Source: a virus
Lineage: Duplodnaviria; Heunggongvirae; Uroviricota; Caudoviricetes
Virus record (IMG/VR): IMGVR_UViG_3300028653_000011
Length of the DNA: 64,000 nt
Strand: one strand, 5' to 3'
Positions 1-64,000 of the stretch are shown piece after piece. The position numbers were made by a program, and so were the translations under genes. The notes below the pieces were generated by a model. The model did no database searches. It was not told where the DNA came from and worked only from the letters and a program-made list of their open reading frames with translations. Each line of letters opens with the position of its first letter. Within the stretch, counting starts at the first letter, position 1.

Positions 1-255
1 TTGTCGGTGCAGCACCAGGCGACGATCGACGCAGATCAACAGAAGTTTGCCCTTGATGCCGCGGCGACGACGTGCACCACTGACAAGAGCATCTTTAGCG
101 CGCAATTGACCGACGCACAGAAGCAGAACTTGATCCTGCAGGACGAGCTGAAACGTGAGTCATCGGGCCCAGGCGCGGGCACGTGGATCGGTCTCGGCGT
201 CGTCGGTGGCATCGTCTTGACGGTAGTGACCGCGTTTGCCGTGGGTAAGCTCTGA
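1..255 (+). CDS. 3' end of a CDS entering from upstream; C-terminal hydrophobic anchor
   Basis: Open frame from window edge to the stop at 253-255. C-terminal TM-like stretch GLGVVGGIVLTVVTAFAVG. Confidence 0.4.
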   Translation: MSVQHQATIDADQQKFALDAAATTCTTDKSIFSAQLTDAQKQNLILQDELKRESSGPGAGTWIGLGVVGGIVLTVVTAFAVGKL

Positions 256-289
256 CCAGCGACCTATTTACGTTGGTGAGGTCGTGCTC

Positions 290-661
290 ATGGCAAACTT
301 GTGGATCAAGGATCAGAACGGCGATCCCAGCGTCATTGTGACACTGGTCGCGGTGTCGTTTGTGGCGGTGACAGTGGGCTACGTGATGTCGCTGTTCGAT
401 CGCATCGGCACCGTGTCAATCAGGCCCTTCGACGTCGCGGCGTGTGGTGCTTATTTCGGGAGCGTGATGGCCGCCTTCGTGGGCCACCATTGGGTGACGA
501 CCAAGTACGTCAATGGTCAAGTCGTCACCGATGATTCGTCGGCGACCGTCACCACGACCCAATCAGGCAGCGGTAACACCGTCACCGCGACGACTGATGC
601 AACGTCGACGACCACGACGATGCCAGTGGTGCCAGGAACGAACCCCGGGGTCACGACATGA
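290..661 (+). CDS. hypothetical membrane protein (2 predicted TM helices, Ser/Thr-rich tail)
   Basis: ATG at 290 in frame with track ORF 236-661. Hydrophobic segments, T/S-rich C-terminus. ATGA overlap with the next gene. Confidence 0.4.
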   Translation: MANLWIKDQNGDPSVIVTLVAVSFVAVTVGYVMSLFDRIGTVSIRPFDVAACGAYFGSVMAAFVGHHWVTTKYVNGQVVTDDSSATVTTTQSGSGNTVTATTDATSTTTTMPVVPGTNPGVTT

Positions 662-1878
662 CGACCATTGTCACCGACGATGCCCTCCGCGAGATGGTGC
701 GCGAGGCGCTCTCCAACACGGGCTGGAGCAATGAGGACGCGGGCACTGCCAACGTCAACCCCGTCGTCGATCCGTCGAAGGCCGTCACCGACCCCGTCAA
801 CCCCAACTTCACGCCCCAGACCAAGACCGAGTTCGGCGTGGCGATCAATCAGCTAGTCAGGAACCTACCCGACACCGAGATGCCCGACCTGTATGGCGTC
901 GTCAAGAAGACGCTAGACCAGCGGACTGAAAAAGAAGAGGAACAAGCGATGGACAAGAAGGCAGTGCAAGGCGGTTCTCAAGAAGCGATCGATGACGCGA
1001 AGAAGAAGCAAGCTGAGGCGGTGATCCGCAAGGCCGTCCGCAAGGCGCTGGCTGAGGCACCCCTGCCCCCGGTCAAGAAGATCCCGATCGGTGTCCACGG
1101 CAAGGAATTCAACGATCGGGTCGAGAAGACGAAGGCCGGCCTCAAGAAGTCGTTGGGCACCGCGGCGGCTGAACTCGATAAGCCTGATCAAGAAGAACTT
1201 GATGCTGTTGCCGATGGCGGTAATGCACCTAAAGGGCGCAACAAGGCATACAAGCCCGGCGCGTTGGGGGGCATGCAGGACGTCGGCGGTCAGTCGTTTG
1301 AGGCCATTGCCAAGGAAGTGGGCATGTCGGTCGCCGGTGCCAAGCAGCTCGTCGACAAGTCACTGGAGAAGTTGAAGTGGCTGCACCGCCTGCCCGAAGA
1401 CGACCGTGACATCCTGATCCTCACCACCGCCAACGACTACATCAAGACGCTGGCGCAATCGGGCGAGCTGACGGCGCCCGACATTCAACTGATGAAGGAT
1501 CACCCGACGATCGTCACCGAGCTCGACGGTTTCCGCGAGTACCTGCACGACGTCATCACCAAGGCACGCAAGCCCGGCAAGAAAATCAACGCCTTCGGCG
1601 AGGGGACGGAGGCCGACGAGGTCAACCAGCTCAACGAGTCCGCCAAACGCTTGGTCACCACGTTGACCGAGGTCATCGGCAACCACGCCGTGGTGCAGGC
1701 CGACATGCGAGGCCCCTACATCGTCATCGAGGGCCGCGAAGCCCGCCCGCGTGATCCCAACAAGACGCAGTACGCCGCGGGCACCAAGGTGCGAGTGCAC
1801 CAGCGGGCCAGCAAGGGCGTGTCATTGGTGGAGATGCCCAACGGGGAACAGTGGACATTGAAGGGCATGAAGGGCTAA
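658..1878 (+). CDS. hypothetical protein with leader-family N-terminus and a sigma-70 region-4-like HTH
   Basis: N-terminal DDALREMVREAL. Internal SFEAIAKEVGMSVAGAKQLVDKSLEKLKWL aligns to the sigma70 region 4.2 HTH. 406 aa. Confidence 0.55.
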   Translation: MTTIVTDDALREMVREALSNTGWSNEDAGTANVNPVVDPSKAVTDPVNPNFTPQTKTEFGVAINQLVRNLPDTEMPDLYGVVKKTLDQRTEKEEEQAMDKKAVQGGSQEAIDDAKKKQAEAVIRKAVRKALAEAPLPPVKKIPIGVHGKEFNDRVEKTKAGLKKSLGTAAAELDKPDQEELDAVADGGNAPKGRNKAYKPGALGGMQDVGGQSFEAIAKEVGMSVAGAKQLVDKSLEKLKWLHRLPEDDRDILILTTANDYIKTLAQSGELTAPDIQLMKDHPTIVTELDGFREYLHDVITKARKPGKKINAFGEGTEADEVNQLNESAKRLVTTLTEVIGNHAVVQADMRGPYIVIEGREARPRDPNKTQYAAGTKVRVHQRASKGVSLVEMPNGEQWTLKGMKG

Positions 1879-1884
1879 ACGTCG

Positions 1885-2664
1885 ATGGACGGCATCACCA
1901 CATACGTGCCCAAGACGCAGGTCGTCGCCGCGGTACAATACGAGGTGCGCCTGATGCAGCCTCGCGCCAACATCGAGGTCGCCAAGCAACTGTGCTATGA
2001 AGCGGCAGCGAAAGGCGCCAAGCTCATCGTGCTGCCCGAGCTGTGCATCGGTGGGGCGGTGCTGAGGTCGACCGACGAGGCTTTCAAGGTATGCCAAGAG
2101 GCCGACGGGTGGCAGACGCAGGCCTTCGTGCCCATTGCCCAACGATTCAACGCCCACATTGTCTTCGGCTACACCCAGTGGTGTGAGGGCAAGTTCTACA
2201 ACTCGGCGGCGATGGTAGGACCGACAGGGTTGGTGGGTAACTGGCAGAAGCACAATCTTTTCGGCGGGGATAATTTGTGGGCGCAGCCAAGCGAACAAAC
2301 ACCACCCATCGTGCTGACCCCCGCGGGGCGCGTCGGTGTGCTGATCTGCCGTGACATCAGCAATCGCATGCGCGAGAGCTACGTCTTTCACCAACCCGGC
2401 CAGCGTTTCTACAAGCCCGGTCAGGTCGACGTCATTGCGTGCCCGGTCAATTGGGGCAGCGCCTTCTCATATCCCGCCAGTGAGTGGGTCGAGTTGGTCG
2501 AGCAGACGCGTGCCAACGTCATCGTCAGCAATCGGGTGGGCGAGGAACGCGACATGAGTTACAAGGGAGGCTCGGCGATCATTGACCGTGACCGCCGCAT
2601 CTGGACCAATGGCTCCAGTTTCACAGAAGCTGCCGTCGTGGGCGGCGTGGTGGTGTTGGGATAA
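1885..2664 (+). CDS. carbon-nitrogen hydrolase (nitrilase superfamily)
   Basis: Glu-Lys-Cys triad context (LIVLPE ... GVLICRDI). Typical CN-hydrolase length and motifs. Confidence 0.75.
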   Translation: MDGITTYVPKTQVVAAVQYEVRLMQPRANIEVAKQLCYEAAAKGAKLIVLPELCIGGAVLRSTDEAFKVCQEADGWQTQAFVPIAQRFNAHIVFGYTQWCEGKFYNSAAMVGPTGLVGNWQKHNLFGGDNLWAQPSEQTPPIVLTPAGRVGVLICRDISNRMRESYVFHQPGQRFYKPGQVDVIACPVNWGSAFSYPASEWVELVEQTRANVIVSNRVGEERDMSYKGGSAIIDRDRRIWTNGSSFTEAAVVGGVVVLG

Positions 2665-2720
2665 TGTCTGGCGCCTGAGCGGGTTGATTAAGCCCAGTCA
2701 GGCCGTCAATTGATCACCGC

Positions 2721-3179
2721 TTACCGAATGTGGACTTCTAGCCCCTGAGGGCCTTGGTGTTCTTGTGAGTGCTGACGATCCTGCTCTTGGCGCTCTTTGT
2801 CCTGTCGCTCTTTGTTCTGTTGCTCTTGCCTCTGTTGCTCCTGAAAATTACGGTCTTGTTGGTCACGTTCTTCGTGCTTGCGCGCCTCTTCTTGTTTCTG
2901 CTTGTCTTCTTGCACACGCTGCTGGCGAAGGCGCTCTGCCTGATTCGCTTGTTCCTGACGTTGCAGCGCTTGCTGAGCGCTGTTCTGTCGCTGTTGTTCC
3001 TGCTGAATCTGAAACTGACGATCGCGCTCGGTGTTGTCAACAACAACGGGCGGGGCTGCGGGCACGAACACCTGTTGTGGCGCCGGCACGGGTTCTGGCG
3101 TGGACTGAACGGGTGCTTGGCAACCGATTGCCACCGTCGACGCGGCGAGTAGTGAGAATAGAATTGACTTGAATTGCAT
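2721..3179 (-). CDS. Q/E/R-rich low-complexity lipoprotein
   Basis: Signal peptide plus lipobox (LLAASTVAIGC), followed by a QQEQQRQ coiled low-complexity region. Convergent with upstream gene. Confidence 0.45.
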   Translation of the reverse strand: MQFKSILFSLLAASTVAIGCQAPVQSTPEPVPAPQQVFVPAAPPVVVDNTERDRQFQIQQEQQRQNSAQQALQRQEQANQAERLRQQRVQEDKQKQEEARKHEERDQQDRNFQEQQRQEQQNKERQDKERQEQDRQHSQEHQGPQGLEVHIR

Positions 3180-3310
3180 GGTATTTCTCCATCGAATACT
3201 TAACTAAGTCAGTGCAATTGTTGTCCACTAATTCGCGATGAATTCTCAATCCGAGCATGTTGAAAGTTCGCGGAATCCTGACAGCGTACCACCCACGACC
3301 TACTTAGATC

Positions 3311-3721
3311 ATGAGCCAGCTGTCTCGCCTTCACGAGAACTTCATTGCCCAGTCCGAGCGACCCATGGACTTCGGTCGGTTACCCATCACTGCGCAGCAG
3401 GCCCAGTCCCCCGTGGTGCCCATGGATCGGTGGCAGGCGATCGACGGTGCCCTGCACAAGACGTACCGCTTTCGGGAATCCGAGCACCGCAACGAGTTCA
3501 TCGTCTCGTGGTTGGCCTACGAGCACCAGACGCAGCACCACGCCCGTTTGACCCTCGACGAGGGTGAGGTCAGCCTCCGCCTCCAGACCCGCGACACCCA
3601 GCGCATCACTGAACTCGATAAGGAAGCGGCTCGCTATGCCGACGTGTTGTACAAGGACCTCGTCTCGCGCCCAACTACGGTGACGTCGTCGGGTGATGAC
3701 CAAGACGCTGACACGTTGTAG
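3311..3721 (+). CDS. pterin-4a-carbinolamine dehydratase (PCD/DCoH)-like protein
   Basis: W..IDGAL.KTYRF ... EHQTQHHA ... VSLRLQTRD pattern matches the PCD fold signature (HHP replaced by HHA). Confidence 0.5.
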   Translation: MSQLSRLHENFIAQSERPMDFGRLPITAQQAQSPVVPMDRWQAIDGALHKTYRFRESEHRNEFIVSWLAYEHQTQHHARLTLDEGEVSLRLQTRDTQRITELDKEAARYADVLYKDLVSRPTTVTSSGDDQDADTL

Positions 3722-3730
3722 GATCGTGCT

Positions 3731-4150
3731 ATGGAGCTCAAGGCACAGTCACCCACGCTGATGATGAGCGAGGCCCTGAAGGGTCGCCTGACCGACGATG
3801 ACGGGGTCGTGGGTGAGGATACACCACCCGTCCTTGCGGTGACCGTCGTTGCCGTCATCAAGGTGGGTGACAAGCAGACGGCGATCGTGGGCCTGCTGAG
3901 GAGCGCGCTGTTCGACACGGACACGCCAGAGCTGGAGTTCAAGGTGCAGCTCTCCGATGCCCTCGACTTCGTCGCCGCCAAGTCGTTGTTGTTTCAAGGC
4001 TTTGAGCTGCACCACGGCGCCACCTGCGCCGTCGCTGTTGAAGGCCCCTTCATCGTCAAGGGTGCCCGGATCGATGACATCAACGTTGTTGAACAATTGT
4101 GCGTGCTGTGTTTGGGCCTCGAACGCACGATTCGCACCGTGACCGCCTAG
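3731..4150 (+). CDS. hypothetical protein
   Basis: 139-aa ORF in a co-directional run. No recognisable domain. Confidence 0.35.
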   Translation: MELKAQSPTLMMSEALKGRLTDDDGVVGEDTPPVLAVTVVAVIKVGDKQTAIVGLLRSALFDTDTPELEFKVQLSDALDFVAAKSLLFQGFELHHGATCAVAVEGPFIVKGARIDDINVVEQLCVLCLGLERTIRTVTA

Positions 4151-4159
4151 TTATTTGCC

Positions 4160-5230
4160 ATGAGTGGCATGGTACCTCGCACGGGTGAAGAGACGCTGAT
4201 CGACATGTCGACGACGGAAGATGACTGCATGGACAGCATGGACCTACAATCAATTGTCGATCGAAACATGGACATTGCCGTCCGGGACAATGGTTACACC
4301 GAGCTTGCCAGCATGTCTCCCGAAAACGCTGCCATTGACTTGTGTACCTATTCACAAGAACTTGAAAACTTTGACATCGACGACGTTGCAGCTTGTGTTA
4401 GTGTCTGGCGAGCGAGTCACAAGCAACTTGAGGATGCCAACCCGCCCATCGACATGTCGATGACGGAAGAGGATGATATAGACACCGAACGCTACGAAGC
4501 GACCGTCACCGTCGCTAAACCCGACGAGGCAGTGAAGAGCGCCAAGCAGTGGAACCTGCGGGCGACGCAAGCGACGGTGGGTCATTCACACGACGTCACC
4601 TTTGAAGGCAACTACGGCGACCTGATGAACTTTATGACGGCATATCTATCGATGTCGAGTGCCGACGCCGATACCTACGTGGATCGGGTACCGGATCGAC
4701 AACAGGAGAGCAGACAGATGACGAAACCGATGAACGAGACGATGGATGATGACATGGACGAAGGCTCTGCCGACGATGAGAAGTCGCCACGTGGTGATGA
4801 GCACGAGTGGCTTGACTTGCCTGACGGCAAGGTCTCACGTGAAGACGACGACGATTTTGCCTCAGGTGGCGGTGCTCTCGCGCCTCACATGAGCGAGACG
4901 ATGGATGACGACGACATGGACGAGGCCGGGCCGCCCCCGCCTCCGTCAACTGCGCCCCCGACGTCAACGCCGCCTCCGACGACCACGCCGCCGACCAAAC
5001 CCTCGTCGACTCCACCACCGTCGAGCACGCCGTCGTCGACCCCACCTACGCCGACCCCTCCCATAAAGACTGAGTCGACAGAGTTCGATCTGTTCATGGA
5101 TCGCATTGTCATCGACGAGGCACGCGTCCGTAAGGTCGATCTCCCGGAGAACAACCCGATGCGGCGCCTGGCCAAGAACTACCAAGAACGACCCATGGGC
5201 CGCACCCGGTTCGTCAAGCGGGGCACGTGA
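4160..5230 (+). CDS. highly acidic hypothetical protein with Pro/Thr/Ser-rich linker
   Basis: Repeated MDDDMDE / DMSMTEEDD motifs and a PPPPSTAPPTSTPPPTTTPPTKPSSTPPPSSTPSSTPPTPTPP tract. Confidence 0.5.
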   Translation: MSGMVPRTGEETLIDMSTTEDDCMDSMDLQSIVDRNMDIAVRDNGYTELASMSPENAAIDLCTYSQELENFDIDDVAACVSVWRASHKQLEDANPPIDMSMTEEDDIDTERYEATVTVAKPDEAVKSAKQWNLRATQATVGHSHDVTFEGNYGDLMNFMTAYLSMSSADADTYVDRVPDRQQESRQMTKPMNETMDDDMDEGSADDEKSPRGDEHEWLDLPDGKVSREDDDDFASGGGALAPHMSETMDDDDMDEAGPPPPPSTAPPTSTPPPTTTPPTKPSSTPPPSSTPSSTPPTPTPPIKTESTEFDLFMDRIVIDEARVRKVDLPENNPMRRLAKNYQERPMGRTRFVKRGT

Positions 5231-5919
5231 TGACAAAGCACGTCAAGTTGACCGACGCCAAGTCGCTGTTCGCCTACATTGACAACGTCTTCGCCGAGGG
5301 CATCAAGAGCACCCTGCACCAGAAGGCGTTGGCCGAGAAGGACAAGCAGGGCACGGGCGGGGGTTCAACCAACGCCAACGATGACCTGTTCGGTGCGGGC
5401 AGTGGTGGCGATGATCAGGGCGGCAGCGATCAAGGCACCGACGACCACACCGACAAACCCAGTTCATCGAAGACGATGGACGACGAGAACAGCAAGCTGA
5501 AGGACGCCGACGTCGAGCCCAAGGACATCGTCGACAAGCTGAACTCGATCAGGAGCGGCAAGTCGTTCAAGGACAGCGCCGTCAAAGGGGCGATGGACGA
5601 GTGGATCAACAGCCTGTCGAAGACTGAGCGCGTTGCGCTGTTCGCCTTCGTCCGCGGCATCGCCCAGATCGTCACCGGTGAAGTGCCCGCCAAGCAGGCT
5701 GAGGAGCCCGGCAAGCACCCGGCCGACATCAAGATGGACAAGACCAACGAACCACACACTAAGGAAGTGCGTCCCAATGTTATTAAGGGTGCTGGGGGCG
5801 ACAAGCCCGCAGGCAGCAAGCACTCGGGCGCCACGAGCCCACAGAAAAAATCGCACGGCACCGATGAGGAGAACACCGACGCGCCGATCAGCGCACCAAT
5901 TCAGGCGAAGCGGCGTTGA
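5227..5919 (+). CDS. acidic hypothetical protein
   Basis: ATGA overlap with the upstream gene. 230 aa, D/G/K-rich. Confidence 0.5.
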   Translation: MMTKHVKLTDAKSLFAYIDNVFAEGIKSTLHQKALAEKDKQGTGGGSTNANDDLFGAGSGGDDQGGSDQGTDDHTDKPSSSKTMDDENSKLKDADVEPKDIVDKLNSIRSGKSFKDSAVKGAMDEWINSLSKTERVALFAFVRGIAQIVTGEVPAKQAEEPGKHPADIKMDKTNEPHTKEVRPNVIKGAGGDKPAGSKHSGATSPQKKSHGTDEENTDAPISAPIQAKRR

Positions 5920-5950
5920 CCACACAACGTGGATGGTATAAGATTAGCGC

Positions 5951-6265
5951 ATGACTGACCCGCAATTCGTCGACATCCGCTACATCCCGCTGCCCATGGG
6001 CGGCACCCTCGAAGTCAAGGTGACGCAGCCGTTTCTCGATCGCCTGCGCGCCCACTTTGGGCTACTGGCACAACAACCCGTGGATGATGATCAGATCAGG
6101 ATGTACTTATACGGTGCAATGGACACGGCCGTCACCAAGGCCGAAGCTGAGGTCAACAAGGATGTCGTCGAACCCAAGCGAAGCAAGAAGAAGGCAAAGC
6201 GAGTCAAGGCGCCTGCTAAGGACGCTGGTAAACCTCGTGGTCGAAAGACGCGTAAGGGAAGCTGA
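5951..6265 (+). CDS. hypothetical protein with basic AT-hook-like C-terminal tail
   Basis: C-terminus KKKAKRVKAPAKDAGKPRGRKTRKGS. Confidence 0.45.
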   Translation: MTDPQFVDIRYIPLPMGGTLEVKVTQPFLDRLRAHFGLLAQQPVDDDQIRMYLYGAMDTAVTKAEAEVNKDVVEPKRSKKKAKRVKAPAKDAGKPRGRKTRKGS

Positions 6266-6266
6266 C

Positions 6267-6464
6267 GTGTCAGACGGCTCGCGGGTGCCCCACGGCTCCA
6301 GCAAGCACGTCAAAGATCTGGAGACGCGGATCAGGTCGCTGACCACGTGGCGAGACCGACAGAAGCGTGGGTCGGAAGCGCGTGCCAACTATAGTCGCCT
6401 CATTCAACGCCTGAAGGGTGAACTTGCCAGCGCTAAACGCGCGTCGGCGAAGAAGGACGACTGA
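6267..6464 (+). CDS. small basic coiled-coil protein (GTG start)
   Basis: GTG at 6267 two nt after the upstream stop, preceded by AAGGGAAG. 65 aa, R/K-rich. Confidence 0.3.
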   Translation: MSDGSRVPHGSSKHVKDLETRIRSLTTWRDRQKRGSEARANYSRLIQRLKGELASAKRASAKKDD

Positions 6465-6466
6465 AC

Positions 6467-7735
6467 GTGGGAGGTGCGAGCGGGCATCTTCGACATTTGC
6501 ACGACAACCTCGACCTGACGTTCGGGGAGTTGAAGGATGTGTTGTCGTCGGCGGCCGATGGCAAGCTCGAGCGCACCAGTGAAAAACTCGACGGGATCAA
6601 CCTAGTCTTCACGTGGGCGGGTGATCAACTGAAAGTAGCCCGCTCGGGCGGTGACATCAAGAGCGGCGGCATGGACGCTGTAGGTCTGGCGACCAAGTTT
6701 CAGGGGCGCGGCAACCTGGCCGACGCCTTCAACGGTGCCTTCAAGGTGCTCCGCGACGCGGTGGGCTCGCTGAGCGACGCCGTCCGAGCCAAGGTCTTCA
6801 ACGACGGCCGCACCTGGTACTCGATTGAGGTCATCTACTCCAAGAATCCCAACGTCATCAACTATGACGCCAACTACGTTGTCTTCCACGCCAGTCCCGT
6901 CTTCCACGTCTCACGCGCCGGCGAGGTCAAGAAGCTCGACTCTGCTCCCGGCGTGGCCTTGTTGGAGAAGCACGTCGACAACATGCAGCGTGCCCTGACG
7001 CAGCGTAGTTGGCAGGTCAGGGGCCCGGCTCTGGTTCGCCTCAAGAAGCTGAGCGACGGCAACGCCGTCAAACGTGCCTTCACCATGATCGGTCAGGCAC
7101 AGTCGATCGCCGGAGTGGGTGACGATGATACCCTCGGCGATTACCTCGCGGCGCGGATGACTGATGAAGTCGCGGGGCTCGACCTGCCACCCAAGGTCGC
7201 CAAAGCGGTGACGGCTCGGGCGGTGGGCAACCCGGGCGCACCGTCGTTGCTCAACCTGAAGAAGCTCGTCTCGCCCGACCAATATGCCGCCGTCAATCAC
7301 TTTGTCAAGGCATCGCCGGGCCTGCTGAAGAAGTTCATTGAGCCCATCGAGCGTGCCGTCCATGAGTTTGCGATTGAGGCCCTGCGTGGCATGCACTCCA
7401 CGCTCATCGGCAACAACGACGCCGAGGTGCAGCGCCTGCGGGGTGAGGTCGCCCGGGCCGTCAAGGCGATTGAAGCCAGCGGCGACGCCACGGCGATGGA
7501 CGTGTTGCAGAAGCAGATGACGAAGTTGGGTAGCATCGAGAATGTCAGCAGCGCGATGGAGGGCGTTGTCTTCACGTGGAAGGGCAACTCATATAAGTTC
7601 ACGGGTGGGTTTGCGCCTGCCAACCAGATCCTCGGCCTGTTCAAGTACGGGCGCAAGGGCGTAAAGATCCCCGTTCAAGAGGCCTATTTAAGGCACGCGG
7701 TCGCTCGGTTGGTCGCCAATGGGAGACACAGATGA
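6467..7735 (+). CDS. hypothetical protein (possible nucleotidyltransferase/ligase-like motifs)
   Basis: 422 aa. N-terminal EKLDGINLVF (KxDGxN-like) and C-terminal EGVVFTWKG...KFTGG resemble ligase motifs I and IV/V, but the spacing is atypical. Confidence 0.5.
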   Translation: MGGASGHLRHLHDNLDLTFGELKDVLSSAADGKLERTSEKLDGINLVFTWAGDQLKVARSGGDIKSGGMDAVGLATKFQGRGNLADAFNGAFKVLRDAVGSLSDAVRAKVFNDGRTWYSIEVIYSKNPNVINYDANYVVFHASPVFHVSRAGEVKKLDSAPGVALLEKHVDNMQRALTQRSWQVRGPALVRLKKLSDGNAVKRAFTMIGQAQSIAGVGDDDTLGDYLAARMTDEVAGLDLPPKVAKAVTARAVGNPGAPSLLNLKKLVSPDQYAAVNHFVKASPGLLKKFIEPIERAVHEFAIEALRGMHSTLIGNNDAEVQRLRGEVARAVKAIEASGDATAMDVLQKQMTKLGSIENVSSAMEGVVFTWKGNSYKFTGGFAPANQILGLFKYGRKGVKIPVQEAYLRHAVARLVANGRHR

Positions 7736-8541
7736 GGGTTAGGTTGGGCTTGTTGAGAGAGCAGATACGCGCCATTCTGACGGAGTCGCCCGCCTCAAAC
7801 GCATTTGAGAAGCACGTTGCATCAGCCGTAAAGGCCGCCCTTTCTGGGACAGGTGCCAAGATTGAACACGCTGGCTCTTCTGAGTACTCTGACATCCGCA
7901 TTGACATCCCGGGCATTGGGTCATCATTCCTCGAAGTGAAGCTGACGTCAGGTGACAACCTTGGCAACCCACGCCTGCAATACGATGGTAATCAGTGGAT
8001 CGTTGCCGGCGACAGTGGTTCGCCGCTGGCAGCCTATGCAGTAGAGTTCATGAATGAGTCACCCGAAGCGCAGGCCTTCATCAATGACCTCAAGGCGTTC
8101 CTGAAGACTGACACCGTCAGGTTACAAGGCAAGAAGCCCGGGTCGGTAACGTTGCCGCAGATCAAGGCGTTCTTAGCCAAACGACCCAACAAGAACATCG
8201 CTGAGCTTGACAGCGTCGATGCCGCCGCGTTGGCCACACAGCACTATGCCGTCGCCAAGAAGGAACCTGCTCACTACGTACAGGCAGGCGACGACTTCTA
8301 CCTCATGGGTAGTGCAGATCCATTGGACTTGAACCTGGTCAACGATGGGCAGATCCCCGTCCTCAGGGGCATGGGTCGGCTGGCGGTTCGCATTGCCGAT
8401 CGCAGCGCGCGCTATGAGGTACAAGTGTCAGTGAAGATGTGGAAGCACGATCCGAGCCCATTCTCGGCCATGCTGCCGACCTCTAAGGTCAATCCCTTCA
8501 CTGCACTGGCTAAGTCACTGAAGGCCCGCAAGCGCGGCTAA
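7732..8541 (+). CDS. leader-family hypothetical protein
   Basis: ATGA overlap with upstream gene. N-terminal MRVRLGLLREQIRAILTES. Confidence 0.55.
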   Translation: MRVRLGLLREQIRAILTESPASNAFEKHVASAVKAALSGTGAKIEHAGSSEYSDIRIDIPGIGSSFLEVKLTSGDNLGNPRLQYDGNQWIVAGDSGSPLAAYAVEFMNESPEAQAFINDLKAFLKTDTVRLQGKKPGSVTLPQIKAFLAKRPNKNIAELDSVDAAALATQHYAVAKKEPAHYVQAGDDFYLMGSADPLDLNLVNDGQIPVLRGMGRLAVRIADRSARYEVQVSVKMWKHDPSPFSAMLPTSKVNPFTALAKSLKARKRG

Positions 8542-8591
8542 GATCTGTACTTCACCGCACTATGTGGTAGACTGCTCTCGGAGGTGCAATC

Positions 8592-9407
8592 ATGCACTAT
8601 CGAGACACCGTTTGGTACACCAGCGCGGTCATGGACTTGAATGCTGAGATTGAGGACCTTGAGGCCCAAAAGTCGCAGCTAGCCGGCATCAAGTCCAACC
8701 TGCGCACGAAGACACAAAAAAACGTCCTGTTGAGCGTCAAGAATCGCCTGAAGAAGAGGCATAAGTGGGCTCACAAGCTGGAGATGGGTGACCTATCGTA
8801 CTTCAAGGCATACGAGCTAATCAGGATACTGGCGGAGCTTGAAGGTCGGTTGTGGTCACCTGCCGAATGCGCCACGTTGGGAGAACCGCGCGCATTGCAC
8901 GAGGGCCCGGGCGAGAAGGCGATCAAGATGCGGTTGGGTCTAACGCTATCATCGTCTACTGGCAGAGACCTGCCCAATGGCGAGATCAAGTGGCTCGACA
9001 ATGGTAAAGGCTCATTACAGGCGATGCAGGTGTCGCTGTGCGGTCAGAAAGCATGGGGCGCCTTCATCTTTGAACAGGCGGAAGCGGGCCTGTTCAGGGG
9101 TCTTGACCCCACTGTCAGGCAGGCGCTCAAGGACGGTGAAGTGCCCAAAAGGATGATCGACGTGCTACCTCTCAACGTTCACCGTGAGCTATGCATGGCA
9201 GTCTTGCCGGCAAAGGTGCTGGCGGGTTACGGTGACATCTACTGTGCCTTCAATTTCGGTTACATCGTAGTGCCTGCCGATGACCTCAATGCCTGGCGTT
9301 TAACAGGCATCTCCAAGGGCCGACCACGCTATGCACTGAACATTGACTATGTCGTCATTAAGTTGCTGATCTCATCGTCCGAGCAGCAACTTGACGTAGT
9401 GGCGTAG
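8592..9407 (+). CDS. hypothetical protein
   Basis: 271-aa ORF with GGAGG upstream. No domain recognised. Confidence 0.5.
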   Translation: MHYRDTVWYTSAVMDLNAEIEDLEAQKSQLAGIKSNLRTKTQKNVLLSVKNRLKKRHKWAHKLEMGDLSYFKAYELIRILAELEGRLWSPAECATLGEPRALHEGPGEKAIKMRLGLTLSSSTGRDLPNGEIKWLDNGKGSLQAMQVSLCGQKAWGAFIFEQAEAGLFRGLDPTVRQALKDGEVPKRMIDVLPLNVHRELCMAVLPAKVLAGYGDIYCAFNFGYIVVPADDLNAWRLTGISKGRPRYALNIDYVVIKLLISSSEQQLDVVA

Positions 9408-10004
9408 CAGCGCCTCGGCGCGGGGCTTGCGAGCCCTGTCGGTCGTCTTGATGTCCTTGGGCGGGTCTTTCGCTCGGGCCGACAATACGTTCCACACTAG
9501 GTCGCGGTCGATGGCTTTGGGCAGGTGCTTGGTGAAGTTGGCCTTGTCACCCGCTCCGAGCCATTGCCGCATCTGGGTGCCCGACACGTTGACGGTCTGT
9601 GACCGCTCGATGGGCCGGAGTTTAATCTGCCCGTGGGCGAGAAGGTTGCCTGCATACTTGCTCAAGGTGGCGTAGTTGGCCTTCAGGTCGTCGGGGTCGG
9701 AGTAGATGTTGAAGGTGTCAGTGGAACCTGCTGTGTCGGCATCGCCCAATTCTTTGTAGACGTGGCCGATGGGTGAGCCACCGTAGGTGACGGTGACGTT
9801 GGCGGGTAGACTGGGCTCGATCGTCTCGTCCCACAGCTTCTTCATGTCGGCGCCGACGATGGGCACCTCACCCGGCCGCGCCCGATCGCTCAACGACACG
9901 TAGAGGTGCACTTCATCGTTGTTGCGCGCGGCGATGTTGACAAGGGCACTATGGCCAGCCTGCCAGGGCTTGAATGATCCCGCGATGATGCCGATCTTTG
10001 CCAA
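9372..10004 (-). CDS. cytidylyltransferase-like nucleotidyltransferase (NMNAT/NadD-like)
   Basis: GSFKPWQAGH (HxGH motif) and VSGTQMRQ (ISSTxxR-like motif). 210 aa. Confidence 0.65.
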   Translation of the reverse strand: MAKIGIIAGSFKPWQAGHSALVNIAARNNDEVHLYVSLSDRARPGEVPIVGADMKKLWDETIEPSLPANVTVTYGGSPIGHVYKELGDADTAGSTDTFNIYSDPDDLKANYATLSKYAGNLLAHGQIKLRPIERSQTVNVSGTQMRQWLGAGDKANFTKHLPKAIDRDLVWNVLSARAKDPPKDIKTTDRARKPRAEALLRHYVKLLLGR

Positions 10005-10041
10005 GTGATAGTGTGCTCCTGTCCGTTATAAGGTAAGTACC

Positions 10042-10497
10042 ATGGACGACAAGAACAAGGTTCGCCGGAAGGCGACTTCATGTGGCGGTCTACCGTGGCG
10101 AGTTCACCTGGGTCGAGTGCAGGTGCTGTTAGTCAAGCAATTTTCACACAGTGACAACTGGGGCGTGCCTAAGGGTCACCTCAAACCCGGTGAATCGCTG
10201 GAGGACTGCGCACGGCGAGAAATTCGTGAGGAGACTGGCATCGACGTTGGGCTGACCGAGCGCCTGCCTGACATCACGACGGTGCACCGTGGTGAGGAAA
10301 AGACGGTGGTGCTGTGGCTAGCGCTGCCCACTGCCGACGTTGAACCCTATCACGACAACCCCGACAGTGAAGTCGCCGATGCGCGTTGGTTCAACATCGA
10401 TGCACTGCCCATGATTCACAACTACCAGCGCACCATTGTCAAACACGGCATCGAGGCGATCAAAGTTGATCTCAACAGCTACGTGCCATCGCCGTGA
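10042..10497 (+). CDS. NUDIX hydrolase
   Basis: Nudix box GHLKPGESLEDCARREIREETGI. Confidence 0.8.
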   Translation: MDDKNKVRRKATSCGGLPWRVHLGRVQVLLVKQFSHSDNWGVPKGHLKPGESLEDCARREIREETGIDVGLTERLPDITTVHRGEEKTVVLWLALPTADVEPYHDNPDSEVADARWFNIDALPMIHNYQRTIVKHGIEAIKVDLNSYVPSP

Positions 10498-10736
10498 ACC
10501 TCGTTGACCTAAAACCCGGCAGCGTGTTTTACTGCCCACACGGTGCCACGATGTGGAGTAAATCTGCGGGGACCGGCGCATCAAAGGCGTTGGGTAGACT
10601 AAACACCCGCGAGCTGTGTTTAGTGGTGGCCTTGACCAAGGAGTCTGTGCTGATCGTGACGTCAGCACCGCGCGCGGTGTGGATCGACAAGATCAGTCAA
10701 CACGGTGACAACGATCGCATCCGCAAGCTGTGGTGA
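10494..10736 (+). CDS. PGD-family small protein
   Basis: LKPGSVFYCPHG ... LCLVVAL ... AVWIDKI. ATGA-coupled. Confidence 0.4.
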   Translation: MNLVDLKPGSVFYCPHGATMWSKSAGTGASKALGRLNTRELCLVVALTKESVLIVTSAPRAVWIDKISQHGDNDRIRKLW

Positions 10737-10776
10737 TGTGCCTGTAACTTTGGTGTGCGTGGCATACTTATCAGCG

Positions 10777-11817
10777 ATGGCGTCCGACAAACTGCTACGT
10801 GAGTTCATCAGTGAGGTGGTGCTGCTCACTGAGGAGGGCGAAGGTGGGGGTGAATACGCTGACTTATCAATGGCAGATGCTACGGGCAGTCCCTACGGCA
10901 TGTCGTTCGGCTCCAACGACGACCTCTACAACACCTTCGTCAAACCCTTCACCGACGTGGTGGGCGTGGCCGCGGGCAAGACCAAGGCCCTGTCACAGAA
11001 GGGTCAAACCCTGGTACGCGTTGCCTTCGAGGCCGTGGCCACGACGCTGGTGCCCATCCTCCGCGACTCCTACGGCGAGATCTTCGAGAAGGAGAAAGAG
11101 GAACTCGACAAGATTCGTCGTGACTACCACGACGTCTTTCAGGCCACTTGGGATGCCTTCGAAGACCACGATGCGTTGCTGGCCGCATTCCTCCATGCGC
11201 CGGCGTCGTTCATCACGTCGCGATTGGCCAAGCAATCACCCAAGGTCGTCATCAAGATGATCAGCGTGCTGACGGGCGGCACCCTCGACACGTGGCTCGA
11301 TAAGGTGAAGAACGCCTTCGGTGTCGAGGGTGGCCCATCAGGTGCCAACAAGCCGGTGCACGGTGGTGACAGTGGGCCCATGGAGAGCACCCTGCATGAG
11401 GATGGGGGTAACCACCCACCCATTGAGCAGGTGCTGACCAGCGACAAGGTGAGGGCCCGTGTCGCCGATGCGCCGGTGACCAAGAAGTTGCAGCAACGTG
11501 GGACGGAGATCACGCGCGGCACCCTGGAGAAGGTCTACAAGCAGGCCAAGGGGGTGTTGGGTGCCAAGTCGCTGGAGCAATTGCAACAGTTGGTGCATAG
11601 ACCGCTCAAGGGCCTCGACAAGATGAAGGGCGTCCCACAACAGGAGCGTCAGGCGGCGGAACAGCAGATCTTGGCGGCGGCGAAAAAGTCGATGCGTGAA
11701 TTCTACACGAAAAACCTCGAGGGTCAGGTGAAGCAGGCGCTCGACCAGGGAGTGCCCGACGACTCGCCTTATATCAGTGACTACCGGCGCGTCATCAGCA
11801 AAATCAAAGCACTGTGA
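10777..11817 (+). CDS. leader-family hypothetical protein
   Basis: Internal ATG of track ORF 10705-11817. N-terminal MASDKLLREFISEVVLL closely parallels the NUDIX 24079 leader MASDRDLLRQLIREVL. Confidence 0.5.
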   Translation: MASDKLLREFISEVVLLTEEGEGGGEYADLSMADATGSPYGMSFGSNDDLYNTFVKPFTDVVGVAAGKTKALSQKGQTLVRVAFEAVATTLVPILRDSYGEIFEKEKEELDKIRRDYHDVFQATWDAFEDHDALLAAFLHAPASFITSRLAKQSPKVVIKMISVLTGGTLDTWLDKVKNAFGVEGGPSGANKPVHGGDSGPMESTLHEDGGNHPPIEQVLTSDKVRARVADAPVTKKLQQRGTEITRGTLEKVYKQAKGVLGAKSLEQLQQLVHRPLKGLDKMKGVPQQERQAAEQQILAAAKKSMREFYTKNLEGQVKQALDQGVPDDSPYISDYRRVISKIKAL

Positions 11818-11847
11818 TCGGTGTAGGATTACCTGAGGAGCACTCAC

Positions 11848-12168
11848 ATGGGCAATTGGACGATCGTGATCAAGGGCGTGGGCTGTCATCACAACATGGA
11901 CTACCTGGGCGACGCCGACCGCATGGCCGCCGAGTTCGTCAAGGCGCTGCGCAATGCGGGTCACAGCGTCTCGCACGCGGCAATCACCCACGGTGGTGAG
12001 ACCGACCTGTCACAGCCCACTGTCTACATCGACAATCAATCGACCAACAAGGGACCGCGGTGTGACAAGGAACTGCACCACACTGATGGTACAAAGCCCG
12101 AGCACTGTCGGTTGGTCGTGGCCCATGAGGGCGTCTGTCTCCCGCCGGTGAAGTGGGAGACGCTCTGA
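11848..12168 (+). CDS. hypothetical protein
   Basis: GAGGAG 9 nt upstream of the ATG. 106 aa, His/Cys-containing. Confidence 0.45.
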   Translation: MGNWTIVIKGVGCHHNMDYLGDADRMAAEFVKALRNAGHSVSHAAITHGGETDLSQPTVYIDNQSTNKGPRCDKELHHTDGTKPEHCRLVVAHEGVCLPPVKWETL

Positions 12169-12208
12169 TAGAGTGACCAAGTGTGCGGTGACGGTATAGA
12201 GTGACCGC

Positions 12209-12490
12209 ATGGCAAAGACAGCACCCGCAAAAGCAGTCGCAGAGATGATGCCCGACGAGATCACCGCCTTGCGCGCCGTGGTCAACGACTTCATGGGCCA
12301 AGTGAGTTCGATCGACAACGAGATTGAGACCCTGAAGGGGGATCGCAAAGAAGTCATCGAGTCCTTCAAAGACAAGCTCGATATGAAGACGTTGCAGACT
12401 GCGCTGAAGGTCATCAAGCTCCAGAACAGCATTGCGCACAAGGATGCCTATGACTTGTTCATGGAAGTCCTCGGCGATCCGGCCCAATGA
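12209..12490 (+). CDS. hypothetical protein
   Basis: TAGAGT -10-like hexamer 6 nt upstream. 93 aa. Confidence 0.45.
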   Translation: MAKTAPAKAVAEMMPDEITALRAVVNDFMGQVSSIDNEIETLKGDRKEVIESFKDKLDMKTLQTALKVIKLQNSIAHKDAYDLFMEVLGDPAQ

Positions 12491-12699
12491 ACCGCGGCAC
12501 CGCCTGCAATGACTGCATCAGGTGTGCAGAGATCAAGGTCGCCGCACGTGGGGTGCGCGCCACTCTTCTTGAACCTGAGTTGAATCGCATGTTCCTGTGT
12601 CCGACGTGTGGCAACAAGCGGTGTCCCAAGGCAACCTACCACGACAACAAGTGCACCGGCTCCAATGCGCCCGGACAGGAAGGCAGCGACTACAAATGA
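12487..12699 (+). CDS. small zinc-ribbon protein
   Basis: CNDCIRC ... CPTCGNKRC. ATGA-coupled on both sides. Confidence 0.45.
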   Translation: MNRGTACNDCIRCAEIKVAARGVRATLLEPELNRMFLCPTCGNKRCPKATYHDNKCTGSNAPGQEGSDYK

Positions 12700-14231
12700 G
12701 TGCCGATATTGAGTGGGATAAATCGGTGATCTTGAACGCTGACAATGAACATCTCCTTGCTTTGCCAGTCATGTCGTTCATCAAGGGATTGGTCGAGCGG
12801 TACGGCGCTAGCGTTGACACGTGTCTCGATGCCCGCAAGCACCGCAGCATCGTTGACTGCGACTTCGCTCGTTCACCCGAGGAGCTCGACTCATCATGGC
12901 GTGCGGCACCCCCACCTGCCGACCTCATCGATCGCCGCGTCGAGATCACCGGGCCGCCCACCCGCAAGGGCGTCATCAATGCTCTCAATTCGGGCGCTGA
13001 CGTCTTCATGGCCGACTTTGAGGACTCATGCTCACCGACGTGGGACAACCTGATCAGTGGTCAGGTCAATCTCTTCAATGCCGTTCGTCGCACCATTACC
13101 TACGACGATCCTACGACGGGCAAACACTACTCGCTCAATGACAAGCCAGCGGTGTTGATGGTCAGGCCCCGGGGCTGGCACCTCAAGGAGAAGCACGTCA
13201 GGCTCGATGGCAAGCCCGTGCCTGCGGCCCTGGTCGACTTCGGTCTCTATGTCTTCAACAATGCACACGAACTGTTGTCACGTGGGTCAGGCCCGTATCT
13301 GTACCTGCCCAAGATGGAGAGTCACCACGAGGCGAAGCTGTGGGACGATGTCTGTTCCTACGCAGAGCAGGTACTCAACCTGCCCATGGGCGCCATTCGC
13401 ACGACGTGCCTGATCGAGACGCTGCCTGCCGCCTTCTGTATGGACCGCATCATCTACGCCCTCCGCGACCGCATCGTGGGCCTCAACTGCGGGCGCTGGG
13501 ACTACATCTTCTCCTTCATCAAGAAGCGCCACGATGACCCGAGCGCGGTGTTACCCGATCGCTCGCTGTTGACGATGGACAAGGCATTCCTCAACGCCTA
13601 CGATGAGCTGTTGGTGCAGACGTGCCACAAGCGCGGCATCCACGCGATGGGCGGCATGGCGGCGCAGATCCCGATCAAGGGCAATGCCGAGGCCAATGAC
13701 GTCGCCATGGAGAAGGTACACACCGACAAGTTGCGTGAAGCAGCGATGGGCCACGACGGCACTTGGGTCGCCCACCCGGGTCTGATCCAGATCGCTCGTG
13801 AGGCCTTCAAGGACTGCGGGCCCAATCAGATCGATCGGCCACGCACCAATCGACCCATCACTCGCGACGAGCTGTTGTTGGTGCCGTCAGGTCCCTGCAC
13901 CGAGGAAGGCCTGCGCCACAACATCAGGGTTGGCATCCAATACCTCGAGGCGTGGTTGAGCGGCAATGGCTGCGTGCCCCTGTACAACCTGATGGAGGAC
14001 GCGGCGACGGCCGAGATCTCACGTGCCCAAATATGGCAGCAACTACACCACGGTGCGATCGTCGGCGGGCGCCCACTGACCTACGTCAGGTTGGCGGACA
14101 TCATCAGCCAAGAAACAATGCCACTGGTGGGCGCGCGGATCGACGATGCGATCAGGTTGTTCATGAAGGTTGCATGCGACCCGCACGAGTTCACCGACTT
14201 TCTGACGCTGCCCGCCTACGACATGCTGTAA
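12696..14231 (+). CDS. aceB: malate synthase A
   Basis: Collinear with E. coli AceB throughout (RRVEITGP, FMADFEDS, GLNCGRWDYIFS, MGGMAAQIP, GHDGTWVAHPGL, CVPLYNLMEDAATAEISR). ATG at 12696 overlaps the upstream stop. Confidence 0.9.
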   Translation: MSADIEWDKSVILNADNEHLLALPVMSFIKGLVERYGASVDTCLDARKHRSIVDCDFARSPEELDSSWRAAPPPADLIDRRVEITGPPTRKGVINALNSGADVFMADFEDSCSPTWDNLISGQVNLFNAVRRTITYDDPTTGKHYSLNDKPAVLMVRPRGWHLKEKHVRLDGKPVPAALVDFGLYVFNNAHELLSRGSGPYLYLPKMESHHEAKLWDDVCSYAEQVLNLPMGAIRTTCLIETLPAAFCMDRIIYALRDRIVGLNCGRWDYIFSFIKKRHDDPSAVLPDRSLLTMDKAFLNAYDELLVQTCHKRGIHAMGGMAAQIPIKGNAEANDVAMEKVHTDKLREAAMGHDGTWVAHPGLIQIAREAFKDCGPNQIDRPRTNRPITRDELLLVPSGPCTEEGLRHNIRVGIQYLEAWLSGNGCVPLYNLMEDAATAEISRAQIWQQLHHGAIVGGRPLTYVRLADIISQETMPLVGARIDDAIRLFMKVACDPHEFTDFLTLPAYDML

Positions 14232-14246
14232 ACAGAGAGGTGCGAC

Positions 14247-15629
14247 ATGGATGACATCAAACGACCCTACACTCCCGCTGACGTCAAGCGCCTGCAGGGC
14301 CGCACCCGAATCGTACACTCGCTGGCCGAGAATGGTGCCGGTCGATTACGTGCTATGATGGTGAACCAATCCGTGCGGGCGTTGGGAGCGCAGACTGGCA
14401 ACCAAGCGGTGCAGATGGTCAAGGCAGGATTGAAAGCCATATATGCGTCAGGTTGGCAAGTTGCCGCCGACGCCAACACGTCAGGCCAGACCTACCCAGA
14501 TCAGTCACTGTACCCCGTCGACAGCGTGCCCACCCTGGTCAGGCGCATCAACAATGCACTGCTCCGTGCCGAGCAGATCGATGCGATGGAAGAGGCAGAT
14601 GGCCAACGCAGCGAGAATCATCGTCACTGGTTAGCGCCCATCGTTGCAGATGCTGAGGCAGGCTTTGGCGGTCACCTCAACACCTATGAACTTGTCAAGG
14701 CGTTGATCGAGGCCGGTGCGGCAGGCATTCACCTCGAGGATCAGCTGTCGAGCGCGAAAAAATGCGGGCATTTAAATGGGAAAGTGCTCATCCCGACGTC
14801 TCAAGCGATCAACAACCTCGTCGCCGCCCGCCTCGCTGCCGACGTGCTCGAGGTGCCGACGGTCATCATTGCTCGCACCGATGCACTGAGTGCGCAATTG
14901 ATAACCAGTGATATTGACGAACGAGATCGCCAGTTCGTTGCACCAACTAGTCGCACTTCGGAAGGTTTCTACCACCTGACGGGCGATCCCATGCAGCGGA
15001 CGATCGCTCGTGGCCTCGCCTATGCGCCCTACGCCGACCTGCTGTGGTTCGAGACGTCAACGCCCGATTTGGCGCAAGCCAAGCAATTCGCTGAGGCGAT
15101 CCACGCACAGTTCCCGGGCAAGCAGTTGGCCTTCAATTGTTCGCCGTCGTTCAAGTGGCGCAAGCACCTGACGGACGATCAGATCGCCTCGTTTCAGGAT
15201 GACCTACACGCGATGGGTTATGTCTTCCTCTTTGTAACCCTCGCGGGTTGGCACGCCAATGCCAGCAGCGTCTTCGAACTGGCGCTCGATTATCACCAGC
15301 GTGGCATGGGTGCCTACGTCAAGTTGCAGGATCGGGAATTCACGCTCGAACAAGCGGGCTACACCGCCGTCAAGCACCAGCGCGAAGCCGGCACCTCATA
15401 CTTCGACGCGATCGTTAGTGTCATCACCGGCGGTACTTCGTCGACGTTAGCGATGAAGGGCTCGACTGAGGCCGAGCAGTTCTCTGAACATGCAACCCCG
15501 TACGGGGTAGGATTACCCTATGGCGAAGAAGTCGAAGAAGAAGCGGGAAAAGACGGTGGTGTGCACGGATGTCGGGCAAGCGAAGTTCGCGCCCCAGCAG
15601 ACGTACGCCCTGACGCTGACCCGGTTTGA
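14247..15629 (+). CDS. aceA: isocitrate lyase, with a ~45-aa C-terminal extension
   Basis: KKCGHLNGK catalytic motif, [22 protein letters not shown], ends ...GSTEAEQF like AceA. The frame then continues ~45 aa further and overlaps the next gene. Confidence 0.9.
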
Positions 15630-16038
15630 GGTCCTCCACCTACGCGACCTGTTTAGCATCACGTTGCCCACCGACGTCAAGCAGACGGTGAGCCAGGGAT
15701 TGGCCGCCGTCGAGGATCGAGAGATCGTCGAAGCCAAGCTGTGGCGCAAGGTCGCCACCTTGTGTCAAGCGGCGGCAGTGCCGACTGACGATGCGGCCCC
15801 TGACTTCGTCTGCGCGGCGTCGCAGGCACCCCCGGTCGGCGTCTTCAGGCTGGCGCACGATCCGCAGGAGGGTCAGGAGAATCAGTCACCAACCGGGAGC
15901 GTGTTGGATAACATCGTGACCGGTGATGAGAACGTTGATGATCCGGGTGACGACGACCCGTTCATGGGCGCCACGCCGTCATGGCCCACCGGTGAACCGA
16001 TCGGACAACGTACACCAAAGAAGGCGAAGCAGCCGTGA
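15520..16038 (+). CDS. hypothetical protein (Lys-rich N-terminus, acidic C-terminus)
   Basis: [12 protein letters not shown]-terminus. Overlaps the aceA tail in another frame. Confidence 0.45.
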
Positions 16039-16553
16039 CCGCCTACAAGATCGGCCAGCTGATCTATGTGGTTCTTCGTGGCCAGAACACGGTGTACCCG
16101 ATGATGATCACCGAGGTCATCAGCAAGCAGACGATGGAAGGTGACAGCATCACCTACATGGTCGCCGGGGGTTCAGGTACGGGCGCGCAGGTACTGCCGA
16201 TCGACAAGGTAGACGGTGAGATCTTCACGTCGGCGGCCGAAGTCAAGCGGATGTTACTCGAGCGGGCGACCAACGGCATCAACCAGCTGGTCAACAACGC
16301 CGTCACTAAGGCGAAGGAGTGGTACCCGACTGCAACAGAAGCGACGACTGAGGGGTGGAAGTCCAATACTGAACCTCCTCACAAGAGCATCCATGCGCCT
16401 GGGCCGCAGATCAAGGCGCGAGGTGCCAAGTCGACCAAGGCGCGCGAAGAAGTGCCGCCCGTGACTGAAGAATTACCCGTCGATGGTGATGGCGTCACAG
16501 TGCAGATGCCCGACGGCACTGTCGCCCGCGTCAAGCTACCCGCCTCGATGTGA
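16035..16553 (+). CDS. hypothetical protein
   Basis: GTGA-coupled. 172 aa. Confidence 0.45.
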   Translation: MTAYKIGQLIYVVLRGQNTVYPMMITEVISKQTMEGDSITYMVAGGSGTGAQVLPIDKVDGEIFTSAAEVKRMLLERATNGINQLVNNAVTKAKEWYPTATEATTEGWKSNTEPPHKSIHAPGPQIKARGAKSTKAREEVPPVTEELPVDGDGVTVQMPDGTVARVKLPASM

Positions 16554-16574
16554 TGGGAGCCGATAGTTAGCTAC

Positions 16575-16895
16575 ATGAAGACGACAGTGGGCAAGTTGAA
16601 GCAGTTCATCACAGAAGCGATGGACATTCCGCAGTTCAAGTCGATCAAGGGGTTGTCACGCTTTGTACACAACAAACATGCACACGGTACCGTGGTGACT
16701 CGGGAAGCGATCGCCTTCACCAATCCTCCTCCCGAAGCAGTCAGGTTCACCGTCGGCGCTGGTTATTTGGTCGGTTGGAACACTGATGACCCACGACAAC
16801 GTAACATTGATTGGGAGCTCCACATCAATGAGCCGGGTGGGTTTACCGATGGACCACCTTGGGAATACAAGTGGGTGAAAGTGGGGACGGGATGA
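16575..16895 (+). CDS. leader-family small protein
   Basis: N-terminal MKTTVGKLKQFITEA. Confidence 0.55.
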   Translation: MKTTVGKLKQFITEAMDIPQFKSIKGLSRFVHNKHAHGTVVTREAIAFTNPPPEAVRFTVGAGYLVGWNTDDPRQRNIDWELHINEPGGFTDGPPWEYKWVKVGTG

Positions 16896-17155
16896 AGACG
16901 ACAGTCGGCAAGCTTCGTAACCTCTGTGCTGAGGCGGTCTCGGCGCACCCCGACTACTTGAAAAAGGAAGCGCTGCGTGAGGCCCTCCAACAAATCATCA
17001 CCACGTCGGTAGCATCAGGTGATGTAGCGACCCAAGAAAGGCTCGATGGCCTCTTCGGCGACCTATCGATGGCACTGAACGCCTTGAAAGGCGTTCCCTT
17101 TGACGTGTGGGTGAAGATGGCGACGAAAGCGACGAAGGTGAGGAAGTCCCGTTGA
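16892..17155 (+). CDS. leader-family small protein (paralog of 16575)
   Basis: ATGA-coupled. N-terminal MKTTVGKLRNLCAEA. Confidence 0.5.
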   Translation: MKTTVGKLRNLCAEAVSAHPDYLKKEALREALQQIITTSVASGDVATQERLDGLFGDLSMALNALKGVPFDVWVKMATKATKVRKSR

Positions 17156-17538
17156 GTGATAACACGACGCCGGCGACGACGCTCTTCTACGTGTGGTTGA
17201 CGACCTTCGACACCAGCTATGTCGATCAACTGTGCCTCAAGCTGATCAAACGTGGCTTTGTGGTGGGGGCGATGGGCCGCAAGTTGTTCACTGAACACGA
17301 AGATAATGCCGTCAGCGTCGTTGCGTTGTCGATCCACCGTCATCCGGTGAGTGAAGAAGAGAAACGAGACTACACCGCGACGGGTATCCACGCCGAGATC
17401 ACCGACGTGTTGCGGACACTGAAGGCCAAGTGGGCCAGCATGGTGGTGTCAGTCACCGCAGGCTGCACGTGGAACATCGGTAATGTTCGGGTGACTGCCG
17501 CCGAACGCGCCGTCGAATTGACCAAGAAGTTGAACTGA
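17107..17538 (+). CDS. hypothetical protein
   Basis: 143-aa ORF with acidic N-terminus. Start uncertain. Confidence 0.35.
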   Translation: MGEDGDESDEGEEVPLSDNTTPATTLFYVWLTTFDTSYVDQLCLKLIKRGFVVGAMGRKLFTEHEDNAVSVVALSIHRHPVSEEEKRDYTATGIHAEITDVLRTLKAKWASMVVSVTAGCTWNIGNVRVTAAERAVELTKKLN

Positions 17539-17540
17539 AC

Positions 17541-17957
17541 ATGCGTGACGCGGGTTGGCTGGTGCTGGCGATCGTGGGTTGGGGTTGTTGGCCCGTCACC
17601 CAGGCGCTGGCGACTCGCTACATGCACCCGTTGTCAGTGCAGTTGACCAACGTTTGCATCTGTGGCGCGCTGGCGCCCATCCTCTACGTGTGGATGCGAT
17701 CGAACGCTCAAGTGGGCAGCTTCAACGTGCCCGGGGTGTTGTGGACGCTGGCGTCGACAGTGCTAGCGGGCATGGCGGGCCTCGGCTTTCTGTTCGCCAC
17801 CAAGCAACGACCCGCCAGTGAAGTGCTGTCGTACACTCAAGTCTACCCGGCCCTATCATTCATCATGTGTTGGGTGACACTGGGCGAGACGTTCACACTG
17901 GTGAAGGTCATCGGCGCGGTGCTGTTGGTCGCCGGTTGCGTCGTCATGAACCAGTGA
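17541..17957 (+). CDS. small 4-TM membrane protein (DMT/EamA-like)
   Basis: Four hydrophobic helices, C-terminal ...GAVLLVAGCVVM typical of small DMT-type transporters. Confidence 0.4.
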   Translation: MRDAGWLVLAIVGWGCWPVTQALATRYMHPLSVQLTNVCICGALAPILYVWMRSNAQVGSFNVPGVLWTLASTVLAGMAGLGFLFATKQRPASEVLSYTQVYPALSFIMCWVTLGETFTLVKVIGAVLLVAGCVVMNQ

Positions 17958-18044
17958 GGGTGCAAAAGTGCGGTGGTGTGAGGTAGGATGGTCACATGGC
18001 ATTATTGTTCACCAGCTGCCGACGGTGTGATAGAGTAGTACTCG

Positions 18045-18227
18045 ATGGCCACCAAGCTGCTCTTCACCCAGGTATATCACGGATTCGAGGCCTTTGCCGA
18101 CTACTTTCGTGACGTGCACGAAGCAGTCGATGCCGACTTCAACCCGGCGATGAAGGACATCCCGGGCGAGTTTCAAGGCAAGGTCACCGTCACAATCACC
18201 TACGAACCTGAGGACGACAACACATGA
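18045..18227 (+). CDS. small hypothetical protein
   Basis: TAGAGT 10 nt upstream of the ATG. 60 aa. Confidence 0.3.
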   Translation: MATKLLFTQVYHGFEAFADYFRDVHEAVDADFNPAMKDIPGEFQGKVTVTITYEPEDDNT

Positions 18228-18793
18228 GCGCGAAGCTGTCAACGGAGAAACTGAAGGAATTGATCGGCACCTGGCTGGCGACCGATGCGGCCCGACATGA
18301 CCTGAAGCACCACTCCGACCTCGACAATCCCGACGAGATGACGGTGGATTGGGCCAATGGCGACGTTGAAGTGACGCGGCTACAATACGTGTGCCGACTG
18401 TACGGTGCACCACTCGACTCAACGTTGGTGCAGCTCGAGGAGTTCATCTGGCACATGTGGTGCGATGGTTCGCAGTGGAAGCGCTGTGAGAAGCGCCAGT
18501 TGAAGGACGAGGCCGAGGACACCTTCACACAGGTGGAGTACATCGGCGAGTGGAAAAAGGGTCTGCCTGGCAACCAGCAGGCACGTCGCACTGTCGAATC
18601 GTTCCCGTGCGACCTGATGGGCGAGCACAACCCGGAGCTGGTCACCAAGTTCTTCAATGACCTGAAAGCGGCACAGAAGTGCATCTATCGCACGTTCGTG
18701 CCCAACAACCAGCTCGCCGACAACTACCGTCTCGAAGTGATCACCACACCCGATGACACTGAAGTCGTGGGCTGGTGGGTGACGGTGGACTGA
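18224..18793 (+). CDS. hypothetical protein
   Basis: ATGA-coupled. 189 aa. Confidence 0.5.
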   Translation: MSAKLSTEKLKELIGTWLATDAARHDLKHHSDLDNPDEMTVDWANGDVEVTRLQYVCRLYGAPLDSTLVQLEEFIWHMWCDGSQWKRCEKRQLKDEAEDTFTQVEYIGEWKKGLPGNQQARRTVESFPCDLMGEHNPELVTKFFNDLKAAQKCIYRTFVPNNQLADNYRLEVITTPDDTEVVGWWVTVD

Positions 18794-18794
18794 C

Positions 18795-19010
18795 ATGAGT
18801 AAGCAACGCTTTGAAGAACAGGTCGGCATTGAGCTGACGCGCTGTGGCAAGGTGATGCCGCTCGGTGGCAACCTGTCACTGCGTGGTGCTGCAGGCGCGA
18901 CCGAGACGCGGTTGGGTTATGAGTGCAGCAAGTGCTTCCGTCGAGTTGCCGTCGTCAATTGCTGGCCTCCACCGGGCAACACTATCTACTTGAACGATGA
19001 GGAGCCGTGA
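18795..19010 (+). CDS. small Cys-containing (zinc-ribbon-like) protein
   Basis: C..C ... CSKCF ... C pattern. 71 aa. Confidence 0.4.
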   Translation: MSKQRFEEQVGIELTRCGKVMPLGGNLSLRGAAGATETRLGYECSKCFRRVAVVNCWPPPGNTIYLNDEEP

Positions 19011-19339
19011 TGACCGATCGCTTCACCTGGGACTCCGACGGCGTCCTCAACTATGCCTTCACCGGCGCGGCACTTGACGAACAATGGTCACGTGAATTGT
19101 CACAGATGCATCACTTGTCGTACGATGAGGGCGGTGCCGTCAAGTTCCTGAAGGCGCGCCTGGGCAGGCAGAAGTTCTGTTGGCAGGGGTCATCTGTTCG
19201 CAATTGGGTCTGGGAGGGCGACGATTGGCGTGCCTTCGCCTCGACCCGCGGCGTCTCGTTCGAGGTACGCACGGGCTCGACGGTTGAACAGGCCTTCGCT
19301 GCGTGGCAGGACTTCAAGCGAAAGGTGGGACTAACATGA
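19007..19339 (+). CDS. hypothetical protein
   Basis: ATGA-coupled. 110 aa. Confidence 0.45.
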   Translation: MMTDRFTWDSDGVLNYAFTGAALDEQWSRELSQMHHLSYDEGGAVKFLKARLGRQKFCWQGSSVRNWVWEGDDWRAFASTRGVSFEVRTGSTVEQAFAAWQDFKRKVGLT

Positions 19340-19587
19340 TTCACTATAGGTCAGGTGACGTACCCATGGTCGGCGATCGGGTGATGATTTCGCCCGAGTC
19401 GCCACGCGTTCGAACAGGACGAAGGGCAGCAAAGAGCGAAGGCACCGTAACACAATTGGGTTGTGACTTGTGTGATCCGATGCCAGACTTAGTCTTCGTC
19501 GATTGGGACGATGAGATTGGGTCGACAATGCCGACAAGCGACACCATGTTGAGTGATCTGATTCTAGTGAAGAGAGGTTCAACATGA
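19336..19587 (+). CDS. small hypothetical protein
   Basis: ATGA-coupled at both ends. MIHYRSGDVPMVGDRVMI... weakly PGD-family-like. Confidence 0.35.
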   Translation: MIHYRSGDVPMVGDRVMISPESPRVRTGRRAAKSEGTVTQLGCDLCDPMPDLVFVDWDDEIGSTMPTSDTMLSDLILVKRGST

Positions 19588-20420
19588 GCATCCTCGTTCT
19601 CGACGGCGCAAATTTGCTACACCGCGCCCGCAGTGGCTTTCAATTGGGTGACTTCGCAACCGTCTACAACTTCTTCCGCCAGCTACGCCCGTTGGTCGAC
19701 CAATTCAAACCTACGAGGGTCTATATGACACTCGAGGGGGCACCCAAGCGGCAACTGGCGCTGCTCCCGGAGTACAAGGCCCACCGCATCATCGACGTCA
19801 CCACTGACGAGGGTGCCAAGAAGCAGGCGTCACTCGTCGACTTTCGCCGGCAGTCTGCGCTGATCGTTGAGCTGGTGTCCGCACACTTTCCCATCAGCGT
19901 CATCCGTCATCCCGATTTTGAGGGGGACGACGTGATCATGTCTATCGTGAACCGTTCGTCGTCAAGTGCTGAGTTCATCATTGTGTCGACCGACAGCGAC
20001 TTCACACAGATGTTGCAGAATGGCGTCGGCAACGTGCGCCTCTACAACCCGGTGACCAAGAAGTTCGTCGAGGCACCCGTCGATTATTCTTACGTGCTGT
20101 GGAAAGCACTACGAGGCGATGGCTGTGACAACATCCCGGCACTGGTCACTGAAGCGAAGGCACTGGAGCTGGTTCATGATCCTGAGTCGCTTGAGGGAAT
20201 GCGCCTGATGCCGGCCTTCGCCGAACAGTTCGAGCGCAACTATAAGCTCATCGCCTTGTGCACGTTGACGGATGCCGAGGCGATGCAGACGCAGTCGTCT
20301 GCGCCCACCCGCGACTGGGACGCGGTGAAGGCCAAGTTTGATGAGTGGGCCTTCAAGTCGCTGACCAAGGACGGCACCTGGGACAAATTTGTGGCGACGT
20401 TTGAACCCCTGTGGGGGTGA
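19584..20420 (+). CDS. 5'-3' exonuclease / flap endonuclease (T4 RNase H, T5 D15 family)
   Basis: PIN/FEN motifs LVLDGANLLHRA, FEGDDVIMSIV, IIVSTDSDFTQML, KALRGDGCDNIPAL. Confidence 0.85.
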   Translation: MSILVLDGANLLHRARSGFQLGDFATVYNFFRQLRPLVDQFKPTRVYMTLEGAPKRQLALLPEYKAHRIIDVTTDEGAKKQASLVDFRRQSALIVELVSAHFPISVIRHPDFEGDDVIMSIVNRSSSSAEFIIVSTDSDFTQMLQNGVGNVRLYNPVTKKFVEAPVDYSYVLWKALRGDGCDNIPALVTEAKALELVHDPESLEGMRLMPAFAEQFERNYKLIALCTLTDAEAMQTQSSAPTRDWDAVKAKFDEWAFKSLTKDGTWDKFVATFEPLWG

Positions 20421-20453
20421 CGTCGAGCCCACCTACCCTCAACGGAGTGGACG

Positions 20454-20669
20454 ATGCGACAGTGGCAGCGTGCGATCGGCTGGTTATGGGCAGCGCCGTT
20501 GACGGCGTGTGGCCTGCTCTACGTCAACCTCTTCACCCTGTTGGGTTGGTACCGGCGCCAACAGAAGGTCATCGTCGACACCCTCTGGGTTGATACTTAT
20601 GAGGATGCGATTAAAACTCGGTACGTTGAAACGACTCATCAGGGAGGCTTCGATGGCATCTGCTGTTGA
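20454..20669 (+). CDS. small membrane protein; N-terminal TM helix paralogous to 21015
   Basis: WAAPLTACGLLYVNLFTLLGWYR shared at nucleotide and protein level with 21015. Possibly a truncated duplicate. Confidence 0.35.
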   Translation: MRQWQRAIGWLWAAPLTACGLLYVNLFTLLGWYRRQQKVIVDTLWVDTYEDAIKTRYVETTHQGGFDGICC

Positions 20670-20958
20670 TCTGTTGTCACAATGGGCAAAGAGATACGAT
20701 TTCGAACCTTCTTCGGGAAAAGAGTGTGAACGCTATCTCGAAGACATGGCAGAAACAGAAATTCCCAAAGTTTGTTTTTATGACAACAATAGCACAGTTC
20801 ATGAACCACCGATTGCTTGGGTTGCAGCTGATGATCGGATCATGATCGTCAGCGACGGAAGTGGTCCCACGGGCGTATTCTGTCGCGAAGTTTCGAAAGA
20901 CGAACTTGAAGCGGCACTTCAACCTGACGCGGCGCCAACTGACATCACTCCGGAGTGA
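20599..20958 (+). CDS. leader-family hypothetical protein
   Basis: Internal ATG of track ORF 20509-20958. N-terminal MRMRLKLGTLKRLIREAS. Confidence 0.4.
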   Translation: MRMRLKLGTLKRLIREASMASAVDLLSQWAKRYDFEPSSGKECERYLEDMAETEIPKVCFYDNNSTVHEPPIAWVAADDRIMIVSDGSGPTGVFCREVSKDELEAALQPDAAPTDITPE

Positions 20959-21014
20959 TGGACACGTTTACTTCTGACCTCTGACGCGCTCGGCGGGCCT
21001 ACATATCGCAGGAG

Positions 21015-21509
21015 GTGTGTCCCATGTCCAAGGTCACGCAAGTAGCGGGCTACGTTTGGGCAGCACCGTTGACGCTGCTCGGTCTCATCTACGTCAACCT
21101 CTTCACCTTGTTGGGCTGGTACCGGCACCTGGGCACCTTCGGCGATGCACTGGCTTGGGAACCCAAACCGCACTGTTTGCCGCCGTGGTTGGCACGCCAC
21201 TGGCACCTACGAGCGGGCCAATCACTGGGTAACGTCGCTGTCCTCAATGTCAACCTCGCCACCCACACGGGTCAATTGGCACTGCACCACGAGCAGGACT
21301 GCATCAGGCAGGCGATGACGTTGGGCCCGCTGTACCCGGTCGCCTATGCCGTAGTGTGGGCAGCGATGAAGGCGGCGTGCCCGCGGTCGAACCCCCACTT
21401 CTCGCACCCGTTCGCCGTCGAGGCACGTCGAGCCGCGGGTCAGCTCATTGACGTTGAGGGTGCCTACGAGAAGCTACGGGCACACCATCACCCCGCGAAA
21501 GGCGACTGA
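21015..21509 (+). CDS. hypothetical protein with N-terminal TM helix
   Basis: WAAPLTLLGLIYVNLFTLLGWYRH. 164 aa. Confidence 0.5.
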   Translation: MCPMSKVTQVAGYVWAAPLTLLGLIYVNLFTLLGWYRHLGTFGDALAWEPKPHCLPPWLARHWHLRAGQSLGNVAVLNVNLATHTGQLALHHEQDCIRQAMTLGPLYPVAYAVVWAAMKAACPRSNPHFSHPFAVEARRAAGQLIDVEGAYEKLRAHHHPAKGD

Positions 21510-21556
21510 TCGGCCTATTTCGGCCTGAGGTCTTCAGACTGAGGGTATTTAGCGGC

Positions 21557-21808
21557 ATGGCCCGCATTGCCCTGACACCTGACCGCCTCAAGCACATCAT
21601 CAAGGAAGAGCTCGCACAGGCCCCCGTCGCAGGCGCGGGCATCGGCAAGCTACTGAGCGATCTCGTCGGCACCTTCGAGGCCAAGCTGAGCCAACAGTAC
21701 CCGGGTGACGTCGTCAAGCGCGAGGCCGCTGATCTCAAGACGCAGATCGAGGCGTTGCTCCGTGCCGCGGTGACCAAGGTCAAAACCGCACAGGGGAAGG
21801 CGTCGTGA
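21557..21808 (+). CDS. leader-family small protein
   Basis: MARIALTPDRLKHIIKEELAQA. 83 aa. Confidence 0.5.
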   Translation: MARIALTPDRLKHIIKEELAQAPVAGAGIGKLLSDLVGTFEAKLSQQYPGDVVKREAADLKTQIEALLRAAVTKVKTAQGKAS

Positions 21809-22395
21809 GGACGTCAGCTGCAGGCATACAATTTATAACGCATGAAGAAGGCGTCGTGCTCCACACTTACAATGATGTCGGTGGGAAAGCAACGATCGGA
21901 ATTGGCCACCTGCTCGGCCCGGGTGAGTCGTATCCCAACGGCATCACCCTTGCACAGGCACAGGCCATGCTCGCGAACGACCTTGCCCGGTTCGAGGCCG
22001 CCATCAGCGGCGGCGTCAAGGTGACGATCACCCAACACATGTTCGACGCGCTCGCCAGCTTTACGTACAACCTGGGCACCGGCGCACTCGCCTCCTCTAC
22101 ACTCCTCAAGCTCCTCAACAAGGGTGACTTCGCCGGTGCGGCCGCCCAATTTCCGGCCTGGGACAAGGTCGACGGCGTGCCCAATGCCGAGATCCTCGGC
22201 CGGCGCAAGCGTGAAGCTGCACTGTTCTTGACCCCCGATGCGGCCCACGTCGCTCCCCCGCCCGCGCCGCCTGTTCCCACCCCTCCCGTGCCGCCGAGTA
22301 TTCCTGCGGTCCCCGTGGCGCCTCCACCCGCGCCCACCAATGCATTCGCCGACTTCTTTGCGATGATCTTGAGACTGTTCACCGGAGGCAAGTGA
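21805..22395 (+). CDS. T4-type lysozyme (GH24 endolysin) with Pro-rich linker and C-terminal amphipathic helix
   Basis: EEG...D...TIGIGHLL catalytic region collinear with T4 lysozyme. C-terminus APPPAPPVPTPPVPP...AFADFFAMILRLFTGGK. Confidence 0.85.
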   Translation: MRTSAAGIQFITHEEGVVLHTYNDVGGKATIGIGHLLGPGESYPNGITLAQAQAMLANDLARFEAAISGGVKVTITQHMFDALASFTYNLGTGALASSTLLKLLNKGDFAGAAAQFPAWDKVDGVPNAEILGRRKREAALFLTPDAAHVAPPPAPPVPTPPVPPSIPAVPVAPPPAPTNAFADFFAMILRLFTGGK

Positions 22396-23255
22396 TGACG
22401 CAGACATACCGCAAGACGTGGCGACCTGATAGCACCCAACCACTGCCCGCAGGCCAAGCCGCATTCCACGACCTGCCACTCGGGGCGGCTAACCTCGCCT
22501 CGGTGCTGGCGGCGGGCGCTGCTGTGCCCAATCAGATCGTGGAACAGGGTGGCATCCTCGACCTCAGGCCCCTGTGCCCACCAATTGACAACCAGTACCA
22601 AGTGTCCGACTGCGTTGCCGATGCCACGTGTTCGGCGTTGGAGTTCTGTCAGATCCGCAATGGCCTGCCCTTCGTCAAGCTGTCACGCCTGTTCATGTAC
22701 TACAACGCTCGATTGCAGACGCAGGACACCGCCAACGATGCAGGCACCTACATCAGGTTGGCCTTTAGCACTCTCGCGTCGCTGGGCACCTGTCCTGAGT
22801 CCACGTGGGCCTATGACACCTCAATGATCTTCACCCGCCCGTCGTGGGAGAGCTACCGCGAGGCGTATCCCAACAAGGTCACCAACTTCTACTCGATCAG
22901 CCAGCTGTTGATCGCGGCGAACAACATCATCAATCCCAATTCGTTGACGGCCTCCATCAAGCAAGCACTGCAGGCGATCCACCCGGTCGTCTTCGGCATG
23001 ACCGTTGATGAAGGTTACGACAACACGGGTCGCGACGGCATGGTGGCGATGCCGGCATCGAAGCGCATCAGTCCCGGTGGCCACGCACAGATGATCTGTG
23101 GCTACAACGACAACCTACAGCGATGGATCGTCAAGAACAGCTGGGGCACTGGTTGGGGCGACGGGGGATACTGCTACGTGCCCTATGCCTACTTGGGTGC
23201 GTCCGGCGTCGACGACATCTGGGTGCCGACGCTGGCACCGGGCCAGCGGGCGTGA
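22392..23255 (+). CDS. papain-like cysteine peptidase (C1 family)
   Basis: GGHAQMICGY (His motif) and NSWGTGWGDGGYCYV (Asn-Ser-Trp motif), plus an upstream QxxxxDC region. Confidence 0.85.
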   Translation: MMTQTYRKTWRPDSTQPLPAGQAAFHDLPLGAANLASVLAAGAAVPNQIVEQGGILDLRPLCPPIDNQYQVSDCVADATCSALEFCQIRNGLPFVKLSRLFMYYNARLQTQDTANDAGTYIRLAFSTLASLGTCPESTWAYDTSMIFTRPSWESYREAYPNKVTNFYSISQLLIAANNIINPNSLTASIKQALQAIHPVVFGMTVDEGYDNTGRDGMVAMPASKRISPGGHAQMICGYNDNLQRWIVKNSWGTGWGDGGYCYVPYAYLGASGVDDIWVPTLAPGQRA

Positions 23256-23587
23256 CACACCTGCTGCGCACCTTCATCCACGAGGCATTGCTCCACGAGC
23301 TGCGCCGTGACCACAAGTTCATCACCCACCTGCGGACTTCTGGGTTGGGCGAGCCCGGGTCGAAGGAAGGCTTTGAAGCGCGACGACTGGCGGATGATTG
23401 GCTGCGCGACGTGGAATTAGAGCTGGGTCGGCCCCTGCGACCCGCTATCAAGGCAGGCGTCCGCAAGTTCGTCGAGCGGCGGTGGGCAGGCCTCCGCGCA
23501 CGTTTCAAGGGCGATGAACAGGCGGCGCAACAAACGCTTTCCAACTTGCTCAATACCAAGTACGTTGACCTGAGGACGGGAGACTAA
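23252..23587 (+). CDS. leader-family small protein (GTG start overlapping upstream stop)
   Basis: GTGA overlap. N-terminal (M)THLLRTFIHEALLHELRR. Confidence 0.45.
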   Translation: MTHLLRTFIHEALLHELRRDHKFITHLRTSGLGEPGSKEGFEARRLADDWLRDVELELGRPLRPAIKAGVRKFVERRWAGLRARFKGDEQAAQQTLSNLLNTKYVDLRTGD

Positions 23588-23588
23588 G

Positions 23589-24089
23589 ATGGGCATCAAG
23601 ATCTTGCGACACTACACTAGCAGTGCACGGCCTCTCATACAGATCGCGGCGTGGGCAGCCGTCGCCGGCACGGTGACGCTGGCACTGGCCACGTGCACGT
23701 CGTGTCACAGCACCGGGGTGCTCATCGTGCCCACCAACCCGCCGACCATCACCGATCAATCGGCATGTGCACAGGCGTGTGGCAACCTCGTGGCACTGGG
23801 TTGCGTGGAAGGCACGCCCATCGACACTCACCAGACGTGTAAGGTCGACGCCGACTGCTTGGGAGTGACAGGCGTCCACGATGAATATCAGACGTGCTCC
23901 GTCGCCTTCACCTGCATGGTCACCTGCGTCAACTTCTGCACCGCGACGGAGAACACCGGCGTGTGGCTCGACCCCACGTGTGCGGCCAAGATCACTTCGT
24001 GTGACCAACTGAGCACCTGTCCGGGCCCACAGACGGCGGGCACCAGCTGCACCGGCCCGGGCTGCAAGGTGGCGCCGAGTGGCAAGTGA
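23589..24089 (+). CDS. Cys-rich lipoprotein
   Basis: Signal peptide plus lipobox (LALATC). More than 20 Cys in 166 aa. Confidence 0.55.
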   Translation: MGIKILRHYTSSARPLIQIAAWAAVAGTVTLALATCTSCHSTGVLIVPTNPPTITDQSACAQACGNLVALGCVEGTPIDTHQTCKVDADCLGVTGVHDEYQTCSVAFTCMVTCVNFCTATENTGVWLDPTCAAKITSCDQLSTCPGPQTAGTSCTGPGCKVAPSGK

Positions 24090-24651
24090 CCGTGACCTGT
24101 TGCGGCAATTGATCCGCGAAGTTCTCACCGACTTCAACACCAAGACGCTCGGCAAGGACGGCGTTGCGGGCAACGTCTTCAACACGGGCCTGACGACGGG
24201 CGGTGCGGGTGTGTTGAAGCAGAACGGCAACATCCTCGATGATGAGGATGCCGACGAACAGCACGACGAACAGAGCACACAGCGGGCGGCGTGCTGTTTA
24301 ATCGTGGGCCACGATGGGACAGTGCTGTGCGTGTCACGGAAGGATGATCCCACCGCTTGGGGCATGCCGGGAGGGAAGGTTGATCCCGGCGAAGACGACG
24401 AGACTGCTGCGGGTCGAGAGTTGACGGAAGAAGTGGGCCTGACAGCGACGGCGCTGCACCCGGTCTTCACTATGCGCGACAGGCAGGGGTTCACAACGAC
24501 AACATTTGCCTGTGAAGTTGACGGCCAGATCAACACCAGCGAATCGGGCGTCATCAGGTGGGTGCACCCGAGCCTGTTGTGCAATGATGCCCACTCGCCG
24601 TTCGCTGCGTATAATCGGGCCCTGTTTGCCGAGCTGGGAGTGAAAACTTGA
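24079..24651 (+). CDS. NUDIX hydrolase with leader-family N-terminus
   Basis: Nudix box GGKVDPGEDDETAAGRELTEEVGL. N-terminal MASDRDLLRQLIREVL. Confidence 0.8.
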   Translation: MASDRDLLRQLIREVLTDFNTKTLGKDGVAGNVFNTGLTTGGAGVLKQNGNILDDEDADEQHDEQSTQRAACCLIVGHDGTVLCVSRKDDPTAWGMPGGKVDPGEDDETAAGRELTEEVGLTATALHPVFTMRDRQGFTTTTFACEVDGQINTSESGVIRWVHPSLLCNDAHSPFAAYNRALFAELGVKT

Positions 24652-24693
24652 ACTGACTTGGGGTAGGATCAGATCTAAGAGGGTCGTCGCTCC

Positions 24694-25452
24694 ATGAAGT
24701 CGATTGTACTGGCAACGTCACTGGCGCTGATCACGGTGGGTTGTGGTGGCACTGCTTCTCCGGGTGGGAGCGCAGCGCTGTGCGTTCACGACGTCAACCG
24801 AGCAACTCCCAACGGTTGGTTGTTGAAGTCGCCTGTCGTGCGCTTCGACTTCTGGGGTTCGTACTGGCAACAATTGCAACCCGCCGACGTGGGCAGCGAC
24901 GAGGCACCCACCGTCGACGGTGCACAGGATGAGCTGAACACTTGGGATAGGCTGCTCAACCAGGGACCCATCAACGTGTTGCAGAGGCTGACCGAGTACG
25001 GCATCGGTGCACCCATTATGTCTGACGTCATGGTCATCGACAACGTCAACGTCGTCAACTCCTTCGTCGATGCCACCGTCGGCGATGAACTCAATGCCGA
25101 GATCCAACGTGGCGACATCGCTGCACCCTCCGTTGACGGCGAGACGCTGTACGTCGTGGTGTTGCCGCCCAACGTGCTGTCGGCATACATGATCGCACAA
25201 GGCGCCGGCGGTTACCATTCCTGGGCCACCTACGGCACCACCAAGTATGCCTTCGCCATCGTCAAATTCCGTGATGACATAGCCCTTTCACACGAGATCT
25301 ATGAGGCGGTGACTGATCCGGGCGACGGCTCGGGTTACATTGAACGCAACAGCGGGAAAGAAATCGGTGACTTCTGCGAGCAATCGAGCGAGATCATCAA
25401 TGGCTACAACGTCCAGAAGGTGTGGTCACAGGCCGCGTGTCAGTGTGAATGA
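24694..25452 (+). CDS. lipoprotein of unknown function
   Basis: Signal peptide plus lipobox (LALITVGC). 252 aa. Confidence 0.55.
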   Translation: MKSIVLATSLALITVGCGGTASPGGSAALCVHDVNRATPNGWLLKSPVVRFDFWGSYWQQLQPADVGSDEAPTVDGAQDELNTWDRLLNQGPINVLQRLTEYGIGAPIMSDVMVIDNVNVVNSFVDATVGDELNAEIQRGDIAAPSVDGETLYVVVLPPNVLSAYMIAQGAGGYHSWATYGTTKYAFAIVKFRDDIALSHEIYEAVTDPGDGSGYIERNSGKEIGDFCEQSSEIINGYNVQKVWSQAACQCE

Positions 25453-25667
25453 GGAGAAATGTGATGAGCGTCAAAGAAGACTACAGTACTGAACACATGT
25501 TGCAACAGGCGGAAGATGACGGCATCGCGGTGACGAGTGTCACTGACCGTCACATGTTCATCTTCACCAAGCGCCACGTTGAAGGCCTATTGAAGACGAT
25601 GGCCGACTCGGGCAACGATAAGTGTATGGTCTTCGTCAAGCGCCCCGTCGCTGGCAACGGCAACTGA
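25449..25667 (+). CDS. small hypothetical protein
   Basis: ATGA-coupled. 72 aa. Confidence 0.35.
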   Translation: MRRNVMSVKEDYSTEHMLQQAEDDGIAVTSVTDRHMFIFTKRHVEGLLKTMADSGNDKCMVFVKRPVAGNGN

Positions 25668-25668
25668 C

Positions 25669-26139
25669 GTGAACATCTTCGTCGTCGATGAAGATCCAAT
25701 TCTGGCCGCGCGCGACCTGTGCAACAAACACGTGGTCAAAATGTTGCTGGAGAGCGCTCAACTGCTAGTCACCGCTTTCCCACCCGGGACTACGCGCTAC
25801 AAGCACACGCACGTCAATCACCCGTGTGCCAAGTGGGTGCGCGCATCATTGTCGAACTATGAGTGGCTGTTGAAGCACGCTTGTGAGCTCTGCAATGAAT
25901 ACACGCGGCGTTACGGCAAAGTTCACAAGACCGAGGAAGTGATCGCTTCGCTCGAAGAAGCTCCCACGCTCGATGATGTCGGGTTGACGTCCTTCGTGCA
26001 GGCAATGCCCGACAAGTACAAGGGACCCAATGCAGTCGCGGCATACCGCGCCTATTACGTCGGTGACAAGGCACGCTTTGCCAAGTGGGCACCTCGTGCT
26101 GTGCCTCCTACGTGGTGGCCTCATGAGGAGACACCGTGA
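25669..26139 (+). CDS. hypothetical protein
   Basis: 156 aa with a conserved-looking HTHVNHPCAKW...CELC region. No confident family. Confidence 0.5.
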   Translation: MNIFVVDEDPILAARDLCNKHVVKMLLESAQLLVTAFPPGTTRYKHTHVNHPCAKWVRASLSNYEWLLKHACELCNEYTRRYGKVHKTEEVIASLEEAPTLDDVGLTSFVQAMPDKYKGPNAVAAYRAYYVGDKARFAKWAPRAVPPTWWPHEETP

Positions 26140-26318
26140 AAAATACGGGCTTCTTTCTCCGCTTTCTTCGTGGGTTCACGTGCAAACACGAGTGGGGCAA
26201 CGTCGTCGAAATCGTTCACGACGAAGGTGACCTCATTCGCGACTGGCTCGGTTCGAGCTACACCAGACACACGTACATCTGCAATCAGTGTGGCAAGGAA
26301 AAGACATGGACACGTTGA
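26136..26318 (+). CDS. small Cys/His protein
   Basis: GTGA-coupled. CKHEW...CNQCGKE. Confidence 0.35.
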   Translation: MKNTGFFLRFLRGFTCKHEWGNVVEIVHDEGDLIRDWLGSSYTRHTYICNQCGKEKTWTR

Positions 26319-27370
26319 CGAAAGAGCCTGGTTTCACCCGTTCACTGCGGGAAGAGTTGGTGCAGGTGTCGCCCGACTTTCAGGTTCGGGTGCACCGGCC
26401 GGGGGCGTTGTCCGACGCTGAGTTGATGGCACTGACGATGCGGCACGATGCTGACCCGGCGATGTATCACCCGGAGCCCGTTAATGCCAGTGGAGTATCG
26501 ATCCTGGGCGACGTCACCCCTGCCGACGAGGCGATGGGCATGAGCGCGATCAAACGCGGTGAAGTTGCCATGGTGGTACTGGCGGGCCGGGCCCCCAAGT
26601 TGCTTGCCAAGATCCCGGGCGTTGACACCAGCATGCTGGCGTGGAAGCTGATGCAGGGCGGCGACATGCCCGTGTGGATCATGGTGGCGCCTGACCAATT
26701 GGCGCCGGCGGAGCACCACATCAAGCAATTGGTGCTGTCACCCAACCTCAGGGGCACCCTCTTCACGCAGTTCGAGGGGTACCGCCTGACACCCGACAAT
26801 AGGATGGCATGGGTGGCACCGGGGGTGCCCGACTTGGGCCCGTTGGGCAACGGTGACCTGGGCCCGGCACTGCACGAGGCAGGCATCCTCGCCGAACACC
26901 CCAACGTCAAGTGGGTCTTCATCTGCAACGTCGACAACGTCATGGCGTCGCCGCACGAGGGCCTCATCGGCCTTCACATCAGGCACCGGGCACCCATCAC
27001 CTGTGAGGTCGTCGACCTGCACCCGGACGATCGGGGCGGCGTGCTGGCTCGCGTCGAGGGTTATCGTCAGCTCGCCGAGGATTGGCGGTTACCGTCAGGT
27101 TTTGCGAAGCCGGGCATGTTCTATAGCACTAACACCATGCTCGTCAACGTCGAGGTGTTGCAGACCCACTTTGCATGGCGCTGGCACCGCATCCGGCGGG
27201 AAGTGGGCAATCGACTGGTGGTGCAGCACGAGCGCTTGCTCCAGCAGTACACCGAGGAATTCGGTGCCGTCTACGTGCGGGTACCGAGGGACATGCGGTA
27301 CGTGTCGGCCAAGACGACGGCGGGTCTCGAAGAAGCGGGTAAGGCAATCCTACGAACGAGGCACCCATGA
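26306..27370 (+). CDS. UDP-sugar pyrophosphorylase-like nucleotidyltransferase (UDPGP family)
   Basis: GPLGNGDLGPAL resembles the UAP1 PDGNGGLYRAL motif. The ~350-aa architecture fits. AAGGAAAAG SD before the ATG at 26306. Confidence 0.6.
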   Translation: MDTLTKEPGFTRSLREELVQVSPDFQVRVHRPGALSDAELMALTMRHDADPAMYHPEPVNASGVSILGDVTPADEAMGMSAIKRGEVAMVVLAGRAPKLLAKIPGVDTSMLAWKLMQGGDMPVWIMVAPDQLAPAEHHIKQLVLSPNLRGTLFTQFEGYRLTPDNRMAWVAPGVPDLGPLGNGDLGPALHEAGILAEHPNVKWVFICNVDNVMASPHEGLIGLHIRHRAPITCEVVDLHPDDRGGVLARVEGYRQLAEDWRLPSGFAKPGMFYSTNTMLVNVEVLQTHFAWRWHRIRREVGNRLVVQHERLLQQYTEEFGAVYVRVPRDMRYVSAKTTAGLEEAGKAILRTRHP

Positions 27371-27723
27371 TCCTCTCACTCGTCGCTGTCGTGGCGGCAT
27401 CGGCATTCGGTTCTGTCGTCATCATCACCAAGTCGGCGCTGGCATTCGCCAACGTCTTCGACAAGCGCGAGCGTGAAGACGACAGTGGCGTGAAGCTGTA
27501 CCCATTCGAGCACGTGGTCAATGGAAAAACTCGCTGTGTAGTGTGTGGTTACTACGCTAGTAATGCCACTAGTGGCAATCCTGCATTGGGACCAGGGGCA
27601 CCGCGTGCGTGCGAGGATGATACTTGCAGTGCTCGGTGGGATGACATCGCTCACCTTCACATGACGTGTCGTTCGTGCCGCAGCGCGTGGTTGATGAGGA
27701 CGGCACCGGCTGACCTCACGTGA
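27367..27723 (+). CDS. membrane-anchored Cys-rich protein
   Basis: N-terminal TM (ILSLVAVVAASAFGSVVII), CVVCGYY...CRSCRSAW. ATGA-coupled. Confidence 0.45.
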   Translation: MILSLVAVVAASAFGSVVIITKSALAFANVFDKREREDDSGVKLYPFEHVVNGKTRCVVCGYYASNATSGNPALGPGAPRACEDDTCSARWDDIAHLHMTCRSCRSAWLMRTAPADLT

Positions 27724-28139
27724 GGATACCACCCGTTTCACCCTACGGCCTCATTCAGGAGACGCTGTGGCCCGACGAATGGTTGATCCTCGTCACCGGC
27801 ACCATGCTCAATTGCACCACGCGCAAGCAGGTTGAACGGGTGCTGCCCGACTTTCGTTGTCGGTGGCCCACCCCTCAGGTCTTTGTCACCGCCTCATACG
27901 ACGACGTCTTTGAGTTGATCAAGCCACTGGGTTTCGGCAACAGGCGCACGGGCAACCTGTTGAAGATGACGCGTGCCTACCTGATGACCGACTGGCACCA
28001 CGCCCGTGAACTGCCCGGCGTCGGCGAGTACGGTGCACGCAGTTGGGAGATCTTCTGCTTGGGCGTGTTGGGCACGACGCCACCGAAGGATCATGCCTTG
28101 CTACAGTATTGGGACTGGGCGGTGACCTTACCGAGCTGA
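27720..28139 (+). CDS. HhH-GPD DNA glycosylase, MBD4 glycosylase-domain-like
   Basis: WLILVTGTMLNCTTRKQV ... LPGVGEYGARSWEIFC ... PKDHALLQYWDW parallels the MBD4 catalytic domain (LLIATIFLNRT ... LHGIGKYGNDSYRIFC ... PEDHKLNKYHDW). Confidence 0.6.
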   Translation: MRIPPVSPYGLIQETLWPDEWLILVTGTMLNCTTRKQVERVLPDFRCRWPTPQVFVTASYDDVFELIKPLGFGNRRTGNLLKMTRAYLMTDWHHARELPGVGEYGARSWEIFCLGVLGTTPPKDHALLQYWDWAVTLPS

Positions 28140-29003
28140 CAACGGGCCGATGATCTTGTTGTGCTCGAGGAAGCCACGAATGGTGTCGTGGCAGGTGAAC
28201 AGCGAGATGTCAGGCACGTTCCTCTTGAAGCTGTCGGCGGTGCCGATGAGGTCGCCTGCAGCATTGAAGGCCGGGCCACCCGAGTTGCCGAAGAAGACGG
28301 CCGCTGACACCTGCACGTAGTCGTGAGGTTTACCTTCATTGTTGGTGTACTCTGACAGGTGCCCCGACACGTAACCGTGGGTGTATGTCCACCACATGCC
28401 CGCCGGCATGCCGATGATGTGAACCTCGTCGCCAGGTGAAGGTGTGGTCGACATCAGGTGAGCAATGGGATGATCACCAGGATCCTTGACGCGGATCAAC
28501 GCTAGGTCATTGTACATGTCGACGGCGATGCACGCGCTGTCATGGTACGTTTGTTGTGAGTCGGCGATGTCGCCGCGCGTTGAGTATATCACGGGTTGAC
28601 CCACCGGCGTCCACTCCGTCAACTGAGGAGGCGGTGCCGTCGTCACTCCGTTGATCTGGTCGATCATTTGTTTCAGGATCGCCGTCGCGTCGAGCGGTGG
28701 CTTAGCGTCGGCGGGCTTGCCGATGTCATCAATGCAGTGTTCGGCCGTCAGGATGACGTTGGCACTGACCCACACGCCGGTGCAGTAGGAGTGCAGCTTG
28801 GCACCGCGCCCTGCGTTGATCGGCTCGATGACGTTGCCCTCACTGTCGGCGTAGTGTACCAGGGCGACGGTCTCATACTCCAGTTGGGCGATCATCTCGG
28901 CATGTGTCAATGGAGGTGGTGTAGCAATGGTGATGTAGTGGTAGGCATGTGTACAGCAAGCGGGTAGAAAGGCAATGCCCAACCAGGCCAACAACTTCTT
29001 CAT
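28128..29003 (-). CDS. trypsin-like serine protease (S1 family) lipoprotein
   Basis: Signal plus lipobox (FLPACC). Catalytic LTAEHC and GNSGGP motifs. Confidence 0.8.
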   Translation of the reverse strand: MKKLLAWLGIAFLPACCTHAYHYITIATPPPLTHAEMIAQLEYETVALVHYADSEGNVIEPINAGRGAKLHSYCTGVWVSANVILTAEHCIDDIGKPADAKPPLDATAILKQMIDQINGVTTAPPPQLTEWTPVGQPVIYSTRGDIADSQQTYHDSACIAVDMYNDLALIRVKDPGDHPIAHLMSTTPSPGDEVHIIGMPAGMWWTYTHGYVSGHLSEYTNNEGKPHDYVQVSAAVFFGNSGGPAFNAAGDLIGTADSFKRNVPDISLFTCHDTIRGFLEHNKIIGPLSAR

Positions 29004-29088
29004 TCACTGCACCTCTGATCTATACTATGGCGTCTCGTGCGCACCTACACCACATTGTCACCGGGATGTAACACAATGAACGGGGAGC

Positions 29089-29118
29089 GTGTACGGGTGT
29101 GATGTCATACAGTAGAGT
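29089..29118 (+). promoter_or_regulatory. promoter-like element upstream of nei (GTGTACG-N17-TAGAGT)
   Basis: Same -35-like / 17-nt spacer / TAGAGT architecture, 19 nt before ATG 29137. A TAGAGTGTTG context also lies upstream of 43947. Confidence 0.35.
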
Positions 29119-29136
29119 GTTGAATGGAGCACTACA

Positions 29137-29991
29137 ATGCCAGAGGGACCTGAACTTCGAAAAAGTCGCGATGACCTACAATTCTTGGTCGGTCGCTACA
29201 TCACCCGCGTTGAGGCGGTGGGCGGACGCTATGCGAAGGTGCCGCCCGTTGGTCTCAACGACTTCACTGGCTCAAGCAAATGTGCCGAGTGCCTCTACCT
29301 GAAGGAGTACGGTCGCATCGAGGAAGTCGAGGTCAAGGGCAAGTTCATGTGGTGGAGCATTCGAGCGGCGTGGTCGCTGTGGTGCACCTACGGCATGACG
29401 GGCAGGTGGAGCACCACCCGAGACGATAAGCACTGTGCTGTGGTGCTGACCCACCGTGGTGCTGCAGGCGACGAGGCCTGCGTCTACTTCAATGATCCAC
29501 GGCACTTCGGCACCCTGAAGTTCGTCTATGACCGTGACGGCGACAAGACGCAGGCCAAGCTCGACGCGCTGGGTCCCGACATGTTGGGCTCACCGCCGGC
29601 CCCTGAACAATTCATCGCCCGGCTGGGCAAGAAACCCAATCGCACCCTGGCCGAGGCGCTGATGGACCAATCTGTCGTCTCGGGAGTGGGCAATTACGTC
29701 AAGGCCGAGGGCCTCTACATGGCCGCACTATCGCCACACCGCACCGTCGCCGAGTGTTCGGTCGCCGAACTGATGCACTTGGGCACGCGGTTGACCCAGG
29801 TCATGATGGAATCGTACACGTCTGGTGGCGCGACGATCAGCACCTACCGCACCGTCGACGGCACCAAAGGTGGGGCGCAGCGACGCTTTGCGGTGTATGG
29901 TAATATGACGGACCCGATGGGTCACCCGGTGATCAAAGAGGCGACCAAGGACGGGCGCACTACCCACTGGTGCCCGGCGATCCAAAAGTGA
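29137..29991 (+). CDS. nei: Nei/Fpg-family DNA glycosylase (endonuclease VIII-like, degenerate zinc finger)
   Basis: N-terminal MPEGPELRK, H2TH motif LMDQSVVSGVGNYVKAEGLYMAALSP. C-terminus retains WCP but lacks the second Cys pair. Confidence 0.85.
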   Translation: MPEGPELRKSRDDLQFLVGRYITRVEAVGGRYAKVPPVGLNDFTGSSKCAECLYLKEYGRIEEVEVKGKFMWWSIRAAWSLWCTYGMTGRWSTTRDDKHCAVVLTHRGAAGDEACVYFNDPRHFGTLKFVYDRDGDKTQAKLDALGPDMLGSPPAPEQFIARLGKKPNRTLAEALMDQSVVSGVGNYVKAEGLYMAALSPHRTVAECSVAELMHLGTRLTQVMMESYTSGGATISTYRTVDGTKGGAQRRFAVYGNMTDPMGHPVIKEATKDGRTTHWCPAIQK

Positions 29992-30000
29992 ACCCCAACC

Positions 30001-30237
30001 ATGCATGACAACATCATCTCCTTCATCAGATCACTGTCACAGGGTCGTTGCTCGTGCTACCAGATCGGTGGCAGCCTGAGCATCGGCACCTATGACCCAT
30101 TGACGGGTGCTGAGACGCCGTTCAAGTCAACGCCCGGGACGACGATCAAGTGCCAGCGTTGCAAGGCGAGGGCGATGCTCGAGGCCGATGGCATTGAGTA
30201 CGAAAAGGTCGATCACTTGCCGGTGTACACGACGTGA
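30001..30237 (+). CDS. small zinc-ribbon-like protein
   Basis: CSCYQ ... CQRCKAR. 78 aa. Confidence 0.4.
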   Translation: MHDNIISFIRSLSQGRCSCYQIGGSLSIGTYDPLTGAETPFKSTPGTTIKCQRCKARAMLEADGIEYEKVDHLPVYTT

Positions 30238-30253
30238 GAGAAAGAACTACACC

Positions 30254-31045
30254 ATGACCAAGCCCAACAAGACCGAGATCATCTTCGTCGTCGACCGCAG
30301 TGGATCGATGAGCAACATTGCCGTGGCCATGAGCGCCGGCTTTGACGAGTTCATCAACAAACAGAAGTCAGTGCCGGGGGAGTGCCTGGTGACGGCCACA
30401 CAGTTCGACGACAAGTATGAAGTGTTGTACACCGCGAAGCCGCTGGTCGAAGTGCCGGCCTACGTGCTGGTGCCTGGCGGCATGACGGCGCTGTACGACG
30501 CCATTGCACAGACGATCACCGCGACGGGCACGCGCCTCAATCTGATGCCCGAGACCGAACGTCCGAGCCAAGTCCTCTTCGTCATCATCACTGACGGCGG
30601 CGAGAACTCATCACGAGAATTTGCAGGCGAAGCGGGTCGACAACGCGTGCACAGCATGATCACTCACCAGCGCGCCAAGTACAGCTGGGAATTCGTGTTC
30701 TTGGGCACCAACCAGGACGCCATTGCCACGGGCACCTCGCTCGGCGTCAGTGCGACCAACTCTGTCACCTACGTCTGTTCGTTGACGGGCAGTCAGAACT
30801 TGATGCGTGGGTTGTCGGCAAACGTGGGTGCATACCGCCAGTCGAATCAGGCGACGATGGACAACCTCTACAATCAAGCGTCGTACGATTCGCTGATGAC
30901 TGACGATGCGGTTGAACCGCAACCCACCTTGTGGACGGGCCCGATGATAATTCCCGGCGGTGCGGTGCCCAACATCACCTGTGCGCCGACGATCCTACCG
31001 GGCACCACAATTGGCACTGTCACCGTCAATCCGCCTAAGCGTTGA
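30254..31045 (+). CDS. von Willebrand factor A domain protein
   Basis: MIDAS motif IIFVVDRSGSM, with a downstream T and D residues. ATG at 30254 inside track ORF 30107-31045. Confidence 0.75.
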   Translation: MTKPNKTEIIFVVDRSGSMSNIAVAMSAGFDEFINKQKSVPGECLVTATQFDDKYEVLYTAKPLVEVPAYVLVPGGMTALYDAIAQTITATGTRLNLMPETERPSQVLFVIITDGGENSSREFAGEAGRQRVHSMITHQRAKYSWEFVFLGTNQDAIATGTSLGVSATNSVTYVCSLTGSQNLMRGLSANVGAYRQSNQATMDNLYNQASYDSLMTDDAVEPQPTLWTGPMIIPGGAVPNITCAPTILPGTTIGTVTVNPPKR

Positions 31046-31079
31046 GTGGCGGTGTAAAACGCCCGGTTGTGGGCTTACA

Positions 31080-31301
31080 ATGGAGTTCATGACCAAGGAA
31101 GAGTTTCTCGAGCACGTGAGAGACGCCATCGACAATGTCAACTCGCCCGGTGGTGAGTATGCTGCCTTCATTGTTGAAGGGGAGCAAAATGCTCGCAACA
31201 TGGCACAGCACGATCCCGTGCTCGGCCAGAAGGTCACCCGCGTCGTCGAGGCCATGAAAGACCTCGGCACCTACCTCAAACACCGCGGCGAATCTCAATA
31301 A
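31080..31301 (+). CDS. small hypothetical protein
   Basis: MEFMTKEEFLEHVRDAIDNV. 73 aa. Confidence 0.4.
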   Translation: MEFMTKEEFLEHVRDAIDNVNSPGGEYAAFIVEGEQNARNMAQHDPVLGQKVTRVVEAMKDLGTYLKHRGESQ

Positions 31302-31312
31302 CACGTCTCGTC

Positions 31313-31513
31313 ATGGAGGATGCACTCACAGTACGAGCGTGCCTCAACTTGCTGCGTGCAGGTCACAAGCGCCTCGTCAGGAACACCCTCCGAAATAAGG
31401 GTACCGTCGTGCTTGAAGCCTGTGGTACCCGTTTGATCACCCCCGAAGAAGCGACGACGTTATTCATGTTACAGCGCACTCCCTGGTACGTGAGAGTGTG
31501 GTGGGTCAAGTAA
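31313..31513 (+). CDS. small hypothetical protein
   Basis: 66-aa ORF in the co-directional run. Confidence 0.35.
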   Translation: MEDALTVRACLNLLRAGHKRLVRNTLRNKGTVVLEACGTRLITPEEATTLFMLQRTPWYVRVWWVK

Positions 31514-31528
31514 CCATTCAAGAGAGGA

Positions 31529-32491
31529 TTGTCCATGTTGAACCGTAGTTTTACGATCGTGGCACTGTTGGGCACGTTGGCCTTCAATGCAGGCTGTTCG
31601 AGCCAAGACGTGCCGCCTGCACACAAGGGGCGCATGTTCGAGAAGACGGGCATGTTGAAGTTCTACACCGGAGGCAAGGGGTTTGATGGGCCAGTGTTGG
31701 GCCCGGGCACCTATTTCACCGGCGTGTATCCCGAAGTCAGGATCGTCGATTGCTCGACGCGGACGTTCAAGGAACCCATGACGTCGATGACGAAGGACGG
31801 CGTCCAATTCGCGCTCGATGTCTACATCACCGTCAGTGCCAACTGCGACAATGATCAGGCCACCGAGATCCTGCTCAATAAGCTGGCCCCCACGGGCAAA
31901 GTCGACGCACCGAACCCGGGTGCCGGTGCAGGTAACGGCGTTCCCGACGAGAAAGATCCCGTTGAGACTGATGCTGACCGTGCCATCACTTCGAGGCAGG
32001 TGTACAGCACCTTCGTGCGCCCCGCGTTGGGCGAAGCGGTGCGGCAGGCGATCGCCAGCTACGACGCCAACGACATCAACTCCCACCGGGAAGAACTGTT
32101 CGGCCGCATCAAGACGAAGCTCGACTCTGACCTGAAGGGTTCACCATCGCTGGTCACCGTCGTCAACTTCAACCTGTCCAACTTCAAGCTGCCCGATGAG
32201 ATGGCCAACGCCGCCGCCGACCGAGCGACACAACAGGTGCTCCGCGACAAGTCGGTCGCTGAACAGGAACGCATCAAGGTTGAGACGGCGACGGCACTGT
32301 TGCAGGTCGACAAGACCGCCGCCGAGGCACAAGCTGAAGCACGTAAGATCGATGTGGTCGGTGCTGCGCTGCACCGCAATCCCGAGTACTACGTCCGCGA
32401 CGTCTATTACTACGCCGCGGAGCACGGAGGCAGCGTGATGCTACCGACGAATCCCAACGTCATCCTGTCGATGACGCCCGGACACAAGTAG
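31529..32491 (+). CDS. SPFH/band-7 (prohibitin/HflC-like) domain lipoprotein
   Basis: Signal plus lipobox (FNAGC). SPFH-like core and a C-terminal Ala/Glu/Gln-rich coiled region. Confidence 0.6.
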   Translation: MSMLNRSFTIVALLGTLAFNAGCSSQDVPPAHKGRMFEKTGMLKFYTGGKGFDGPVLGPGTYFTGVYPEVRIVDCSTRTFKEPMTSMTKDGVQFALDVYITVSANCDNDQATEILLNKLAPTGKVDAPNPGAGAGNGVPDEKDPVETDADRAITSRQVYSTFVRPALGEAVRQAIASYDANDINSHREELFGRIKTKLDSDLKGSPSLVTVVNFNLSNFKLPDEMANAAADRATQQVLRDKSVAEQERIKVETATALLQVDKTAAEAQAEARKIDVVGAALHRNPEYYVRDVYYYAAEHGGSVMLPTNPNVILSMTPGHK

Positions 32492-32499
32492 AGAACGCC

Positions 32500-32778
32500 A
32501 TGGTCGTCGCCGATGTCATTGCGCTGTTCGTCGTCCTGGGCCTGTTCGGCCTGGGCGGCAAGACGATCTTCTCGGCGTGGAATTCGTTGCGCGAGCGCCA
32601 TAAGGAGAAGGTCGTTGACCACGACCGCATGCGGAATGAACTACGTGCTGCTCTCAATTCGCGTGACTACAAGCAGCTCGAGGACTTTCTCATCGTCTGG
32701 GACGCCGACATCAATAGCGTCACCCGAGACGTCATCAGACAACGCATCAACGAACTGATCAGCGAGCACGGGCTATGA
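32500..32778 (+). CDS. small membrane protein
   Basis: N-terminal TM VIALFVVLGLFGLGG. 92 aa. Confidence 0.45.
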   Translation: MVVADVIALFVVLGLFGLGGKTIFSAWNSLRERHKEKVVDHDRMRNELRAALNSRDYKQLEDFLIVWDADINSVTRDVIRQRINELISEHGL

Positions 32779-32954
32779 GCACCAAGCTCCCCGACGTGGC
32801 GTCCGTCTTCCTGCAGCTCGACGCCGCGCTGTGCCTACTGTCGCGCGCCAAGGGTGAGAAGCCGCCGGCACAGTACTTCGACCAACGCTCAAAGCACGTC
32901 TGTCGACTGACGCTCGACGGTCACACTTATCAGTTAGTCATTACCGAAGTCTAG
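32775..32954 (+). CDS. small hypothetical protein (59 aa, below track cutoff)
   Basis: ATGA overlap with the upstream stop. Translates MSTKLPDVASVFLQLDAALCLLSRAKGEK... Confidence 0.35.
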   Translation: MSTKLPDVASVFLQLDAALCLLSRAKGEKPPAQYFDQRSKHVCRLTLDGHTYQLVITEV

Positions 32955-32962
32955 GAGAGAAC

Positions 32963-33187
32963 ATGATTGATTCGCTAGGAACACGATGGGTAAAGTGCGT
33001 GCGTGCAAGCAACACGCAGGGGCAGCTCCACGTCGGGAACATCTACCATGTGCGCGGTGAGATCGGTGCCTACACCTACTTCGATGGAATGCAGGACGGA
33101 TTTCTCACGCGGCGGTTCGTCGACTGCGATCCACCACCGGCACGAGGTTCGACCTTAAAGTCGAGGAGGGCTCGTGCCCGACGCTAG
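32963..33187 (+). CDS. small hypothetical protein
   Basis: 74 aa. GAGAGAAC upstream of the ATG. Confidence 0.35.
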   Translation: MIDSLGTRWVKCVRASNTQGQLHVGNIYHVRGEIGAYTYFDGMQDGFLTRRFVDCDPPPARGSTLKSRRARARR

Positions 33188-33410
33188 GGAAGTGCGCGCA
33201 CCCGATTGCGAAGGTTGGTGGCTACGGGGCAAGGGTGGCTTCAATGTCAAGCTGTTCTTCGTCCAGGGCTTCGACGACGGCACGCCTCTCAGCATTTGGG
33301 ATGAAGACATTGAAGATTTCATCCCGGTGACCAAGTACGTCAAACCCCTAGTACGTTGGTGGGGGCCCATCGTCCACACGTTGAGCGATGAAAAGTTGAG
33401 CTCTACATAG
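33174..33410 (+). CDS. small hypothetical protein
   Basis: 78-aa ORF overlapping the previous gene by 14 nt. Confidence 0.3.
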   Translation: MPDAREVRAPDCEGWWLRGKGGFNVKLFFVQGFDDGTPLSIWDEDIEDFIPVTKYVKPLVRWWGPIVHTLSDEKLSST

Positions 33411-33618
33411 GGGTGCAAATGAAGTGTTTGATCTACATCGTCGGAACAATGAACATTCTGATCTGGGGGTGGTGAAGTGCGAAGATCAGCGTTGGTTTTG
33501 CACCATCAATGGGGTCAACATTGGGTCGACGTCATCGCTGCGATGCTAGGATTGCCCGTAGAGCTGATGTTCATCGCAATGAGCGTCTACATCATGTTGC
33601 CAGTGGCGAGAGAATGAT

Positions 33619-33786
33619 ATGAGGAGCAAACTTACGGCGCCACAGTGTACTGACCCCAACTGCAAGTACAACATACGTGGCATTCGCCACACGTGTGGAC
33701 AGTGCAGCTTTTTGTCCGAAGTGAAGTGTGCTTGCTATGAGAAGAACGTGAAACGGGGTCTCAAGGCACATGTTGACAATGAGTGA
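33619..33786 (+). CDS. 55-aa Cys-rich micro-protein (zinc-finger-like)
   Basis: MRSKLTAPQCTDPNCKYNIRGIRHTCGQCSFLSEVKCACYEKN... in an AT-richer intergenic island. GAGAGAATGAT upstream. Confidence 0.3.
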   Translation: MRSKLTAPQCTDPNCKYNIRGIRHTCGQCSFLSEVKCACYEKNVKRGLKAHVDNE

Positions 33787-33806
33787 CGTGAATGATAGGT
33801 TAAGAC

Positions 33807-34571
33807 ATGTGCACCCTCATCGTCCTCAGTGAAGCGATCGATGGTTACCCACTCGTCGTCGCCGCCAATCGCGATGAGCACTATGATCGGCCTTCGCTGC
33901 CGCCTGCAATCACCGGTGATGTCATCTGCCCGCGTGATCTCCACAAGGGTGGCACGTGGCTGGGCGTGGCTCGTGGTGGCTGGTTCGCCGGGTTGACCAA
34001 CCAAGTCGACGCCCACCAACCGCACCTGCTGGCGTCACGAGGCCACGTCGTTGATGCTTGCCTCAAGGCCGGCAATCACCTGGCCGTGGCCCAATACCTG
34101 CAGGGGCTTGATCGTGGCGTCTACAACAACTTCAACCTGGTCTTTGGCAGGCCCGGCGCCATTTTTTTGTGCCGTGTCTGGGGGCTGCACGCGCTGGAGA
34201 TGCTCGTGGTGCCTGCAGGAACCAGCGTCTTCACCAATGATTGTTGGGACGGGCAGTTTCAGGCCAAGGCCGAGCGCGCCCGCGAATTGACCACCCACCT
34301 CGCCGGCGCAGTACCGATCCACGACGTCAAGAACGCGTTGTTCGCAGTGCTGTCAGACCACCAACACGGTGACGATCCTCGTCAATCGATGTGCATCCAT
34401 GCCGACGGTTGGGGCACTCGTAGCACCTCGATCATCACAGTGTCCAATGAGGGGGCCGTGGAGTACTACTATTCAGATGGTGCACCGTGTAGGAGTCCCG
34501 GTGTTGCATGTGTGGGCGTTCTATCGATTGATGACGAACTCATCACTGACGCAGACCTGAAGAAACCCTGA
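33807..34571 (+). CDS. NRDE/TANGO2-family protein
   Basis: N-terminal MCTLIVL (Cys2) and AANRDE motif. Length ~250 aa typical of the family. Confidence 0.8.
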   Translation: MCTLIVLSEAIDGYPLVVAANRDEHYDRPSLPPAITGDVICPRDLHKGGTWLGVARGGWFAGLTNQVDAHQPHLLASRGHVVDACLKAGNHLAVAQYLQGLDRGVYNNFNLVFGRPGAIFLCRVWGLHALEMLVVPAGTSVFTNDCWDGQFQAKAERARELTTHLAGAVPIHDVKNALFAVLSDHQHGDDPRQSMCIHADGWGTRSTSIITVSNEGAVEYYYSDGAPCRSPGVACVGVLSIDDELITDADLKKP

Positions 34572-34768
34572 TGCAGGACAACTACTCAATCCACTCGCGG
34601 CCCATCACTCACAAGGTCGAGAAGGACGTCGTCATGACGTTGACCAGGGCACAAGCCGACATCCAACGCTTCAAAGAACGCTTGGGTTCCAACGTGCTCA
34701 TCACTCTGACGATCACTGCACACCTACCCACGAGGCCCGTGCTCAATGAAGACAACGCAACAGAGTGA
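34571..34768 (+). CDS. small hypothetical protein
   Basis: 1-nt overlap coupling. 65 aa. Confidence 0.35.
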   Translation: MQDNYSIHSRPITHKVEKDVVMTLTRAQADIQRFKERLGSNVLITLTITAHLPTRPVLNEDNATE

Positions 34769-35429
34769 CGTCATCGAACAAGCCAGCGATCGCCGACACC
34801 TGAAGGGTTATGGCAAGAACTTCAAACCATTGGTCGCCGCCGGCTCGTGGGTGATCAGCGGATTCCGTTACGGCAGGTCGAAGTGTGCCTGTTGTGGGCG
34901 ACCCATTCACCACGTATTGCAGTTGACCAACGAGAGCCACGACGATTCGATCAAGGTGGGCAAGTTCGACGCGAGCGGACAGTCATTTTCGAAGACGATC
35001 GACATCGGCATTGTCTGCGGGCCCAAGGTCTTCACCGAATCATGCGTCGGCTTCTACGATGACCCTACACGTGAGTGGGAGCGCCAGATCAAGACGTGGC
35101 GCGACTTCATCACCTACACCATTCTCTGCGTCAAGAACGCTGACACTTGGGCGCGGGTACCTGAAGAGATCAGAGGAGCCATTGACCTCTACCTTGAGAA
35201 GGGATACAAGGTTGACTTGCAGCACAGCGGTAAATGGTGTCTCATCAAGGATTGCAAGAAGCGCTATCTCAAGATCAAGCGCTCGCCCGGGGTGATGCCG
35301 CAGGTGCAAGTGCTTCTCATGTATGCGCGCTCGTTGATCAGCGTTGCAAAGCGTCAGGGACTGATCCCACTCAACTGGAGACTCGGTGACGACATGAACC
35401 TGATCAAGGACATCGAGGTGTGCACGTGA
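34746..35429 (+). CDS. hypothetical Cys-containing protein
   Basis: MKTTQQSDVIEQA N-terminus (leader-like), CACCGRPIHH motif. 227 aa. Confidence 0.5.
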   Translation: MKTTQQSDVIEQASDRRHLKGYGKNFKPLVAAGSWVISGFRYGRSKCACCGRPIHHVLQLTNESHDDSIKVGKFDASGQSFSKTIDIGIVCGPKVFTESCVGFYDDPTREWERQIKTWRDFITYTILCVKNADTWARVPEEIRGAIDLYLEKGYKVDLQHSGKWCLIKDCKKRYLKIKRSPGVMPQVQVLLMYARSLISVAKRQGLIPLNWRLGDDMNLIKDIEVCT

Positions 35430-35515
35430 GTGCCTCGCGCTCGTGGACTGACCTATTGTTTACCGACAAGGCACCATCACCACCATCACCACCATCAACT
35501 AGGAAGACAGCTCAC

Positions 35516-36787
35516 ATGGCAGACGACAGTGATTCTAAGTTGATGCACGAATCGACGTCCCTCTATGATGAAGTCAGGCGTGCCCTGGGCGTCAACCACG
35601 TCAAACGAGCCTTTGCGTTGGGCACCGAACTGTTCGGTGCGGCGACTCCATTCCTCGACAAGCCCACGTGGTGGAATGCGGCCAAGTCTGTCTTTGCCAT
35701 GGGCAAAGTGATGGTCGAAGACGTCGAAGTGTACAGCGACGACTACTTCGGGGGTGACGAGTGGACCGAACCCTACAATCCTGACTTCAACCAGACGTTG
35801 CTCCACGTGCTGCAAAAGTTCCCGTATGAGCGCATCAAGACGGCCGAGGACAACACCTTTGTCAGGTTGGTCACCCTGCCCAATGGAATCAGGGTGGGAT
35901 GGACATACACGGGCAAGATGCAGATGGTCGACCACATCTACGTCAAGACCGATCAAGTTGACATGGCGCGCGACTTCATCAAGAAGTTGTTGTGGGCTCA
36001 ATTTGAGGGCAAGTCGCTCGTCATGCGGAAGAATAACCGGGTGATGATGACCGGTGATGAAGCGCGTGTCATCTTTGAGGTCGACAATGCCTTCGAATCG
36101 AAGTTGTCACAGCGCGCGACCGACTACGCCGAGTACCTCAAGAAGCCACTGACGGCAGGGGTGCCGCGGTCGGTGATGTTCTATGGCCCACCAGGCACCG
36201 GCAAGTCGACGCTGGCGCGGACGATCGTGGAGCTGATGAACCTCAGGTCATTCCGCATCAGGATCGCTGACCTTGGCGGGCTCGATAACTCCACGTTGTT
36301 CGAGGCCATCAACATCTTCGAACCCGACGCCGTCATCCTTGACGACTTTGATCGGGCTAACGGCCAAGCGCAGTTGCTCGAGACGCTGGAGTTTTTTCAA
36401 CAGCGCGTCAAGCTGGTCATTGTCACCGTCAACAATAGGATGGAACTTGATGAGGCACTGCTGCGACCGGGACGCATTGATGAACTGGTCCTCATTGACA
36501 AGATGGACAATGAGGTCGTCAAGCACGTGTTGGGCGACTACGTCGACGGTTTCGACGTGGTGAAGGATTGGCCCATCGCATTCATTGCAGAATATGTTGT
36601 CCGTCGCACCTACCTCTCGGCAGAAGAGGCGGCAACGTCTGTCAAGGAATTGACAGAACGCGTCAATCGTCTCGCATGTTATCGTGATGAGAATGACGTG
36701 CAGCGGATGGTAAAGTTGATGACCGCGAAGAACAAGAAGGCCAAGCGCAAGACGTTGAATGAGAATGGAGGTAGTGGCCCTTTTTGA
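35516..36787 (+). CDS. AAA+ family ATPase
   Basis: Walker A GPPGTGKST, Walker B VILDDFD, sensor-2 LLRPGRID. AGGAAG SD before the ATG at 35516. Confidence 0.8.
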   Translation: MADDSDSKLMHESTSLYDEVRRALGVNHVKRAFALGTELFGAATPFLDKPTWWNAAKSVFAMGKVMVEDVEVYSDDYFGGDEWTEPYNPDFNQTLLHVLQKFPYERIKTAEDNTFVRLVTLPNGIRVGWTYTGKMQMVDHIYVKTDQVDMARDFIKKLLWAQFEGKSLVMRKNNRVMMTGDEARVIFEVDNAFESKLSQRATDYAEYLKKPLTAGVPRSVMFYGPPGTGKSTLARTIVELMNLRSFRIRIADLGGLDNSTLFEAINIFEPDAVILDDFDRANGQAQLLETLEFFQQRVKLVIVTVNNRMELDEALLRPGRIDELVLIDKMDNEVVKHVLGDYVDGFDVVKDWPIAFIAEYVVRRTYLSAEEAATSVKELTERVNRLACYRDENDVQRMVKLMTAKNKKAKRKTLNENGGSGPF

Positions 36788-37053
36788 CGCGCGGCGGGAG
36801 GCCGGTACCTGAGTCACACGAACCGCTGGTAATGTCTTTTGATGACGCCGCAGACAACGCACTCAAAGGAGACCTTTCCGAGGCTGATAAAGATGCCATA
36901 CGCCAGACACGTCAAAGGCTAAAAGAAGCCGGTTACCATCTCGACCTTAGTGAGCGCGGCTACGGCAAGGTGCCTGCACGTCCACACACCAAGCGACTAC
37001 GTAAAGTCCGTATGAAGGTCAAGCGTCTATTGTCACGGACGACTGATAAGTAG
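36784..37053 (+). CDS. small basic hypothetical protein
   Basis: Coupled to the AAA+ stop. K/R-rich C-terminus. Confidence 0.3.
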   Translation: MTRGGRPVPESHEPLVMSFDDAADNALKGDLSEADKDAIRQTRQRLKEAGYHLDLSERGYGKVPARPHTKRLRKVRMKVKRLLSRTTDK

Positions 37054-37181
37054 TACTATGCAGTCATGGCTCACTTTCGACACCCCACCCCTGTAAATCA
37101 CCATTGTGCCTACGCTCACCACGTGTCAGTGCGGTGTCATTGGGATTCAGGCACCCATTAGTCAGAGGTTGCAGGCTACTT

Positions 37182-37439
37182 ATGATCTTGATGGCTACAC
37201 GCAATCCCGGATTCCCTGACCGTACCGAAAAATACACGGAGTTTCAACTCTATGTGGGTCGCGGTAACGTTGTAGTTGACTTTACTGAGTGCAAGTTGAG
37301 GCGATACGCCGCGGCGGCAATCGACCCACAGCAGAAATTGACGCTGTGTGCCATGATCGACGACTACCTCGCTGGTCACATTGCCATCGCGTGGAAGCGC
37401 GGCGTGCCGATCTGGCTGAAGGTGACCAAGAACGCCTGA
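37182..37439 (+). CDS. small hypothetical protein (not GroES-like)
   Basis: 85-aa ORF immediately upstream of GroEL. No GroES mobile-loop or fold signature. Confidence 0.35.
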   Translation: MILMATRNPGFPDRTEKYTEFQLYVGRGNVVVDFTECKLRRYAAAAIDPQQKLTLCAMIDDYLAGHIAIAWKRGVPIWLKVTKNA

Positions 37440-37464
37440 TTGAACAATCGGCCTAATCAGGTGT

Positions 37465-39126
37465 ATGATTGAGGCCATGAACGACAATACCACGCACGTC
37501 ATCTTTGCCGCGGACGCTCGTAAGCAACTGTGGGCCGGCATGAAGATTGCTGCCGATGCCGTCACCACGACGTTGGGCCCTAAAGGTCGCACCGTCATCA
37601 TCCAGCGCGCTAACCAATCCCCTCTGGTGACGAAGGACGGGATCACCGTCGCCAAGTCGATCAAGTTGAAAGATCCCGTCAAGCGGATGGGCGCCGAACT
37701 GATCCTCGAAGCTGCCAATCAGACCAATGAGGTCGCCGGTGACGGCACCACGACGGCCACGTGCCTGACGGCCGCGCTCGTCGCCGAAGGTTTGAAGCTG
37801 GTCGAAGGCGGCTTTAGCCCACTCGAGCTGTGCAAGGGCATTGAGGCAGCGACCGGGTTGGTGCTCGCCGCCCTCAAACAACAGGCGGTGCAGGTGTCAA
37901 CCAGTGCTGCGGTCGCCCAAGTCGGTACCATCAGTGCCAACGGTGATGCACAGATCGGCAAGTTGATCGCCGATGCCATGGAACACGTGGGCCGCGACGG
38001 CATCATCACCGTCGAGGACGCCAAGGGCATGGCCACGTCAATGTCAATCGCTGATGGCATGCAGTTTGAACGCGGCTACATTAGCCCCTACTTCGTCACC
38101 GATGCAGAACGGATGCGGGCGACGTACGATGATGCCTTTGTCCTCGTCACTGACAAGAAGATCAGCAGCCTCAAGGAACTGATCCCACTGCTCGAGCGAG
38201 TGGTGCGGTTACAGAAGGGCCTGCTGATCATCGCTGAAGATGTCGACGGTGATGCACTGACGGGCCTCGTCCTCAACCGCGTCAAGTCAGGCCTGCCCGT
38301 TGTCGCCATCAAGGCACCCGGTTACGGCCTGCACCGACAAGAGCTACTGCACGACATCTGCGTCATGACGGGTGCAACCCTCGTCTCCAGTGCCAACGGC
38401 CTGACACTCGACAAGGTCACTGACGCCAACTTGGGACGTGTCAAGCGCTTCAACACCGACGCGAAGTCGACGACGCTCGTCGGGACGGGTGCTCAAAAGA
38501 CGCACATTGACACCCACGTGGTTGAACTGCGCAAGCAGCTCGAGGACATCACTCTGGGGCAGGATGAGGTGACCAAGCTGAAGGTTCGCATTGCCAAGTT
38601 GGCCTCGGGCGTCGCCGTCATCCGCGTCGGCGGCGCGACCGAAGTCGAGATGACAGAGCGGCGCTTCCGCGTCGAGGATGCATTGAACGCGACGAAAGCG
38701 GCCGTCGAAGAGGGCATTGTGCCCGGTGGCGGCATGGCCTTCTACCACGCCGTCCATGCAGTGAAGAGTACGACGGTCGATGAAGCCACCGGCGCCCACG
38801 ATGAGCAGGCAGGCATGGGTGTCGTCTATCGGGCGTGCCTCGCGCCGCTCAAGCGCATCATTGAGAATGCAGGTGCCAGCTCTCCCGTGGTGCTGGCGGA
38901 ATTGGCGCGCAGGGATGCCGCGGCACCGCTCATCAATGACAACATGGGTTACAACGCGGCGACGGGTGAATACGTCGACCTCGTCACTGCCGGCGTCGTC
39001 GATCCTGTCAAGGTGGCACGGACTGCACTGAAGAACGCAGCATCAGTTGCTGTCACCTTCCTCAGCCTCGACGCCGTGGTGTATGATGAACAGGTCACCA
39101 AGGAGCAACACGCTGATGAACAGTGA
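37465..39126 (+). CDS. groL: chaperonin GroEL (Hsp60), lacking C-terminal GGM repeats
   Basis: Collinear with E. coli GroEL (AGDGTTTAT, VGTISANGD, GYISPYF, LLIIAEDVDGDAL, AAVEEGIVPGGG). C-terminus ends ...KEQHADEQ. Confidence 0.95.
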   Translation: MIEAMNDNTTHVIFAADARKQLWAGMKIAADAVTTTLGPKGRTVIIQRANQSPLVTKDGITVAKSIKLKDPVKRMGAELILEAANQTNEVAGDGTTTATCLTAALVAEGLKLVEGGFSPLELCKGIEAATGLVLAALKQQAVQVSTSAAVAQVGTISANGDAQIGKLIADAMEHVGRDGIITVEDAKGMATSMSIADGMQFERGYISPYFVTDAERMRATYDDAFVLVTDKKISSLKELIPLLERVVRLQKGLLIIAEDVDGDALTGLVLNRVKSGLPVVAIKAPGYGLHRQELLHDICVMTGATLVSSANGLTLDKVTDANLGRVKRFNTDAKSTTLVGTGAQKTHIDTHVVELRKQLEDITLGQDEVTKLKVRIAKLASGVAVIRVGGATEVEMTERRFRVEDALNATKAAVEEGIVPGGGMAFYHAVHAVKSTTVDEATGAHDEQAGMGVVYRACLAPLKRIIENAGASSPVVLAELARRDAAAPLINDNMGYNAATGEYVDLVTAGVVDPVKVARTALKNAASVAVTFLSLDAVVYDEQVTKEQHADEQ

Positions 39127-39466
39127 TACTCGCACTCAACAATTGTTAGCAATTGACATCGCCGACGCGGCGCTGCACGCCTACGAAAAGAGGCGAGTGG
39201 CGTGGGGCACTGCATTGGGTGGCGTCATTAGCGTGGCGATGATGACGGTACTCGGGGTGCTGGTGGGTGCCAGTGGTTACTTCATTGCCGGCCTCATCGT
39301 CACTACACAGGTATTCCGCACTCTGTGGTTGGGGTACAAGGCGTTTCGCGCGGGCCAGGAGTGTGATCGGTTGCAATGTGAAGCGGCCTTCGCGAAGGTC
39401 GGCATACCGTTCAATCACGTGGATGCTGATGTCGATGATCTCTTAGGCGAACAACCTCCCCAATAA
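39116..39466 (+). CDS. small membrane protein (2 TM)
   Basis: ATG at 39116 overlapping the GroEL 3' end. GGVISVAMMTVLGVLVGASGYFIAGLIV. Confidence 0.45.
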   Translation: MNSDTRTQQLLAIDIADAALHAYEKRRVAWGTALGGVISVAMMTVLGVLVGASGYFIAGLIVTTQVFRTLWLGYKAFRAGQECDRLQCEAAFAKVGIPFNHVDADVDDLLGEQPPQ

Positions 39467-39475
39467 GTATGACAT

Positions 39476-39700
39476 GTGCAGCCCGGTGAATTGGTCGTCA
39501 AGCGCGTCAGGTGGAGCGTGGACGCCGAGTGCATGGGGTTTGTCGTCGCCCACGCCGCCGGTGATGTCGATGAGTGTTTGGTGATGTGGACGATGGGTGA
39601 CCAACGCATCATGTTCAAGTGGCACCTGACCGACGCGTTGATGGCGGTCGACACGTCTAACGTTGCCGAAGTGAGGGGCAGATGCGACCTCGGTTCTTGA
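39476..39700 (+). CDS. PGD-family small protein
   Basis: QPGELVVKRV ... GFVVAHA ... CLVMWTMGD. Confidence 0.45.
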   Translation: MQPGELVVKRVRWSVDAECMGFVVAHAAGDVDECLVMWTMGDQRIMFKWHLTDALMAVDTSNVAEVRGRCDLGS

Positions 39701-39906
39701 CGGGTGACCTGATCTTGCATACCGGGTGGGATCGTCTGTCGTGGTGTCGGACGATTGCCATGGTCGTCTCCGTGATGCCGGCTAATGACGTGCCTGACGC
39801 ACAGATCAGAGGCATTGAAGCACAACCATGGATCTACTACGTGCTCGACGTCAATACCAACATCATCAACGGTCCACTAACGTCATCGGAGATGGACAGT
39901 GCTTAG
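39682..39906 (+). CDS. PGD-family small protein
   Basis: FLTGDLILHTG ... IAMVVSV ... WIYYVLD. Confidence 0.45.
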   Translation: MRPRFLTGDLILHTGWDRLSWCRTIAMVVSVMPANDVPDAQIRGIEAQPWIYYVLDVNTNIINGPLTSSEMDSA

Positions 39907-40258
39907 GTCGTGGCGACCCGGTGATTTAGCGATCGTCTGTGGCAATAGCCTCATCAGTCGACTCAACAGCAATGTGGCACAGTGGACATTCGGTCACAAG
40001 CTTGTCATCATCGTCGGCGGAGTCAACAGGTGGGTTAGTTCTTCTGACGATGAAGATGTCGTGCAATGTTACATCGTCATGGTGTCTCACACAGACTACG
40101 GTGCACACGCTCCAGGTGGCAATCTCAATCCCATCACATGGCCCCACGTCGTGCCGCTAGTCAGTGGCTTGTACTCGGTACCGAGCGACAGGCTGCTCGA
40201 TCTGACGGAGTTCAGTGAACCAGGCCGCCTGTTTGGCACCCAGAGGCTGCGAGATTAA
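39899..40258 (+). CDS. PGD-family small protein
   Basis: WRPGDLAIVCGNS ... KLVIIVGG ... CYIVMVSH. Confidence 0.45.
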   Translation: MLRSWRPGDLAIVCGNSLISRLNSNVAQWTFGHKLVIIVGGVNRWVSSSDDEDVVQCYIVMVSHTDYGAHAPGGNLNPITWPHVVPLVSGLYSVPSDRLLDLTEFSEPGRLFGTQRLRD

Positions 40259-40264
40259 TTGTCG

Positions 40265-40528
40265 TCACCTAGGTGTAAGCAACTGCCAGTTATACTTGAG
40301 GTTTTCAAGTGACGACGAGAAGATGAAGATCTTGTCGAGCGCTAAGACGTCGAACCTCACGCTCTCCCGTACACGACCGATAAACATGACGGCCATCACC
40401 AGCCCGGTGAATCCTGGGTAAATAACATCACCGTGGTCGCCCCTGTACCAGTGCGATTCCCACGCCCGCATCGGATGTAGGGCGGCAATTAGGTCACCCG
40501 GTTGCAGCGTCAAAGGCCGCGGCGTCAC
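40265..40528 (-). CDS. PGD-family small protein
   Basis: LQPGDLIAALHP ... GLVMAVMFIG ... VLALDKIF. Confidence 0.45.
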   Translation of the reverse strand: MTPRPLTLQPGDLIAALHPMRAWESHWYRGDHGDVIYPGFTGLVMAVMFIGRVRESVRFDVLALDKIFIFSSSLENLKYNWQLLTPR

Positions 40529-41055
40529 TTGAGTCTGAAAGATCGCAACACATCACCGCACACCACACCGGCGCCCGATCGTTCCGAATCGGCCTTGCAG
40601 GCGATGACATAACCCAGGTGCGTTGACGCTTGGCCAATGCCCACGATGCCGAAACCCAACTTGGCGTCGGTGACAATGATCGTCATCGATGCCGGCGAGC
40701 CCCCGACGTCAATCATGTTACGTTTGATGAAGGAGGGTGTGCCTTGCACCAGTCGCGGCGCCTGCATCGCCACGTTCCCAGCGAACTGTTCAGGCGTCTC
40801 CTCTTCATCCATGCCCCGCGCGGTGACGATGACACCCGTGGGTGAACGGGTGCTCGGCCCGGGAGCGTGCGCACGGGTGGCCTCAGCATTGTCTTGATCG
40901 ATGATCCAACCATCGGGGAACGTCATTGACCAATTTGCGTGATTGATGACGACGCGTGCAGGCGTAGCAGCGGCGCTTGCCGGGCTAGAGTGTTGGTGCG
41001 TACAGCAGGCAGTCGTGACGACCAGTAATGCTAGAGCACTCAATCGCTTCATCAT
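40525..41055 (-). CDS. lipoprotein of unknown function
   Basis: Signal plus lipobox (LVVTTACC). 176 aa. ATGA-coupled. Confidence 0.55.
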   Translation of the reverse strand: MMKRLSALALLVVTTACCTHQHSSPASAAATPARVVINHANWSMTFPDGWIIDQDNAEATRAHAPGPSTRSPTGVIVTARGMDEEETPEQFAGNVAMQAPRLVQGTPSFIKRNMIDVGGSPASMTIIVTDAKLGFGIVGIGQASTHLGYVIACKADSERSGAGVVCGDVLRSFRLK

Positions 41056-41375
41056 GGCTCAACACTACATGGGGGGCGGACAATTGTCCAAAGGTTGTCG
41101 TATCCCTCCCAATCGAGCTCAAGTATCGTCATCTCACACCAACCATGACCTGACATCAACCCATTGACTAATTGCCCGATCGATGAACGCTCGTAGTAGG
41201 CGAGAGTGGCCTGTTCTTCGCTGGAGATGATGAACGCATGGTTGCCACTGACGTGGAAGACGATCATGTCCCCCGGGCGCACGGGCAACACCTTGCGGGC
41301 GAGGCCGTCCATCGCTCGGCGCAGTTCAGGGCGCACGGTGGAAGACTCGCCAGCGTTTTCCGCGCTCATCATCAA
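41052..41375 (-). CDS. PGD-family-like small protein
   Basis: VRPGDMIVFHVSGNHAFIISS. Confidence 0.4.
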   Translation of the reverse strand: MMMSAENAGESSTVRPELRRAMDGLARKVLPVRPGDMIVFHVSGNHAFIISSEEQATLAYYERSSIGQLVNGLMSGHGWCEMTILELDWEGYDNLWTIVRPPCSVEP

Positions 41376-41568
41376 ACAACACTAGCACCTTGACATATTC
41401 ACCGATGATGACTGTCACCACGTTGTAGCGACCCTCAACACGTTTTTCAACATTGACAATGAAGGCCAATATGGGCTTGCCGGTCGTCGCGCGGAAATCA
41501 ATGAGCAAGTGGCCCGGTAACAATGGAAGATCAGCGGCCATCTTTCGTAAGTAATCGTTCGAGTTCAC
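41326..41568 (-). CDS. PGD-family small protein
   Basis: LLPGHLLIDFRATTGKPILAFIVNV ... VVTVIIGEY. Confidence 0.45.
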   Translation of the reverse strand: MNSNDYLRKMAADLPLLPGHLLIDFRATTGKPILAFIVNVEKRVEGRYNVVTVIIGEYVKVLVLFDDERGKRWRVFHRAP

Positions 41569-41879
41569 AGCGCAATGTCACGTTGATCGGGGGCCGTGGC
41601 CGTGGGTGCCGGGGGCGTGATTGTGGTCGCGGTCGGGGCGGCGTACGGTGCACACTTGCACACGACGTTGTTGTCGATGATGTGGAGCGAAGTGTGGGGC
41701 GGACACGTGGCCACGTCGTGCTGTTCAGGTTCAACATTGACAATGACGTCAACGCACGCATTGCGCTCGTCCAGCCTTTCAACGCCGCGTCCCAACACGA
41801 ACGTCAACCCAATTATAACCGTGGCGATGAAGGAAACGATCAGGCCATCAGTGACAGGTTTGAAAGACTTTGCCCACAT
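41565..41879 (-). CDS. small membrane-anchored protein
   Basis: Internal ATG with GAGGAG 8 nt upstream. TM LIVSFIATVIIGLTFVLG, PTATT-rich tail. Confidence 0.35.
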   Translation of the reverse strand: MWAKSFKPVTDGLIVSFIATVIIGLTFVLGRGVERLDERNACVDVIVNVEPEQHDVATCPPHTSLHIIDNNVVCKCAPYAAPTATTITPPAPTATAPDQRDIAL

Positions 41880-41892
41880 GTTCAAGCTCCTC

Positions 41893-42183
41893 TTACAGCA
41901 CGCACCATGAACGATTGCGATCATTGTCATCGAGGAGTAATTCGTGCACTCGTTCCTCGAACAATGCTAACACTGACCAAGTCATCTCATTGATGAAACC
42001 TCGACGTTGTTGATGTTGACACGAGATGATCAAACCCACGGTATACATCGGTGTCAACCATGGATCACGGTTTAGATCAATGCGCCTAGTCACGGTCTTA
42101 AGTAGTGAACCGGGCTGCATCTGATCAGAGTGTAATCCACGTAGGAAGGATGTACTGTGATTGAGATGGAATTGATGTCTCAA
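41893..42183 (-). CDS. PGD-family-like small protein
   Basis: MQPGSLLKTV ... YTVGLIISCQ. Confidence 0.35.
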   Translation of the reverse strand: MRHQFHLNHSTSFLRGLHSDQMQPGSLLKTVTRRIDLNRDPWLTPMYTVGLIISCQHQQRRGFINEMTWSVLALFEERVHELLLDDNDRNRSWCVL

Positions 42184-42525
42184 GAGCGTACTTCAATCGT
42201 GCTTGAGGGCCATGTGACCCTGTCACGACCCAACTACACGACGCCGTTGTCGGCGATTGAATTGGCTCACATCAAGGCGGGCGAACCGCTGGCGATTGCC
42301 GCGGGGCGTAATCCCACCACCAACGGCATCACCTTCTTGCTGGCCTCAGGTGAACTCAGGGAGTTGGCTAATGCCAGCAGCCTAGGAATTCCTGATGGCG
42401 CTGTCAGGCCCACCGATCACGGTCAAACGCTCGCTGTAGACTGGTACGCCGGCGACTTTGAGATTGACGTGGGCTATGCAATTGATCATAGTGCCATCAT
42501 TGGCTTAGATTCTCAAGAGAGGTAA
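42157..42525 (+). CDS. hypothetical protein
   Basis: 122-aa ORF. Confidence 0.4.
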   Translation: MIEMELMSQERTSIVLEGHVTLSRPNYTTPLSAIELAHIKAGEPLAIAAGRNPTTNGITFLLASGELRELANASSLGIPDGAVRPTDHGQTLAVDWYAGDFEIDVGYAIDHSAIIGLDSQER

Positions 42526-42534
42526 CAGAAGTAC

Positions 42535-42894
42535 ATGTTCAACGCATTCCTCGTCGCGTTAGCGCTGTTGGCACCGACGTATCAACCCACGCAGCAGGCA
42601 TTCAAAGCGGGTGACATTCAGCCTGATCACACTCGCACCTACGTGATGCCGGCGACCAAGCGTGGCTATTACTACTCGGTCAATGTCAGGGGCCTTTCCA
42701 AGGGCGGTGATGTCGACTGCTACTTGTTGACCAAGAACACCGAAGGCAAAGGTTTTGTCATCAAGTACACTGATGAGAGCACGGCCAACAAGTGCAGCTT
42801 TGGTTTCTACGCGTCGGGCAATGACACGTACAAGTTGTGGTTGGTCAACAACGGTACCAGCGATGATGCCTTTGATGTCACCGTCACTCAGTGA
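42535..42894 (+). CDS. secreted beta-rich hypothetical protein
   Basis: Signal peptide MFNAFLVALALLAPTYQ. 119 aa. Confidence 0.5.
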   Translation: MFNAFLVALALLAPTYQPTQQAFKAGDIQPDHTRTYVMPATKRGYYYSVNVRGLSKGGDVDCYLLTKNTEGKGFVIKYTDESTANKCSFGFYASGNDTYKLWLVNNGTSDDAFDVTVTQ

Positions 42895-42912
42895 GCGCGC
42901 CTATCTATAGCA

Positions 42913-43179
42913 ATGAGGCTCACCCTACGTCGTCTACGACGATTGATACGAGAATTCGGTGTTGACGACACACTACGGAATGATGCTGGCTTCTTCATGG
43001 CAGGCGGCCTGAGTTCAGCGCACCGTGACCGTGAGAATACGTTGATGGATCCACCGCCCGGGTTGGGCAGTGACGCAGAAGAGACAGATGACGCAGAGAA
43101 GGATGGAGACATTGAAGACAAATCACAGTTCGCAGTCAGGGTTGACGACAAACGAGGCGGGCCGGGACGATCGGCTTGA
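42913..43179 (+). CDS. leader-family small protein
   Basis: MRLTLRRLRRLIREFG N-terminus, acidic C-terminus. Confidence 0.45.
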   Translation: MRLTLRRLRRLIREFGVDDTLRNDAGFFMAGGLSSAHRDRENTLMDPPPGLGSDAEETDDAEKDGDIEDKSQFAVRVDDKRGGPGRSA

Positions 43180-43180
43180 A

Positions 43181-43375
43181 ATGCAGGGTAAGGTCGAAGA
43201 GTGCATGCCGGGCACGCTGTTCCGGGTGCGCTGCGACAACGGGCACCTCGTCCTGTGTACCTTGAGCGGCAAGTTGAGGCAGAACCGCATCAGAATACTG
43301 GCCGGTGACGCGGTGACGTGCGAGTGCAGTCCGTATGATGTCTCGAGGGGTCGCATCACCTGGAGACGTACGTAA
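43181..43375 (+). CDS. infA: translation initiation factor IF-1 (bacterial type, S1-like fold)
   Basis: MQGKVEECMPGTLFRVRCDNGHLVLCTLSGKLRQNRIRILAGDAVTCECSPYDVSRGRITWR is collinear with E. coli IF1. An in-frame N-terminal extension to 43070 is possible. Confidence 0.85.
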   Translation: MQGKVEECMPGTLFRVRCDNGHLVLCTLSGKLRQNRIRILAGDAVTCECSPYDVSRGRITWRRT

Positions 43376-43380
43376 TCACC

Positions 43381-43572
43381 GTGAAGTGGTTGCTCTATGT
43401 CTTGATTTTCACTGGCGCAGGTGTGTTGGGTTCCACCTGCACTTGGTTAGCATCGCGTGGTCGTACGTTCGATGCGGGTGTATTGACGTGGATGACGGTA
43501 TGCACCACGTGGTTCATCCTCACTGACCTGCAGCTCGAACGTGCTGACACAACCAATCACCGTGTGACGTAG
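43381..43572 (+). CDS. small membrane protein
   Basis: Two hydrophobic segments. 63 aa. Confidence 0.4.
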   Translation: MKWLLYVLIFTGAGVLGSTCTWLASRGRTFDAGVLTWMTVCTTWFILTDLQLERADTTNHRVT

Positions 43573-43623
43573 TAAGGCTAGGACGTTGTTGTACTACTGG
43601 TTGATCGAACGTAGTATGGCAGT

Positions 43624-43893
43624 ATGAAATACGTCATCACTGCCCTGGTCGCCATGACGCTCGTTGCCTGCGCTTCAGGTCCCGTCTTCAATGAGGGTGC
43701 CGATCATGAAGAAGGCGCCGACATCCCGTGCCAGACACCCGGACAACCCCGTGCACAATTGGGTTGGCATGCATGTCGCCGTGGGCCCGTTGCCTGTTGC
43801 CCCGACGGTTATTCGTGCTCGGCCGACGATTTCGTGCCGCGTGCTGACGGCGCCTGTCGTTGGTGGGCCCCCACGGCGACGTCCCAATATTAA
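43624..43893 (+). CDS. small Cys-rich lipoprotein
   Basis: Signal plus lipobox (LVACAS). 8 Cys in 89 aa. Confidence 0.5.
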   Translation: MKYVITALVAMTLVACASGPVFNEGADHEEGADIPCQTPGQPRAQLGWHACRRGPVACCPDGYSCSADDFVPRADGACRWWAPTATSQY

Positions 43894-43946
43894 GGGAGAA
43901 CGCGGTTGAGCCGCGACCTAATTAGAGTGTTGGGTAGGACGAGCAC

Positions 43947-44330
43947 ATGAAGACAACACTACGTCGCTTGAAGCAGGTCATCCGAGAAGCCGCGGGTGAA
44001 GAGCACCTCAAGTCTTACGAGAACGTCACAGTGGGTGACTGGTACAAGGAACGTCCTGAACCTCGCTTTCGTGGTGCACAGCCCGAAGCAGCCGACGTCG
44101 CACAGTTGGTCGACCTGTATTGGCGTGACTTTGGTGGCACTCACGGCAAGTTGTTGATGGCGACGCGACGTTTTCCCAGCGGGCACAGCACCAACAGCAG
44201 GTACGACGTGTGGATGGAGAAGTTTGAGGGCCCGGCGACGCCCGAAGAGGTCACCCAAGCGAAGGCACACGGTGATGCCAAACAGCGTCACATGGCTCGC
44301 ACGATCGACACCTCACGCGAGGGCACCTGA
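43947..44330 (+). CDS. leader-family protein
   Basis: MKTTLRRLKQVIREAAGEE. TAGAGT promoter-like hexamer upstream. Confidence 0.55.
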   Translation: MKTTLRRLKQVIREAAGEEHLKSYENVTVGDWYKERPEPRFRGAQPEAADVAQLVDLYWRDFGGTHGKLLMATRRFPSGHSTNSRYDVWMEKFEGPATPEEVTQAKAHGDAKQRHMARTIDTSREGT

Positions 44331-44599
44331 TGGGCGGGTTGATGCCTTACATCAGGCTCATCAACAGGAACAACCTGCGCGGTGACTATGGGTCAGAACT
44401 GACGGATCACTTCGACGCAAGGCTCACGCACCTCAATTGCATTCGGGGTGACATGCGGCGCTTTGAACGAGACTGTCGTTCCGAAGAGATGTTGCACCAG
44501 TACGCTCAACGAACGGGCCTCACCACTGACCAAGTGAAAGCCGTCCTCGATGCGTTGCTCGAGGCACCGTACGGTGATCCTGATTACACCCGAGCGTGA
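44330..44599 (+). CDS. small hypothetical protein
   Basis: 1-nt overlap coupling. 89 aa. Confidence 0.4.
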   Translation: MGGLMPYIRLINRNNLRGDYGSELTDHFDARLTHLNCIRGDMRRFERDCRSEEMLHQYAQRTGLTTDQVKAVLDALLEAPYGDPDYTRA

Positions 44600-45226
44600 T
44601 CAGCGCTTCACCCAGCAACCCCACAGCGCCCGCCTCATCACGTCCTCAGCGAAGGGCTCACAGCCATTGGCGGTCAGTGCGTCCTTGACGTTGCACCACT
44701 GTGATTCATACGACGGCCAGTCACCCACCAACGCCTGATCCTTGAGGTCATCGGGGTGCTTGACGTAATCATGGCACATGATGAGGTCACCCGCCTTCAG
44801 GTAGGCGCAGAACTCATTGACCTCGCGTTCCTTGGCACCCCCGTCGCAGAAGACGAGCGCCTGTATGGGTTGCGTCAAGAGCAACCGTAGGTACGTGCGC
44901 TGCACAGTGAACACGTCACCCAAGATGCGATTGACGTTGGTGCCCAAGTCGAAGACAGTGGGCACGGTGTCCTTGATGTCGAAGGTGTAGATGGGTGAGT
45001 GAGTGCTGATGTCATGGTCACGCAAGATCCGGGTGAAGCCTCCGTACAGAGTACCGATCTCAACGATCAGGCGGGGCGTGCCCATGGGCAACATCGCATT
45101 GAGCTGATCCAACGCTTCAAAGATTCGCCGTGATTGGGAGACACGCGTGCCCCTGTAGCGAAATAGGAAGCCACAGCCCGGGTTCTCATCGGGTGTCACG
45201 TACTGCATTAGATCGGCGCTCTTCAT
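44600..45226 (-). CDS. class I SAM-dependent methyltransferase-like (TylF/MycF-type fold)
   Basis: LIVEIGTLYGG (motif I-like), VFCDGG ... CHDY pattern. Confidence 0.45.
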   Translation of the reverse strand: MKSADLMQYVTPDENPGCGFLFRYRGTRVSQSRRIFEALDQLNAMLPMGTPRLIVEIGTLYGGFTRILRDHDISTHSPIYTFDIKDTVPTVFDLGTNVNRILGDVFTVQRTYLRLLLTQPIQALVFCDGGAKEREVNEFCAYLKAGDLIMCHDYVKHPDDLKDQALVGDWPSYESQWCNVKDALTANGCEPFAEDVMRRALWGCWVKR

Positions 45227-45266
45227 GTGGTCATCCTACACGGTGTTCGCGCGCTTGTCATCCACA

Positions 45267-46052
45267 TCAATACGTGTAGACGTCATCGCCGATCGGGAAC
45301 AGTTTACGTTCAAAGCGTGACTCGCCACTGTGAACGGCACGCGCCTTGACGCTGACCAACCTCTCATCGGGCAGCACATAGGCCCACAGCTCGCCGCCAA
45401 AGCAACAACCACCGTCGAGGCCCACCGCTTTCGGGGTGATCAATGGCCTATTGAGGACGCTGTGACCGAAGAAGATGCGCTCAGGCCCGTCCCAAAAGTG
45501 GTGCCAAAAGCGCCAACCTTCGTTGGGAGGAATGCGACTCGGCCACATCGACTTGTCGTTGATCCTCATCTGACCATCGGCACCAAAGTCGTAGGGACAG
45601 ATGCACTGTATGTGGGTCAAGTGACGCACGGACTGGCGTTCGATGGGCACCCCTGGGAAGACGCCGGCATGGACGGCGACGGCGTTGAACTCTGGTAGAC
45701 GCAGGTACAGTGGCAACCGCCTGAAGTAGTCGTAGTGCTCGGGACGGAGCTGTGACCGGGTGACGACGTGAGACGGGGGTAGCTGACTCGGCAGCTTACC
45801 AGTGCGTGCCAGTACGTCTTCATGATCGAGGTGCCGGTGTTCATGGTTGCCCAGGATGCAGGCGGGTTTGCCTTGTCGCGCTTCGATCCGCATCGCCAGG
45901 TCAACGCACTTGCCGCTCTCGGGACCTCGGTCGACGGTATCACCGAGGAAGATGACCCAGTCTTCAGGACGCGCCTTGCACTTGTCGAGCAGTTCTTGTT
46001 GTTCTGCATAACAACCTTGAACATCACCCACTAGAATTGTGCGCATTGCCAT
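45267..46052 (-). CDS. metallophosphoesterase (PPP family; ApaH / lambda-phosphatase-like)
   Basis: GDVQGC, LGDTVDRGP, GNHE motifs. Confidence 0.8.
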   Translation of the reverse strand: MAMRTILVGDVQGCYAEQQELLDKCKARPEDWVIFLGDTVDRGPESGKCVDLAMRIEARQGKPACILGNHEHRHLDHEDVLARTGKLPSQLPPSHVVTRSQLRPEHYDYFRRLPLYLRLPEFNAVAVHAGVFPGVPIERQSVRHLTHIQCICPYDFGADGQMRINDKSMWPSRIPPNEGWRFWHHFWDGPERIFFGHSVLNRPLITPKAVGLDGGCCFGGELWAYVLPDERLVSVKARAVHSGESRFERKLFPIGDDVYTY

Positions 46053-46894
46053 TTGAACCCATATGCTGTTTCTTTTTCACCAGTCAAACACGCCTTAATT
46101 GTATCTTTATGGGCACCAATACCCAGCTCTTTTAGAGCTAACACAGCGTGTTTAATTGATGAAAAGGTGGCGACGATATTGCCATTTAATGATAATTGAT
46201 CAACTGCAATCCATGATGATTTCGTTTTCACTTTTGGAACATGAACGTCATCACCCGCCACTCTCCAATAAAAACCATGACTCAACATTACATGACCTAT
46301 TTTAACAGGAATCACTCGTTGGGTGGCTTTTGTTAATCCTTGTTCACTTAACCATATTTGTACTGCGCTTCGAGAATCGTGTAATTCTAAAAACTGTCCA
46401 TCAGTTGACCAACGTTCAATGCGTACTTTTTGTTGATTAGCACCTTGAGATCTATTTTGAATTTCTTCATCAGTGTACGGTGCTTTACGCCAACCAACGT
46501 GACTTCTATATTTATGTGCTTGACGAATTTTCTCATTTGTTTCAGGCGTTGGTTTCTTATGCGTTTGTGGCTTTCTCGTATAGAAGTCTTGTCCACCTAC
46601 AGTAAGATTGTAACCATATCCACCCATTCTGATGTTAGTATTTAATTTTGCGATCCAATAACGTTCACGATCATTGAGTTGTTCATCAGAACATTCTTCA
46701 ATGACTTCATATTTGAAATTTTCAAATCCATGTTTGATTAACGCACCCAAAATTGGTCTGCCCAATTTATTGTACTTTTTATGATGCGTTGCACCGTATT
46801 TGTAATTGCGCCAATGTATTTCTGGATCGACTTTTGATTGACCAACATACAGCTTATCATTGAGAATATTAAGAATCTTATAAATGTGACTCAT
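46031..46894 (-). CDS. GIY-YIG homing endonuclease
   Basis: IYKILNILNDKLYVGQS ... ERYWIAKLNT ... YN. The basic C-terminal half is a probable DNA-binding region. Confidence 0.85.
   Translation of the reverse strand: MSHIYKILNILNDKLYVGQSKVDPEIHWRNYKYGATHHKKYNKLGRPILGALIKHGFENFKYEVIEECSDEQLNDRERYWIAKLNTNIRMGGYGYNLTVGGQDFYTRKPQTHKKPTPETNEKIRQAHKYRSHVGWRKAPYTDEEIQNRSQGANQQKVRIERWSTDGQFLELHDSRSAVQIWLSEQGLTKATQRVIPVKIGHVMLSHGFYWRVAGDDVHVPKVKTKSSWIAVDQLSLNGNIVATFSSIKHAVLALKELGIGAHKDTIKACLTGEKETAYGFKWQCAQF
46031..46894 (-). mobile_element. free-standing homing-endonuclease gene in a low-GC island
   Basis: Marked drop in GC (~40% by eye) confined to this ORF, against ~60% flanks. Confidence 0.6.
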
Positions 46895-46911
46895 TCTACC
46901 TTTAATATACT

Positions 46912-47202
46912 CTAGTTGACGTCATACTTCGATGCAGGCCAAGCCACGTCCTTGGCGACATCGATGCCCCGTGACGAATTGTCGGCGTAGGTAGGATCGA
47001 AGATCAGCACCTTGAGTGACTTAGGTAGTTCGGGACGTGCACTCACCGCGTACGTCGCTGCGATGGCCACGGGAGGTAGTTGCGGTGGCGCTTCGGGCGA
47101 TGCATCCGCGAAATTACCGATGAATTGGGCCAACTTCGGAAAGTCAGCGAGGTACAACCAGACCTGAAGCTTGTCGATGATTCGTCTTAGCATGGAATCC
47201 AT
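46912..47202 (-). CDS. hypothetical protein
   Basis: 96-aa ORF. Confidence 0.4.
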   Translation of the reverse strand: MDSMLRRIIDKLQVWLYLADFPKLAQFIGNFADASPEAPPQLPPVAIAATYAVSARPELPKSLKVLIFDPTYADNSSRGIDVAKDVAWPASKYDVN

Positions 47203-47325
47203 TGTACTCTGGCACTGCCCACAGTATTATCTGACCATGAGTGATGCAGTCGTCTATGTTGGCCTACCCGTGTTGCTGGGGTTGGCGATCCTCATCGACA
47301 GGATCCGCGACGGCAAGAGGAAACG

Positions 47326-47580
47326 ATGAAACGACCCAAGACGATTGAGGAACGCACGGCACTGGCGTATACGTGGTGGGACTTGTCGAACGCGCTGTGG
47401 CTCGCCTTCGCGTGGACGGTATTGGTCGGCTTGTTGCTAGTCTGCGTGGCGTTCGGCGTGGGTCTGACATTGGGCGAACGTACCGGGCGCTACAACCAAC
47501 GGTGCCTCGCCGCCGGGGGTGAAGTGCTAGCCACTGGCGCCTGTGGTCACATCACCTATGTCAAGGTTGGCACGCCGTGA
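47326..47580 (+). CDS. small membrane protein
   Basis: TM WLAFAWTVLVGLLLVCVAFGVGL. 84 aa. Confidence 0.4.
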   Translation: MKRPKTIEERTALAYTWWDLSNALWLAFAWTVLVGLLLVCVAFGVGLTLGERTGRYNQRCLAAGGEVLATGACGHITYVKVGTP

Positions 47581-47807
47581 AGATGTCGGAGCTGCGCCGC
47601 CTCAAGGCCGAAGTCGATGAGGTCATCGTGCTTCGCGACAACCTGCAGGCAGTGCAGGCCCGTTGCACCGAACTGCTCAATGCCTACCGCACCATGCGCT
47701 ACGTACTCGAGGAGTGCGACAGGTGGTTCAGTTGCGGTACCGTCGGTCGGAGCGGTGCTATCCTGCATGACAAAGTCAAGCAAGCACTATCGGAGCCCAA
47801 TCGATGA
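47577..47807 (+). CDS. small hypothetical protein
   Basis: GTGA-coupled. 76 aa. Confidence 0.4.
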   Translation: MKMSELRRLKAEVDEVIVLRDNLQAVQARCTELLNAYRTMRYVLEECDRWFSCGTVGRSGAILHDKVKQALSEPNR

Positions 47808-47926
47808 TCGTCGTCATCGCCGCGATGCTGTCAGGCATTCCCCTCATCACCTTTTGCATCCTCATCGTGGTCGACATGATCGATCAGTGGCGCGCAAAGA
47901 AACAACGTGCGCGCAAGGCTAAGTGA
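47804..47926 (+). CDS. 40-aa TM micro-protein
   Basis: ATGA overlap. MIVVIAAMLSGIPLITFCILIVVDMIDQWRAKKQRARKAK. Confidence 0.3.
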   Translation: MIVVIAAMLSGIPLITFCILIVVDMIDQWRAKKQRARKAK

Positions 47927-48067
47927 GTGGGTCAAGGCGCTGGCGCTGCGCCTGAGGTGCAGCTTGGGCTGGCACGACTACGAACTGTTATTCGATCTCG
48001 ACACCGACAGTGATGATGCTTTCGGTGAACTGTGGCACTGCAAACACTGTGAAAAGGAAGCACCAAC

Positions 48068-48313
48068 GTGGCCATTATGAAGACGCTGTGGCACTGGTTT
48101 CACCCCGTCAATCGAGCGCCGGTCGCGCTGTTCGCGGGTGGTGAAGTATTCACCAACTTCGTGGCGATCGGCGCCTACACCAAGCACCCGTGGTTGACAG
48201 GCACCTGCCTCGTCGGTGCAGTGCTGTGCCTAGGCGCCTGCGTAATGATGTGCATCAAGGCAATGAAGGCACTGTACTCACAACCCTACGTCGAAGAACT
48301 GGAGACGCCGTGA
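48068..48313 (+). CDS. small membrane protein (holin-like size and topology)
   Basis: Two TM segments. 81 aa. Confidence 0.4.
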   Translation: MAIMKTLWHWFHPVNRAPVALFAGGEVFTNFVAIGAYTKHPWLTGTCLVGAVLCLGACVMMCIKAMKALYSQPYVEELETP

Positions 48314-48414
48314 AAGTCATCGTTGTGCTGGCCATTCTGGTCGCCCTATTCTTTGCCTTCGTCTACCGTGAGGAGAAGCCCAAGCCCAAGACGATGCGCG
48401 ATCGCTTAGATTAA
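48310..48414 (+). CDS. 34-aa TM peptide
   Basis: GTGA overlap. (M)KVIVVLAILVALFFAFVYREEKPKPK... Confidence 0.25.
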   Translation: MKVIVVLAILVALFFAFVYREEKPKPKTMRDRLD

Positions 48415-48415
48415 C

Positions 48416-48628
48416 GTGAGCGTCCACTATGCTCACGTCGATGCCCGCGACATCAGGCCAGGGGACCTGCTGTTCGACCTGCAGGCACAACACCTACCAA
48501 GCATCGGTAGTATGCTGACGACGCGCGTTGCACAGTGCCTGTTGCTGGTGATTGGCAACCTGGAGTTAGAGGCACCAGACGTTCGCAAGGGTGCTACTTC
48601 TTGGTCGTCAACAATAGCGGGCAGGTGA
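48416..48628 (+). CDS. PGD-family small protein
   Basis: IRPGDLLFDLQAQH ... CLLLVIGNLE. Confidence 0.4.
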   Translation: MSVHYAHVDARDIRPGDLLFDLQAQHLPSIGSMLTTRVAQCLLLVIGNLELEAPDVRKGATSWSSTIAGR

Positions 48629-48745
48629 CCGAGAGGTTCTGCTATTTTGGCTCGGGCAATGACGTGGTGAGAGTTGATGATCGATGATCTCAATAATCGT
48701 CGATGATTTTCTGATTGCGTACACTACTTACTAGTGGAGTAAGCA

Positions 48746-48922
48746 ATGAAAACATCGATTGTATTCGCAGCATTGGGCATCATCTTTCTAGCATCGGCGT
48801 GTGACGTAGGTCTTAGGACGCGGCCCGTTCACGTTGAGGGACAAGTTGAGGTCAGACACGACCGTGACAACCATGACCACGGTGACCACGATCGCGGTGA
48901 CCACCACGACGATCACCGCTAA
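48746..48922 (+). CDS. 58-aa His/Asp-rich lipoprotein (putative metal binding)
   Basis: GGAG 8 nt upstream. Signal plus lipobox (FLASAC). C-terminus HDRDNHDHGDHDRGDHHDDHR. Confidence 0.35.
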   Translation: MKTSIVFAALGIIFLASACDVGLRTRPVHVEGQVEVRHDRDNHDHGDHDRGDHHDDHR

Positions 48923-48937
48923 GACATCAGAAAGTAC

Positions 48938-48988
48938 ACGCAACGTGCCTAATTATTGACCATGAGGGTCAGGTTAGGCACGTTGCGT
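48938..48988. other. perfect 15-bp inverted repeat (hairpin) enclosing the start codon of the 48962 gene
   Basis: ACGCAACGTGCCTAA - 21-nt loop containing ATG 48962 - TTAGGCACGTTGCGT. Confidence 0.7.
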
Positions 48989-49276
48989 CGTTACTTGCAC
49001 GAGGCGTTGTTGGCCGAAGTCTGGCCCGGGCAACCTTATGGCCGCAACACGTTAAGTCCTGACATCAATAACCGTGAGCAAATTGGTGCGCTCACCGCAA
49101 AAGCTCTCGACACAGTTGACGACCCAGATGGTTTACCCGATCACCTGAAGGAGCCCCTCGTTTCCCGAGAGGACTGTGAAGGGCCAGTGCCGCCCACCGC
49201 CGAGCCCGTGACAATCCACAGTGATCCATTTGCGAGGGACTTCTCGCCGGCACCGACAGCTGGCATCAATCGCTAA
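48962..49276 (+). CDS. leader-family protein
   Basis: MRVRLGTLRRYLHEALLAEV (alternative TTG start at 48956). Confidence 0.5.
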   Translation: MRVRLGTLRRYLHEALLAEVWPGQPYGRNTLSPDINNREQIGALTAKALDTVDDPDGLPDHLKEPLVSREDCEGPVPPTAEPVTIHSDPFARDFSPAPTAGINR

Positions 49277-49609
49277 TCACTTCGCCAACTTGTCGAACAA
49301 CGGCAAGTCACCATTCTTGGTGATGCACTTGTCCTCATAGGGTGCCCACACCCGCCTGTACAACTCCGTCGCCACGTTGGTCAACACGCCCGACACTGTG
49401 GCCACGACGTGGTACCTGACCACACCGAACCTCACGTTGATGACCTGCATCACGAGCCTCGTGATGGTGTAATTGAGCACCCCCGCGAAGTCAGCGCTGT
49501 CGAACGGAGGACCGTCAGCGCCGGCGACCTCCACTACTACACCCGCTAGGTTGTCGATCAACGCGTCAAGTGGTGCTCGCTGTTCCTGCTTGATGTAGGG
49601 CATGACCAA
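49277..49609 (-). CDS. hypothetical protein
   Basis: 110-aa ORF, convergent with upstream gene. Confidence 0.4.
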   Translation of the reverse strand: MVMPYIKQEQRAPLDALIDNLAGVVVEVAGADGPPFDSADFAGVLNYTITRLVMQVINVRFGVVRYHVVATVSGVLTNVATELYRRVWAPYEDKCITKNGDLPLFDKLAK

Positions 49610-49633
49610 TCATCACCCACGTGCACACGGTGT

Positions 49634-49900
49634 TCACTCGGTGACGATCCGCCTGATCCAACCCAACGAACCCGTGTGCCAGATCACCGTGGGCCCGGGT
49701 CCCAGCAACTGATACATGTACCAGCCACCCACCGTTGCCATCTTATAGTCACGCGCCAACAGCAACCACGGTACCGCCCGATCGATGCCGGCGTTCGGAT
49801 CTATGGAGAAGATGGTCCACCCATCGCCGTTCGGATTGGCGATAAAGAAGAAGAATGTCCCAACCTCGATGTTAGCGGGGGAAAATTCACGATCACGCAT
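49634..49900 (-). CDS. hypothetical protein
   Basis: 88-aa ORF with C-terminal GSLGWIRRIV. Confidence 0.4.
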   Translation of the reverse strand: MRDREFSPANIEVGTFFFFIANPNGDGWTIFSIDPNAGIDRAVPWLLLARDYKMATVGGWYMYQLLGPGPTVIWHTGSLGWIRRIVTE

Positions 49901-50120
49901 TGAATGCCATCATTGTTGACTTGCACTCATAGTCGGTGTAGTGACGTAGTTTACACTCGTCAGTGAAGACCGTGACGGTAGCCTTTGCGAGGTTGCCCAC
50001 AGATCTGTCAGTGAACGGCTCAACACCGATGACCAGCGCGGTGATCCACTCGATGTTGGAGGCAGAGCTCTGCAAGCTCTGCAACATGTCGCCCGGTTTC
50101 AGGTTCTTTGCCGACCTCAC
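49893..50120 (-). CDS. PGD-family small protein
   Basis: LKPGDMLQSLQSS ... ALVIGVEP. Confidence 0.4.
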   Translation of the reverse strand: MRSAKNLKPGDMLQSLQSSASNIEWITALVIGVEPFTDRSVGNLAKATVTVFTDECKLRHYTDYECKSTMMAFNA

Positions 50121-50329
50121 TTGACAACCTCACACCATGTGCCGATATAGGCGTAACTATATGCCTCAACCTTGCCATTGTCAACCACAATGGTCACCCT
50201 ATCATCAAAACTATTGACGTCAGGGTCATCGGGCACCGCAATGACGAAGGCGAAGTGCCATGGCACCAAGTCGCCTTTACCACGGTAGTGTATCCGACGC
50301 AGGAGATTACCTGGCACGGGCAGCATCAT
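50117..50329 (-). CDS. PGD-family small protein
   Basis: PVPGNLLRRIHYRG ... AFVIAVPDD. Confidence 0.4.
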   Translation of the reverse strand: MMLPVPGNLLRRIHYRGKGDLVPWHFAFVIAVPDDPDVNSFDDRVTIVVDNGKVEAYSYAYIGTWCEVVK

Positions 50330-50652
50330 GCATGCCTGTCATTGATGACACGTAATTCACAGTCGCTCGACGACACCCAAATTGGTCGGCCCTTCCACAG
50401 GACGAGGTGTGCAGTGATAGCTCCGAGGTTGAACTTGATCTTCGGGGGCGCCAACTGCTGGCTGGCGATGTAGAGGCAATAGGTACCCGCGGGGATGACT
50501 CCCACCATGATGGCATCTACCTCAGTTCTTGTCTTCGCGCGATCGAACAACTCTGGCACACGCTTGGCTTTGATCGAGAACGAATCACGGAGTTGCCAGA
50601 GCTGTACTAGGTTGCCCGTCTTGAGATCGGTCACTGTCCGACTCCGCACCAC
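50326..50652 (-). CDS. PGD-family small protein
   Basis: LKTGNLVQLWQL ... AIMVGVIPAG ... LVLWKGRPIWV. Confidence 0.4.
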   Translation of the reverse strand: MVRSRTVTDLKTGNLVQLWQLRDSFSIKAKRVPELFDRAKTRTEVDAIMVGVIPAGTYCLYIASQQLAPPKIKFNLGAITAHLVLWKGRPIWVSSSDCELRVINDRHA

Positions 50653-50980
50653 ACTCGCGAGCGTATTGCCTGATGAAGTCGTCCAAGTGCAGGCGTATGG
50701 TGCAGAGATCTAATAGTGTCAGTCGGCGCAAACCACGGGTGCCTAGTACGACAAATGAGTCGATGCTGTCGCCTACGGGACTGGTCACGTCGAACGCCGC
50801 ACGGAAAGCGTAGCGATGGTTGGCATAGCTCGTTGATTCGAGAGCATCCTTCTTGACGACCTGATAGATGACGTGGTTCTTTAATTGCGACAACTTGTCG
50901 TCGACCGTGTAGACGCAGAGATCTCCTAGTTGTAGTTCGCACGATTCAAGCGTCCCCTTTAGCGATCCCGGTGCTGCCAT
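50585..50980 (-). CDS. PGD-family-like protein (boundaries uncertain)
   Basis: LQLGDLCVYTVDD. Overlaps the downstream gene by 68 nt in another frame. Confidence 0.3.
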   Translation of the reverse strand: MAAPGSLKGTLESCELQLGDLCVYTVDDKLSQLKNHVIYQVVKKDALESTSYANHRYAFRAAFDVTSPVGDSIDSFVVLGTRGLRRLTLLDLCTIRLHLDDFIRQYARECGAESDSDRSQDGQPSTALATP

Positions 50981-51005
50981 CCTCAGATCTTACACCACGC
51001 TCAGG

Positions 51006-51353
51006 TCACCGCGTGTAAGGGTGTGTAAGGGTGTGTAAGGGTGTGTAAGGGTGTGTAAGGCCGAGGAAGTCTGCGGGCACTTGAAGCGCCGCGGCGAGCT
51101 TGCGTCTAAACACGTTCACATCATCATCGTCGAACAGCATGGGCATGCGTGACCACAGCACCTTCACCTGCTCGACACCATCGTCGTCATTGACCACGGC
51201 ACTGACCACGACACCCAAGGAAGTATGGCGAAAGCTAACGTCACAGACGAGGTCACCGGGACGGGGTTGCCACGCCAGCCGCTCGAACTCGTTTACCTGT
51301 TGTCGACGATCGACGTGAACTATCAACGTCGTCCACGTGGTTGCCAGCTTCAC
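51006..51353 (-). CDS. PGD-family small protein with C-terminal LTHPYTP repeats
   Basis: PRPGDLVCDVSF ... GVVVSAVV ... VKVLWSRMP. Its 3' end is encoded by the 10-bp tandem repeat. Confidence 0.45.
   Translation of the reverse strand: MKLATTWTTLIVHVDRRQQVNEFERLAWQPRPGDLVCDVSFRHTSLGVVVSAVVNDDDGVEQVKVLWSRMPMLFDDDDVNVFRRKLAAALQVPADFLGLTHPYTPLHTLTHPYTR
51010..51060. repeat. tandem repeat, 10-bp unit GTGTAAGGGT, about 5 copies
   Basis: gtgtaagggtgtgtaagggtgtgtaagggtgtgtaagggtgtgtaagg. The unit contains the GTGTAAG -35-like heptamer. Confidence 0.85.
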
Positions 51354-51362
51354 TGCATCACC

Positions 51363-51782
51363 CTATACCACGTCACACACAAGTTCAGCGCACTCCAACT
51401 CACCGTCATTGATCCAGAACAGCTTGCCCTGTCTCAGGCAGACGTGCCACCGCTTAGGGACGCGCCCGCATCCGTCGTCGCCCGCAATGGGCATGAACTG
51501 TGGCACGGGCACTTCATGTGGACCCACGTCATCGGTGCTGACGATGACAAAGGTGTCGCCCGTCGTCATCGACAAGGTGGTGTATTTGTATGAGAAGCCT
51601 CGCTCGACCAGGCGAAAGGGCCACCAACCGCGCGCGACGCCGCAGGTGAATGTCCACATCCACAATTGACAGGGCTTTACGACCACAACACCCAGACATA
51701 ATACGACGGGTATCGTGCGCGGGAAGGTGGGCGCCCAATGACGAGGCCCAAGCGCCTTGGGATCAACTCCGTGGATCGACAC
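51363..51782 (-). CDS. PGD-family-like protein (true start possibly the internal Met at 51569)
   Basis: MTTGDTFVIVSTDD ... WHVCLRQGKLFWINDGEL. Confidence 0.3.
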   Translation of the reverse strand: MSIHGVDPKALGPRHWAPTFPRTIPVVLCLGVVVVKPCQLWMWTFTCGVARGWWPFRLVERGFSYKYTTLSMTTGDTFVIVSTDDVGPHEVPVPQFMPIAGDDGCGRVPKRWHVCLRQGKLFWINDGELECAELVCDVV

Positions 51783-51864
51783 ACCAGCGCGCCGGGTGCG
51801 ATGTCACGAGCCCCTTGAAGCGCGGCGCACTTCGGCTCATGCGCCACAATCAACGCAAACTGGT

Positions 51865-52623
51865 TCACCTCTTCGAGCACGTCAGCACCTCACAGCCGTC
51901 GTCGGTGATCAACACCGTGTGCTCAAACTGTGCACTCCAACCCTTGTCGTAAGTCCGCACTGTCCAGCCGTCGGCCTCCACGTAGACGTCACGCGCTCCC
52001 AAGCACAGGATGGGTTCGATGGTGAAGACATCACCCACCTTCAGCACCGTCTGGTCGCCGCAGGCCCAGTGATTGACGTGTGGCTTGGTGTGGAACAGGG
52101 TGCCGATGCCGTGACCACCGAACTCACGCACCACGGTGCAGCCCCCTGCCCTTGCCAGTGGTTCAATCGCTTGGCCAATCGCACCCAACCTCACCCCGGG
52201 CCCGACAATGCCCACCGCCGTTTCCAACGCCAGCCGGGTCAGTTCCACCAATCGCCGTGCGTCGGGTGACGGGGTGCCCACGTAGAAGGTGGCGCTGCAA
52301 TCGCCGAAGTGGCCGTCAAGGATCGTCGTCACGTCGATGTTGATGATGTCGCCGTCGCATAGGACGAGTGCACCTGGGATGCCGTGACAGACGACGTCAT
52401 TGACGCTGGTGCAGACGCTGCGCGGGAAGCCGTGGTAGTTGAGCGGTGCCGGGATGCCGCCCCGCGCGACGGTGTGATCGTGGACAAAGTCGTTGAGGGC
52501 GGCCGTCGTCGAGCCCGGGCGAACGATGGCACCCGCCGCCTGCAGCGTGTCCGCCGCCGAGGCACATGCCTTACGCATCTTGCTTAGGTCGAAGGACTGC
52601 ACCTCTCTAACATATTCAATCAC
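51865..52623 (-). CDS. map: methionine aminopeptidase, type I
   Basis: Collinear with bacterial MAP. Metal ligands in DGDIINIDV, GHGIG, EP context. 252 aa. Confidence 0.9.
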   Translation of the reverse strand: MIEYVREVQSFDLSKMRKACASAADTLQAAGAIVRPGSTTAALNDFVHDHTVARGGIPAPLNYHGFPRSVCTSVNDVVCHGIPGALVLCDGDIINIDVTTILDGHFGDCSATFYVGTPSPDARRLVELTRLALETAVGIVGPGVRLGAIGQAIEPLARAGGCTVVREFGGHGIGTLFHTKPHVNHWACGDQTVLKVGDVFTIEPILCLGARDVYVEADGWTVRTYDKGWSAQFEHTVLITDDGCEVLTCSKR

Positions 52624-52629
52624 CGCGCA

Positions 52630-52929
52630 CTATACATCATCATCCTGTACCTGAGCAAACCGCGGTGATGAGATGACATTGGTGTATTCGGTCCGAACCC
52701 AACCCCATTTCACCTGAGCACCATGGGTGCCGATGATCCAGACCAACACCCAGTCCAAGTGCCGGTTGATGCCGATTACAAGAGCGCTGGTGCCGCCCGG
52801 CGCTCCGCCAATGTGAGCGCGCACGGCGGGCTTGGTATAAAGCAACGCGTAGCCATTGAACACGACGACATCACCAGGTAGCGCCCGTCGCCCGTGAAAA
52901 TGTAGACGGAGGCGCTTGGTGAACGTCAC
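52630..52929 (-). CDS. PGD-family small protein (array 1, member 1)
   Basis: ALPGDVVVFNGY ... ALVIGINR ... WVLVWIIG ... WGWV. Confidence 0.5.
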   Translation of the reverse strand: MTFTKRLRLHFHGRRALPGDVVVFNGYALLYTKPAVRAHIGGAPGGTSALVIGINRHLDWVLVWIIGTHGAQVKWGWVRTEYTNVISSPRFAQVQDDDV

Positions 52930-53159
52930 GTCGGCACCAATATGATGCCGCGTTCAACGATCCAACCCAGCGTATTGCCCCACAACGCGTAGACAAAACC
53001 GTCTCGGTGAGCGATGACGACGCCCATGACGCTTGGCTCAACGTGGCCCACACAGTCGTTAACGCCCACATCGACCGACGCCCACACGGCCACCTTGAGA
53101 GAGGTCCAACGTGCGTCGAGTTGCACGAAGTCGCCGGGTAACCATTCGTGATCTATCAT
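52926..53159 (-). CDS. PGD-family small protein (array 1, member 2)
   Basis: WLPGDFVQLD ... GVVIAHRDG ... YALWGNTLGWIV. ATGA-coupled. Confidence 0.5.
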   Translation of the reverse strand: MIDHEWLPGDFVQLDARWTSLKVAVWASVDVGVNDCVGHVEPSVMGVVIAHRDGFVYALWGNTLGWIVERGIILVPT

Positions 53160-53395
53160 ACGGGCGCCACGACGGTGTTGTCAACCCATGCCATGATGGC
53201 CAACTCCGACCAAAAGACACAGACGAGGAACTGGTCACATTGGCCGATGACGAGGCCCAACGCCCCCGCGGTGGGACGACCTACACGATCGTGATTGGTG
53301 ACATCGTTGGAGGCCCACAGTGAAAAGATGTTGTTGCGTGGCAATGGCACCACCTTGACAAGGACACCGGGTAGTAACAGTGACCCGTTGTTCAC
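53156..53395 (-). CDS. PGD-family small protein (array 1, member 3)
   Basis: LLPGVLVKVV ... GLVIGQCD ... VFWSELAIMAWV. Confidence 0.5.
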   Translation of the reverse strand: MNNGSLLLPGVLVKVVPLPRNNIFSLWASNDVTNHDRVGRPTAGALGLVIGQCDQFLVCVFWSELAIMAWVDNTVVAPV

Positions 53396-53658
53396 GGCAA
53401 GAACCTCAACTCATCATTGAACAGCCAACCCACCTGGTCATCAACGAGGCACAGCGAATAGCATGTGCCCTTATTTTTCGGTGACTCTATGGCAATGACC
53501 AGCGCTACCATGTGATTTTTAGCCGCGATGCCCCGACCGTTCCACCATGCTTGGCGTTCATCGAGGTTCTCATAGAGCGCAGCACCCGGTCGCACGCCAT
53601 ATAACTTCCCCGGCCTTGTGGTGAGGCGTGAGTAATGTGACCTAGTCATCTTCACCAT
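53392..53658 (-). CDS. PGD-family small protein (array 1, member 4)
   Basis: RPGAALYENL ... ALVIAIES ... CLVDDQVGWLF. Confidence 0.45.
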   Translation of the reverse strand: MVKMTRSHYSRLTTRPGKLYGVRPGAALYENLDERQAWWNGRGIAAKNHMVALVIAIESPKNKGTCYSLCLVDDQVGWLFNDELRFLP

Positions 53659-53662
53659 TGCA

Positions 53663-53908
53663 TCACACCTTACGCAGGTAGCCGTCCGACACGTAGCCCA
53701 ACACCGACGGCATTGACCACAACACGTAGGTGTAGTCCCGCCGACGATTGATGACGAGGCCTAGGCCACCCGGCATCACCACGCCTAGGCGACTGCGCAC
53801 GACGAGGAGCTCGCCGGCGCTAACGGAGCTCCATACCGAAACGGGCTCATCACCGCGAACCAACACGATGTCACCGGGTGCGGGTGGCCTGTCGATGTAA
53901 CTCATCAC
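53663..53908 (-). CDS. PGD-family small protein (array 1, member 5)
   Basis: PAPGDIVLVRGD ... GLVINRRRD ... YVLWSMPSVLGYV. Confidence 0.5.
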   Translation of the reverse strand: MMSYIDRPPAPGDIVLVRGDEPVSVWSSVSAGELLVVRSRLGVVMPGGLGLVINRRRDYTYVLWSMPSVLGYVSDGYLRKV

Positions 53909-53936
53909 GAAGTGCTTTCGGACTGAGTGTAGCTCA

Positions 53937-54248
53937 TTACTTGACCCTCACCAAGAACTTGACCAGCGTCCAGCCCTTTTTCATTGATGCACTGTCAAAG
54001 ACAAACGCCCATGCAACGTCTTTTTCATGTCGCCCGTCGACATCGGTGATGGTTCGCTCTGCCAACAATAATCCGAACTTGAATGTCCCGGTCGCTGACA
54101 CCATGCGAGGTACAAACACCGACGGCAATGGTTGATCCCACGTACCATGACCACCCACGTGTACGCTCCTCACCAGGTCACCCGTACGTAGTAACTTGCG
54201 GCCCATCAGTGCCTTCCGACGACGCGAAGGGCCGAGCCCCAGACCCAT
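53937..54248 (-). CDS. PGD-family small protein (array 1, member 6; possible internal start at 54206)
   Basis: LRTGDLVRSVHVGG ... FGLLLAER ... WAFVFDSASMKKGWTLV. Confidence 0.45.
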   Translation of the reverse strand: MGLGLGPSRRRKALMGRKLLRTGDLVRSVHVGGHGTWDQPLPSVFVPRMVSATGTFKFGLLLAERTITDVDGRHEKDVAWAFVFDSASMKKGWTLVKFLVRVK

Positions 54249-54544
54249 TTAATCCGCGGCTTACTGGTGTTCACTAGCACCAAGGTGGGATGCGAGGTGT
54301 AATCGGAATAAAGGCTCGGTACGGCGATCACCGCGAGGACGAGGGCATGCTTCTCGACGAACATTAAGGCACCTTCAATAAGCCCCGTCAAGAGGGCACG
54401 CGCTGGCACTTCCGTACCAAACACCGTGACTTGTCGACCCGGGATGGGATTCAGCCTCACATCGTCCCACAGCGCCACGGGGTGTTTACACGCGACGATG
54501 TCACCGGGCCTAATGTCGATCACGTGTTTGATGACATCGATCAC
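54206..54544 (-). CDS. PGD-family small protein (array 1, member 7)
   Basis: IRPGDIVACKHP ... LVLAVIAV ... IKWVWGSAL. Confidence 0.5.
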   Translation of the reverse strand: MIDVIKHVIDIRPGDIVACKHPVALWDDVRLNPIPGRQVTVFGTEVPARALLTGLIEGALMFVEKHALVLAVIAVPSLYSDYTSHPTLVLVNTSKPRIKWVWGSALRVVGRH

Positions 54545-54816
54545 GGCGCGGCCTCGATGCTCTCGAGCAGCACCCAGCCCAGCTTGCCGTCGTCATACAA
54601 CACGTAGACGACGGTGTCACCACCCTTCTTGTGCATGGTGATGACCAGCGCCTTGGCATTGAGGCGACCCTGCAACCCACCGGCGAACAGGTTGCTGTCG
54701 TCACCACCGTTGATGTGACTAAAGATGATGCGCGGCATGTAGGGCACGGGCACCACCAGGTCGCCGGGCTTGATGCAGGCATCAGGCGACCATTGGTCAG
54801 CTTTGGCGTCGATCAT
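54541..54816 (-). CDS. PGD-family small protein (array 1, member 8)
   Basis: IKPGDLVVPVPY ... ALVITMHKK ... YVLYDDGKLGWVL. Confidence 0.5.
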   Translation of the reverse strand: MIDAKADQWSPDACIKPGDLVVPVPYMPRIIFSHINGGDDSNLFAGGLQGRLNAKALVITMHKKGGDTVVYVLYDDGKLGWVLLESIEAAP

Positions 54817-55199
54817 GGCACTTTCTTCAGGTCAGCTGCCCACATATAGCCAACCTCGCCACCGAGGAGTACGAGCACCAAGCCCAGATTGGCTCCATTC
54901 CATGGAGCACCTAACCCGCATCGGGAAATGACGAAGATCAACCTCCCGTCGATTGGTACGGACCTCACACAATCACCCAAGATGAATGCATCTTCGCCTA
55001 GGTCCTGGTTGGTGTCGGGATCACGTAGTCGGACACGTTCAATGCTCGGGCTAAAGGCTCCAGGTTGGCCGCGCGACCCCATCGTCACCCAATCACCGTG
55101 ATCAAATTGAGTGCGGAGGGTGTACATCGGTTCTTCACGATTGTAAGGCCCATGACGTGGGCCTTTGCTACGGTACATGACGACTTGGGACGGCATCAC
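54813..55199 (-). CDS. PGD-family-like protein (array 1, member 9, divergent)
   Basis: ILGDCVRSVPIDG ... LIFVISR ... LGLVLVLLGGEVGYMW. Confidence 0.4.
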   Translation of the reverse strand: MMPSQVVMYRSKGPRHGPYNREEPMYTLRTQFDHGDWVTMGSRGQPGAFSPSIERVRLRDPDTNQDLGEDAFILGDCVRSVPIDGRLIFVISRCGLGAPWNGANLGLVLVLLGGEVGYMWAADLKKVP

Positions 55200-55519
55200 C
55201 GCGATCCTAGGCGATCATCCCACCAACCGTCGTTGTACGAGCCACCGTCGGGCCCGCCGGGCCGCATCGAACCCGGCGTGATGCCATGGCCACAGTCGGT
55301 GAAGCGGTGCAGGCGTTCCCACTGGTTGCCGTTGTTGACGAAGACGCCGACGACGACGCAGTCCTGCCCGTGGAGCGAGAACTCGGCCTCAACGCGCAGG
55401 GTGACGTTGGCACCCGTCGCGCGGGGCGGGTCGGGCGGAGCAGGCGCCGGCGTACGTACGAGAAAGCTGGCGAGTACAATTCCAGCTAAGCCCAGGCCAC
55501 TGATCCACAGCCCGTGCAT
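55196..55519 (-). CDS. membrane-anchored beta-rich protein
   Basis: Internal ATG at 55519. Signal-anchor LWISGLGLAGIVLASFLV. The upstream R-rich extension looks spurious. Confidence 0.4.
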   Translation of the reverse strand: MHGLWISGLGLAGIVLASFLVRTPAPAPPDPPRATGANVTLRVEAEFSLHGQDCVVVGVFVNNGNQWERLHRFTDCGHGITPGSMRPGGPDGGSYNDGWWDDRLGSR

Positions 55520-55634
55520 GATGGTGTTGTATGCCTTCACTTTGACACCTCTCTCCGCAACCCCCACCCGCGTACCACGCACGTGAAGATGAGGCTTCCG
55601 ACCACGGCGGGCGCCAGTGTTGCCAACCACGGGA

Positions 55635-55922
55635 TCACGCGGGCACCATGGGAGGCGGGGGCGACGTCGGACAGGTGTTCGGGTTCGACGCCTCGCACAG
55701 TACATCGCGCTCGGGCAGGGTGTACTCCGTCGTCACCTCATCCCAAGTGTCCTCGGGCACCAATTCTTGGCCCGTCGGAGTGGTGACGATCGACAGCATG
55801 TCACTGTCTATGTCAATGTCGACCGACGATGGTAGCTTACCACGCACGCTCCTGAAGGGTTCATCGAGCTGATTGATGTCAACCATCGGCGTCTCCTCGG
55901 GTGCGGGGTACCAAGTATTCAT
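55635..55922 (-). CDS. acidic hypothetical protein
   Basis: 95 aa, D/E-rich. Confidence 0.35.
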   Translation of the reverse strand: MNTWYPAPEETPMVDINQLDEPFRSVRGKLPSSVDIDIDSDMLSIVTTPTGQELVPEDTWDEVTTEYTLPERDVLCEASNPNTCPTSPPPPMVPA

Positions 55923-56118
55923 CGAGGCTGACGCCGTCCTTCAATGCCCACACGATGCAGTTCGGGCAGGCCTCAATGACCTTGCTGGTGGCGTAGAAGG
56001 TGATGGCGCGGGCAGCGTCCTTGAAGACGAAGTCTTTCGTCTCGATGTCACGGCCACAATAGGCACGACCGCTATAGCGTTGAATGCAGGCCTGCGGCGT
56101 CTTGTGAGGTGTGGTCAT
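55879..56118 (-). CDS. small Cys-containing protein
   Basis: C..C ... CPNC. 79 aa. Confidence 0.35.
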   Translation of the reverse strand: MTTPHKTPQACIQRYSGRAYCGRDIETKDFVFKDAARAITFYATSKVIEACPNCIVWALKDGVSLDEYLVPRTRGDADG

Positions 56119-56405
56119 GTGACAGCCGCCGACCGATTGCGCAGCGCCTCGAGCTCCCCTAGGTCATATGACCCGGTGTTATCGACGTCGGTGTCGCGGA
56201 CTGTCACCGCCGCATGCTCGGCAGTTGGGTGCGCCTGCATGAAGAGCCGTGCTGCCTCGCGGCGTCCATCGCGGACTTGGTTGGTCAGCAGCTTGCTCAG
56301 CGATTGTGCCAGCGGCTCGCCGTTGGTGTCCAGCGACATCGGATCGACGCCGGCTTGAAACAACCAGAGGTGGCTCATGGCCAGGTGACGGCGTTCAGCG
56401 CTCAT
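56115..56405 (-). CDS. small protein, SHLW paralog 1
   Basis: GGAGG 8 nt upstream. RRHLAMSHLWLFQAGVD, paralogous to 57596-57868. Confidence 0.4.
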   Translation of the reverse strand: MSAERRHLAMSHLWLFQAGVDPMSLDTNGEPLAQSLSKLLTNQVRDGRREAARLFMQAHPTAEHAAVTVRDTDVDNTGSYDLGELEALRNRSAAVT

Positions 56406-56658
56406 CGGAGACCTCCGGGTCTGCATTGGTGTCGTCATCGACGCCATCGTTGGTGTGGTGGCGCTGCTCCTTGCGGGGGTATTCGCCGTTCTCGTCGGGC
56501 AGTTGAAACTTGATGTAGGTCGGTGCGCTGTCGGCACCCTCTTCGGGGATGTTGGAGACGCAGATGACCTTGATCGGGCCCATGTTGAAGGAGAAACTCA
56601 ACGTCTCGGTACCCCGACGCGTCGGCCTGATGACATTGTTGACAACGATCTGTTTCAT
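56395..56658 (-). CDS. small hypothetical protein
   Basis: 87 aa with acidic C-terminus. Confidence 0.35.
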   Translation of the reverse strand: MKQIVVNNVIRPTRRGTETLSFSFNMGPIKVICVSNIPEEGADSAPTYIKFQLPDENGEYPRKEQRHHTNDGVDDDTNADPEVSDER

Positions 56659-57191
56659 GTTGCACGTCCTTTCTTGGCGGCCTTTTCGGCCTCAATCACT
56701 GCCTTGGGTCGATTTTTGGTGCCCTTCGGGCGCCCTTTTCCTCGTTTGCCGGGTTGTGGCACAGTTGGCTGCACCTTCACTTCGGTGACGATGAAGGGAC
56801 TGCCCTTCGCCGGCGCCAACTTGAAGCACGCCAGTCCGTCCTTGAACGAGGCCCACCGTGCCCGCGGCGACCTGAAGTCGGAGTCCTCATCGTACAGCGA
56901 CACCATGCCGGTGTCATCATCGATCGACCTGACGCGGCCGACGATCGTCTCCAACCACGGCAGGCCCTTCAACAGGGAGGTGCGGGTGTCGACGACGATG
57001 CGATCACCGACGTCGAACAGGACGACTGACGAGCCGTCGCCTAACACGGCGATGCCGTCCTTCAGGTGCTCGATGGGAGGGCGCTTCGACTGCCAGCGCT
57101 GGTGGCGTTCGGCGCGGGATAGACCCACGTCGGCATCGGGTTTTGAATCGTCAGCATCGCCGAGCGACCCTGACACAGGGGTCTCATTCAT
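56655..57191 (-). CDS. AT-hook DNA-binding protein
   Basis: C-terminus PQPGKRGKGRPKGTKNRPK. AAGGAG SD. Conserved promoter-like element just upstream. Confidence 0.5.
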   Translation of the reverse strand: MNETPVSGSLGDADDSKPDADVGLSRAERHQRWQSKRPPIEHLKDGIAVLGDGSSVVLFDVGDRIVVDTRTSLLKGLPWLETIVGRVRSIDDDTGMVSLYDEDSDFRSPRARWASFKDGLACFKLAPAKGSPFIVTEVKVQPTVPQPGKRGKGRPKGTKNRPKAVIEAEKAAKKGRAT

Positions 57192-57222
57192 TGCAATCTC
57201 CTTCGCAGCAGTTCCAACCTAT

Positions 57223-57258
57223 GATCTAACTGTACCACGGACGTGACCGAACTTACAC
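57223..57258 (-). promoter_or_regulatory. bipartite promoter-like element, copy 1 (GTGTAAG-N17-TACAGTTAGATC), reading leftwards
   Basis: Minus-strand sequence GTGTAAG ttcggtcacgtccgtgg TACAGTTAGATC, about 30 nt upstream of the SD of gene 56655-57191. Confidence 0.4.
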
Positions 57259-57444
57259 CCAGGAGTTGACGAGCGAACGTTCGAAGTGAGTCAGCATCCA
57301 CGTAGCATCCAGCACCTTGACCAAGTTGGCAGGGTCTTTCACCCCGTATGCTTGCCTCTTGACGCCATTGGGGAGCGTGAACTCGACCCGGTTGGTCGTG
57401 GGATCAATGACGGTAAAAGTTGTCGTTGCTGCTCTCTTCACCAT
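57253..57444 (-). CDS. small hypothetical protein
   Basis: 63 aa. Its ATG directly abuts copy 2 of the promoter-like element. Confidence 0.4.
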   Translation of the reverse strand: MVKRAATTTFTVIDPTTNRVEFTLPNGVKRQAYGVKDPANLVKVLDATWMLTHFERSLVNSWV

Positions 57445-57480
57445 GATCTAACTCTACCACGGTTCACCAGGGACTTACAC
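57445..57480 (-). promoter_or_regulatory. bipartite promoter-like element, copy 2 (GTGTAAG-N17-TAGAGTTAGATC), with upstream palindrome
   Basis: Minus strand GTGTAAG tccctggtgaaccgtgg TAGAGTTAGATC then ATG. Adjacent palindrome GAATTATAC-TCGAG-GTGTAATTC at 57488-57510. Confidence 0.45.
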
Positions 57481-57595
57481 CGTCCACGAATTATACTCGA
57501 GGTGTAATTCCTCGGGCCGCCCATGTGGGCGAGGTATGATACCCCGTCCCAGCACCCGTGACGACACGGTGGGCGGTCTGTGGGTGGTGGTTCCG

Positions 57596-57868
57596 TCACC
57601 AGGTGGGCCTGGCATACTGTCGGGTGGGCATGTCATCCCAGTCGTCCGGGGCACCCACGGGATGCGTGGTCGAACGTGACAGGACGTCACGGGAGACGCT
57701 TGGTGCGTTCCTGACGGCGTCTCTTCGCGCATCGTCGAGGAGGATCGCCAGTGAACCCGCGATGGCGGTGACTTCGGCCTCTGACTTGCCGTCATCGAGG
57801 CCCGTCTGGTAGATCCACAGGTGGGACAGCGCAAGGGTGCGAACATCGTGACGATTGTTCTTCATCAT
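57596..57868 (-). CDS. small protein, SHLW paralog 2
   Basis: MMKNNRHDVRTLALSHLWIYQTGLDD. A degenerate copy of the promoter element lies at 57869-57905. Confidence 0.4.
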   Translation of the reverse strand: MMKNNRHDVRTLALSHLWIYQTGLDDGKSEAEVTAIAGSLAILLDDARRDAVRNAPSVSRDVLSRSTTHPVGAPDDWDDMPTRQYARPTW

Positions 57869-57934
57869 GAATGTACAGTACCACACTTGACCACGGCGCT
57901 TGCACTCTGCGCGGGAGGGTGGTACAATTGAAGC

Positions 57935-58126
57935 ATGAGAACCACGTTGATCACATTCGTGGCACTCGTCATCACGTGTGTCATCGTCTCGTATGCCTGT
58001 GTCTACTCGCCGCCCAATTCCCTGCCCAACGGACACTCGCGGTGCGAGTACAACGCTGATTGTAGGCCACCCCAACAGTGTGACAGGGGCCTGTGTACCC
58101 TCGAACCCCATGACGTGGGGCGCTGA
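57935..58126 (+). CDS. small secreted Cys-rich protein
   Basis: Signal-anchor ITFVALVITCVIVSYA plus 6 Cys. GTGGTACAATTGAAGC (plus-orientation -10-like copy) immediately upstream. Confidence 0.4.
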   Translation: MRTTLITFVALVITCVIVSYACVYSPPNSLPNGHSRCEYNADCRPPQQCDRGLCTLEPHDVGR

Positions 58127-58517
58127 TCACGTGCGCTCACTGAAGTGCGGGGGCGTTGACGTCTACGTAGACAGCTATTACACCCGTGGCACAGGCAGCA
58201 CCTTCATCGGTGGTAACTTCTCGCTCGACAGTGCGATTGACTATGCTCGCCGCTCGCTTGAACTCCTATGGGGACCCAATCGTCACAGCGTCGTGGTGCC
58301 GCCCAAGGTGACAGCAGGCGGGCGCATTCCACAGCGCACGTTGATGATGTGGCTGCACTCCGACGAGCGGCCCATGGAACACCCAGGCGACGATGGATCA
58401 CACCTGTTCCTCATCTGGTTTGCTGACGATGATCCCATCGATGCACTGCAGGACGCGGTGCGGCACCTCGATGGCATGGGTGGCTGGTGGCCACACGCGA
58501 AGGGTTACGTGCTATGA
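58110..58517 (+). CDS. hypothetical protein
   Basis: Internal ATG of track ORF 57978-58517, overlapping the upstream stop. 135 aa. Confidence 0.4.
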   Translation: MTWGADHVRSLKCGGVDVYVDSYYTRGTGSTFIGGNFSLDSAIDYARRSLELLWGPNRHSVVVPPKVTAGGRIPQRTLMMWLHSDERPMEHPGDDGSHLFLIWFADDDPIDALQDAVRHLDGMGGWWPHAKGYVL

Positions 58518-58708
58518 GCACCGGCGATAGGTTGAGACAACTGGCGATGGCGTGGCGCAAACAAGTGGCTAGCGATGCGTTGAGTCACGTGGGTAGCAAT
58601 AGCGAGATCCGCCGGGCGAGGGGCGAACGCCTGCTGATGTGCGCAGGCGAACTTGAGGCGCTGGCGAGAGAAGTCGACAAGGCAGTCACGTCAACCGATT
58701 GCTCCTGA
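58514..58708 (+). CDS. small hypothetical protein
   Basis: ATGA-coupled. 64 aa. Confidence 0.3.
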   Translation: MSTGDRLRQLAMAWRKQVASDALSHVGSNSEIRRARGERLLMCAGELEALAREVDKAVTSTDCS

Positions 58709-58961
58709 TGTAGCAGGTGCGGCCTACACACACGATCTGGCAATACGAGTGGTGTACCCCCGACATGGTGATGACTGCCAACACTAGCGCTAGTTCACCA
58801 TTGCACCACACGCTGCGCGCCACGACTCCCGCGCCGTATCCTACAGTATAGAACGGAAACGGGCGGGTGTAGCCCCAGCCCTTGGCCACGTACAGTTCCC
58901 CGGGTTTGCGGATCAAGTCAACGTCAGGGGTATTGAGTTCAGTGGGCATGCACGTCCTCAA
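58686..58961 (-). CDS. PGD-family small protein (array 2, member 1)
   Basis: RKPGELYVAKGWGY ... GVVARSV ... LALVLAVI. Confidence 0.4.
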   Translation of the reverse strand: MRTCMPTELNTPDVDLIRKPGELYVAKGWGYTRPFPFYTVGYGAGVVARSVWCNGELALVLAVITMSGVHHSYCQIVCVGRTCYIRSNRLT

Positions 58962-59247
58962 AGAATTGGTGATAGCCCCAACCCAGCTTGCCTGTCGGTG
59001 TCAACACCAACACCTCGAGCGTGCCATTGGAGTTCACCGCGACGGCGACAGCTAACACCACTTTGAGTGGCTCTATGCGATCGATGATTGGGTTGGCACT
59101 GAGTGCAGAGATGCCTATGCGCGCGCTGACGTTGACATAAGAGTCCTGATCAGGCAACCTGCTGCGTATGCGAACCAGCATGCCTGGGAGAATGCGGCCA
59201 TGCGGCGCCATCACCTCACCAACCACTTCAACACCCCGATGTACCAT
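58939..59247 (-). CDS. PGD-family small protein (array 2, member 2)
   Basis: Internal ATG. ILPGMLVRIRS ... VVLAVAVAV ... VLVLTPTGKLGWGY. Confidence 0.45.
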   Translation of the reverse strand: MVHRGVEVVGEVMAPHGRILPGMLVRIRSRLPDQDSYVNVSARIGISALSANPIIDRIEPLKVVLAVAVAVNSNGTLEVLVLTPTGKLGWGYHQFFEDVHAH

Positions 59248-59516
59248 GCTTGGCGAAAGTCGCAGGTCCAGTACCAGTAGGGGCTGGTGCACCCGCCGCC
59301 CAAGTATTCTCGACCGTGACCCATAATTTTGCCGCGCCCGTCCTTGACCCATGACTCATTGCTGGTGAGGGTGCGGTCACATGCCGGGCACGTCAATTCT
59401 GTGTTGATGAAGTACGTCATCTCTGCACCGTGCGCACGTTCTTGCTCCATACCCAACCCAGCGTGTTCTTCGACGTCAAGATCAACACTTCTTCCGGCGG
59501 GATGCGAGGCTGACAA
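59211..59516 (-). CDS. small Cys-rich protein (zinc-ribbon-like)
   Basis: CPACDRT ... GGGCTSPYWYWTCD. 101 aa. Confidence 0.35.
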   Translation of the reverse strand: MSASHPAGRSVDLDVEEHAGLGMEQERAHGAEMTYFINTELTCPACDRTLTSNESWVKDGRGKIMGHGREYLGGGCTSPYWYWTCDFRQAWYIGVLKWLVR

Positions 59517-59683
59517 ACGTTGATGACGAGCGCGATGTCACTTGCGTGCAGGAAGCCGACGCCAAGATTGTCCTCCGTTCGCATGCCCGGATACTGCGTC
59601 ATGCAACACCGATAGTCGTAGTCATACCCAACCAGCAGGGTGACGAGTGAGCCGGGCGTGATCACGGGCGGTGAAGGTTGCAC
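59417..59683 (-). CDS. PGD-family small protein (array 2, member 3)
   Basis: ITPGSLVTLLVG ... ALVINVCQ ... LILTSKNTLGWVW. Confidence 0.5.
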   Translation of the reverse strand: MQPSPPVITPGSLVTLLVGYDYDYRCCMTQYPGMRTEDNLGVGFLHASDIALVINVCQPRIPPEEVLILTSKNTLGWVWSKNVRTVQR

Positions 59684-59976
59684 TGATCACGGGGAATGTC
59701 GCAGTTGCAATTGCCGGGAGCGACGCGCCGCCTGAACAGCTTCCAGATGCGCTCCTCCTCGTGATCGACCTGTGGTTCACCCACCACGACGGCGAGCTCA
59801 ACGTTCTCAATTGGTTCACCATCGATGATTTCAAAGCGATTGCGATTCCAATACCCAGGCACGTCGACGAGCGTGTAGACGCGCGTGGCACCATCATCTT
59901 CGAGGACGCTGTAGACGTGACCCTCGGTCAGCTTGTCGGAGGCCAACCCACTGACATCAATGCACTTGACCTTCAT
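59662..59976 (-). CDS. small hypothetical protein (possibly a distant family member)
   Basis: 104 aa. HVYSVLEDDG ... VYTLVDVPGYW. Confidence 0.35.
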   Translation of the reverse strand: MKVKCIDVSGLASDKLTEGHVYSVLEDDGATRVYTLVDVPGYWNRNRFEIIDGEPIENVELAVVVGEPQVDHEEERIWKLFRRRVAPGNCNCDIPRDQCNLHRP

Positions 59977-60013
59977 GGTTCAATCCTATGCCAATTGCAG
60001 GGCACTTTGCACC

Positions 60014-60292
60014 TCACACCGGACACAACTTGCGCGCATCGATCCACCCCAAGATCCCACCCACCATGACCAGCGTTTCAGGACGCCATGCTACGTCTGG
60101 CTCAACGTAGATGATGAAGGCAACATCGATGTCTGGTAACATTTCGTAGAGAACAGGATTGTCGCCGTGAACCACGCCCCTTTTCGGAGTGACGCGTTTG
60201 ATGCCCTCCGTTCGGCTAGTGACAAAGGTGCCGGGCACAAGGCGAGTAGTGCTCATTTCGACACCACGTTGAGCCATGATTGACTCATCCAA
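60014..60292 (-). CDS. PGD-family small protein (array 2, member 5)
   Basis: LVPGTFVTSRT ... AFIIYVEPD ... LVMVGGILGWI. Confidence 0.5.
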   Translation of the reverse strand: MDESIMAQRGVEMSTTRLVPGTFVTSRTEGIKRVTPKRGVVHGDNPVLYEMLPDIDVAFIIYVEPDVAWRPETLVMVGGILGWIDARKLCPV

Positions 60293-60546
60293 CCTACCCT
60301 GTTCAACGCTGACACGTAGACGATGACCTCGAGAGTATATGAGTCCGACGCACCTAGAATGAGCACCAACGAGCCGAGCGCGATCGCCGTGGGGATGTTA
60401 CCGTAATCACTGTCACTGATCGTGCCACGTGGCCACAACTGACACCACACGCGCGTCACTGCTAGTTGGCCGATCAACGCGACGGATACAGTGTTCACCG
60501 GCGCTCCAAGTGCTCGACGCGTTGAATCACCGACGTGTAGATCCAA
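60253..60546 (-). CDS. PGD-family small protein (array 2, member 6)
   Basis: ALGSLVLILGAS ... EVIVYVSALNRVGWM. Confidence 0.45.
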   Translation of the reverse strand: MDLHVGDSTRRALGAPVNTVSVALIGQLAVTRVWCQLWPRGTISDSDYGNIPTAIALGSLVLILGASDSYTLEVIVYVSALNRVGWMSQSWLNVVSK

Positions 60547-60752
60547 CCCACCGCGCTAGTTAGTGACTCAATGACCTGTGCCCGTCGGTCGCCGCCGGTA
60601 TCGAACGTAATCGCAATGACAAGACCAAAGTTGAAGTCACACAGGCGTCGTCTATGTCCCATATCACCATAGACGCCCGGACGCCAAGAAGACGCGTGAA
60701 GTGATGTCGGGTACCAGATCAGGTCACCAGGATGGAAAATGCGGGTCACCAC
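60495..60752 (-). CDS. PGD-family small protein (array 2, member 7)
   Basis: FHPGDLIWYPTS ... GLVIAITFD ... VIESLTSAVGWIY. Confidence 0.5.
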   Translation of the reverse strand: MVTRIFHPGDLIWYPTSLHASSWRPGVYGDMGHRRRLCDFNFGLVIAITFDTGGDRRAQVIESLTSAVGWIYTSVIQRVEHLERR

Positions 60753-60756
60753 AATC

Positions 60757-61074
60757 TTATCCTACACCGACAACTATTTCGGTTACACCGTGCCAGTGGG
60801 TGCCACGTCCCATCACCTCTTCACTGATTTCGTGAATGTACAGACGACCGCGCATTAATAGGATCAATTCGATTACGTCGTCGGACCGCAATCTTCGCCT
60901 GCTGATGATCATGGCAAGGGTGTCTGCGTTGAACACCGTGAACCTGCCCAGCGTGAAGTGATTGAGAGGTCGATTATCAACGAGTCGTGCATGCATCATC
61001 GTCAGGGAAGTGATGAGGTCACCCGGTTCAAACTTCATGGGGTGATCACCTTGATGAAGGTGCTGTTGATCCAA
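60757..61074 (-). CDS. PGD-family small protein (array 2, member 8)
   Basis: FEPGDLITSLTMM ... LAMIISRR ... ELILLMRGRLYI. Confidence 0.5.
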   Translation of the reverse strand: MDQQHLHQGDHPMKFEPGDLITSLTMMHARLVDNRPLNHFTLGRFTVFNADTLAMIISRRRLRSDDVIELILLMRGRLYIHEISEEVMGRGTHWHGVTEIVVGVG

Positions 61075-61340
61075 CCCATGCCCTGCGCGGTGACGATGAA
61101 GACATAATGTCCCATCACCGTCGCCATAACTGTGCTAGCGACGATTCCGACGTAGAGCGAATCAATGTACGTGTAATGACTGTCGTACACGTGGCCGGAT
61201 ACATCCGTATGAACGATGATGCACACGTCGCCCGGATAGTATGCGTGTCCCATGATGCGCGGGGGCAGTGCCGTCCACGAATAACCTGGGTGCCTGAAGG
61301 TCACCAGCGCGCCCGGTGTGGCCTGAGCGGGGGTGATCAT
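61035..61340 (-). CDS. PGD-family small protein (array 2, member 9)
   Basis: Internal ATG with ATGA overlap. ATPGALVTFRHPG ... VCIIVHTD ... FIVTAQGMGWI. Confidence 0.45.
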   Translation of the reverse strand: MITPAQATPGALVTFRHPGYSWTALPPRIMGHAYYPGDVCIIVHTDVSGHVYDSHYTYIDSLYVGIVASTVMATVMGHYVFIVTAQGMGWINSTFIKVITP

Positions 61341-61609
61341 GCGCGCACCAGGTCGGTGGGAAACACCCACCCCACGCGATGGCCGAGCAAGACACAGATC
61401 CATTGAGTGCCTGGTGAAAAGATGTGGGATACGTCCTTCACGTAATTGATGACGAGGCACCGTTTACCACGGCGATACCATCGGAGGCCACTACTATTTT
61501 CCCCGGGATGAGTGATCCTGACTGCAACATCCTCGCCGTGTCGCCGCGCGTGCGACGACCCATGGAGGCAACACAGCGTCCCGGGCAGGAATTGCTCCTC
61601 ATGGGTCAT
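61337..61609 (-). CDS. PGD-family small protein (array 2, member 10)
   Basis: FLPGTLCCLHGS ... CLVINYVKD ... ICVLLGHRVGWVF. Confidence 0.5.
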   Translation of the reverse strand: MTHEEQFLPGTLCCLHGSSHARRHGEDVAVRITHPGENSSGLRWYRRGKRCLVINYVKDVSHIFSPGTQWICVLLGHRVGWVFPTDLVRA

Positions 61610-61662
61610 CGAGTTCTTTTCATCCTATCACACCATGGCGTCGACTTGCACGGTACACTCAA

Positions 61663-61938
61663 TCAGAGCGGTTCCAGGTCAGTAAGAAAGACCCAACCCA
61701 GCGAGGCATCGGCAAATAACAAGCAGACCCATCTCGTGGATGACAGGCCAAACCGCCAACTGTTGATGACCAGACACACCACGCCAGCAGCATACCAGAC
61801 GACGACGCGTTCCATCGGCAGGCCTTGGTGGGTGCCCAGATCGGGGTGCACGATCCGAACGGCAATCTTGTCACCATAGTCTCTTCGGAGGCACGCTAGT
61901 GTGCCGGGCAGCAACTTCTCCTCGTTGGTCATTGTCAT
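61663..61938 (-). CDS. PGD-family small protein (array 2, member 11; close paralog of member 10)
   Basis: Internal ATG with ATGA overlap. LLPGTLACLRRD ... CLVINSWRF ... VCLLFADASLGWVF. Confidence 0.5.
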   Translation of the reverse strand: MTMTNEEKLLPGTLACLRRDYGDKIAVRIVHPDLGTHQGLPMERVVVWYAAGVVCLVINSWRFGLSSTRWVCLLFADASLGWVFLTDLEPL

Positions 61939-62150
61939 CTGTTTTCGAGGAAGTACACTGAAACCCAAACCAAGCGCTCCGCGTGCAGGACGAGAACATA
62001 GTCCAGGAGGGCGTCCCATTGCTGAACAATGAGGCACGCGTCACCTGCCTCGTGTGCGTGTCCCAGCGCCAACGTCTTGCGATCTTTCCACCCAATCCAC
62101 GCGTGCATGAAGACTGCCAGCATTCCGGGAATGACGTCATGCGGCGTCAT
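61935..62150 (-). CDS. PGD-family small protein (array 2, member 12)
   Basis: VIPGMLAVFMHA ... ACLIVQQWD ... LVLHAERLVWV. Confidence 0.5.
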   Translation of the reverse strand: MTPHDVIPGMLAVFMHAWIGWKDRKTLALGHAHEAGDACLIVQQWDALLDYVLVLHAERLVWVSVYFLENR

Positions 62151-62422
62151 GCCAACACCAAGTCACTGTCGAAGATCCACCCAACAATGCCGTCTGACGT
62201 TAGCACACAGATCCACCAGATGTTGGCTGACCACACGTAGTCAATGATCAAACCAGCAGTGCCACACCGGGCATATATCACCAGTGATGGTACCTCATCT
62301 TTGGGGTGCCTAGTGCGGATGCTGACCGTTACCAACTTCCTCTTATTGTAGAGAAAGATCAACGTCCCACGTGCATGGATCGTAGGCTGCACAAAGGGTG
62401 CTGGGGTTGGTGTGGAGATCAT
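62147..62422 (-). CDS. PGD-family small protein (array 2, member 13)
   Basis: ARGTLIFLYNK ... GLIIDYVWS ... ICVLTSDGIVGWIF. Confidence 0.5.
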   Translation of the reverse strand: MISTPTPAPFVQPTIHARGTLIFLYNKRKLVTVSIRTRHPKDEVPSLVIYARCGTAGLIIDYVWSANIWWICVLTSDGIVGWIFDSDLVLA

Positions 62423-62694
62423 GGAACATCACTCGTCTTCGCTATGCGAACGGCGCGGAAGATCGCTCCGATCACGTGGCTGCCTTCGAGCGCGCGAGAT
62501 AACCCATTACAGTTCAACCACGTCAGGATGCCTTCGGCGCGGGCGACCAACAGGTTAACGCCACCGATGAGCACGAAGCGATGCTCGACGGATGACCATA
62601 TCTCTTCATGCGTGACAACCTCATTGCCGTTACGGGTGTACACCCACTTGATGAGGTCGCCGGGCTTCAATTCACTCGGCGTCATCAGGTGCAA
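62419..62694 (-). CDS. PGD-family small protein (array 2, member 14)
   Basis: LKPGDLIKWVYT ... FVLIGGVN ... GILTWLN. Confidence 0.5.
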   Translation of the reverse strand: MHLMTPSELKPGDLIKWVYTRNGNEVVTHEEIWSSVEHRFVLIGGVNLLVARAEGILTWLNCNGLSRALEGSHVIGAIFRAVRIAKTSDVP

Positions 62695-63463
62695 CCCAAT
62701 CCTGACCCTTGGTGAATGAACCGCGGTTCTCGATGCCCGTCTTGGTCAAGGCGACGACGAACGTTTTCCCGCTACAACCCCACCTGTTCTTGCTGACCTC
62801 GAACAACAGGCCCCCAAACGTCGGGCTCTTCTTGTTCTCGTCGTACGACAGGTGGGCATGGACGTCGATGGCGTGGCGGATGGTGTTCTTGCCCGCGAAT
62901 TCTCCACCCTTGGTACATTGTCCCACGAAGATGCAGAAGGCGAAGTTCTGCTGGCACCAGGCGACCAACATCTCAGTGCAGCGCACCGGGGTGTTGCCCG
63001 TCGTCCCACCGTCCTTGTACTTCATGTCGTTCAACGTCTGCAGTGAATCTTGCAGTAGGACGATGACCTTGCCCGGGTTGGCCTTCTTGACGCCGTCGAG
63101 GAACTTCAACAGCTTAGGCAGGTTAGTCTCCTCGGCGACCATGAAGTCGTGCTTCAACTGCAACCGTTCAACGGCCAGCTTGGCCTGAAACAGGCTCTCT
63201 TCGCCCGTGTTGTAGACGACGATGTGACCCGCACCCGTCAGCGTCGACGCCAACTGGCGCACCAGCGTTGACTTGCCGGTGCCCGGGCCACCCGTCAGCA
63301 TCAGCGTCGTCGTCGCGGTGAAGCCACCTTCGCCGCCCAACGCCTCGTCGATCCAATCGAGGCCCGTCGAGTGCTTGACCCGCAGTTCGGGTGGCACCGC
63401 GATGGTGCTGATCTTCGTCCCAGCCTTGAAACCACGCCCAACGTGCAGATTCATCTCGGCCAT
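62672..63463 (-). CDS. RecA-superfamily ATPase (RadA/Sms- or Sak4-like)
   Basis: GLDWIDEALGGEGGF ... LMLTGGPGTGKSTL (Walker A), with a Walker B-like hydrophobic stretch ending in D. Confidence 0.6.
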   Translation of the reverse strand: MAEMNLHVGRGFKAGTKISTIAVPPELRVKHSTGLDWIDEALGGEGGFTATTTLMLTGGPGTGKSTLVRQLASTLTGAGHIVVYNTGEESLFQAKLAVERLQLKHDFMVAEETNLPKLLKFLDGVKKANPGKVIVLLQDSLQTLNDMKYKDGGTTGNTPVRCTEMLVAWCQQNFAFCIFVGQCTKGGEFAGKNTIRHAIDVHAHLSYDENKKSPTFGGLLFEVSKNRWGCSGKTFVVALTKTGIENRGSFTKGQDWVAPDDAE

Positions 63464-63487
63464 TGTCTCGGCATCTCCGTCGGTTGA

Positions 63488-63523
63488 GATCTAACTCTAC
63501 CAGGTTCGTGGTGGAACTTGCAC
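63488..63523 (-). promoter_or_regulatory. bipartite promoter-like element, copy 3
   Basis: Minus strand GTGCAAG ttccaccacgaacctgg TAGAGTTAGATC, 24 nt upstream of the RecA-like ATG. Confidence 0.4.
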
Positions 63524-63525
63524 TA

Positions 63526-63639
63526 TCACCGAGCCAGGATGAACATGCCCAGTGCGACCCACGAGGCGCCACAGACGACGAGGGCAGCGCTCCAGAACAT
63601 CACCATCTCGGCCCGACTTGCCTTTGCTTCCTTCATCAT
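63526..63639 (-). CDS. 37-aa TM micro-protein
   Basis: MMKEAKASRAEMVMFWSAALVVCGASWVALGMFILAR. Its ATG abuts promoter-element copy 4. Confidence 0.3.
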   Translation of the reverse strand: MMKEAKASRAEMVMFWSAALVVCGASWVALGMFILAR

Positions 63640-63675
63640 GATCTAATCCTACCACGGTCGCCGGCGAACTTGCAC
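63640..63675 (-). promoter_or_regulatory. bipartite promoter-like element, copy 4, with upstream palindrome
   Basis: Minus strand GTGCAAG ttcgccggcgaccgtgg TAGGATTAGATC. Palindrome GAATTATAC-CCCGGG-TGTAATCC at 63683-63705. Confidence 0.4.
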
Positions 63676-63849
63676 TGTCCCCGAATTATACCCCGGGTGT
63701 AATCCTAGCCTGCCTGTCCCGGGACACCCCCGGACCCACCCAGGTGCGGCCCGACGGCCCACAGGACGGCCCAGGTCACCTTGCCACGGGCGGGAGGCAG
63801 TTCCACCCCTTCGATTATTGTGGGTGCCCGGTGACAAGGCACGTGGACG

Positions 63850-63885
63850 GTGTAAGTCCCCGGTGAATCGTGGTAGAGTTAGATC
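63850..63885 (+). promoter_or_regulatory. bipartite promoter-like element, copy 5, plus orientation (strand switch)
   Basis: Plus strand GTGTAAG tccccggtgaatcgtgg TAGAGTTAGATC, immediately followed by ATG 63886. Near-identical inverted copy of the 57445-57480 element. Confidence 0.45.
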
Positions 63886-64000
63886 ATGGTAGCAAATAGG
63901 TCTCGCCTCAACGTGCCCATCCACAGTGCTCGCAAGTTCAGGTGGAGCAACGATTTCACCGGCAGTGCCGAGGTGTCTGACTTCAGCCGAACAATCAGCT
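63886..64000 (+). CDS. 5' end of a plus-strand CDS running off the window
   Basis: ATG at 63886 directly after the promoter-like element. Open to the window end (MVANRSRLNVPIHSARKFRW...). Confidence 0.3.
   Translation, partial: MVANRSRLNVPIHSARKFRWSNDFTGSAEVSDFSRTIS

Follow-up and report, generated by a model that had tools for sequence, protein, structure and literature searches.

The locus and its genomic context

The locus encodes a bacterial-type translation initiation factor IF-1 (infA), a conserved small protein whose gene overlaps the 5' part of the IF-1 gene, and a type I methionine aminopeptidase (MetAP, map). The window, i.e., the entire 64,000-nucleotide stretch of DNA that was analyzed, contains the following relevant features.

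35420..36787, plus strand: AAA+ ATPase (PF00004), syntenic in 14 loci, part of the AAA-GroEL-IF-1 neighborhood
37465..39126, plus strand: GroEL-type chaperonin (PF00118; phrog_5725, 488 bits), a conserved neighbor upstream of the IF-1 class
42913..43179, plus strand: conserved upstream gene, 88 aa, with an N-terminal MRLTLRRLRRLIRE helix motif, AGFF, a Gly-rich linker, PPGLG and an acidic tail
43046..43087, plus strand: conserved 42-nt stretch directly 5' of the IF-1 ATGs, 97.6% identical to the closest relative
43103..43375, plus strand: IF-1 gene as most probably delimited, 90 aa and a stop codon; ATG 43088 (95 aa) and GTG 43070 (101 aa) are the alternative starts
43103..43159, plus strand: N-terminal leader of IF-1, residues 1-19, METLKTNHSSQSGLTTNEA, beyond the canonical bacterial N-terminus
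43103..43179, plus strand: dual-coding overlap of 77 nt (92 nt if the start is 43088), with the upstream acidic tail in frame 0 and the IF-1 leader in frame +1
43160..43372, plus strand: OB-fold core of IF-1, matching full-length bacterial IF-1; AF2 pLDDT >90
45267..46052, minus strand: NinI-like Ser/Thr phosphatase (Metallophos; PF00149, phrog_246), a conserved synteny marker between IF-1 and MetAP
51865..52623, minus strand: type I (Ia-like) MetAP, 252 aa; TIGR00500, 262.4 bits (cut-off 171.35); PF00557, 160 bits

The window occupies ~86-150 kb on a metagenomic phage contig of 359 kb; exact matches of its proteins map to ENA ERZ27245402 k141_2233850 (359,321 bp) and also to a contig of 361,059 bp. 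At 359,321 bp the genome falls within the size range of jumbo phages (at least 200 kb of dsDNA), as do relatives of 351 and 369.5 kb; the relatives, which reach 437 kb, are viral contigs in IMG/VR. The contig is densely filled with short ORFans, alongside genes for a phage lysozyme, a T4 endoV-type glycosylase, thymidylate synthase and thymidine kinase, and the window with its 20-kb flanks also contains a homing endonuclease and nucleotide-metabolism genes. These observations bear out the view of the initial annotation that the DNA comes from a very large phage and not from a host fragment. Genes for structural or packaging hallmark proteins were not found in the 64-kb window or the 20-kb flanks; in two syntenic relatives, Gp23-type capsid genes (PF07068) lie at most 10 kb away. 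We interpret the window as a region of accessory genes in an uncultured jumbo phage of ~360 kb, probably of a T4-type capsid lineage. A megablast search with 14 kb of this DNA against 50,697 phage records yields no match. Matches to the Pfam family Serglycin were discarded as artefacts of GS linkers. As to the host, the nearest named MetAPs belong to Polyangiales (55-57% identity), but IF-1 shows no preference for any bacterial group.

The genomic neighborhood of IF-1 is conserved. GroEL is encoded 1-5 kb upstream of IF-1 in 31 loci, the phosphatase gene is found near IF-1 in 14, and the order AAA-GroEL-IF-1-phosphatase is kept in up to 31 loci although IF-1 itself diverges to ~50% identity. 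The only other translation-related gene in ~84 kb (the window plus 20-kb flanks) encodes a CCA-adding-type enzyme; the genes for IF-3, S1, S21 and tRNAs that the initial annotation proposed to look for elsewhere in the genome are all missing from this region, so that support for a broad translation-remodelling program is weak.

The IF-1 core and its lineage

The ORF ending at position 43375 (plus strand) scores 86.7 bits against TIGR00008, infA (cut-off 61.15), and 82 bits against PF01176 (cut-off 30.2), and its product shows 56-57% identity to the IF-1 of Escherichia coli and Streptococcus pneumoniae over 67-68 columns, which is far beyond chance. The initial annotation had described this protein as a bacterial-type IF-1 encoded from position 43181; the profile scores and the identity uphold the assignment, but not the start (see below). 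The AF2 model consists of five strands (residues 25-34, 39-44, 49-54, 70-75 and 82-89) with a short helix (residues 56-60) between strands 3 and 4, the arrangement of the OB (S1-like) barrel. A Foldseek search with the core model identifies 4ql5 and 9fco_I, the latter from the E. coli 30S-IF1-IF3 complex, with target TM-scores of 0.92-0.94 and rmsd of 0.8-1.0 Å. The basic and aromatic residues K39, R41, Y60, R64, R66 and R70 (E. coli numbering) are retained here as well as in 90% or more of the class, and with the superposition at ~1 Å they indicate that the S1-fold core, the possible disruption of which had been raised as a concern, is intact. Synonymous changes in the core outnumber non-synonymous ones by 291 to 85; at the level of sequence, this is the pattern of purifying selection that is typical of a conserved function.

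Proteins of this class, all with an N-terminal leader, are encoded in ~30 related viral loci, most of which are syntenic with GroEL. In a neighbor-joining tree, 27 of the 29 leader-class sequences form a pure clade, with the fixed signatures K3R, N19G, A20T, H35T and I36L. Among bacteria, even the closest IF-1 does not exceed 64% identity, and the matches are scattered over many phyla. As judged from these comparisons, the phage IF-1 is a lineage-specific, vertically inherited protein with an intact OB-fold core.

The same comparisons reveal departures from bacterial IF-1. His35, present in 79% of the bacterial proteins, is replaced by Thr in the phage class, His30 is variable, and the C-terminal Lys72 is absent; given the H35T replacement and the variable His30, the function of the class may be altered. 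One could go further and consider a repurposed protein, namely, an RNA chaperone or cold-shock-like OB protein, an inhibitor that occupies the A site of the 30S subunit on host ribosomes, or a decoy for a defense system that monitors or targets IF1. Such repurposing would account for the fixed changes at strongly conserved bacterial positions (N19G, H35T and I36L, along with the changes at His30 and Lys72), for the extra tail and tight linkage to an upstream protein of no known family, and for the lack of other initiation components within ~84 kb. However, the core remains 56-57% identical to bacterial IF-1s with the fold and the basic and aromatic residues unchanged, the score is above the equivalog cut-off of TIGR00008, and the ratio of synonymous to non-synonymous changes is high, so repurposing appears unlikely.

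Start codon, leader and overlapping upstream gene

The phage protein does not conform to the single-domain architecture of ~70-75 aa with an M-(A/S)-K-(E/D) start and represents a variant architecture. The most likely start is ATG 43103 or ATG 43088 rather than GTG 43070. Public gene calls give either 90 aa (identical to the database protein P0001) or 95 aa (contig ERZ27245402), and the JGI calls include both the upstream gene and the overlapping IF-1; an exact look-up of the 101-aa ORF retrieves no record because the callers chose 90 or 95 aa. The in-frame N-terminal extension suspected in the initial annotation is thus real and conserved, although GTG 43070, from which it was drawn, is a less likely start than 43103 or 43088. 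Shine-Dalgarno (SD) scoring does not separate these starts: the SD-like sequences before 43070, 43088 and 43103 are all weak, and the duplex energies at these positions and at 43181 range from -2.9 to -4.5 kcal/mol, compared to the genome mean of -5.0. Scans for sigma-70 promoters and intrinsic terminators around IF-1 gave results at chance level.

The six codons directly 5' of 43181 (RDDRLE) align to the canonical bacterial N-terminus (KEDNIE in E. coli). A start at 43181 is wrong because it would remove these homologous residues, which match the conserved pattern R/K-D/E-D-x-I/L-E. Moreover, most relatives have Leu or Phe where this genome has the Met at 43181, and Leu occupies this position in 83% of the class. 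A 64-aa IF-1 could in principle still be produced from ATG 43181 by termination-reinitiation at the upstream stop codon (TGAaATG), in which case the leader would not be part of the protein. The stop of the upstream ORF (43177-43179) indeed precedes this ATG by 1 nt, no strong SD is present before any upstream start, and the composition of the leader is the one expected from a +1 reading of the acidic tail. Nevertheless, relative to the site aligned to 43181, the upstream stop falls anywhere between -46 and +44 nt, which means that stop-start coupling is not conserved. In the 30 viral loci there is no Met at -8; instead, an ATG followed by K/N-rich sequence is conserved at -16 to -28, which places the starts of the relatives 16-28 codons before the residue aligned to 43181. 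Together with the loss of the conserved N-terminus, this makes reinitiation at 43181 quite improbable.

We consider the leader, accordingly, as part of the protein. In line with this, an E. coli IF1 that retains a His6 tag at its N-terminus is used as the active factor (PMC13345285). The leader is 19-24 residues long (the IF-1 ORF extends upstream by up to 30 codons), and with a pLDDT of ~50 it is predicted to be disordered; alignments with solved IF-1 chains and with GTDB IF-1s do not begin before residue ~20 of the phage protein. An equivalent K/N/S/Q-rich leader is present in 30 viral loci and absent from 77 of the 80 bacterial loci, which have the canonical start. Only its composition is retained, not its sequence. 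In most relatives it is rich in Lys, Asn and Arg, with a net charge of +3 to +5, whereas the leader of this genome is much less basic and, read from 43103, atypical, with one K/R against two D/E. The peptide TNHSSQSGLTTNEAGR is a predicted tryptic peptide of the leader.

The upstream gene has homologs at the same position in ~26 class-A loci. None of the 19 members of this family that were scanned matches a Pfam or PHROG family; the family is highly variable, and two narrow motif scans matched only contigs already carrying the IF-1 class. The overlap of the two genes ranges from 14 to 116 nt, with an identical frame relation, in ~26 of the 31 loci. Third-codon-position identity to the closest relative is 0.81-0.87 in the overlap versus 0.50-0.61 in the single-coding parts, nucleotide conservation is also raised in the overlap, and the synonymous to non-synonymous counts in the two overlapping frames, 11:39 and 12:40, are too similar to single out either frame as the constrained one. 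The conserved stretch 43046..43087 begins directly after a stop codon of the IF-1 frame and shows third-position identity of 0.93 in the upstream frame and 1.0 in the IF-1 frame; in the upstream protein it specifies the PPPGLG motif, and it may double as the translation-initiation region of IF-1. In this class the canonical start is gone, and the IF-1 frame extends into the 3' end of the preceding gene, so that the leader of 19-24 residues derives from the +1 frame of a purine-rich acidic tail.

The invariant frame relation (IF-1 always in +1), the overlap in ~26 loci and its high nucleotide conservation might also suggest that the upstream ORF and IF-1 are fused by a programmed +1 ribosomal frameshift. 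However, no slippery or prfB-like site was recognized in the sequence by eye, the length of the overlap and the position of the stop vary widely, and the IF-1 frame has a conserved ATG and an M-x-K-K beginning, in favor of independent initiation; common descent accounts for the constant frame relation. A frameshift fusion can be practically dismissed.

A more elaborate and rather doubtful reading can be formulated for the leader as a whole. Under this scenario, the basic disordered leader would be a selected, phage-specific tail, overprinted on the acidic tail of the preceding gene, that makes additional contacts on the 30S subunit (with mRNA, rRNA or IF2/IF3) and biases start-site selection toward phage messages, similar to the N-terminal tail of eIF1A. 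The obligate overlap would couple its synthesis to the conserved partner, which might be a virion-packaged, protease-processed early effector. Because the leader composition follows automatically from the +1 reading of an acidic, lysine-rich tail, it could also be a tolerated by-product and not a selected feature.

The methionine aminopeptidase and its relation to IF-1

The initial annotation recognized a complete type I MetAP at 51865-52623, and this identification is correct, with the gene located on the minus strand. In contrast to the high score with TIGR00500, the score with the type II profile TIGR00501 is 83.8 bits, below the cut-off of 222.65. All seven catalytic and metal-binding residues, namely, the metal ligands D97, D108, H171, E204 and E235 and the catalytic H79 and H178 (E. 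coli numbering), are identical to those of E. coli Map. Residues 12-251 align to residues 9-251 of the E. coli enzyme, and there is no N-terminal zinc-finger or SH3-binding extension, as is the case in subtype Ia. A single-protein MetAP scan of IMG/VR gave no match, the criterion being too strict, and relatives were obtained by homolog search and contig look-up. They form a clade of 43 mostly short-form enzymes (242-252 aa) to which the enzymes of the 351- and 369-kb phage contigs belong but those of named bacteria do not. Small paralogous ORFan genes form an array around the MetAP gene.

The initial annotation paired MetAP with IF-1 as joint control over initiation and nascent-chain maturation. 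The two genes are 8.5 kb apart on opposite strands and hence do not form one operon; they belong to different gene blocks, and none of the relatives encodes MetAP within 6 kb of IF-1. The layout MetAP-phosphatase-IF-1 is shared with the 369.5-kb relative L173. We found no evidence of a coordinated pair. Peptide deformylase is not encoded in the window. On sequence grounds, IF-1 and MetAP both look functional, and both have been inherited within the phage lineage.

The coexistence of map and infA raises the question of host-derived DNA, be it a bacterial contig or a recently captured map-infA segment of a ribosomal operon. The two genes are adjacent in some records, e.g., MT835508 and MT836419, which apparently represent bacterial contamination of the phage database; these two were set aside with many other MetAP and IF-1 matches from 'phage' databases as probable host contamination, i.e., fragmented multi-contig records or records with bacterial organism names. 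The similarity of the MetAP to that of Polyangiales could be taken in the same sense. Against such an origin, the genes here lie far apart on opposite strands, among ORFans and without ribosomal-protein genes; each belongs to a clade of large viral contigs that excludes bacteria; the GroEL/AAA/phosphatase synteny is phage-specific; and GC3 and codon pattern agree with the rest of the phage. A host origin is effectively refuted.

Comparison with known systems and predicted role

IF-1 as a trait of huge phages, invoked in the initial annotation, is documented in the literature (PMC7162821, PMC11748809), and both IF1 and IF3 have been reported in huge phages (PMC7162821). The IF1 genes described from such phages (Al-Shayeb et al. 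2020, PMC7162821; Lak megaphages; soil huge phages, PMC11748809) are likewise bacterial-type, come from phages of more than 200 kb and have been interpreted as redirecting host translation. A tblastn search identifies IF-1 in Lak phages, Sinorhizobium phage Phosso and the LR7565xx huge phages (and MetAP too in LR756511), but these IF-1s are only 38-55% identical to the one in the window, and an ordinary MAKE-type start is found in about half of the IMG/VR viral IF-1 loci that were fetched. The huge-phage literature that was searched contains no description of the leader class, the overlap with the upstream gene or the GroEL synteny. Compared to bacterial IF-1 (E. coli P69222-type; PDB 1AH9, 1HR0, 9FCO), with which it shares the OB fold to ~1 Å and 56-57% identity, the phage protein has 19-24 extra N-terminal residues, no canonical Met, a shorter C-terminus and the clade-fixed substitutions, and is encoded outside a ribosomal-protein operon.

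Two other families offer partial parallels for the leader. Phage S21 has a basic N-terminal extension that is absent from the bacterial protein (PMC7162821) and is, like IF-1, a small, initiation-related ribosome ligand with an extra phage-specific N-terminus; however, S21 and IF-1 are distinct proteins, and the leader described here is encoded by a gene overlap and rich in K/N/S/Q rather than aromatic. The IF-1 orthologs eIF1A/aIF1A have unstructured N- and C-terminal tails (PMC2731904) and resemble the phage protein in combining an OB core (Foldseek matches 4mno, 8pj1_q and others) with a flexible N-terminal tail. This is an analogy only: the tails are unrelated in sequence, and the phage IF-1, which scores far below the cut-offs of the aIF-1A/eIF-1A profiles, lacks the helical subdomain and the C-terminal tail.

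MetAP is not mentioned in the huge-phage literature that was searched. The phage enzyme shares ~47% identity, all metal ligands and the catalytic histidines with the bacterial type Ia enzymes (E. coli Map, PDB 1MAT/2MAT; Rickettsia 3MX6) but differs in belonging to a mostly short-form clade on large phage contigs. The closest functional parallel is the peptide deformylase of cyanophages and huge phages, proposed, according to a citation in PMC7162821, to sustain protein maturation during infection (Frank et al. 2013). Both are phage enzymes of N-terminal methionine excision, with MetAP responsible for the second step, Met removal, and not for deformylation.

The observations on both genes are best explained by a lineage-specific jumbo-phage IF-1 with an overprinted leader that supplements or replaces host IF-1 during infection, with MetAP encoded in a separate transcription unit; we assign this interpretation a probability of roughly 0.7. 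The phage IF-1 would bind the A site of the host 30S subunit in the same way as host IF1 does. Its leader would be a product of overprinting: translation of IF-1 would begin within the upstream gene, and its synthesis would thereby be coupled to that gene. By supplementing or replacing the host factor, the phage protein would sustain initiation and perhaps also favor phage mRNAs, and the flexible tail could contribute contacts with RNA or other factors, a role that has been suggested for the N-terminal extensions of S21 in phages. MetAP, by analogy with phage peptide deformylase, would prevent N-terminal methionine excision from becoming limiting in the burst of phage protein synthesis. A phage 'takeover' of initiation and maturation, in the wording of the initial annotation, overstates these observations and would be an inference.

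The presence of IF-1 in phages is already known; the leader, the gene overlap and the phage MetAP clade are new, if modest, additions. To our knowledge, phage-encoded IF-1 has been catalogued but never characterized. The ~30 viral loci now form one coherent clade, with a corrected start site, a lineage-specific tail, fixed core substitutions and an invariant overlapping partner. These loci also carry a warning for annotation: gene callers either miss the upstream gene or differ in where IF-1 begins, and reading by eye cut the gene short. MetAP, like peptide deformylase, has become a stable acquisition of a jumbo-phage lineage, which extends the reach of viruses into co-translational N-terminal processing. 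For IF-1, the features of the clade provide a concrete basis for asking whether the phage protein tops up the host factor or changes the selection of start sites.

An IF-1 with an N-terminal leader

The open reading frame that ends at 43375 on the plus strand encodes a bacterial-type IF-1, as the initial annotation had proposed: it scores 82 bits against PF01176 (cut-off 30.2) and 86.7 bits against the NCBIfam equivalog TIGR00008 (cut-off 61.15), and is 56-57% identical to the Escherichia coli and Streptococcus pneumoniae factors. The start placed at 43181 has to be corrected. In an alignment of 35 metagenomic homologues with E. coli IF1, the six codons that precede this ATG (RDDRLE) match the canonical bacterial N-terminus, KEDNIE, and the IF-1s of the closest relatives run about 20 residues further; alignments to solved IF-1 chains and to the IF-1s of GTDB genomes begin only at about residue 20 of the 90-aa form. 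Codon-by-codon inspection of 85 viral and 80 bacterial loci identifies a start codon at about -8 from the residue aligned with 43181 in 77 of the bacterial loci and in about half of the viral ones (class B, M-A/S-K-E/D-x-I-E). Another 30 viral loci, including the window, form class A, with no methionine at about -8 and an ATG at -16 to -28. The class A leader is rich in Lys, Asn, Ser, Gln and Arg (K 20%, N 12%), usually carries a net charge of +3 to +5 and leads into E-R-(D/E)-D-R-(L/M)-E. Because the residue aligned to 43181 is leucine in 83% of class A, this position is not a conserved start. The candidate starts are:

43103, plus strand, ATG: 90 aa, identical to the database protein P0001
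43088, plus strand, ATG: 95 aa, the ENA call
43070, plus strand, GTG: 101 aa

Homology favours 43103 or 43088 as the probable start; an anti-SD duplex test does not tell the three candidates apart. With 43103, the window leader is unusually non-basic, and with 43088 or 43070 it is more typical. Thus, the suspected in-frame extension is real and common to class A, and 43070, where it had been placed, is less favoured by homology than the two ATGs. E. coli IF1 is in use as the active factor with its N-terminal His6 tag left uncleaved (PMC13345285), so a tail at this end can be reconciled with ribosome binding. The phage IF-1 would be expected to bind the ribosome and may bias initiation toward phage mRNAs; the leader may have a function.

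The OB core looks intact. In an AlphaFold2 model built from the class A alignment, the barrel (residues 21-90) is predicted at pLDDT >90 and the leader at low confidence. A Foldseek search with this model retrieves structures of IF-1, among them 30S-bound E. coli IF1 (9fco_I), with target TM-scores of 0.92-0.94 and rmsd of 0.8-1.0 Å. The near-invariant K39, R41, Y60, R64, R66 and R70 are retained; class A differs from bacteria by the fixed signatures K3R, N19G, A20T, H35T and I36L, a variable His30 and the absence of the C-terminal Lys. Between related phages, the core shows 291 synonymous and 85 non-synonymous codon changes. No recent bacterial donor is apparent, given that the closest bacterial IF-1 is 64% identical and the matches are scattered over Bacillota, Gemmatimonadota, Actinomycetota, Chloroflexota and other phyla. 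A neighbour-joining tree on BLOSUM62 distances groups 27 of 29 class A sequences in one clade without any bacterial or class B member, a grouping that is indicative only, since the tree carries no bootstrap and the protein is short.

Overlap with the upstream gene

Two features lie upstream of the candidate ATG starts or run across them:

42913-43179, plus strand: upstream gene, 88 aa, MRLTLRRLRRLIREFGVDDTLRNDAGFFMAGG...PPPGLG, then an acidic tail
43046-43087: 42-nt stretch, 97.6% identical to the closest relative

At first sight a competitor of the IF-1 extension, the upstream gene occupies the same position in about 26 of the 31 loci of class A. Its family is characterized by the motif M-(K/R)-(I/L)-T-x3-L-R-x-(I/L)-I-R-E, an invariant A-G, a Gly-rich linker, an invariant L-G within PPGLG and the acidic tail; it has no Pfam or PHROG match, and two motif scans of IMG/VR detect it on only six contigs, all already known to carry class A IF-1. 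The JGI caller annotates both genes with an overlap of 83 nt, and the ENA/Logan calls omit the upstream gene. IF-1 is always in the +1 frame of the upstream gene, with overlaps of 14-116 nt across loci (77 nt in the window if the start is 43103), and the purine-rich DNA of the overlap encodes the acidic tail in one frame and the basic leader in the other.

Comparison with the closest relative, L171, whose IF-1 is 86% identical to that of the window, gives third-codon-position identities of 0.50 where the upstream gene is single-coding, 0.61 in the IF-1 core and 0.81-0.87 in the overlap, which is more conserved than the core in other close pairs too. Most substitutions in the overlap are non-synonymous whichever frame is read (11:39 and 12:40, synonymous to non-synonymous). 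The data show that the overlap is constrained and do not assign the constraint to either frame. The 42-nt stretch, in which 13/14 and 14/14 third positions are identical in the two frames (0.93-1.0), starts immediately past the stop codon of the IF-1 frame and stops short of the first ATG; it could represent the region from which IF-1 translation initiates, or point to use of GTG 43070.

Overprinting is the simplest reading of the leader and the overlap. After capture, the IF-1 gene would have lost its own start codon and initiation would have moved inside the preceding gene, adding the N-terminal tail; translation of the two genes is probably coupled. A truncated remnant of the 5' part of IF-1 is found in a related locus (L009:9880-10004), in the alternate frame of the upstream ORF, where it reads MPKKNRKQQSESPTDEEPRGDRLVLEGQVVECLPEMHHE* and overlaps the upstream gene just 5' of a complete IF-1 gene with a short 8-residue leader (P0015). 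This arrangement suggests that IF-1 was replaced by recombination in L009 and the overlapped 5' part was kept.

At least eight ORFs of the window (42913, 43947, 48956, 7732, 16575, 16859, 21557, 24079) share the N-terminal amphipathic motif M-(K/R)-x-T-x3-L-(R/K)-x2-I-(R/K/T)-E. In the family upstream of IF-1, E14 is invariant and preceded by I/L/V two residues earlier. I/L-x-E is the cleavage motif of the T4 prohead protease gp21 and ends the T4 capsid-targeting sequence (IPIII MKTYQEFIAE), so these proteins may be candidates for packaging into the virion and processing.

The wider neighbourhood of IF-1 is conserved, with GroEL 1-5 kb upstream in 31 loci and an AAA+ ATPase and a Metallophos phosphatase in 14 loci each; hence IF-1 has been inherited vertically in this phage group for a long time. 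Other genes nearby are:

43381-43893, plus strand: two small genes directly 3' of IF-1, conserved in L171; a 63-aa predicted membrane protein (GTG start 5 nt past the IF-1 stop) and an 89-aa protein, Cys-rich and with a lipoprotein-like signal (MKYVITALVAMTLVACASG)
46031-46894, minus strand: GIY-YIG homing-endonuclease gene in a low-GC island

The latter shows a sharp drop in GC (0.39 vs about 0.58; GC3 0.26), shares 46031-46052 with the 5' end of the phosphatase gene and appears to have inserted recently as a mobile element; L009 has a GIY-YIG gene near IF-1 as well.

Methionine aminopeptidase and other translation genes

51865-52623, minus strand: methionine aminopeptidase (MetAP)
39476-41568 and 49634-62694, mostly minus strand: large expansion of small paralogous ORFans, about 75-140 aa each, with shared motifs

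The MetAP ORF scores 262 bits on TIGR00500 (cut-off 171), and the type II model stays far under its own cut-off; it agrees with E. coli Map at every one of the five metal ligands and at both catalytic histidines. The ORF thus encodes a complete type I enzyme, in agreement with the initial annotation. Homologues at 56-79% identity are mostly short-form (242-252 aa) and include proteins from 351-kb and 369.5-kb contigs. In a neighbour-joining tree, the window MetAP falls in a clade of 43 sequences (37 short-form) that takes in both contigs and leaves all named bacteria outside, the nearest being Polyangiales (Polyangium, Minicystis; 55-57%). The 369.5-kb relative has the same order as the window, namely MetAP, about 7 kb of genes, Metallophos, and IF-1 on the opposite strand. 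Given this clade and shared layout, MetAP is also inherited in this phage lineage. The gene lies within the minus-strand ORFan array, whose tightly packed, head-to-tail genes encode proteins with P-G-D-(L/I/V)-(V/I) near the N-terminus and G-W-(I/V) near the C-terminus and have no Pfam match.

The proposal that IF-1 and MetAP jointly take over initiation and nascent-chain maturation finds no support beyond co-inheritance: in the window the genes are 8.5 kb apart on opposite strands, and in no relative is MetAP within 6 kb of IF-1. Both are present in the huge phage LR756511 (595 kb), 51 kb apart. Many 'phage' records with MetAP were left out of the evidence as apparent bacterial contamination (multi-contig fragments or bacterial organism names); in two of these, MT835508 and MT836419, map adjoins infA as in bacterial operons. 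MetAP might have a role in infection.

Further translation genes were sought in about 84 kb of the 359,321-bp contig. ARAGORN returns no tRNA for the window or for five related or flanking loci, and Pfam searches of nearly every ORF of 40 aa or more find no ribosomal protein (S1 and S21 included), elongation factor, IF-3 or PDF. Near the window, one further gene with a link to RNA or translation was found, in the flank:

L174:4495-5607 (contig about 81,150-82,260, outside the window): PF01743 (PolyA_pol / CCA-adding) nucleotidyltransferase

This gene is a hint of possible tRNA genes or tRNA repair functions elsewhere on the contig.

Phage context and implications

Exact protein matches place the window at about 86,001-150,000 of a 359,321-bp metagenomic contig (ENA ERZ27245402 k141_2233850), with near-identical contigs in sister samples and no DNA-level similarity among deposited phages. 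About 134 mostly short genes cover 89% of the window (GC3-based call). Pfam matches include phage lysozyme, T4 endoV-type pyrimidine-dimer glycosylase, Fpg, a FEN-type 5'-3' exonuclease, two NUDIX proteins, papain- and trypsin-like proteases, the GIY-YIG endonuclease, a NinI-like phosphatase, GroEL, an AAA+ ATPase, TANGO2, an SPFH protein and an adjacent malate synthase-isocitrate lyase pair, an accessory set typical of large phages. The upstream flank encodes thymidylate synthase, thymidine kinase, dCMP deaminase, Fe-SOD and the CCA-adding-type enzyme. No structural genes occur in the roughly 84 kb of window and flanks; in syntenic relatives, PF07068 (T4 Gp23) capsid genes lie within 10 kb of IF-1 or MetAP, and the relatives retrieved from IMG/VR are viral contigs, the longest of 437 kb. 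On these grounds, origin of the region from a host fragment is rejected. Coordinates of some of these genes and of further ones in the window are:

12597-15629, plus strand: adjacent malate synthase (544 aa; PF01274, PF20659) and isocitrate lyase (460 aa; PF00463)
33807-34571: TANGO2-family protein, also present in L009
3311-3721: pterin-4a-carbinolamine dehydratase
1885-2664: carbon-nitrogen hydrolase
17541-17957: EamA-type transporter

The first is a complete glyoxylate-shunt pair, in agreement with 22 huge phages that carry both genes (10.1101/2025.02.27.640493); the other four are odd cargo in a phage. Vault-like proteins of 880-1050 aa, uncommon in phages, are encoded in two related loci (L007:13870-16515 and L173:2529-5681, the latter on the 369.5-kb contig); they match the major-vault-protein shoulder (PF11978) and Vault_3 and adjoin SPFH/Band 7 proteins, and the window SPFH protein is at 31529-32491.

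IF1 and IF3 of huge phages have been interpreted as intercepting host translation, and basic N-terminal extensions of phage S21 and a phage peptide deformylase have been noted (Al-Shayeb et al. 2020, PMC7162821); IF1 is also reported in soil huge phages (PMC11748809). The IF-1 leader, its overlap with the upstream gene and MetAP are unmentioned in the limited set of huge-phage papers compared (including PMC7162821, PMC11748809 and a 2025 preprint). The phage IF-1 is real and, with its coordinates corrected, largely of an already known kind; the phage MetAP clade is a modest extension, and the added twist is a clade-specific IF-1 architecture made by gene overlap.

Follow-up and report, generated by a model that had tools for sequence, protein, structure and literature searches.

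Tandem arrays of small, divergent SH3b-type barrel proteins in a very large uncultivated phage-like genome

What are the long runs of small genes packed head to tail on the minus strand of this phage-like DNA, do they belong to one family, and what might so many copies be doing? The stretch analysed here (the window, 64,000 nucleotides) is part of a genome of roughly 359 kb that has been assembled in many samples. That it is a phage is judged from its relatives in IMG/VR and from gene content of the usual kind; the 64-kb window shows no virion genes. A sequence-only reading had proposed that one family of small proteins has undergone a large, lineage-specific expansion in tandem, and the analysis bears this out: the arrays encode a real multigene family (Table 1).

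The case for a single family comes from profiles and from coding signal. An HMM built from array 1 finds five array-2 ORFs as its only non-self matches among 670 six-frame ORFs, and one built from array 2 retrieves four array-1 ORFs together with two dispersed ones, at 10494 and 40265. Detection between the arrays therefore works in both directions, and the roughly 640 control ORFs gave no off-frame match. In leave-one-out tests 18 members hold up (seven of the nine genes of array 1 and nine in array 2 pass), and nine further members were recovered independently by profiles with external homologues added. The cut was placed at E ≤ 0.017, which admits 27 ORFs of the window; the first non-family match is an IF-1 gene at E 0.069. 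When scored with a codon model that had been trained on long window genes, none of the 24 array ORFs, the nine of array 1 included, did better in another frame than in its own. The same array genes were called by the JGI gene callers on independent assemblies, across which the sequences are 99.97-100% identical. It could be argued that short ORFs in GC-rich DNA would produce such a pattern by chance or through composition, since the motifs are short and similarity is undetectable for most pairs of members. That explanation, which we regard as vanishingly improbable, is ruled out by the cross-detection, by the coding-frame test, by an exhaustive HMMER search with 128 matches at E ≤ 1e-3 among 1.8 billion proteins, and by a confident common fold prediction.

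Copy numbers need some care. Array 1 is an uninterrupted chain in which all nine small ORFs are members, as had been claimed. For array 2 about 14 members had been counted; 13 of these hold, and the ORF at 59662-59976 shows no detectable membership, having no match in either deep-profile list or in Pfam. The 137-aa ORF that this reading had placed at 58939-59352 is really a 90-aa member followed by a separate 69-aa gene, for which neither the family profile nor Pfam gives a match. With five dispersed members the window holds 27, not the "at least 35" of the earlier count, plus about ten short PGD-type ORFs below threshold. The latter (39.7-42.2 and 48.4-51.6 kb) rank high among the sub-threshold profile matches, and their sole link to the family is an hhalign match of the set at 82% over 32 columns; those at 39682..42183 are possibly truncated relatives. 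In another contig (L011), similar short forms adjoin full-length members. Nor are there just two arrays, as first described: a third lies past the window end, which brings the genome to at least 42 copies. With many clustered paralogues in a phage genome above 200 kb, the element fits the description of a jumbo-phage expansion.

Table 1. Features of the window and its flank (aa, amino acids; E, E-value).
Feature	Position	Strand	Remarks
Array 1	52630..55196	-	nine consecutive family genes, deep profile E 2.6e-15 to 4e-4
Array 1 genes 1-3	52630-52929, 52926-53159, 53156-53395	-	
Array 1 genes 4-6	53392-53658, 53663-53905, 53937-54206	-	
Array 1 genes 7-9	54206-54544, 54541-54816, 54813-55196	-	
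Inter-array block, unrelated small genes	55196..58686		includes 56655-57191 (-), conserved 178-aa gene, and 58110-58708 (+), two genes
Array 2	58686..62685	-	thirteen family genes, deep profile E 1.2e-15 to 6.3e-3
Array 2 genes 1-4	58686-58949, 58939-59211, 59417-59665, 60014-60277	-	
Array 2 genes 5-8	60253-60498, 60495-60752, 60757-61038, 61035-61340	-	
Array 2 genes 9-13	61337-61609, 61663-61938, 61935-62150, 62147-62422, 62419-62685	-	
Intercalated non-family gene, 69 aa	59211..59420	-	CxxC motifs; JGI gene callers; own frame best
Intercalated gene, 104 aa	59662..59976	-	membership unsupported, leave-one-out E 55
KaiC/RadA-like P-loop ATPase	62672..63463	-	Pfam PF06745, E 7.6e-8
Third array	starts about 1.9 kb beyond window end		about 15 members
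Dispersed member, 80 aa	10494..10736	+	leave-one-out E 7.5e-5; deep profile E 2.9e-11
Dispersed member, 74 aa	39476..39700	+	weak support; profile E 3.3e-3 and 9e-4; not in training set
Dispersed member, 87 aa	40265..40528	-	leave-one-out E 1.1e-3; profile E 1.5e-7
Dispersed member, 102 aa	50326..50634	-	profile E 3.9e-5; not in training set
Borderline member, 67 aa	51677..51880	-	profile E 0.017, last match above first non-family one
Sub-threshold short PGD-type ORFs	39682-39906, 39899-40258	+	
Sub-threshold short PGD-type ORFs	41052-41375, 41326-41568, 41893-42183	-	
Sub-threshold short PGD-type ORF	48416-48628	+	
Sub-threshold short PGD-type ORFs	49893-50087, 50117-50326, 51006-51353, 51363-51569	-	

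The genes are packed stop to start. ATGA or GTGA overlaps occur at 14 of the 22 intra-array junctions, making up most of those in array 1 and present in array 2 as well, and three more junctions have 1-nt overlaps; the 4-nt coupling first noticed is thus confirmed. Packing of this kind is typically seen in polycistronic operons with translational coupling. The unrelated genes of the inter-array block overlap in the same way, so the overlaps characterise the genome rather than the family. That block, which has no match to the family profile or to Pfam, is syntenic in three related phage contigs (L007-L009).

The products are single-domain proteins of 70-130 aa. An N-terminal strand with a near-invariant P-G-(D) turn leads into a bacterial-type SH3 barrel with a near-invariant G-W at its end. 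AlphaFold, applied to one member of each array, gives the same SH3b-type beta barrel (pLDDT 91.4 for 53663-53905 of array 1, 74.6 for the 59417 member of array 2). The best structural matches come from SH3b domains, those of NlpC/P60 hydrolases and that of a phage endolysin, and the barrel is remotely homologous to Pfam SH3_3. With hhalign, the family alignment (A3) matches 17 Pfam-confirmed SH3_3 repeats, which were taken from proteins already matched by the family profile, at a probability of 94.3% (E 1e-7, 54 of 62 columns). In the exhaustive search the profile also matched multi-repeat SH3_3 and GW lysins, with the match to the GW repeats in P0022 confined to profile positions 62-84, and among PDB sequence profiles it matched the repeat-containing amidase 4epc (E 1e-3). 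Bacterial SH3 domains are used by cell-wall enzymes to bind their target, and SH3_3 usually occurs in exported proteins, typically fused to a cell-wall hydrolase domain. It is worth noting as a counterpoint that the closest relatives by sequence and by fold are extracellular peptidoglycan-binding modules, not intracellular proteins.

The distance from the known families is nevertheless considerable. None of 105 members reaches the SH3_3 (PF08239) gathering score of 27 bits; five match below it, the best at E 1.2e-4, and none of the 18 core window members matches at E ≤ 1. One of the 105 matches the GW domain (PF13457), at E 0.03 and below cut-off. The earlier guess of a KOW/SH3-like barrel was right in kind, a small barrel, but the type is more probably SH3b/SH3_3 than KOW. 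This bears on the idea that the proteins are small nucleic-acid-binding barrels, functionally like the KOW/LSm-type early proteins of phages, and would adjust the transcription, translation or RNA stability of host or phage. We think it unlikely: KOW (PF00467) is matched by none of the 105 members and KOWx_SPT5 by a single one at E 0.068, SH3b is clearly stronger than KOW among the structural matches of the confident model, and charge is not uniform (pI 4.7 to 10.4, with seven members below 6.5).

Divergence between the copies is large. P11, G12, G71 and W72 are at least 95% conserved (the G-W dipeptide 95-96%), as are the hydrophobic core strands, while positions 27-40 and 55-60 show high entropy and carry indels. 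Variation in sequence and length thus appears to be concentrated in two loops, one after the conserved Trp strand and one before the penultimate core strand. Identity between copies is 20-42% without repeats at the DNA level, and the sequences indicate old tandem duplication followed by divergence. The pair at 61337 and 61663, taken at first for recent duplicates, is 42% identical with no DNA-level repeat and so is not recent. Unusually fast diversification is not upheld either. Orthologues in related phages are 35-48% identical. Within the same syntenic block the remaining small accessory genes show 38-42%, and the two best-conserved genes, an aminopeptidase and the 178-aa protein, 55-60%; since the family diverges no more than nearby small accessory genes, no arms-race signature is demonstrated. 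At the syntenic loci of related phages, orthologues can be recognised for only three members from the window, although family genes fill those positions, a sign of turnover.

The lack of detectable orthologues for most copies could mean that the expansion is largely neutral, either duplication-prone filler or a broken-up multi-SH3 repeat protein, and that most copies have no distinct function. The family profile does match multi-repeat SH3_3 proteins, and fused two-domain forms (P0016, P0017, P0031) show that fusion and fission happen. Against this, in every copy the ORF is intact, a separate start codon is present and no core residue is missing, sequences hardly differ across independent assemblies, some syntenic orthologues are kept where even the conserved genes have diverged as far as noted above, and similar arrays persist in distant genomes. 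A neutral origin of this kind is very unlikely in our view. The family has been found only in related uncultivated phages, with relatives in IMG/VR; family and array layout recur in their contigs, with 13 members in 20 kb of L007 and about 50 consecutive members in L010. A tblastn search with the family consensus gave no match in 50,697 deposited phage records.

What the copies do has to be judged from these properties. No signal peptide was found, and the first 20 residues lack hydrophobic character. A hydrophobic stretch occurs in the middle of eleven members (Kyte-Doolittle 19-residue mean > 1.6, maximum 1.78); it probably represents the hydrophobic core strands of the barrel, which AF2 renders as beta strands in both modelled members. 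From the conserved barrel core, the two variable loops, the missing signal peptide and the wide charge range we infer an intracellular binding repertoire. The most likely account, which we hold with moderate confidence, is an SH3-type family of old duplicates serving as soluble binding modules inside the infected cell, where every copy would have its own target among the macromolecules of host or phage, in the service of host takeover or evasion of host defences. Such a takeover or anti-defence role, suggested already by the sequence-only reading, is plausible; no known defence family was matched in PADLOC, which covers defence systems only, or in PHROGs. A bolder version, possible rather than probable, is that a clade of very large phages carries dozens of SH3-derived intracellular binders with a fixed scaffold and two variable loops, that each copy neutralises or redirects a different host protein (a defence sensor or core machinery), and that the size and content of the arrays set host range.

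The homology itself would allow the copies to be free cell-wall-binding modules like the SH3b of endolysins. Once holins have acted, or through some unrecognised means of export, they would get to the peptidoglycan and there target or modulate a lysin, with the copies suited to different wall chemistries. The best structural matches, the profile homology to SH3_3 and the matches to GW repeats all agree with this, and in staphylococcal phage 2638A short SH3b-containing isoforms are known that exist free and partner a full-length endolysin (PMC12203907). We consider it quite unlikely here, however, because the proteins have no signal peptide and stay below the SH3_3 and GW cut-offs, no lysin domain is fused to or adjoins any array (the neighbours are the ATPase, the aminopeptidase and ORFans), and more than 40 divergent copies far exceed what a lysis system needs. 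The family differs from SH3_3, SH3b and GW modules of endolysins and NlpC/P60 hydrolases also in standing alone without a catalytic partner domain, in its extra N-terminal P-G-D strand, and in forming dozens of divergent tandem genes instead of repeats within one secreted protein.

The expansion has a parallel in Bacillus phage G, where a zinc-ribbon family is expanded to roughly 35 copies (Iyer et al. 2021, PMC7824862). Both cases show tens of paralogues in a very large phage genome with a proposed role in binding or regulation; unlike the zinc ribbons, the present family has an SH3b-like fold, lies in tight overlapping tandem arrays, and is common to a clade of uncultivated phages, up to the long run of copies on a single contig. 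By fold only, it can be compared with MotB of T4-like phages, which has a predicted KOW domain (PMC7827196), and with GoF, MotB.1 and Frd.2, with a predicted LSm-like fold (PMC12152347). These too are small phage-specific SH3-like or Sm-like barrels from accessory regions with poorly known roles in the infected cell, but they occur in one to three copies and not in arrays, and the barrel here is SH3b. Further single small SH3-like proteins are the stand-alone phage "SH3 domain protein" ORFs of 68-101 aa in BFVD, with annotated examples from uncultured siphoviruses and an unnamed 68-aa protein from Pseudomonas phage Noxifer. Their structural matches to the family are weak (Foldseek E above 1e-3), and to our knowledge they have not been described in arrays.

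Independently of what the proteins do, the family closes an annotation gap: it has no threshold-passing match in Pfam, PHROGs, NCBIfam or PADLOC. One genome owes over 40 of its "hypothetical" genes to it, and another has a run of about 50. If the copies are indeed diversified binders, the arrays would amount to a natural collection of small and stable single-domain proteins directed against bacterial targets, in which new inhibitors of host functions or of host defences might be found, and a scaffold known for binding walls outside the cell would have been reused inside it. One neighbour should also be mentioned. The KaiC/RadA-like ATPase gene heads array 2 and overlaps its first family gene by 14 nt; in L011 this ATPase has two paralogues (65% and 52% identity), both within about 6 kb of family genes.

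The minus-strand runs of small ORFs described in the sequence-only reading are indeed present and agree with the JGI gene calls, and each of the 24 array ORFs scores higher in its annotated frame than in any of the other five under a codon-usage model built from 18 long window genes. An artefact, to which we give next to no chance, is refuted. Pairwise searches connect just a few of the members, so the arrays were made to retrieve each other by profile HMM, as had been suggested, with all 670 six-frame window ORFs of at least 40 aa as targets. The HMM built from the nine array-1 ORFs had non-self matches to five ORFs of array 2 and to nothing else (E 1.4e-5 to 4e-3); the array-2 HMM retrieved four array-1 ORFs as well as 10494(+) and 40265(-), and neither match list contained an off-frame ORF. 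In leave-one-out profiles 18 ORFs rank above the best non-member. Profiles that included external homologues from an exhaustive HMMER search, and that were built without the doubtful ORFs, recovered 58939, 60757, 58686, 54813, 53937, 62419, 50326, 39476 and 51677 (members are named by ORF start). The final profile search finds 27 window ORFs at E <= 0.017, the first non-family match being the IF-1 gene at E 0.069, and these form one family: 9/9 ORFs of array 1, 13/14 of array 2 and five dispersed copies. Between 39.7 and 42.2 kb and between 48.4 and 51.6 kb, about ten further short ORFs begin with a PGD-hydrophobic segment and contain an aliphatic strand; since these are sub-threshold, and the short PGD-type ORFs reach no more than 82% over 32 columns in a profile-profile comparison with the family, the earlier figure of at least 35 members in 64 kb is not established. 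The ORF at 59662-59976 was rejected as a member by both the leave-one-out and the final profile search, and what had been taken as a 137-aa ORF at 58939-59352 resolves into two genes, a 90-aa member and, after it, a 69-aa gene outside the family. No Pfam match was obtained for the other genes that lie within or between the arrays.

Scans of the members against Pfam, PHROGs, NCBIfam and PADLOC gave nothing past threshold. The AlphaFold2 model of the array-1 member 53663, based on a 105-sequence alignment, is confident and has seven strands (pLDDT 91.4, pTM 0.78). At the sequence level, the family profile matches multi-repeat proteins that are SH3_3 or GW-domain lysins by Pfam, and the top hit of a PDB sequence-profile search is the repeat-containing amidase 4epc (E 1e-3), with weaker matches (E 0.2-0.9) to SH3 domains and the autolysin 4krt. 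With hhalign, the family aligns to 17 SH3_3 repeats, drawn from proteins that the profile had already matched, at 94.3% probability over 54 of 62 columns. As model and sequence evidence agree, the family forms a divergent branch, made up of free-standing proteins, within the bacterial SH3 superfamily; an additional strand at the N-terminus bears the P-G-D turn. Its fold and its remote homology put it in the same superfamily as ordinary SH3_3 domains, but it misses the Pfam cut-off and lacks their usual context, and is therefore not filed with them. These closest relatives favour a role as free cell-wall-binding modules, which is nevertheless quite unlikely: the N-termini have no signal-peptide-like character, there is no export signal and no neighbouring lysin, and the copy number also counts against it.

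Column statistics over 105 members (numbering of 53663) show that the scaffold is conserved while two loops are variable. P11, G12, G71 and W72 are near-invariant, and W26, G42, G47, the L-V-I strand and the hydrophobic strand at 61-64 are conserved. High entropy and most indels fall in positions 27-40 and 55-60, which are loops in the 53663 model. The early genes of T4 include small barrel proteins (PMC7827196, PMC12152347), and nucleic-acid-binding barrels like T4 MotB or GoF are another, unlikely, reading of the family; the mixed charge of the members (pI 4.7 to 10.4) and a weaker similarity to KOW speak against it.

The genes are arranged in tandem and frequently overlap. Four-nucleotide stop-start overlaps (ATGA or GTGA) were found at 14 of the 22 intra-array junctions; three more have a 1-nt overlap. 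Unrelated genes between the arrays likewise show stop-start overlaps, which makes this a habit of the small-gene operons in this genome. A DNA-level search found no long repeats, and hence no recent duplications or cassettes. The pair 61337/61663, previously regarded as recent duplicates, is the closest one, yet just 42% identical; with the lack of DNA-level repeats, this indicates that the duplications are old. An exact-match scan of metagenome contigs for an extension of the locus found nothing, and the extension past the window was obtained via contigs carrying the gene of the KaiC/RadA-like ATPase that heads array 2. It contains a third array, which begins ~1.9 kb past the right window end; five small opposite-strand genes lie between this array and the ATPase. 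Altogether the genome holds at least 42 family copies, 37 of these within 17 kb. The ATPase gene and the first family gene of array 2 share 14 nt, and the distantly related contig L011 has two paralogues of this ATPase (65% and 52% identity; L011:3409-4251 and 6515-7414) at most ~6 kb from family genes; a functional link between ATPase and family is possible.

A word-indexed protein search returned only the phage's own proteins. The exhaustive HMMER search, covering 1.8 billion representatives, gave 128 proteins at E <= 1e-3: the phage's own members, ~90 small proteins from other metagenomes that share the pattern, three fusions of two domains, and the SH3_3/GW lysins. Ten of the external small proteins were checked; they are unnamed or 'hypothetical', and all lie on metagenomic contigs. 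On the 26 kb contig L010 (JAXOUH010042983.1, GCA_034680565.1), ~50 consecutive family genes occupy the 13.6 kb analysed (L010:1-13641) in the same overlapping layout; they include a fused two-domain protein (P0017), and a gene matching Pfam T4_Y16D is nearby. Among viral contigs, L007 (72 kb) carries 13 members within 20 kb and L009 (369 kb) carries ~9; in L011 full-length and short forms adjoin each other. The GTDB species-representative genomes contain no cellular copy of the one orthologue group scanned, and tblastn of the family consensus against deposited phage records gave no match. The family is restricted to large uncultivated phage-like genomes.

Related loci were retrieved with one orthologue group, and the array region is syntenic in L007-L009. 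The best conserved gene between the arrays encodes a 178-aa protein without a Pfam match; its counterparts on three related phage contigs are 56-60% identical, a level of conservation that no SH3-like member reaches. The aminopeptidase of the block has 55-59% identity and its other small genes 38-42%, as against 35-48% for family members 53663, 52630 and 53937 and their syntenic orthologues. By these comparisons the retained members diverge no faster than other small accessory genes. For the other window members, no orthologue could be recognised in the 15-20 kb covered per related contig, although family genes fill the corresponding stretches; the family thus combines lineage-specific turnover with the retention of a few members. 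The intact ORFs and core residues, the retained orthologues and the recurrence in distant genomes make it very unlikely that the expansion is largely neutral or a repeat protein that broke up. A broken polyprotein or frameshifts from sequencing error were rejected: independent assemblies of the region are 99.97-100% identical to the window, and every unit contains a complete domain and begins with a start codon of its own.

From the fold, the arrays, the restricted distribution, the scaffold with its loops and the lack of an export signal, we infer that the members would be soluble intracellular binding modules whose specificity differs between copies. They would probably be co-produced from long transcripts, and their targets may be host or phage macromolecules. 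Taken as a whole, the statement that this is an SH3b-type tandem family of intracellular binding modules has somewhat better than an even chance, with most of the doubt in its functional half. Expansions of small domains are to be expected in giant phage genomes; the ~35-copy zinc ribbon expansion of Bacillus phage G (PMC7824862) is a precedent in a jumbo phage. The scale is striking here, with >40 copies in this genome and a run of ~50 in another, all of an unannotated family, and neither this family nor stand-alone SH3b-like gene arrays were found described in the literature and family libraries searched.

The window genes sit on ~359.3 kb contigs from at least ten metagenome samples (records Ga0265319_1000002, Ga0265320_10000004 and ERZ27245402 k141_2233850, among others). 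Because start coordinates differ between assemblies and the window bridges the ends of one record, a complete genome, circular or circularly permuted, is suggested. Megablast found no near-identical relative of the region among deposited phages; IMG/VR holds related contigs, one of 369 kb, and relatives of the window include IMGVR_UViG_3300005529_000001. No virion genes were seen within the window, so the label "phage" is based on indirect grounds, namely these relatives and a gene content typical of a very large phage-like element, which also includes AAA and KaiC-like ATPases and a PHROG exonuclease. The window has no tRNA and no Rfam match, and scans for sigma-70 promoters and terminators showed no enrichment over shuffles.

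Features of the array locus and other genes of the window
Feature	Coordinates	Strand	Remarks
Carbon-nitrogen hydrolase	1885-2664	+	cellular-type, unusual for phage
Malate synthase	12597-14231	+	cellular-type, unusual for phage
Papain-family cysteine protease	22392-23255	+	
UDP-glucose pyrophosphorylase-like protein	26288-27370	+	cellular-type, unusual for phage
Trypsin-like serine protease	28128-29003	-	
Fpg/Nei DNA glycosylase	29137-29991	+	cellular-type, unusual for phage
SPFH/Band 7 protein	31529-32491	+	
GroEL-like chaperonin	37465-39126	+	cellular-type, unusual for phage; ~46% identity to best matches
Translation initiation factor IF-1	43070-43375	+	cellular-type, unusual for phage
Metallophosphoesterase	45267-46052	-	adjoins GIY-YIG endonuclease
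GIY-YIG endonuclease	46031-46894	-	adjoins metallophosphoesterase
Methionine aminopeptidase	51865-52623	-	cellular-type, unusual for phage
Array 1	52630-55196	-	nine family genes
178-aa protein	56655-57191	-	
Array 2	58686-62685	-	thirteen family genes
KaiC/RadA-like ATPase	62672-63463	-	
Third array	65854-69851 (window-equivalent)		~15 members; L012:3613-7622, L001:22-3824

It is worth noting a dip in GC content at 45267-47202 (0.485 against ~0.58), which overlaps the GIY-YIG endonuclease gene; this stretch is probably a mobile homing-endonuclease insertion.

Follow-up and report, generated by a model that had tools for sequence, protein, structure and literature searches.

Leaderless promoters have been described from Actinomycetota and Deinococcus-Thermus (PMC3898074, PMC12340547, PMC6028130). 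A -10 element adjoining the open reading frame is a documented signature of leaderless genes (PMC12340547, PMC6028130), and in M. tuberculosis the promoters have TANNNT 7-12 bp before the start, C at -1, a purine at +1, and T at +2, the TGN-extended versions being the stronger ones (PMC3898074). The element described here, a bipartite sequence of 36 bp in a 59% G+C setting, shares with these promoters a TAnnnT ending 6 nt before the start codon, the C at -1, the purine at +1, the lack of room for a Shine-Dalgarno sequence, and the TGn extension typical of strong versions. In the host leaderless promoters, however, the -35 region is conserved slightly or not at all and the discriminator is not conserved, whereas in the element an 8-bp box and a 6-nt discriminator are nearly invariant in dozens of copies and between related phages. 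It is a well-supported case of a known signal type with an unusual upstream box, and very probably represents a family of strong promoters that fire exactly on the ATG of small genes.

The window, i.e., the whole 64,000-nt stretch of DNA that was analysed, is part of a genome of about 359 kb belonging to an uncultivated phage from peat and rhizosphere metagenomes; the 359-kb contig was assembled independently twice. Five copies are located in the window, four on the minus strand (57223-57258, 57445-57480, 63488-63523, and 63640-63675) and one on the plus strand (63850-63885), just as listed in an earlier note made from the sequence. All match GTGYAAG-N17-TASARTTAGATC with 0-1 mismatch, 0.01 matches being expected from shuffled sequences, and their weight-matrix scores are 39-49 bits, compared with 11.1 bits for the best of 30 simulated 64-kb sequences. 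With the A of ATG numbered +1, the upstream box GTGYAAGT (in the form GTGCAAGT) occupies positions -36 to -29, a TG lies at -15/-14, the hexamer TAGRRT at -12 to -7, and the 6-nt discriminator TAGATC, with its C at -1, fills the remainder. The hexamer of the five copies is TAGAGT, TACAGT, or TAGGAT. The spacers end in CGTGG or CCTGG, as had been noticed, and it is this ending that provides the TG.

The earlier note had placed the element in a local control hub; it is in fact spread over the genome and the clade. About 105 kb of the source genome that were read contain 22 strong copies, among them copies beyond the window edge at about 64186, 64560, 64821, 71150, and 71233 in window numbering. 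Together with 19 related metagenome contigs the source genome yields 69 unique strong sites; the element was present in 20 metagenome contigs, one of which was the source genome again. Three further sequences (L001, L002, and L021) were rejected as distant relatives, being other regions of the source genome (100% identity). The sites are intergenic and every one is oriented toward the next gene. Among related phages the element is kept as a unit, with variable spacer and flanks, and the most distant relative examined (L113) retains the box and TGGTAGGAT and has lost TTAGATC. In a set of 56 sites T-12, A-11, and T-7 are invariant (56/56), which is partly forced by the search pattern. Outside this pattern, T-15 is present in 52 of the 56 sites, G-14 in 54, T-29 in 50, and C-17 in 47, and positions +1 to +3 are A in 55, T in 53, and G in 54. 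The TG at -15/-14 was included in the pattern of the metagenome scan and absent from those used for the viral contigs and the window.

Set against gene starts, as the earlier note had proposed, 63 of the 69 strong sites have an ATG directly after GATC, opening a short ORF (median 81 aa), and the ATG was no part of the search pattern. The distance to the ATG, previously given as 0-38 nt, is 0 nt in three of the window copies, and 24 and 31 nt in the other two. The three directly adjoining copies are 57445-57480 (47.2 bits), in which GATC is followed by ATG 57444 of a 63-aa gene (57253-57444), 63640-63675 (48.9 bits, the TAGGAT variant), after which ATG 63639 opens the gene of a 37-aa membrane peptide (63526-63639; called in L025 and L026), and 63850-63885 (48.8 bits), which in the opposite orientation precedes ATG 63886. 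Of the two exceptions, the copy at 63488-63523 (48.1 bits) is separated by a 24-nt GGAG leader from ATG 63463 of a KaiC/RadA-like ATPase of 263 aa (62672-63463). The copy at 57223-57258, GTGTAAG-N17-TACAGTTAGATC (39.0 bits), is separated by a 31-nt AAGGAG leader from ATG 57191 of a 178-aa gene (56655-57191), and the TAA stop of the upstream gene falls within its GTGTAAG box.

The geometry, in which the A of ATG lies 7 nt after T-7, suggests that the polymerase would open the A/T-rich TAGATC discriminator and start on the A of ATG, between C at -1 and T at +2. An mRNA of this kind would have no leader, and the ribosome would have to load straight on the 5' AUG; the element itself is not complementary to a Shine-Dalgarno partner. 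The two exceptional window copies would be variants starting 24 and 31 nt before genes with their own Shine-Dalgarno sequences. As a whole, the element is best explained, with a probability of roughly 60%, as a family of leaderless promoters of the sigma-70 extended -10 type that is read first by the host polymerase. A holoenzyme with a sigma-70-family factor would bind TAGRRT and the TG at -15/-14 through regions 2 and 3 of sigma, and the GTGYAAGT box would stand in for the -35 element, its reader being either region 4 of the host sigma, binding weakly, or an accessory protein. The promoter function proposed in the earlier note thus gains support from the position of the element, its TAGRRT and TG, and its conservation as a unit, although the leaderless design, the non-canonical nature of the -35 box, the genome- and clade-wide spread, and one real gene (described below) had been missed.

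Compared with the canonical TTGACA, GTGYAA at 18-bp spacing agrees in three of six positions (T-35, G-34, and A-31) and is not a canonical -35 element; none of the copies was found in a scan with the E. coli-type -10/-35 consensus. A second class, nTGACM-N17/18-TAGRRT, is present in the window in six matches, against 1.25 expected. Five of these six are located 5-6 nt before an ATG: TTGACA-N17-TAGGTT at 33773-33801 (+), 5 nt ahead of ATG 33807, and those ending 6 nt before ATG 3731, 5951, 12209, and, on the minus strand, 45226. The invariance of the box, its 3/6 match, the failure of the consensus scan, and the coexistence of a canonical class together suggest a reader other than an ordinary sigma region 4. 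The near-invariant TTAGATC discriminator, which is untranscribed, is not explained by ordinary sigma contacts either. An inverted repeat in the spacer, AAGTTC-N6-GAACCT, was considered as a general operator and rejected, being present in only 8 of the 69 sites. A role of GATC in Dam methylation was likewise discarded, as GATC occurs at expectation (genome ratio 1.02), neither avoided nor enriched.

Weaker copies were found elsewhere in the window. The intermediate copy GTGAAAA-N17-TAGGATCAGATC at 24640-24675 (+; 21.3 bits), followed by an 18-nt leader and ATG 24694, is the only one in the first 57 kb to exceed the ceiling set by the simulated sequences. Relaxed copies on the minus strand are GTGCAAA-N17-TAGGAT at 59983-60012, 6 nt before ATG 59976, GTGTAAC-N17-TAGGAT at 60759-60788, 6 nt before GTG 60752, and GTGCAAG-N17-TAGGAT at 61622-61651, with TGA before the -10 and a 12-nt leader to ATG 61609. 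On the plus strand GTGTAAA-N17-TACAAT (31052-31081) and GTGTAAT-N16-TACTGT (42130-42158) each lie 7 nt before an ATG, at 31089 and 42166, respectively. Two degenerate copies proposed earlier hold in part: that upstream of nei (29089-29118) has the spacing and TAGAGT but matches the box in only five of seven positions, and the one ahead of 43947 has TAGAGT but no box at the right distance. A third, at 57869-57905 (-), is genuine, with the structure GTGCAAG-N18-TACTGT-ACATTC immediately followed by ATG 57868. The gene that begins there (57596-57868, minus strand, 90 aa) lies within the region 57445-57935, in which no convincing ORF had been recognised; it is called in three independent assemblies and has a paralog at 56115-56537 (E 1e-9). 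Equally genuine is the rightward TGGTACAAT-N6-ATG ahead of 57935, which proved to have a TTGCAC -35 at 17 bp: the promoter TTGCAC-N17-TACAAT, with TGG before the -10, occupies 57899-57934 (+) together with the 6 nt that lead up to ATG 57935. Since this TTGCAC is the complement of the GTGCAAG box, the leftward and rightward promoters share 7 bp back to back.

Both upstream palindromes of the earlier note are present, at 57488-57510 (GAATTATAC-N5-GTGTAATTC) and 63683-63705 (GAATTATAC-N5-GTGTAATCC), two matches against 0.01 expected; their centres lie about 54-55 bp 5' of ATG 57444 and ATG 63639, respectively. The palindrome is 23 bp long (9-N5-9), with the consensus AATTAYAC-N5-GTRTAATT. Its centre was found at -54/-55 in five cases, at -65 in two, and at -87 in one, positions that recur and are helically phased relative to the promoter, as expected of an operator. 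In two relatives (L023 and L007) it is located between divergent promoters, and in more distant relatives a second palindrome family, TTGTTGAAA-N5-TTTCAACAA, occurs at about -52. The idea of a site for a dimeric regulator is strengthened by the recurrence 11 and 33 bp apart and by the placement between back-to-back promoters; the set of positions -54, -65, and -87 suggests a regulator that depends on helical phase. At this subset of promoters the palindrome would lie on one face of the helix and bring a bound dimeric regulator into contact with the polymerase; a palindrome between back-to-back promoters would serve both. None of the neighbouring small proteins showed a DNA-binding family. A conserved non-coding module of about 135 nt (63706-63845) travels with the palindrome and promoter; it has an ortholog in L006 and a paralog in the source genome (L001, 8806-8920). 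Consensus folding of the module on either strand, with few sequences, gave 2-3 compensatory pairs, and a search of Rfam with 57000-64000 and the promoter-proximal non-coding stretch of L001 returned only a chance-level match (CRISPR-DR33, E 0.91).

Compared with the relative L006, the window differs by one inversion, two cassette insertions or deletions, and one cassette replacement, all of them bounded by promoter copies. The copies at 63640-63675 and 63850-63885 form an inverted repeat flanking the segment that is inverted in L006. As each small gene has its own near-identical promoter, the copies would double as joints for homologous recombination, through which cassettes would be inverted, inserted, and swapped.

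The phage encodes a sigma factor (P0144) with regions 2 and 3, which aligns best with primary sigma factors. Its family, with 65-81% identity within the motif-bearing clade, keeps the primary-sigma regions 1.2, 2, and 3. In three genomes (the source genome, L020, and L113) a promoter of the element class precedes the sigma gene, which suggests that the host polymerase reads the class first, as an early or pre-sigma class; the nearest such promoter is 0.7-1.5 kb upstream, a distance that leaves room for intervening promoters. A serious, though clearly less probable, alternative is that the cognate reader of the same promoter is the phage sigma itself, recognising TGnTAGRRT without a -35 contact, while a partner protein reads the box and the host polymerase provides basal activity. 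The partner for GTGYAAGT could be, e.g., a 91-aa protein encoded just upstream, the stop of its gene overlapping the start of the sigma gene. The co-occurrence of the sigma family and the motif is in its favour, as is the failure of P0144 to match Sigma70_r4 even at an E of 0.05. In the AlphaFold model residue 217 is followed by three helices, sigma region 4 normally having four, and one short helix only stands at the place of the -35-binding helix-turn-helix. The C-terminal part of this model, however, has a pLDDT of only 51-69, and the last helix is alignable with the sigma-70 recognition helix by HMMER. The TG, nearly invariant in the element class but seen in just one of the five canonical -35 promoters that adjoin an ATG, also fits a dedicated sigma, which would explain the invariant discriminator more easily; yet a sigma without a helix-turn-helix cannot alone account for the invariant 8-bp box, and the location of its gene behind promoters of the class in three genomes would demand self-starting expression or an injected protein.

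The two readings can be combined in a dual-use promoter, a tentative and rather doubtful scheme, at the core of a phage programme of leaderless expression, in which the host polymerase would act first and the clade-specific sigma, devoid of the -35-reading helix-turn-helix, would later take over the same TG-extended promoters. Canonical promoters of both host and phage would then be silenced, a new partner would recognise the box and region 1.2 of the phage sigma TTAGATC, and a phage IF1 homolog would aid the loading of 70S ribosomes on the 5' AUG.

Improbable, by comparison, is a middle class in which the host primary sigma binds the -10 and an activator encoded by phage or host binds GTGYAAGT in place of the -35 contact, the canonical -35 promoters being early, as in the middle-promoter logic of T4 (MotA box plus AsiA). 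The invariant box with its constant spacing to a normal -10 and the canonical class in the same genome would agree with it, and T4 middle promoters (PMC5312081) offer a precedent, but the precomputed Pfam hits of the window proteins include neither MotA nor AsiA nor any other DNA-binding family, and most genes that follow the element are small ORFans, as is more usual in immediate-early regions. That the element is not primarily a promoter and serves as a stoperator-like repressor site, a cassette junction or recombination site, or an RNA-level translation signal is very unlikely: the copies are one-directional relative to genes, lie in short intergenic gaps, and coincide with rearrangement breakpoints, but the bipartite structure, in which the spacer varies while TG and TAnnnT occupy exactly -15 to -7 from the ATG, is sigma-specific, a Shine-Dalgarno partner is lacking while two copies have separate GGAG leaders, no terminator-like hairpin accompanies the copies, and GATC is at its expected frequency.

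A host proficient in translating leaderless mRNA is indicated by the leaderless design together with the TAGRRT -10 and the G+C content, and Actinomycetota are weakly suggested. The motif had no match in 185,579 species genomes and hence gave no prophage or host hit. The phage isocitrate lyase has named protein matches in Thermoleophilia/Gaiellaceae and its best genome match in an Actinomycetes MAG; it was rejected as an indicator of the host, as its homologs, 60-67% identical, are spread over many phyla. No close relative was found among isolated phages: Megablast of 55000-64000 gave no match, and searches with the ATPase and the sigma protein reached at most 39% identity. A literature search for the 12-mers returned only unrelated mouse primers.

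For an uncultivated clade of soil, peat, and sediment phages of 300-380 kb the element provides a ready transcription map: each copy would mark a transcription unit and show where a small ORFan gene truly starts, so that gene calls can be corrected. The two -35 classes and a phage sigma without a normal region 4 make a polymerase-takeover hypothesis testable in vitro, and the promoter repeats may explain the reshuffling of small-gene arrays in these phages. The 36-bp element with the 23-bp putative operator is also a compact candidate expression part for high-G+C bacteria.

Several phage systems resemble the element in part. In the PeSL cassettes of T4-type phages (PMC2839356, PMC4122927) a near-identical promoter repeat likewise precedes many small variable ORFs, and the joints of insertions, deletions, and replacements between relatives lie at the repeats, as was found here in the comparison with L006. 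PeSL is, however, a composite of stem-loop terminator and promoter, whereas no terminator-like hairpin was found beside any copy in 56500-64000, and predicted leaderless transcripts and inversion between inverted copies distinguish the element. With the T4 middle promoters, composed of a MotA box and a sigma-70 -10, it has in common a conserved box that substitutes for the -35 and keeps a constant distance to an ordinary -10; the box sequence and distance differ, no MotA or AsiA homolog was found, and membership in that class is not claimed. The early promoters read by the virion RNA polymerases of jumbo phages (AR9, AAATATATATTAT-N6-G, and phiKZ; PMC5312081) also occur in large phages in many near-invariant copies, and transcription from them begins at a constant 6 nt past the conserved block. 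Theirs is a single A/T-rich block recognised by a multisubunit phage polymerase without sigma, in contrast to the bipartite element with its sigma-70-type -10 and TG; AR9 transcripts have leaders of 26-491 nt (PMC5312081), and the precomputed Pfam hits for about 105 kb of the source genome include no RNA polymerase subunit family. In the Thermus phage P23-45 (PMC4124052) extended -10 phage promoters are favoured and -10/-35 promoters are shut off. There small proteins displace sigma region 4, whereas the candidate here is a phage sigma without a normal region 4; the dual-use scheme, if true, would be a sigma-replacement version of the Thermus-phage switch by small anti-region-4 proteins. The same shift between promoter classes is reported for phiYS40, another Thermus phage, whose middle and late mRNAs are reportedly leaderless. 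Compared with the Thermus phage promoters, the element differs in having retained a conserved upstream box.

Sequence evidence, as far as it reaches, supports reading the element as a promoter, and the element would best be filed under a known kind of signal, as a family of leaderless promoters specific to the phage. The upstream box and the discriminator of the element are invariant. All five copies reported in the earlier note (57223-57258, 57445-57480, 63488-63523, 63640-63675 and 63850-63885) were recovered with zero or one mismatch to GTGYAAG-N17-TASARTTAGATC, compared with 0.01 matches in shuffles of the window, and they score 39-49 bits with a weight matrix built from all instances of the element, the best of 30 simulated 64-kb sequences reaching 11.1. 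The strong copies of the window are all confined to 57.2-63.9 kb, the first 57 kb holding one intermediate site (24640-24675). At least five further strong copies, including a back-to-back pair at about 71150-71269 (window numbering), are located in the 10 kb past the window end, and a 20-kb stretch about 40-60 kb past it carries 12 sites above 12 bits on one strand only, 10 of them strong; 11 of these 12 abut an ATG, and the weakest has a Shine-Dalgarno leader. A metagenome scan yielded 20 matching contigs from sediment, peat and groundwater samples, many with several copies each; one of them, L021, is the source genome again, and the genuine relatives are among the others. The IMG/VR contig with which the motif was first found (L001, L002, L021) was rejected as a relative, being 100% identical to the source genome. 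No match to the element was found in 185,579 species genomes.

Three copies are directly followed by an ATG (57444-, 63639- and 63886+), and the other two by leaders of 31 and 24 nt with AAGGAG or GGAG, preceding ATG 57191 and ATG 63463. Counting from the A of the ATG that follows GATC as +1, TAGRRT occupies -12 to -7, TG -15/-14, and the 6-nt discriminator TAGATC leads to C at -1, A at +1 and T at +2. Among 56 pooled unique instances, several positions outside the search pattern are also kept: T-29 (50/56), C-17 (47/56), T-15 (52/56) and G-14 (54/56), as well as the A (55/56), T (53/56) and G (54/56) of the ATG right after GATC. At a cut-off of 30 bits, 69 unique sites were obtained, 63 of which abut an ATG opening an ORF (median 81 aa, only one below 30 aa). 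The earlier note had named the absence of a bias toward gene starts as the outcome that would speak against a promoter; the bias is present, since the strong sites are all intergenic, each directed at the gene behind it. Mapped actinobacterial promoters share this geometry: their TANNNT is found 7-12 bp before the transcription start, the start itself is a purine preceded by C at -1 and followed by T at +2, and TGN-extended promoters are stronger (PMC3898074). The layout likewise agrees with the design described for leaderless genes, a -10 adjoining the ORF (PMC12340547, PMC6028130). Eight of the 69 sites, 63488-63523 among them, have an inverted repeat centred around -23, AAGTTC-N6-GAACCT, made up of spacer and box end. 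The spacer CCCTGCAAYTGGCA is common to a further sub-family: 59983-60012, the copy at about 64560 and the promoter of the sigma operon. At L001 9853-9903, in the source genome, a 14-bp tandem duplication in the spacer (TTCGCCTGCGACCG twice) stretches the box-to-hexamer distance to 31 bp; this copy may be inactivated, or an assembly artefact.

The GTGYAAGT box, at -36 to -29, agrees with TTGACA in no more than three positions, and none of the copies of the element was picked up by a scanner for E. coli-type promoters; judged by its sequence, the box is not an ordinary -35. A second class of putative leaderless promoters in the window has canonical boxes, nTGACM-N17/18-TAGRRT, with six matches against 1.25 expected, five of which end 5-6 nt before ATG 3731, 5951, 12209, 33807 and 45226; only one of these five has TG at -15/-14. 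With the relaxed GTGYAA-class copies at 17960, 31052, 42130, 59983-60012, 60759-60788 and 61622-61651, this class indicates that one -10 element and one start geometry are common to two classes of upstream box.

The main rival reading would make a sigma factor of the phage the dedicated reader of the GTGYAA class. On the related contig L020 is a gene for a 298-aa protein of the sigma-70 family that has regions 2 and 3; the protein's 278-aa ortholog in the source genome, P0144 (78% identical), is encoded about 47 kb past the window end (L110 9726-10837); orthologs of 65-81% identity occur on many 300-380-kb contigs. From region 1.2 through region 3 the sequence closely resembles primary sigma factors, and no region 4 model matched even at E 0.05. 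A single short helix separates the LRLRFGL motif from the conserved C-terminus, GKGLT; in this part the AlphaFold model (pLDDT 51-69) places helices at 217-235, 239-249 and 265-272. Of the relatives examined, the most divergent, with a 65% identical sigma, lacks TTAGATC and keeps the box and TGGTAGGAT. The sigma gene is found downstream of a GTGYAA-class promoter in three genomes, and on this ground the class would come ahead of the sigma in a cascade. A conserved 91-aa ORF, acidic and helical, has a stop overlapping the P0144 gene start, and GGTTGCTCCACGCGCGCGAGGATGATACG occurs in three tandem copies just upstream of the sigma operon promoter (L110 9076-9230).

Members of the phage-specific promoter family are in places accompanied by a palindrome. 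Both palindromes reported for the window exist, and AATTAYAC-N5-GTRTAATT was found at seven further places in the source genome and its relatives. The centres lie at -54/-55 (five cases), -65 (two) and -87 (one), in steps of 11 and 22 bp that add up to 33 bp, and twice the palindrome stands between back-to-back promoters (about 71150-71269 in window numbering, and 877-986 of the related contig L007). More distant relatives have a different palindrome, TTGTTGAAA-N5-TTTCAACAA, of the same 9-N5-9 geometry, centred at about -52. This fits sites of a dimeric regulator that would act from one helix face, with a specificity varying by lineage; a family search of the neighbouring small proteins found no palindrome-binding protein. 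A conserved G+C-rich non-coding stretch of about 135 nt (63706-63845, L006 1584-1715, L001 8806-8920), without an Rfam match, is always attached on the palindrome side of the promoter. At L001 8949-9164 some 180 nt devoid of ORFs come after a promoter copy with a palindrome and a TAAGAT variant; they fold better than shuffles (z -2.76) and match neither Rfam nor tRNA models; this is possibly a small RNA.

The 57.2-57.9 kb hub comprises, from left to right, the Shine-Dalgarno-leader promoter of a 178-aa gene, a 63-aa gene, predicted to be leaderless, together with its own promoter and palindrome, an 85-nt spacer and a 90-aa gene. The last, at 57596-57868(-), is among the gene calls of three assemblies and has a paralog, so the earlier description of 57445-57935 as lacking a convincing ORF does not stand. 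The segment 57869-57905 is predicted to be this gene's own degenerate leaderless promoter. A predicted rightward promoter precedes the gene of a 63-aa cysteine-rich membrane peptide starting at 57935; its TTGCAC -35 is the other strand of the GTGCAAG box of the 57869-57905 promoter, and the two promoters thus overlap back to back.

The window proteins are encoded by a 359,3xx-bp contig present in independent assemblies (JGI 3300031240 and ENA ERZ27245402); between about 44000 and 51200 the ENA gene coordinates are shifted by 10 nt, which points to a small indel between assemblies of the same phage. No close isolated phage was found by sequence and protein searches. The window, of 59% G+C, encodes malate synthase and isocitrate lyase, a chaperonin, methionine aminopeptidase, an IF1 homolog, DNA-repair enzymes and lysozyme, and also has extended arrays of small genes that match no family. 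One such array (58686-62694(-)) comprises about 15 tandem genes of 69-104 aa, including four paralogous pairs (BLASTP, E 3e-5 to 7e-18), most members sharing an N-terminal PG-x-L and a C-terminal (L/V)GW(I/V); others are found close to the sigma gene (L110 8600-9100). Malate synthase adjoins isocitrate lyase (12696-15629(+)), giving a complete glyoxylate shunt, behind a predicted leaderless promoter with a canonical -35 (12173-12202); the lyase is 60-67% identical to bacterial enzymes of many phyla, and a metagenomic catalogue lists huge phages with these genes adjacent (bioRxiv 10.1101/2025.02.27.640493). The homolog of translation initiation factor IF1 (43088-43375(+); PF01176, E 1.8e-23) is of interest since many genes of the source genome look leaderless. 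Outside the window, 15 tRNA genes are arrayed at L110 4077-6077, two with odd anticodon loops. At 46001-48000 G+C falls to 0.485, against 0.55-0.62 in the rest of the window; this stretch, adjoining a GIY-YIG gene (46031-46894) and a metallophosphoesterase gene, is possibly a mobile insertion.

The related contig L006 is collinear with the window, its KaiC/RadA-like ATPase gene being 84% identical to that at 62672-63463(-). The segment 63634-63888, whose ends are two inverted promoter copies, is inverted between them; L006 has an additional promoter-plus-gene cassette, the cassette between two promoters at 64227-64589 is replaced, and the one at 64848-65292 is present in the window genome only. 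These differences resemble the promoter-mediated shuffling of T4-type phages (PMC2839356, PMC4122927), although the element, unlike the shuffling promoters of those phages, has no associated stem-loop.
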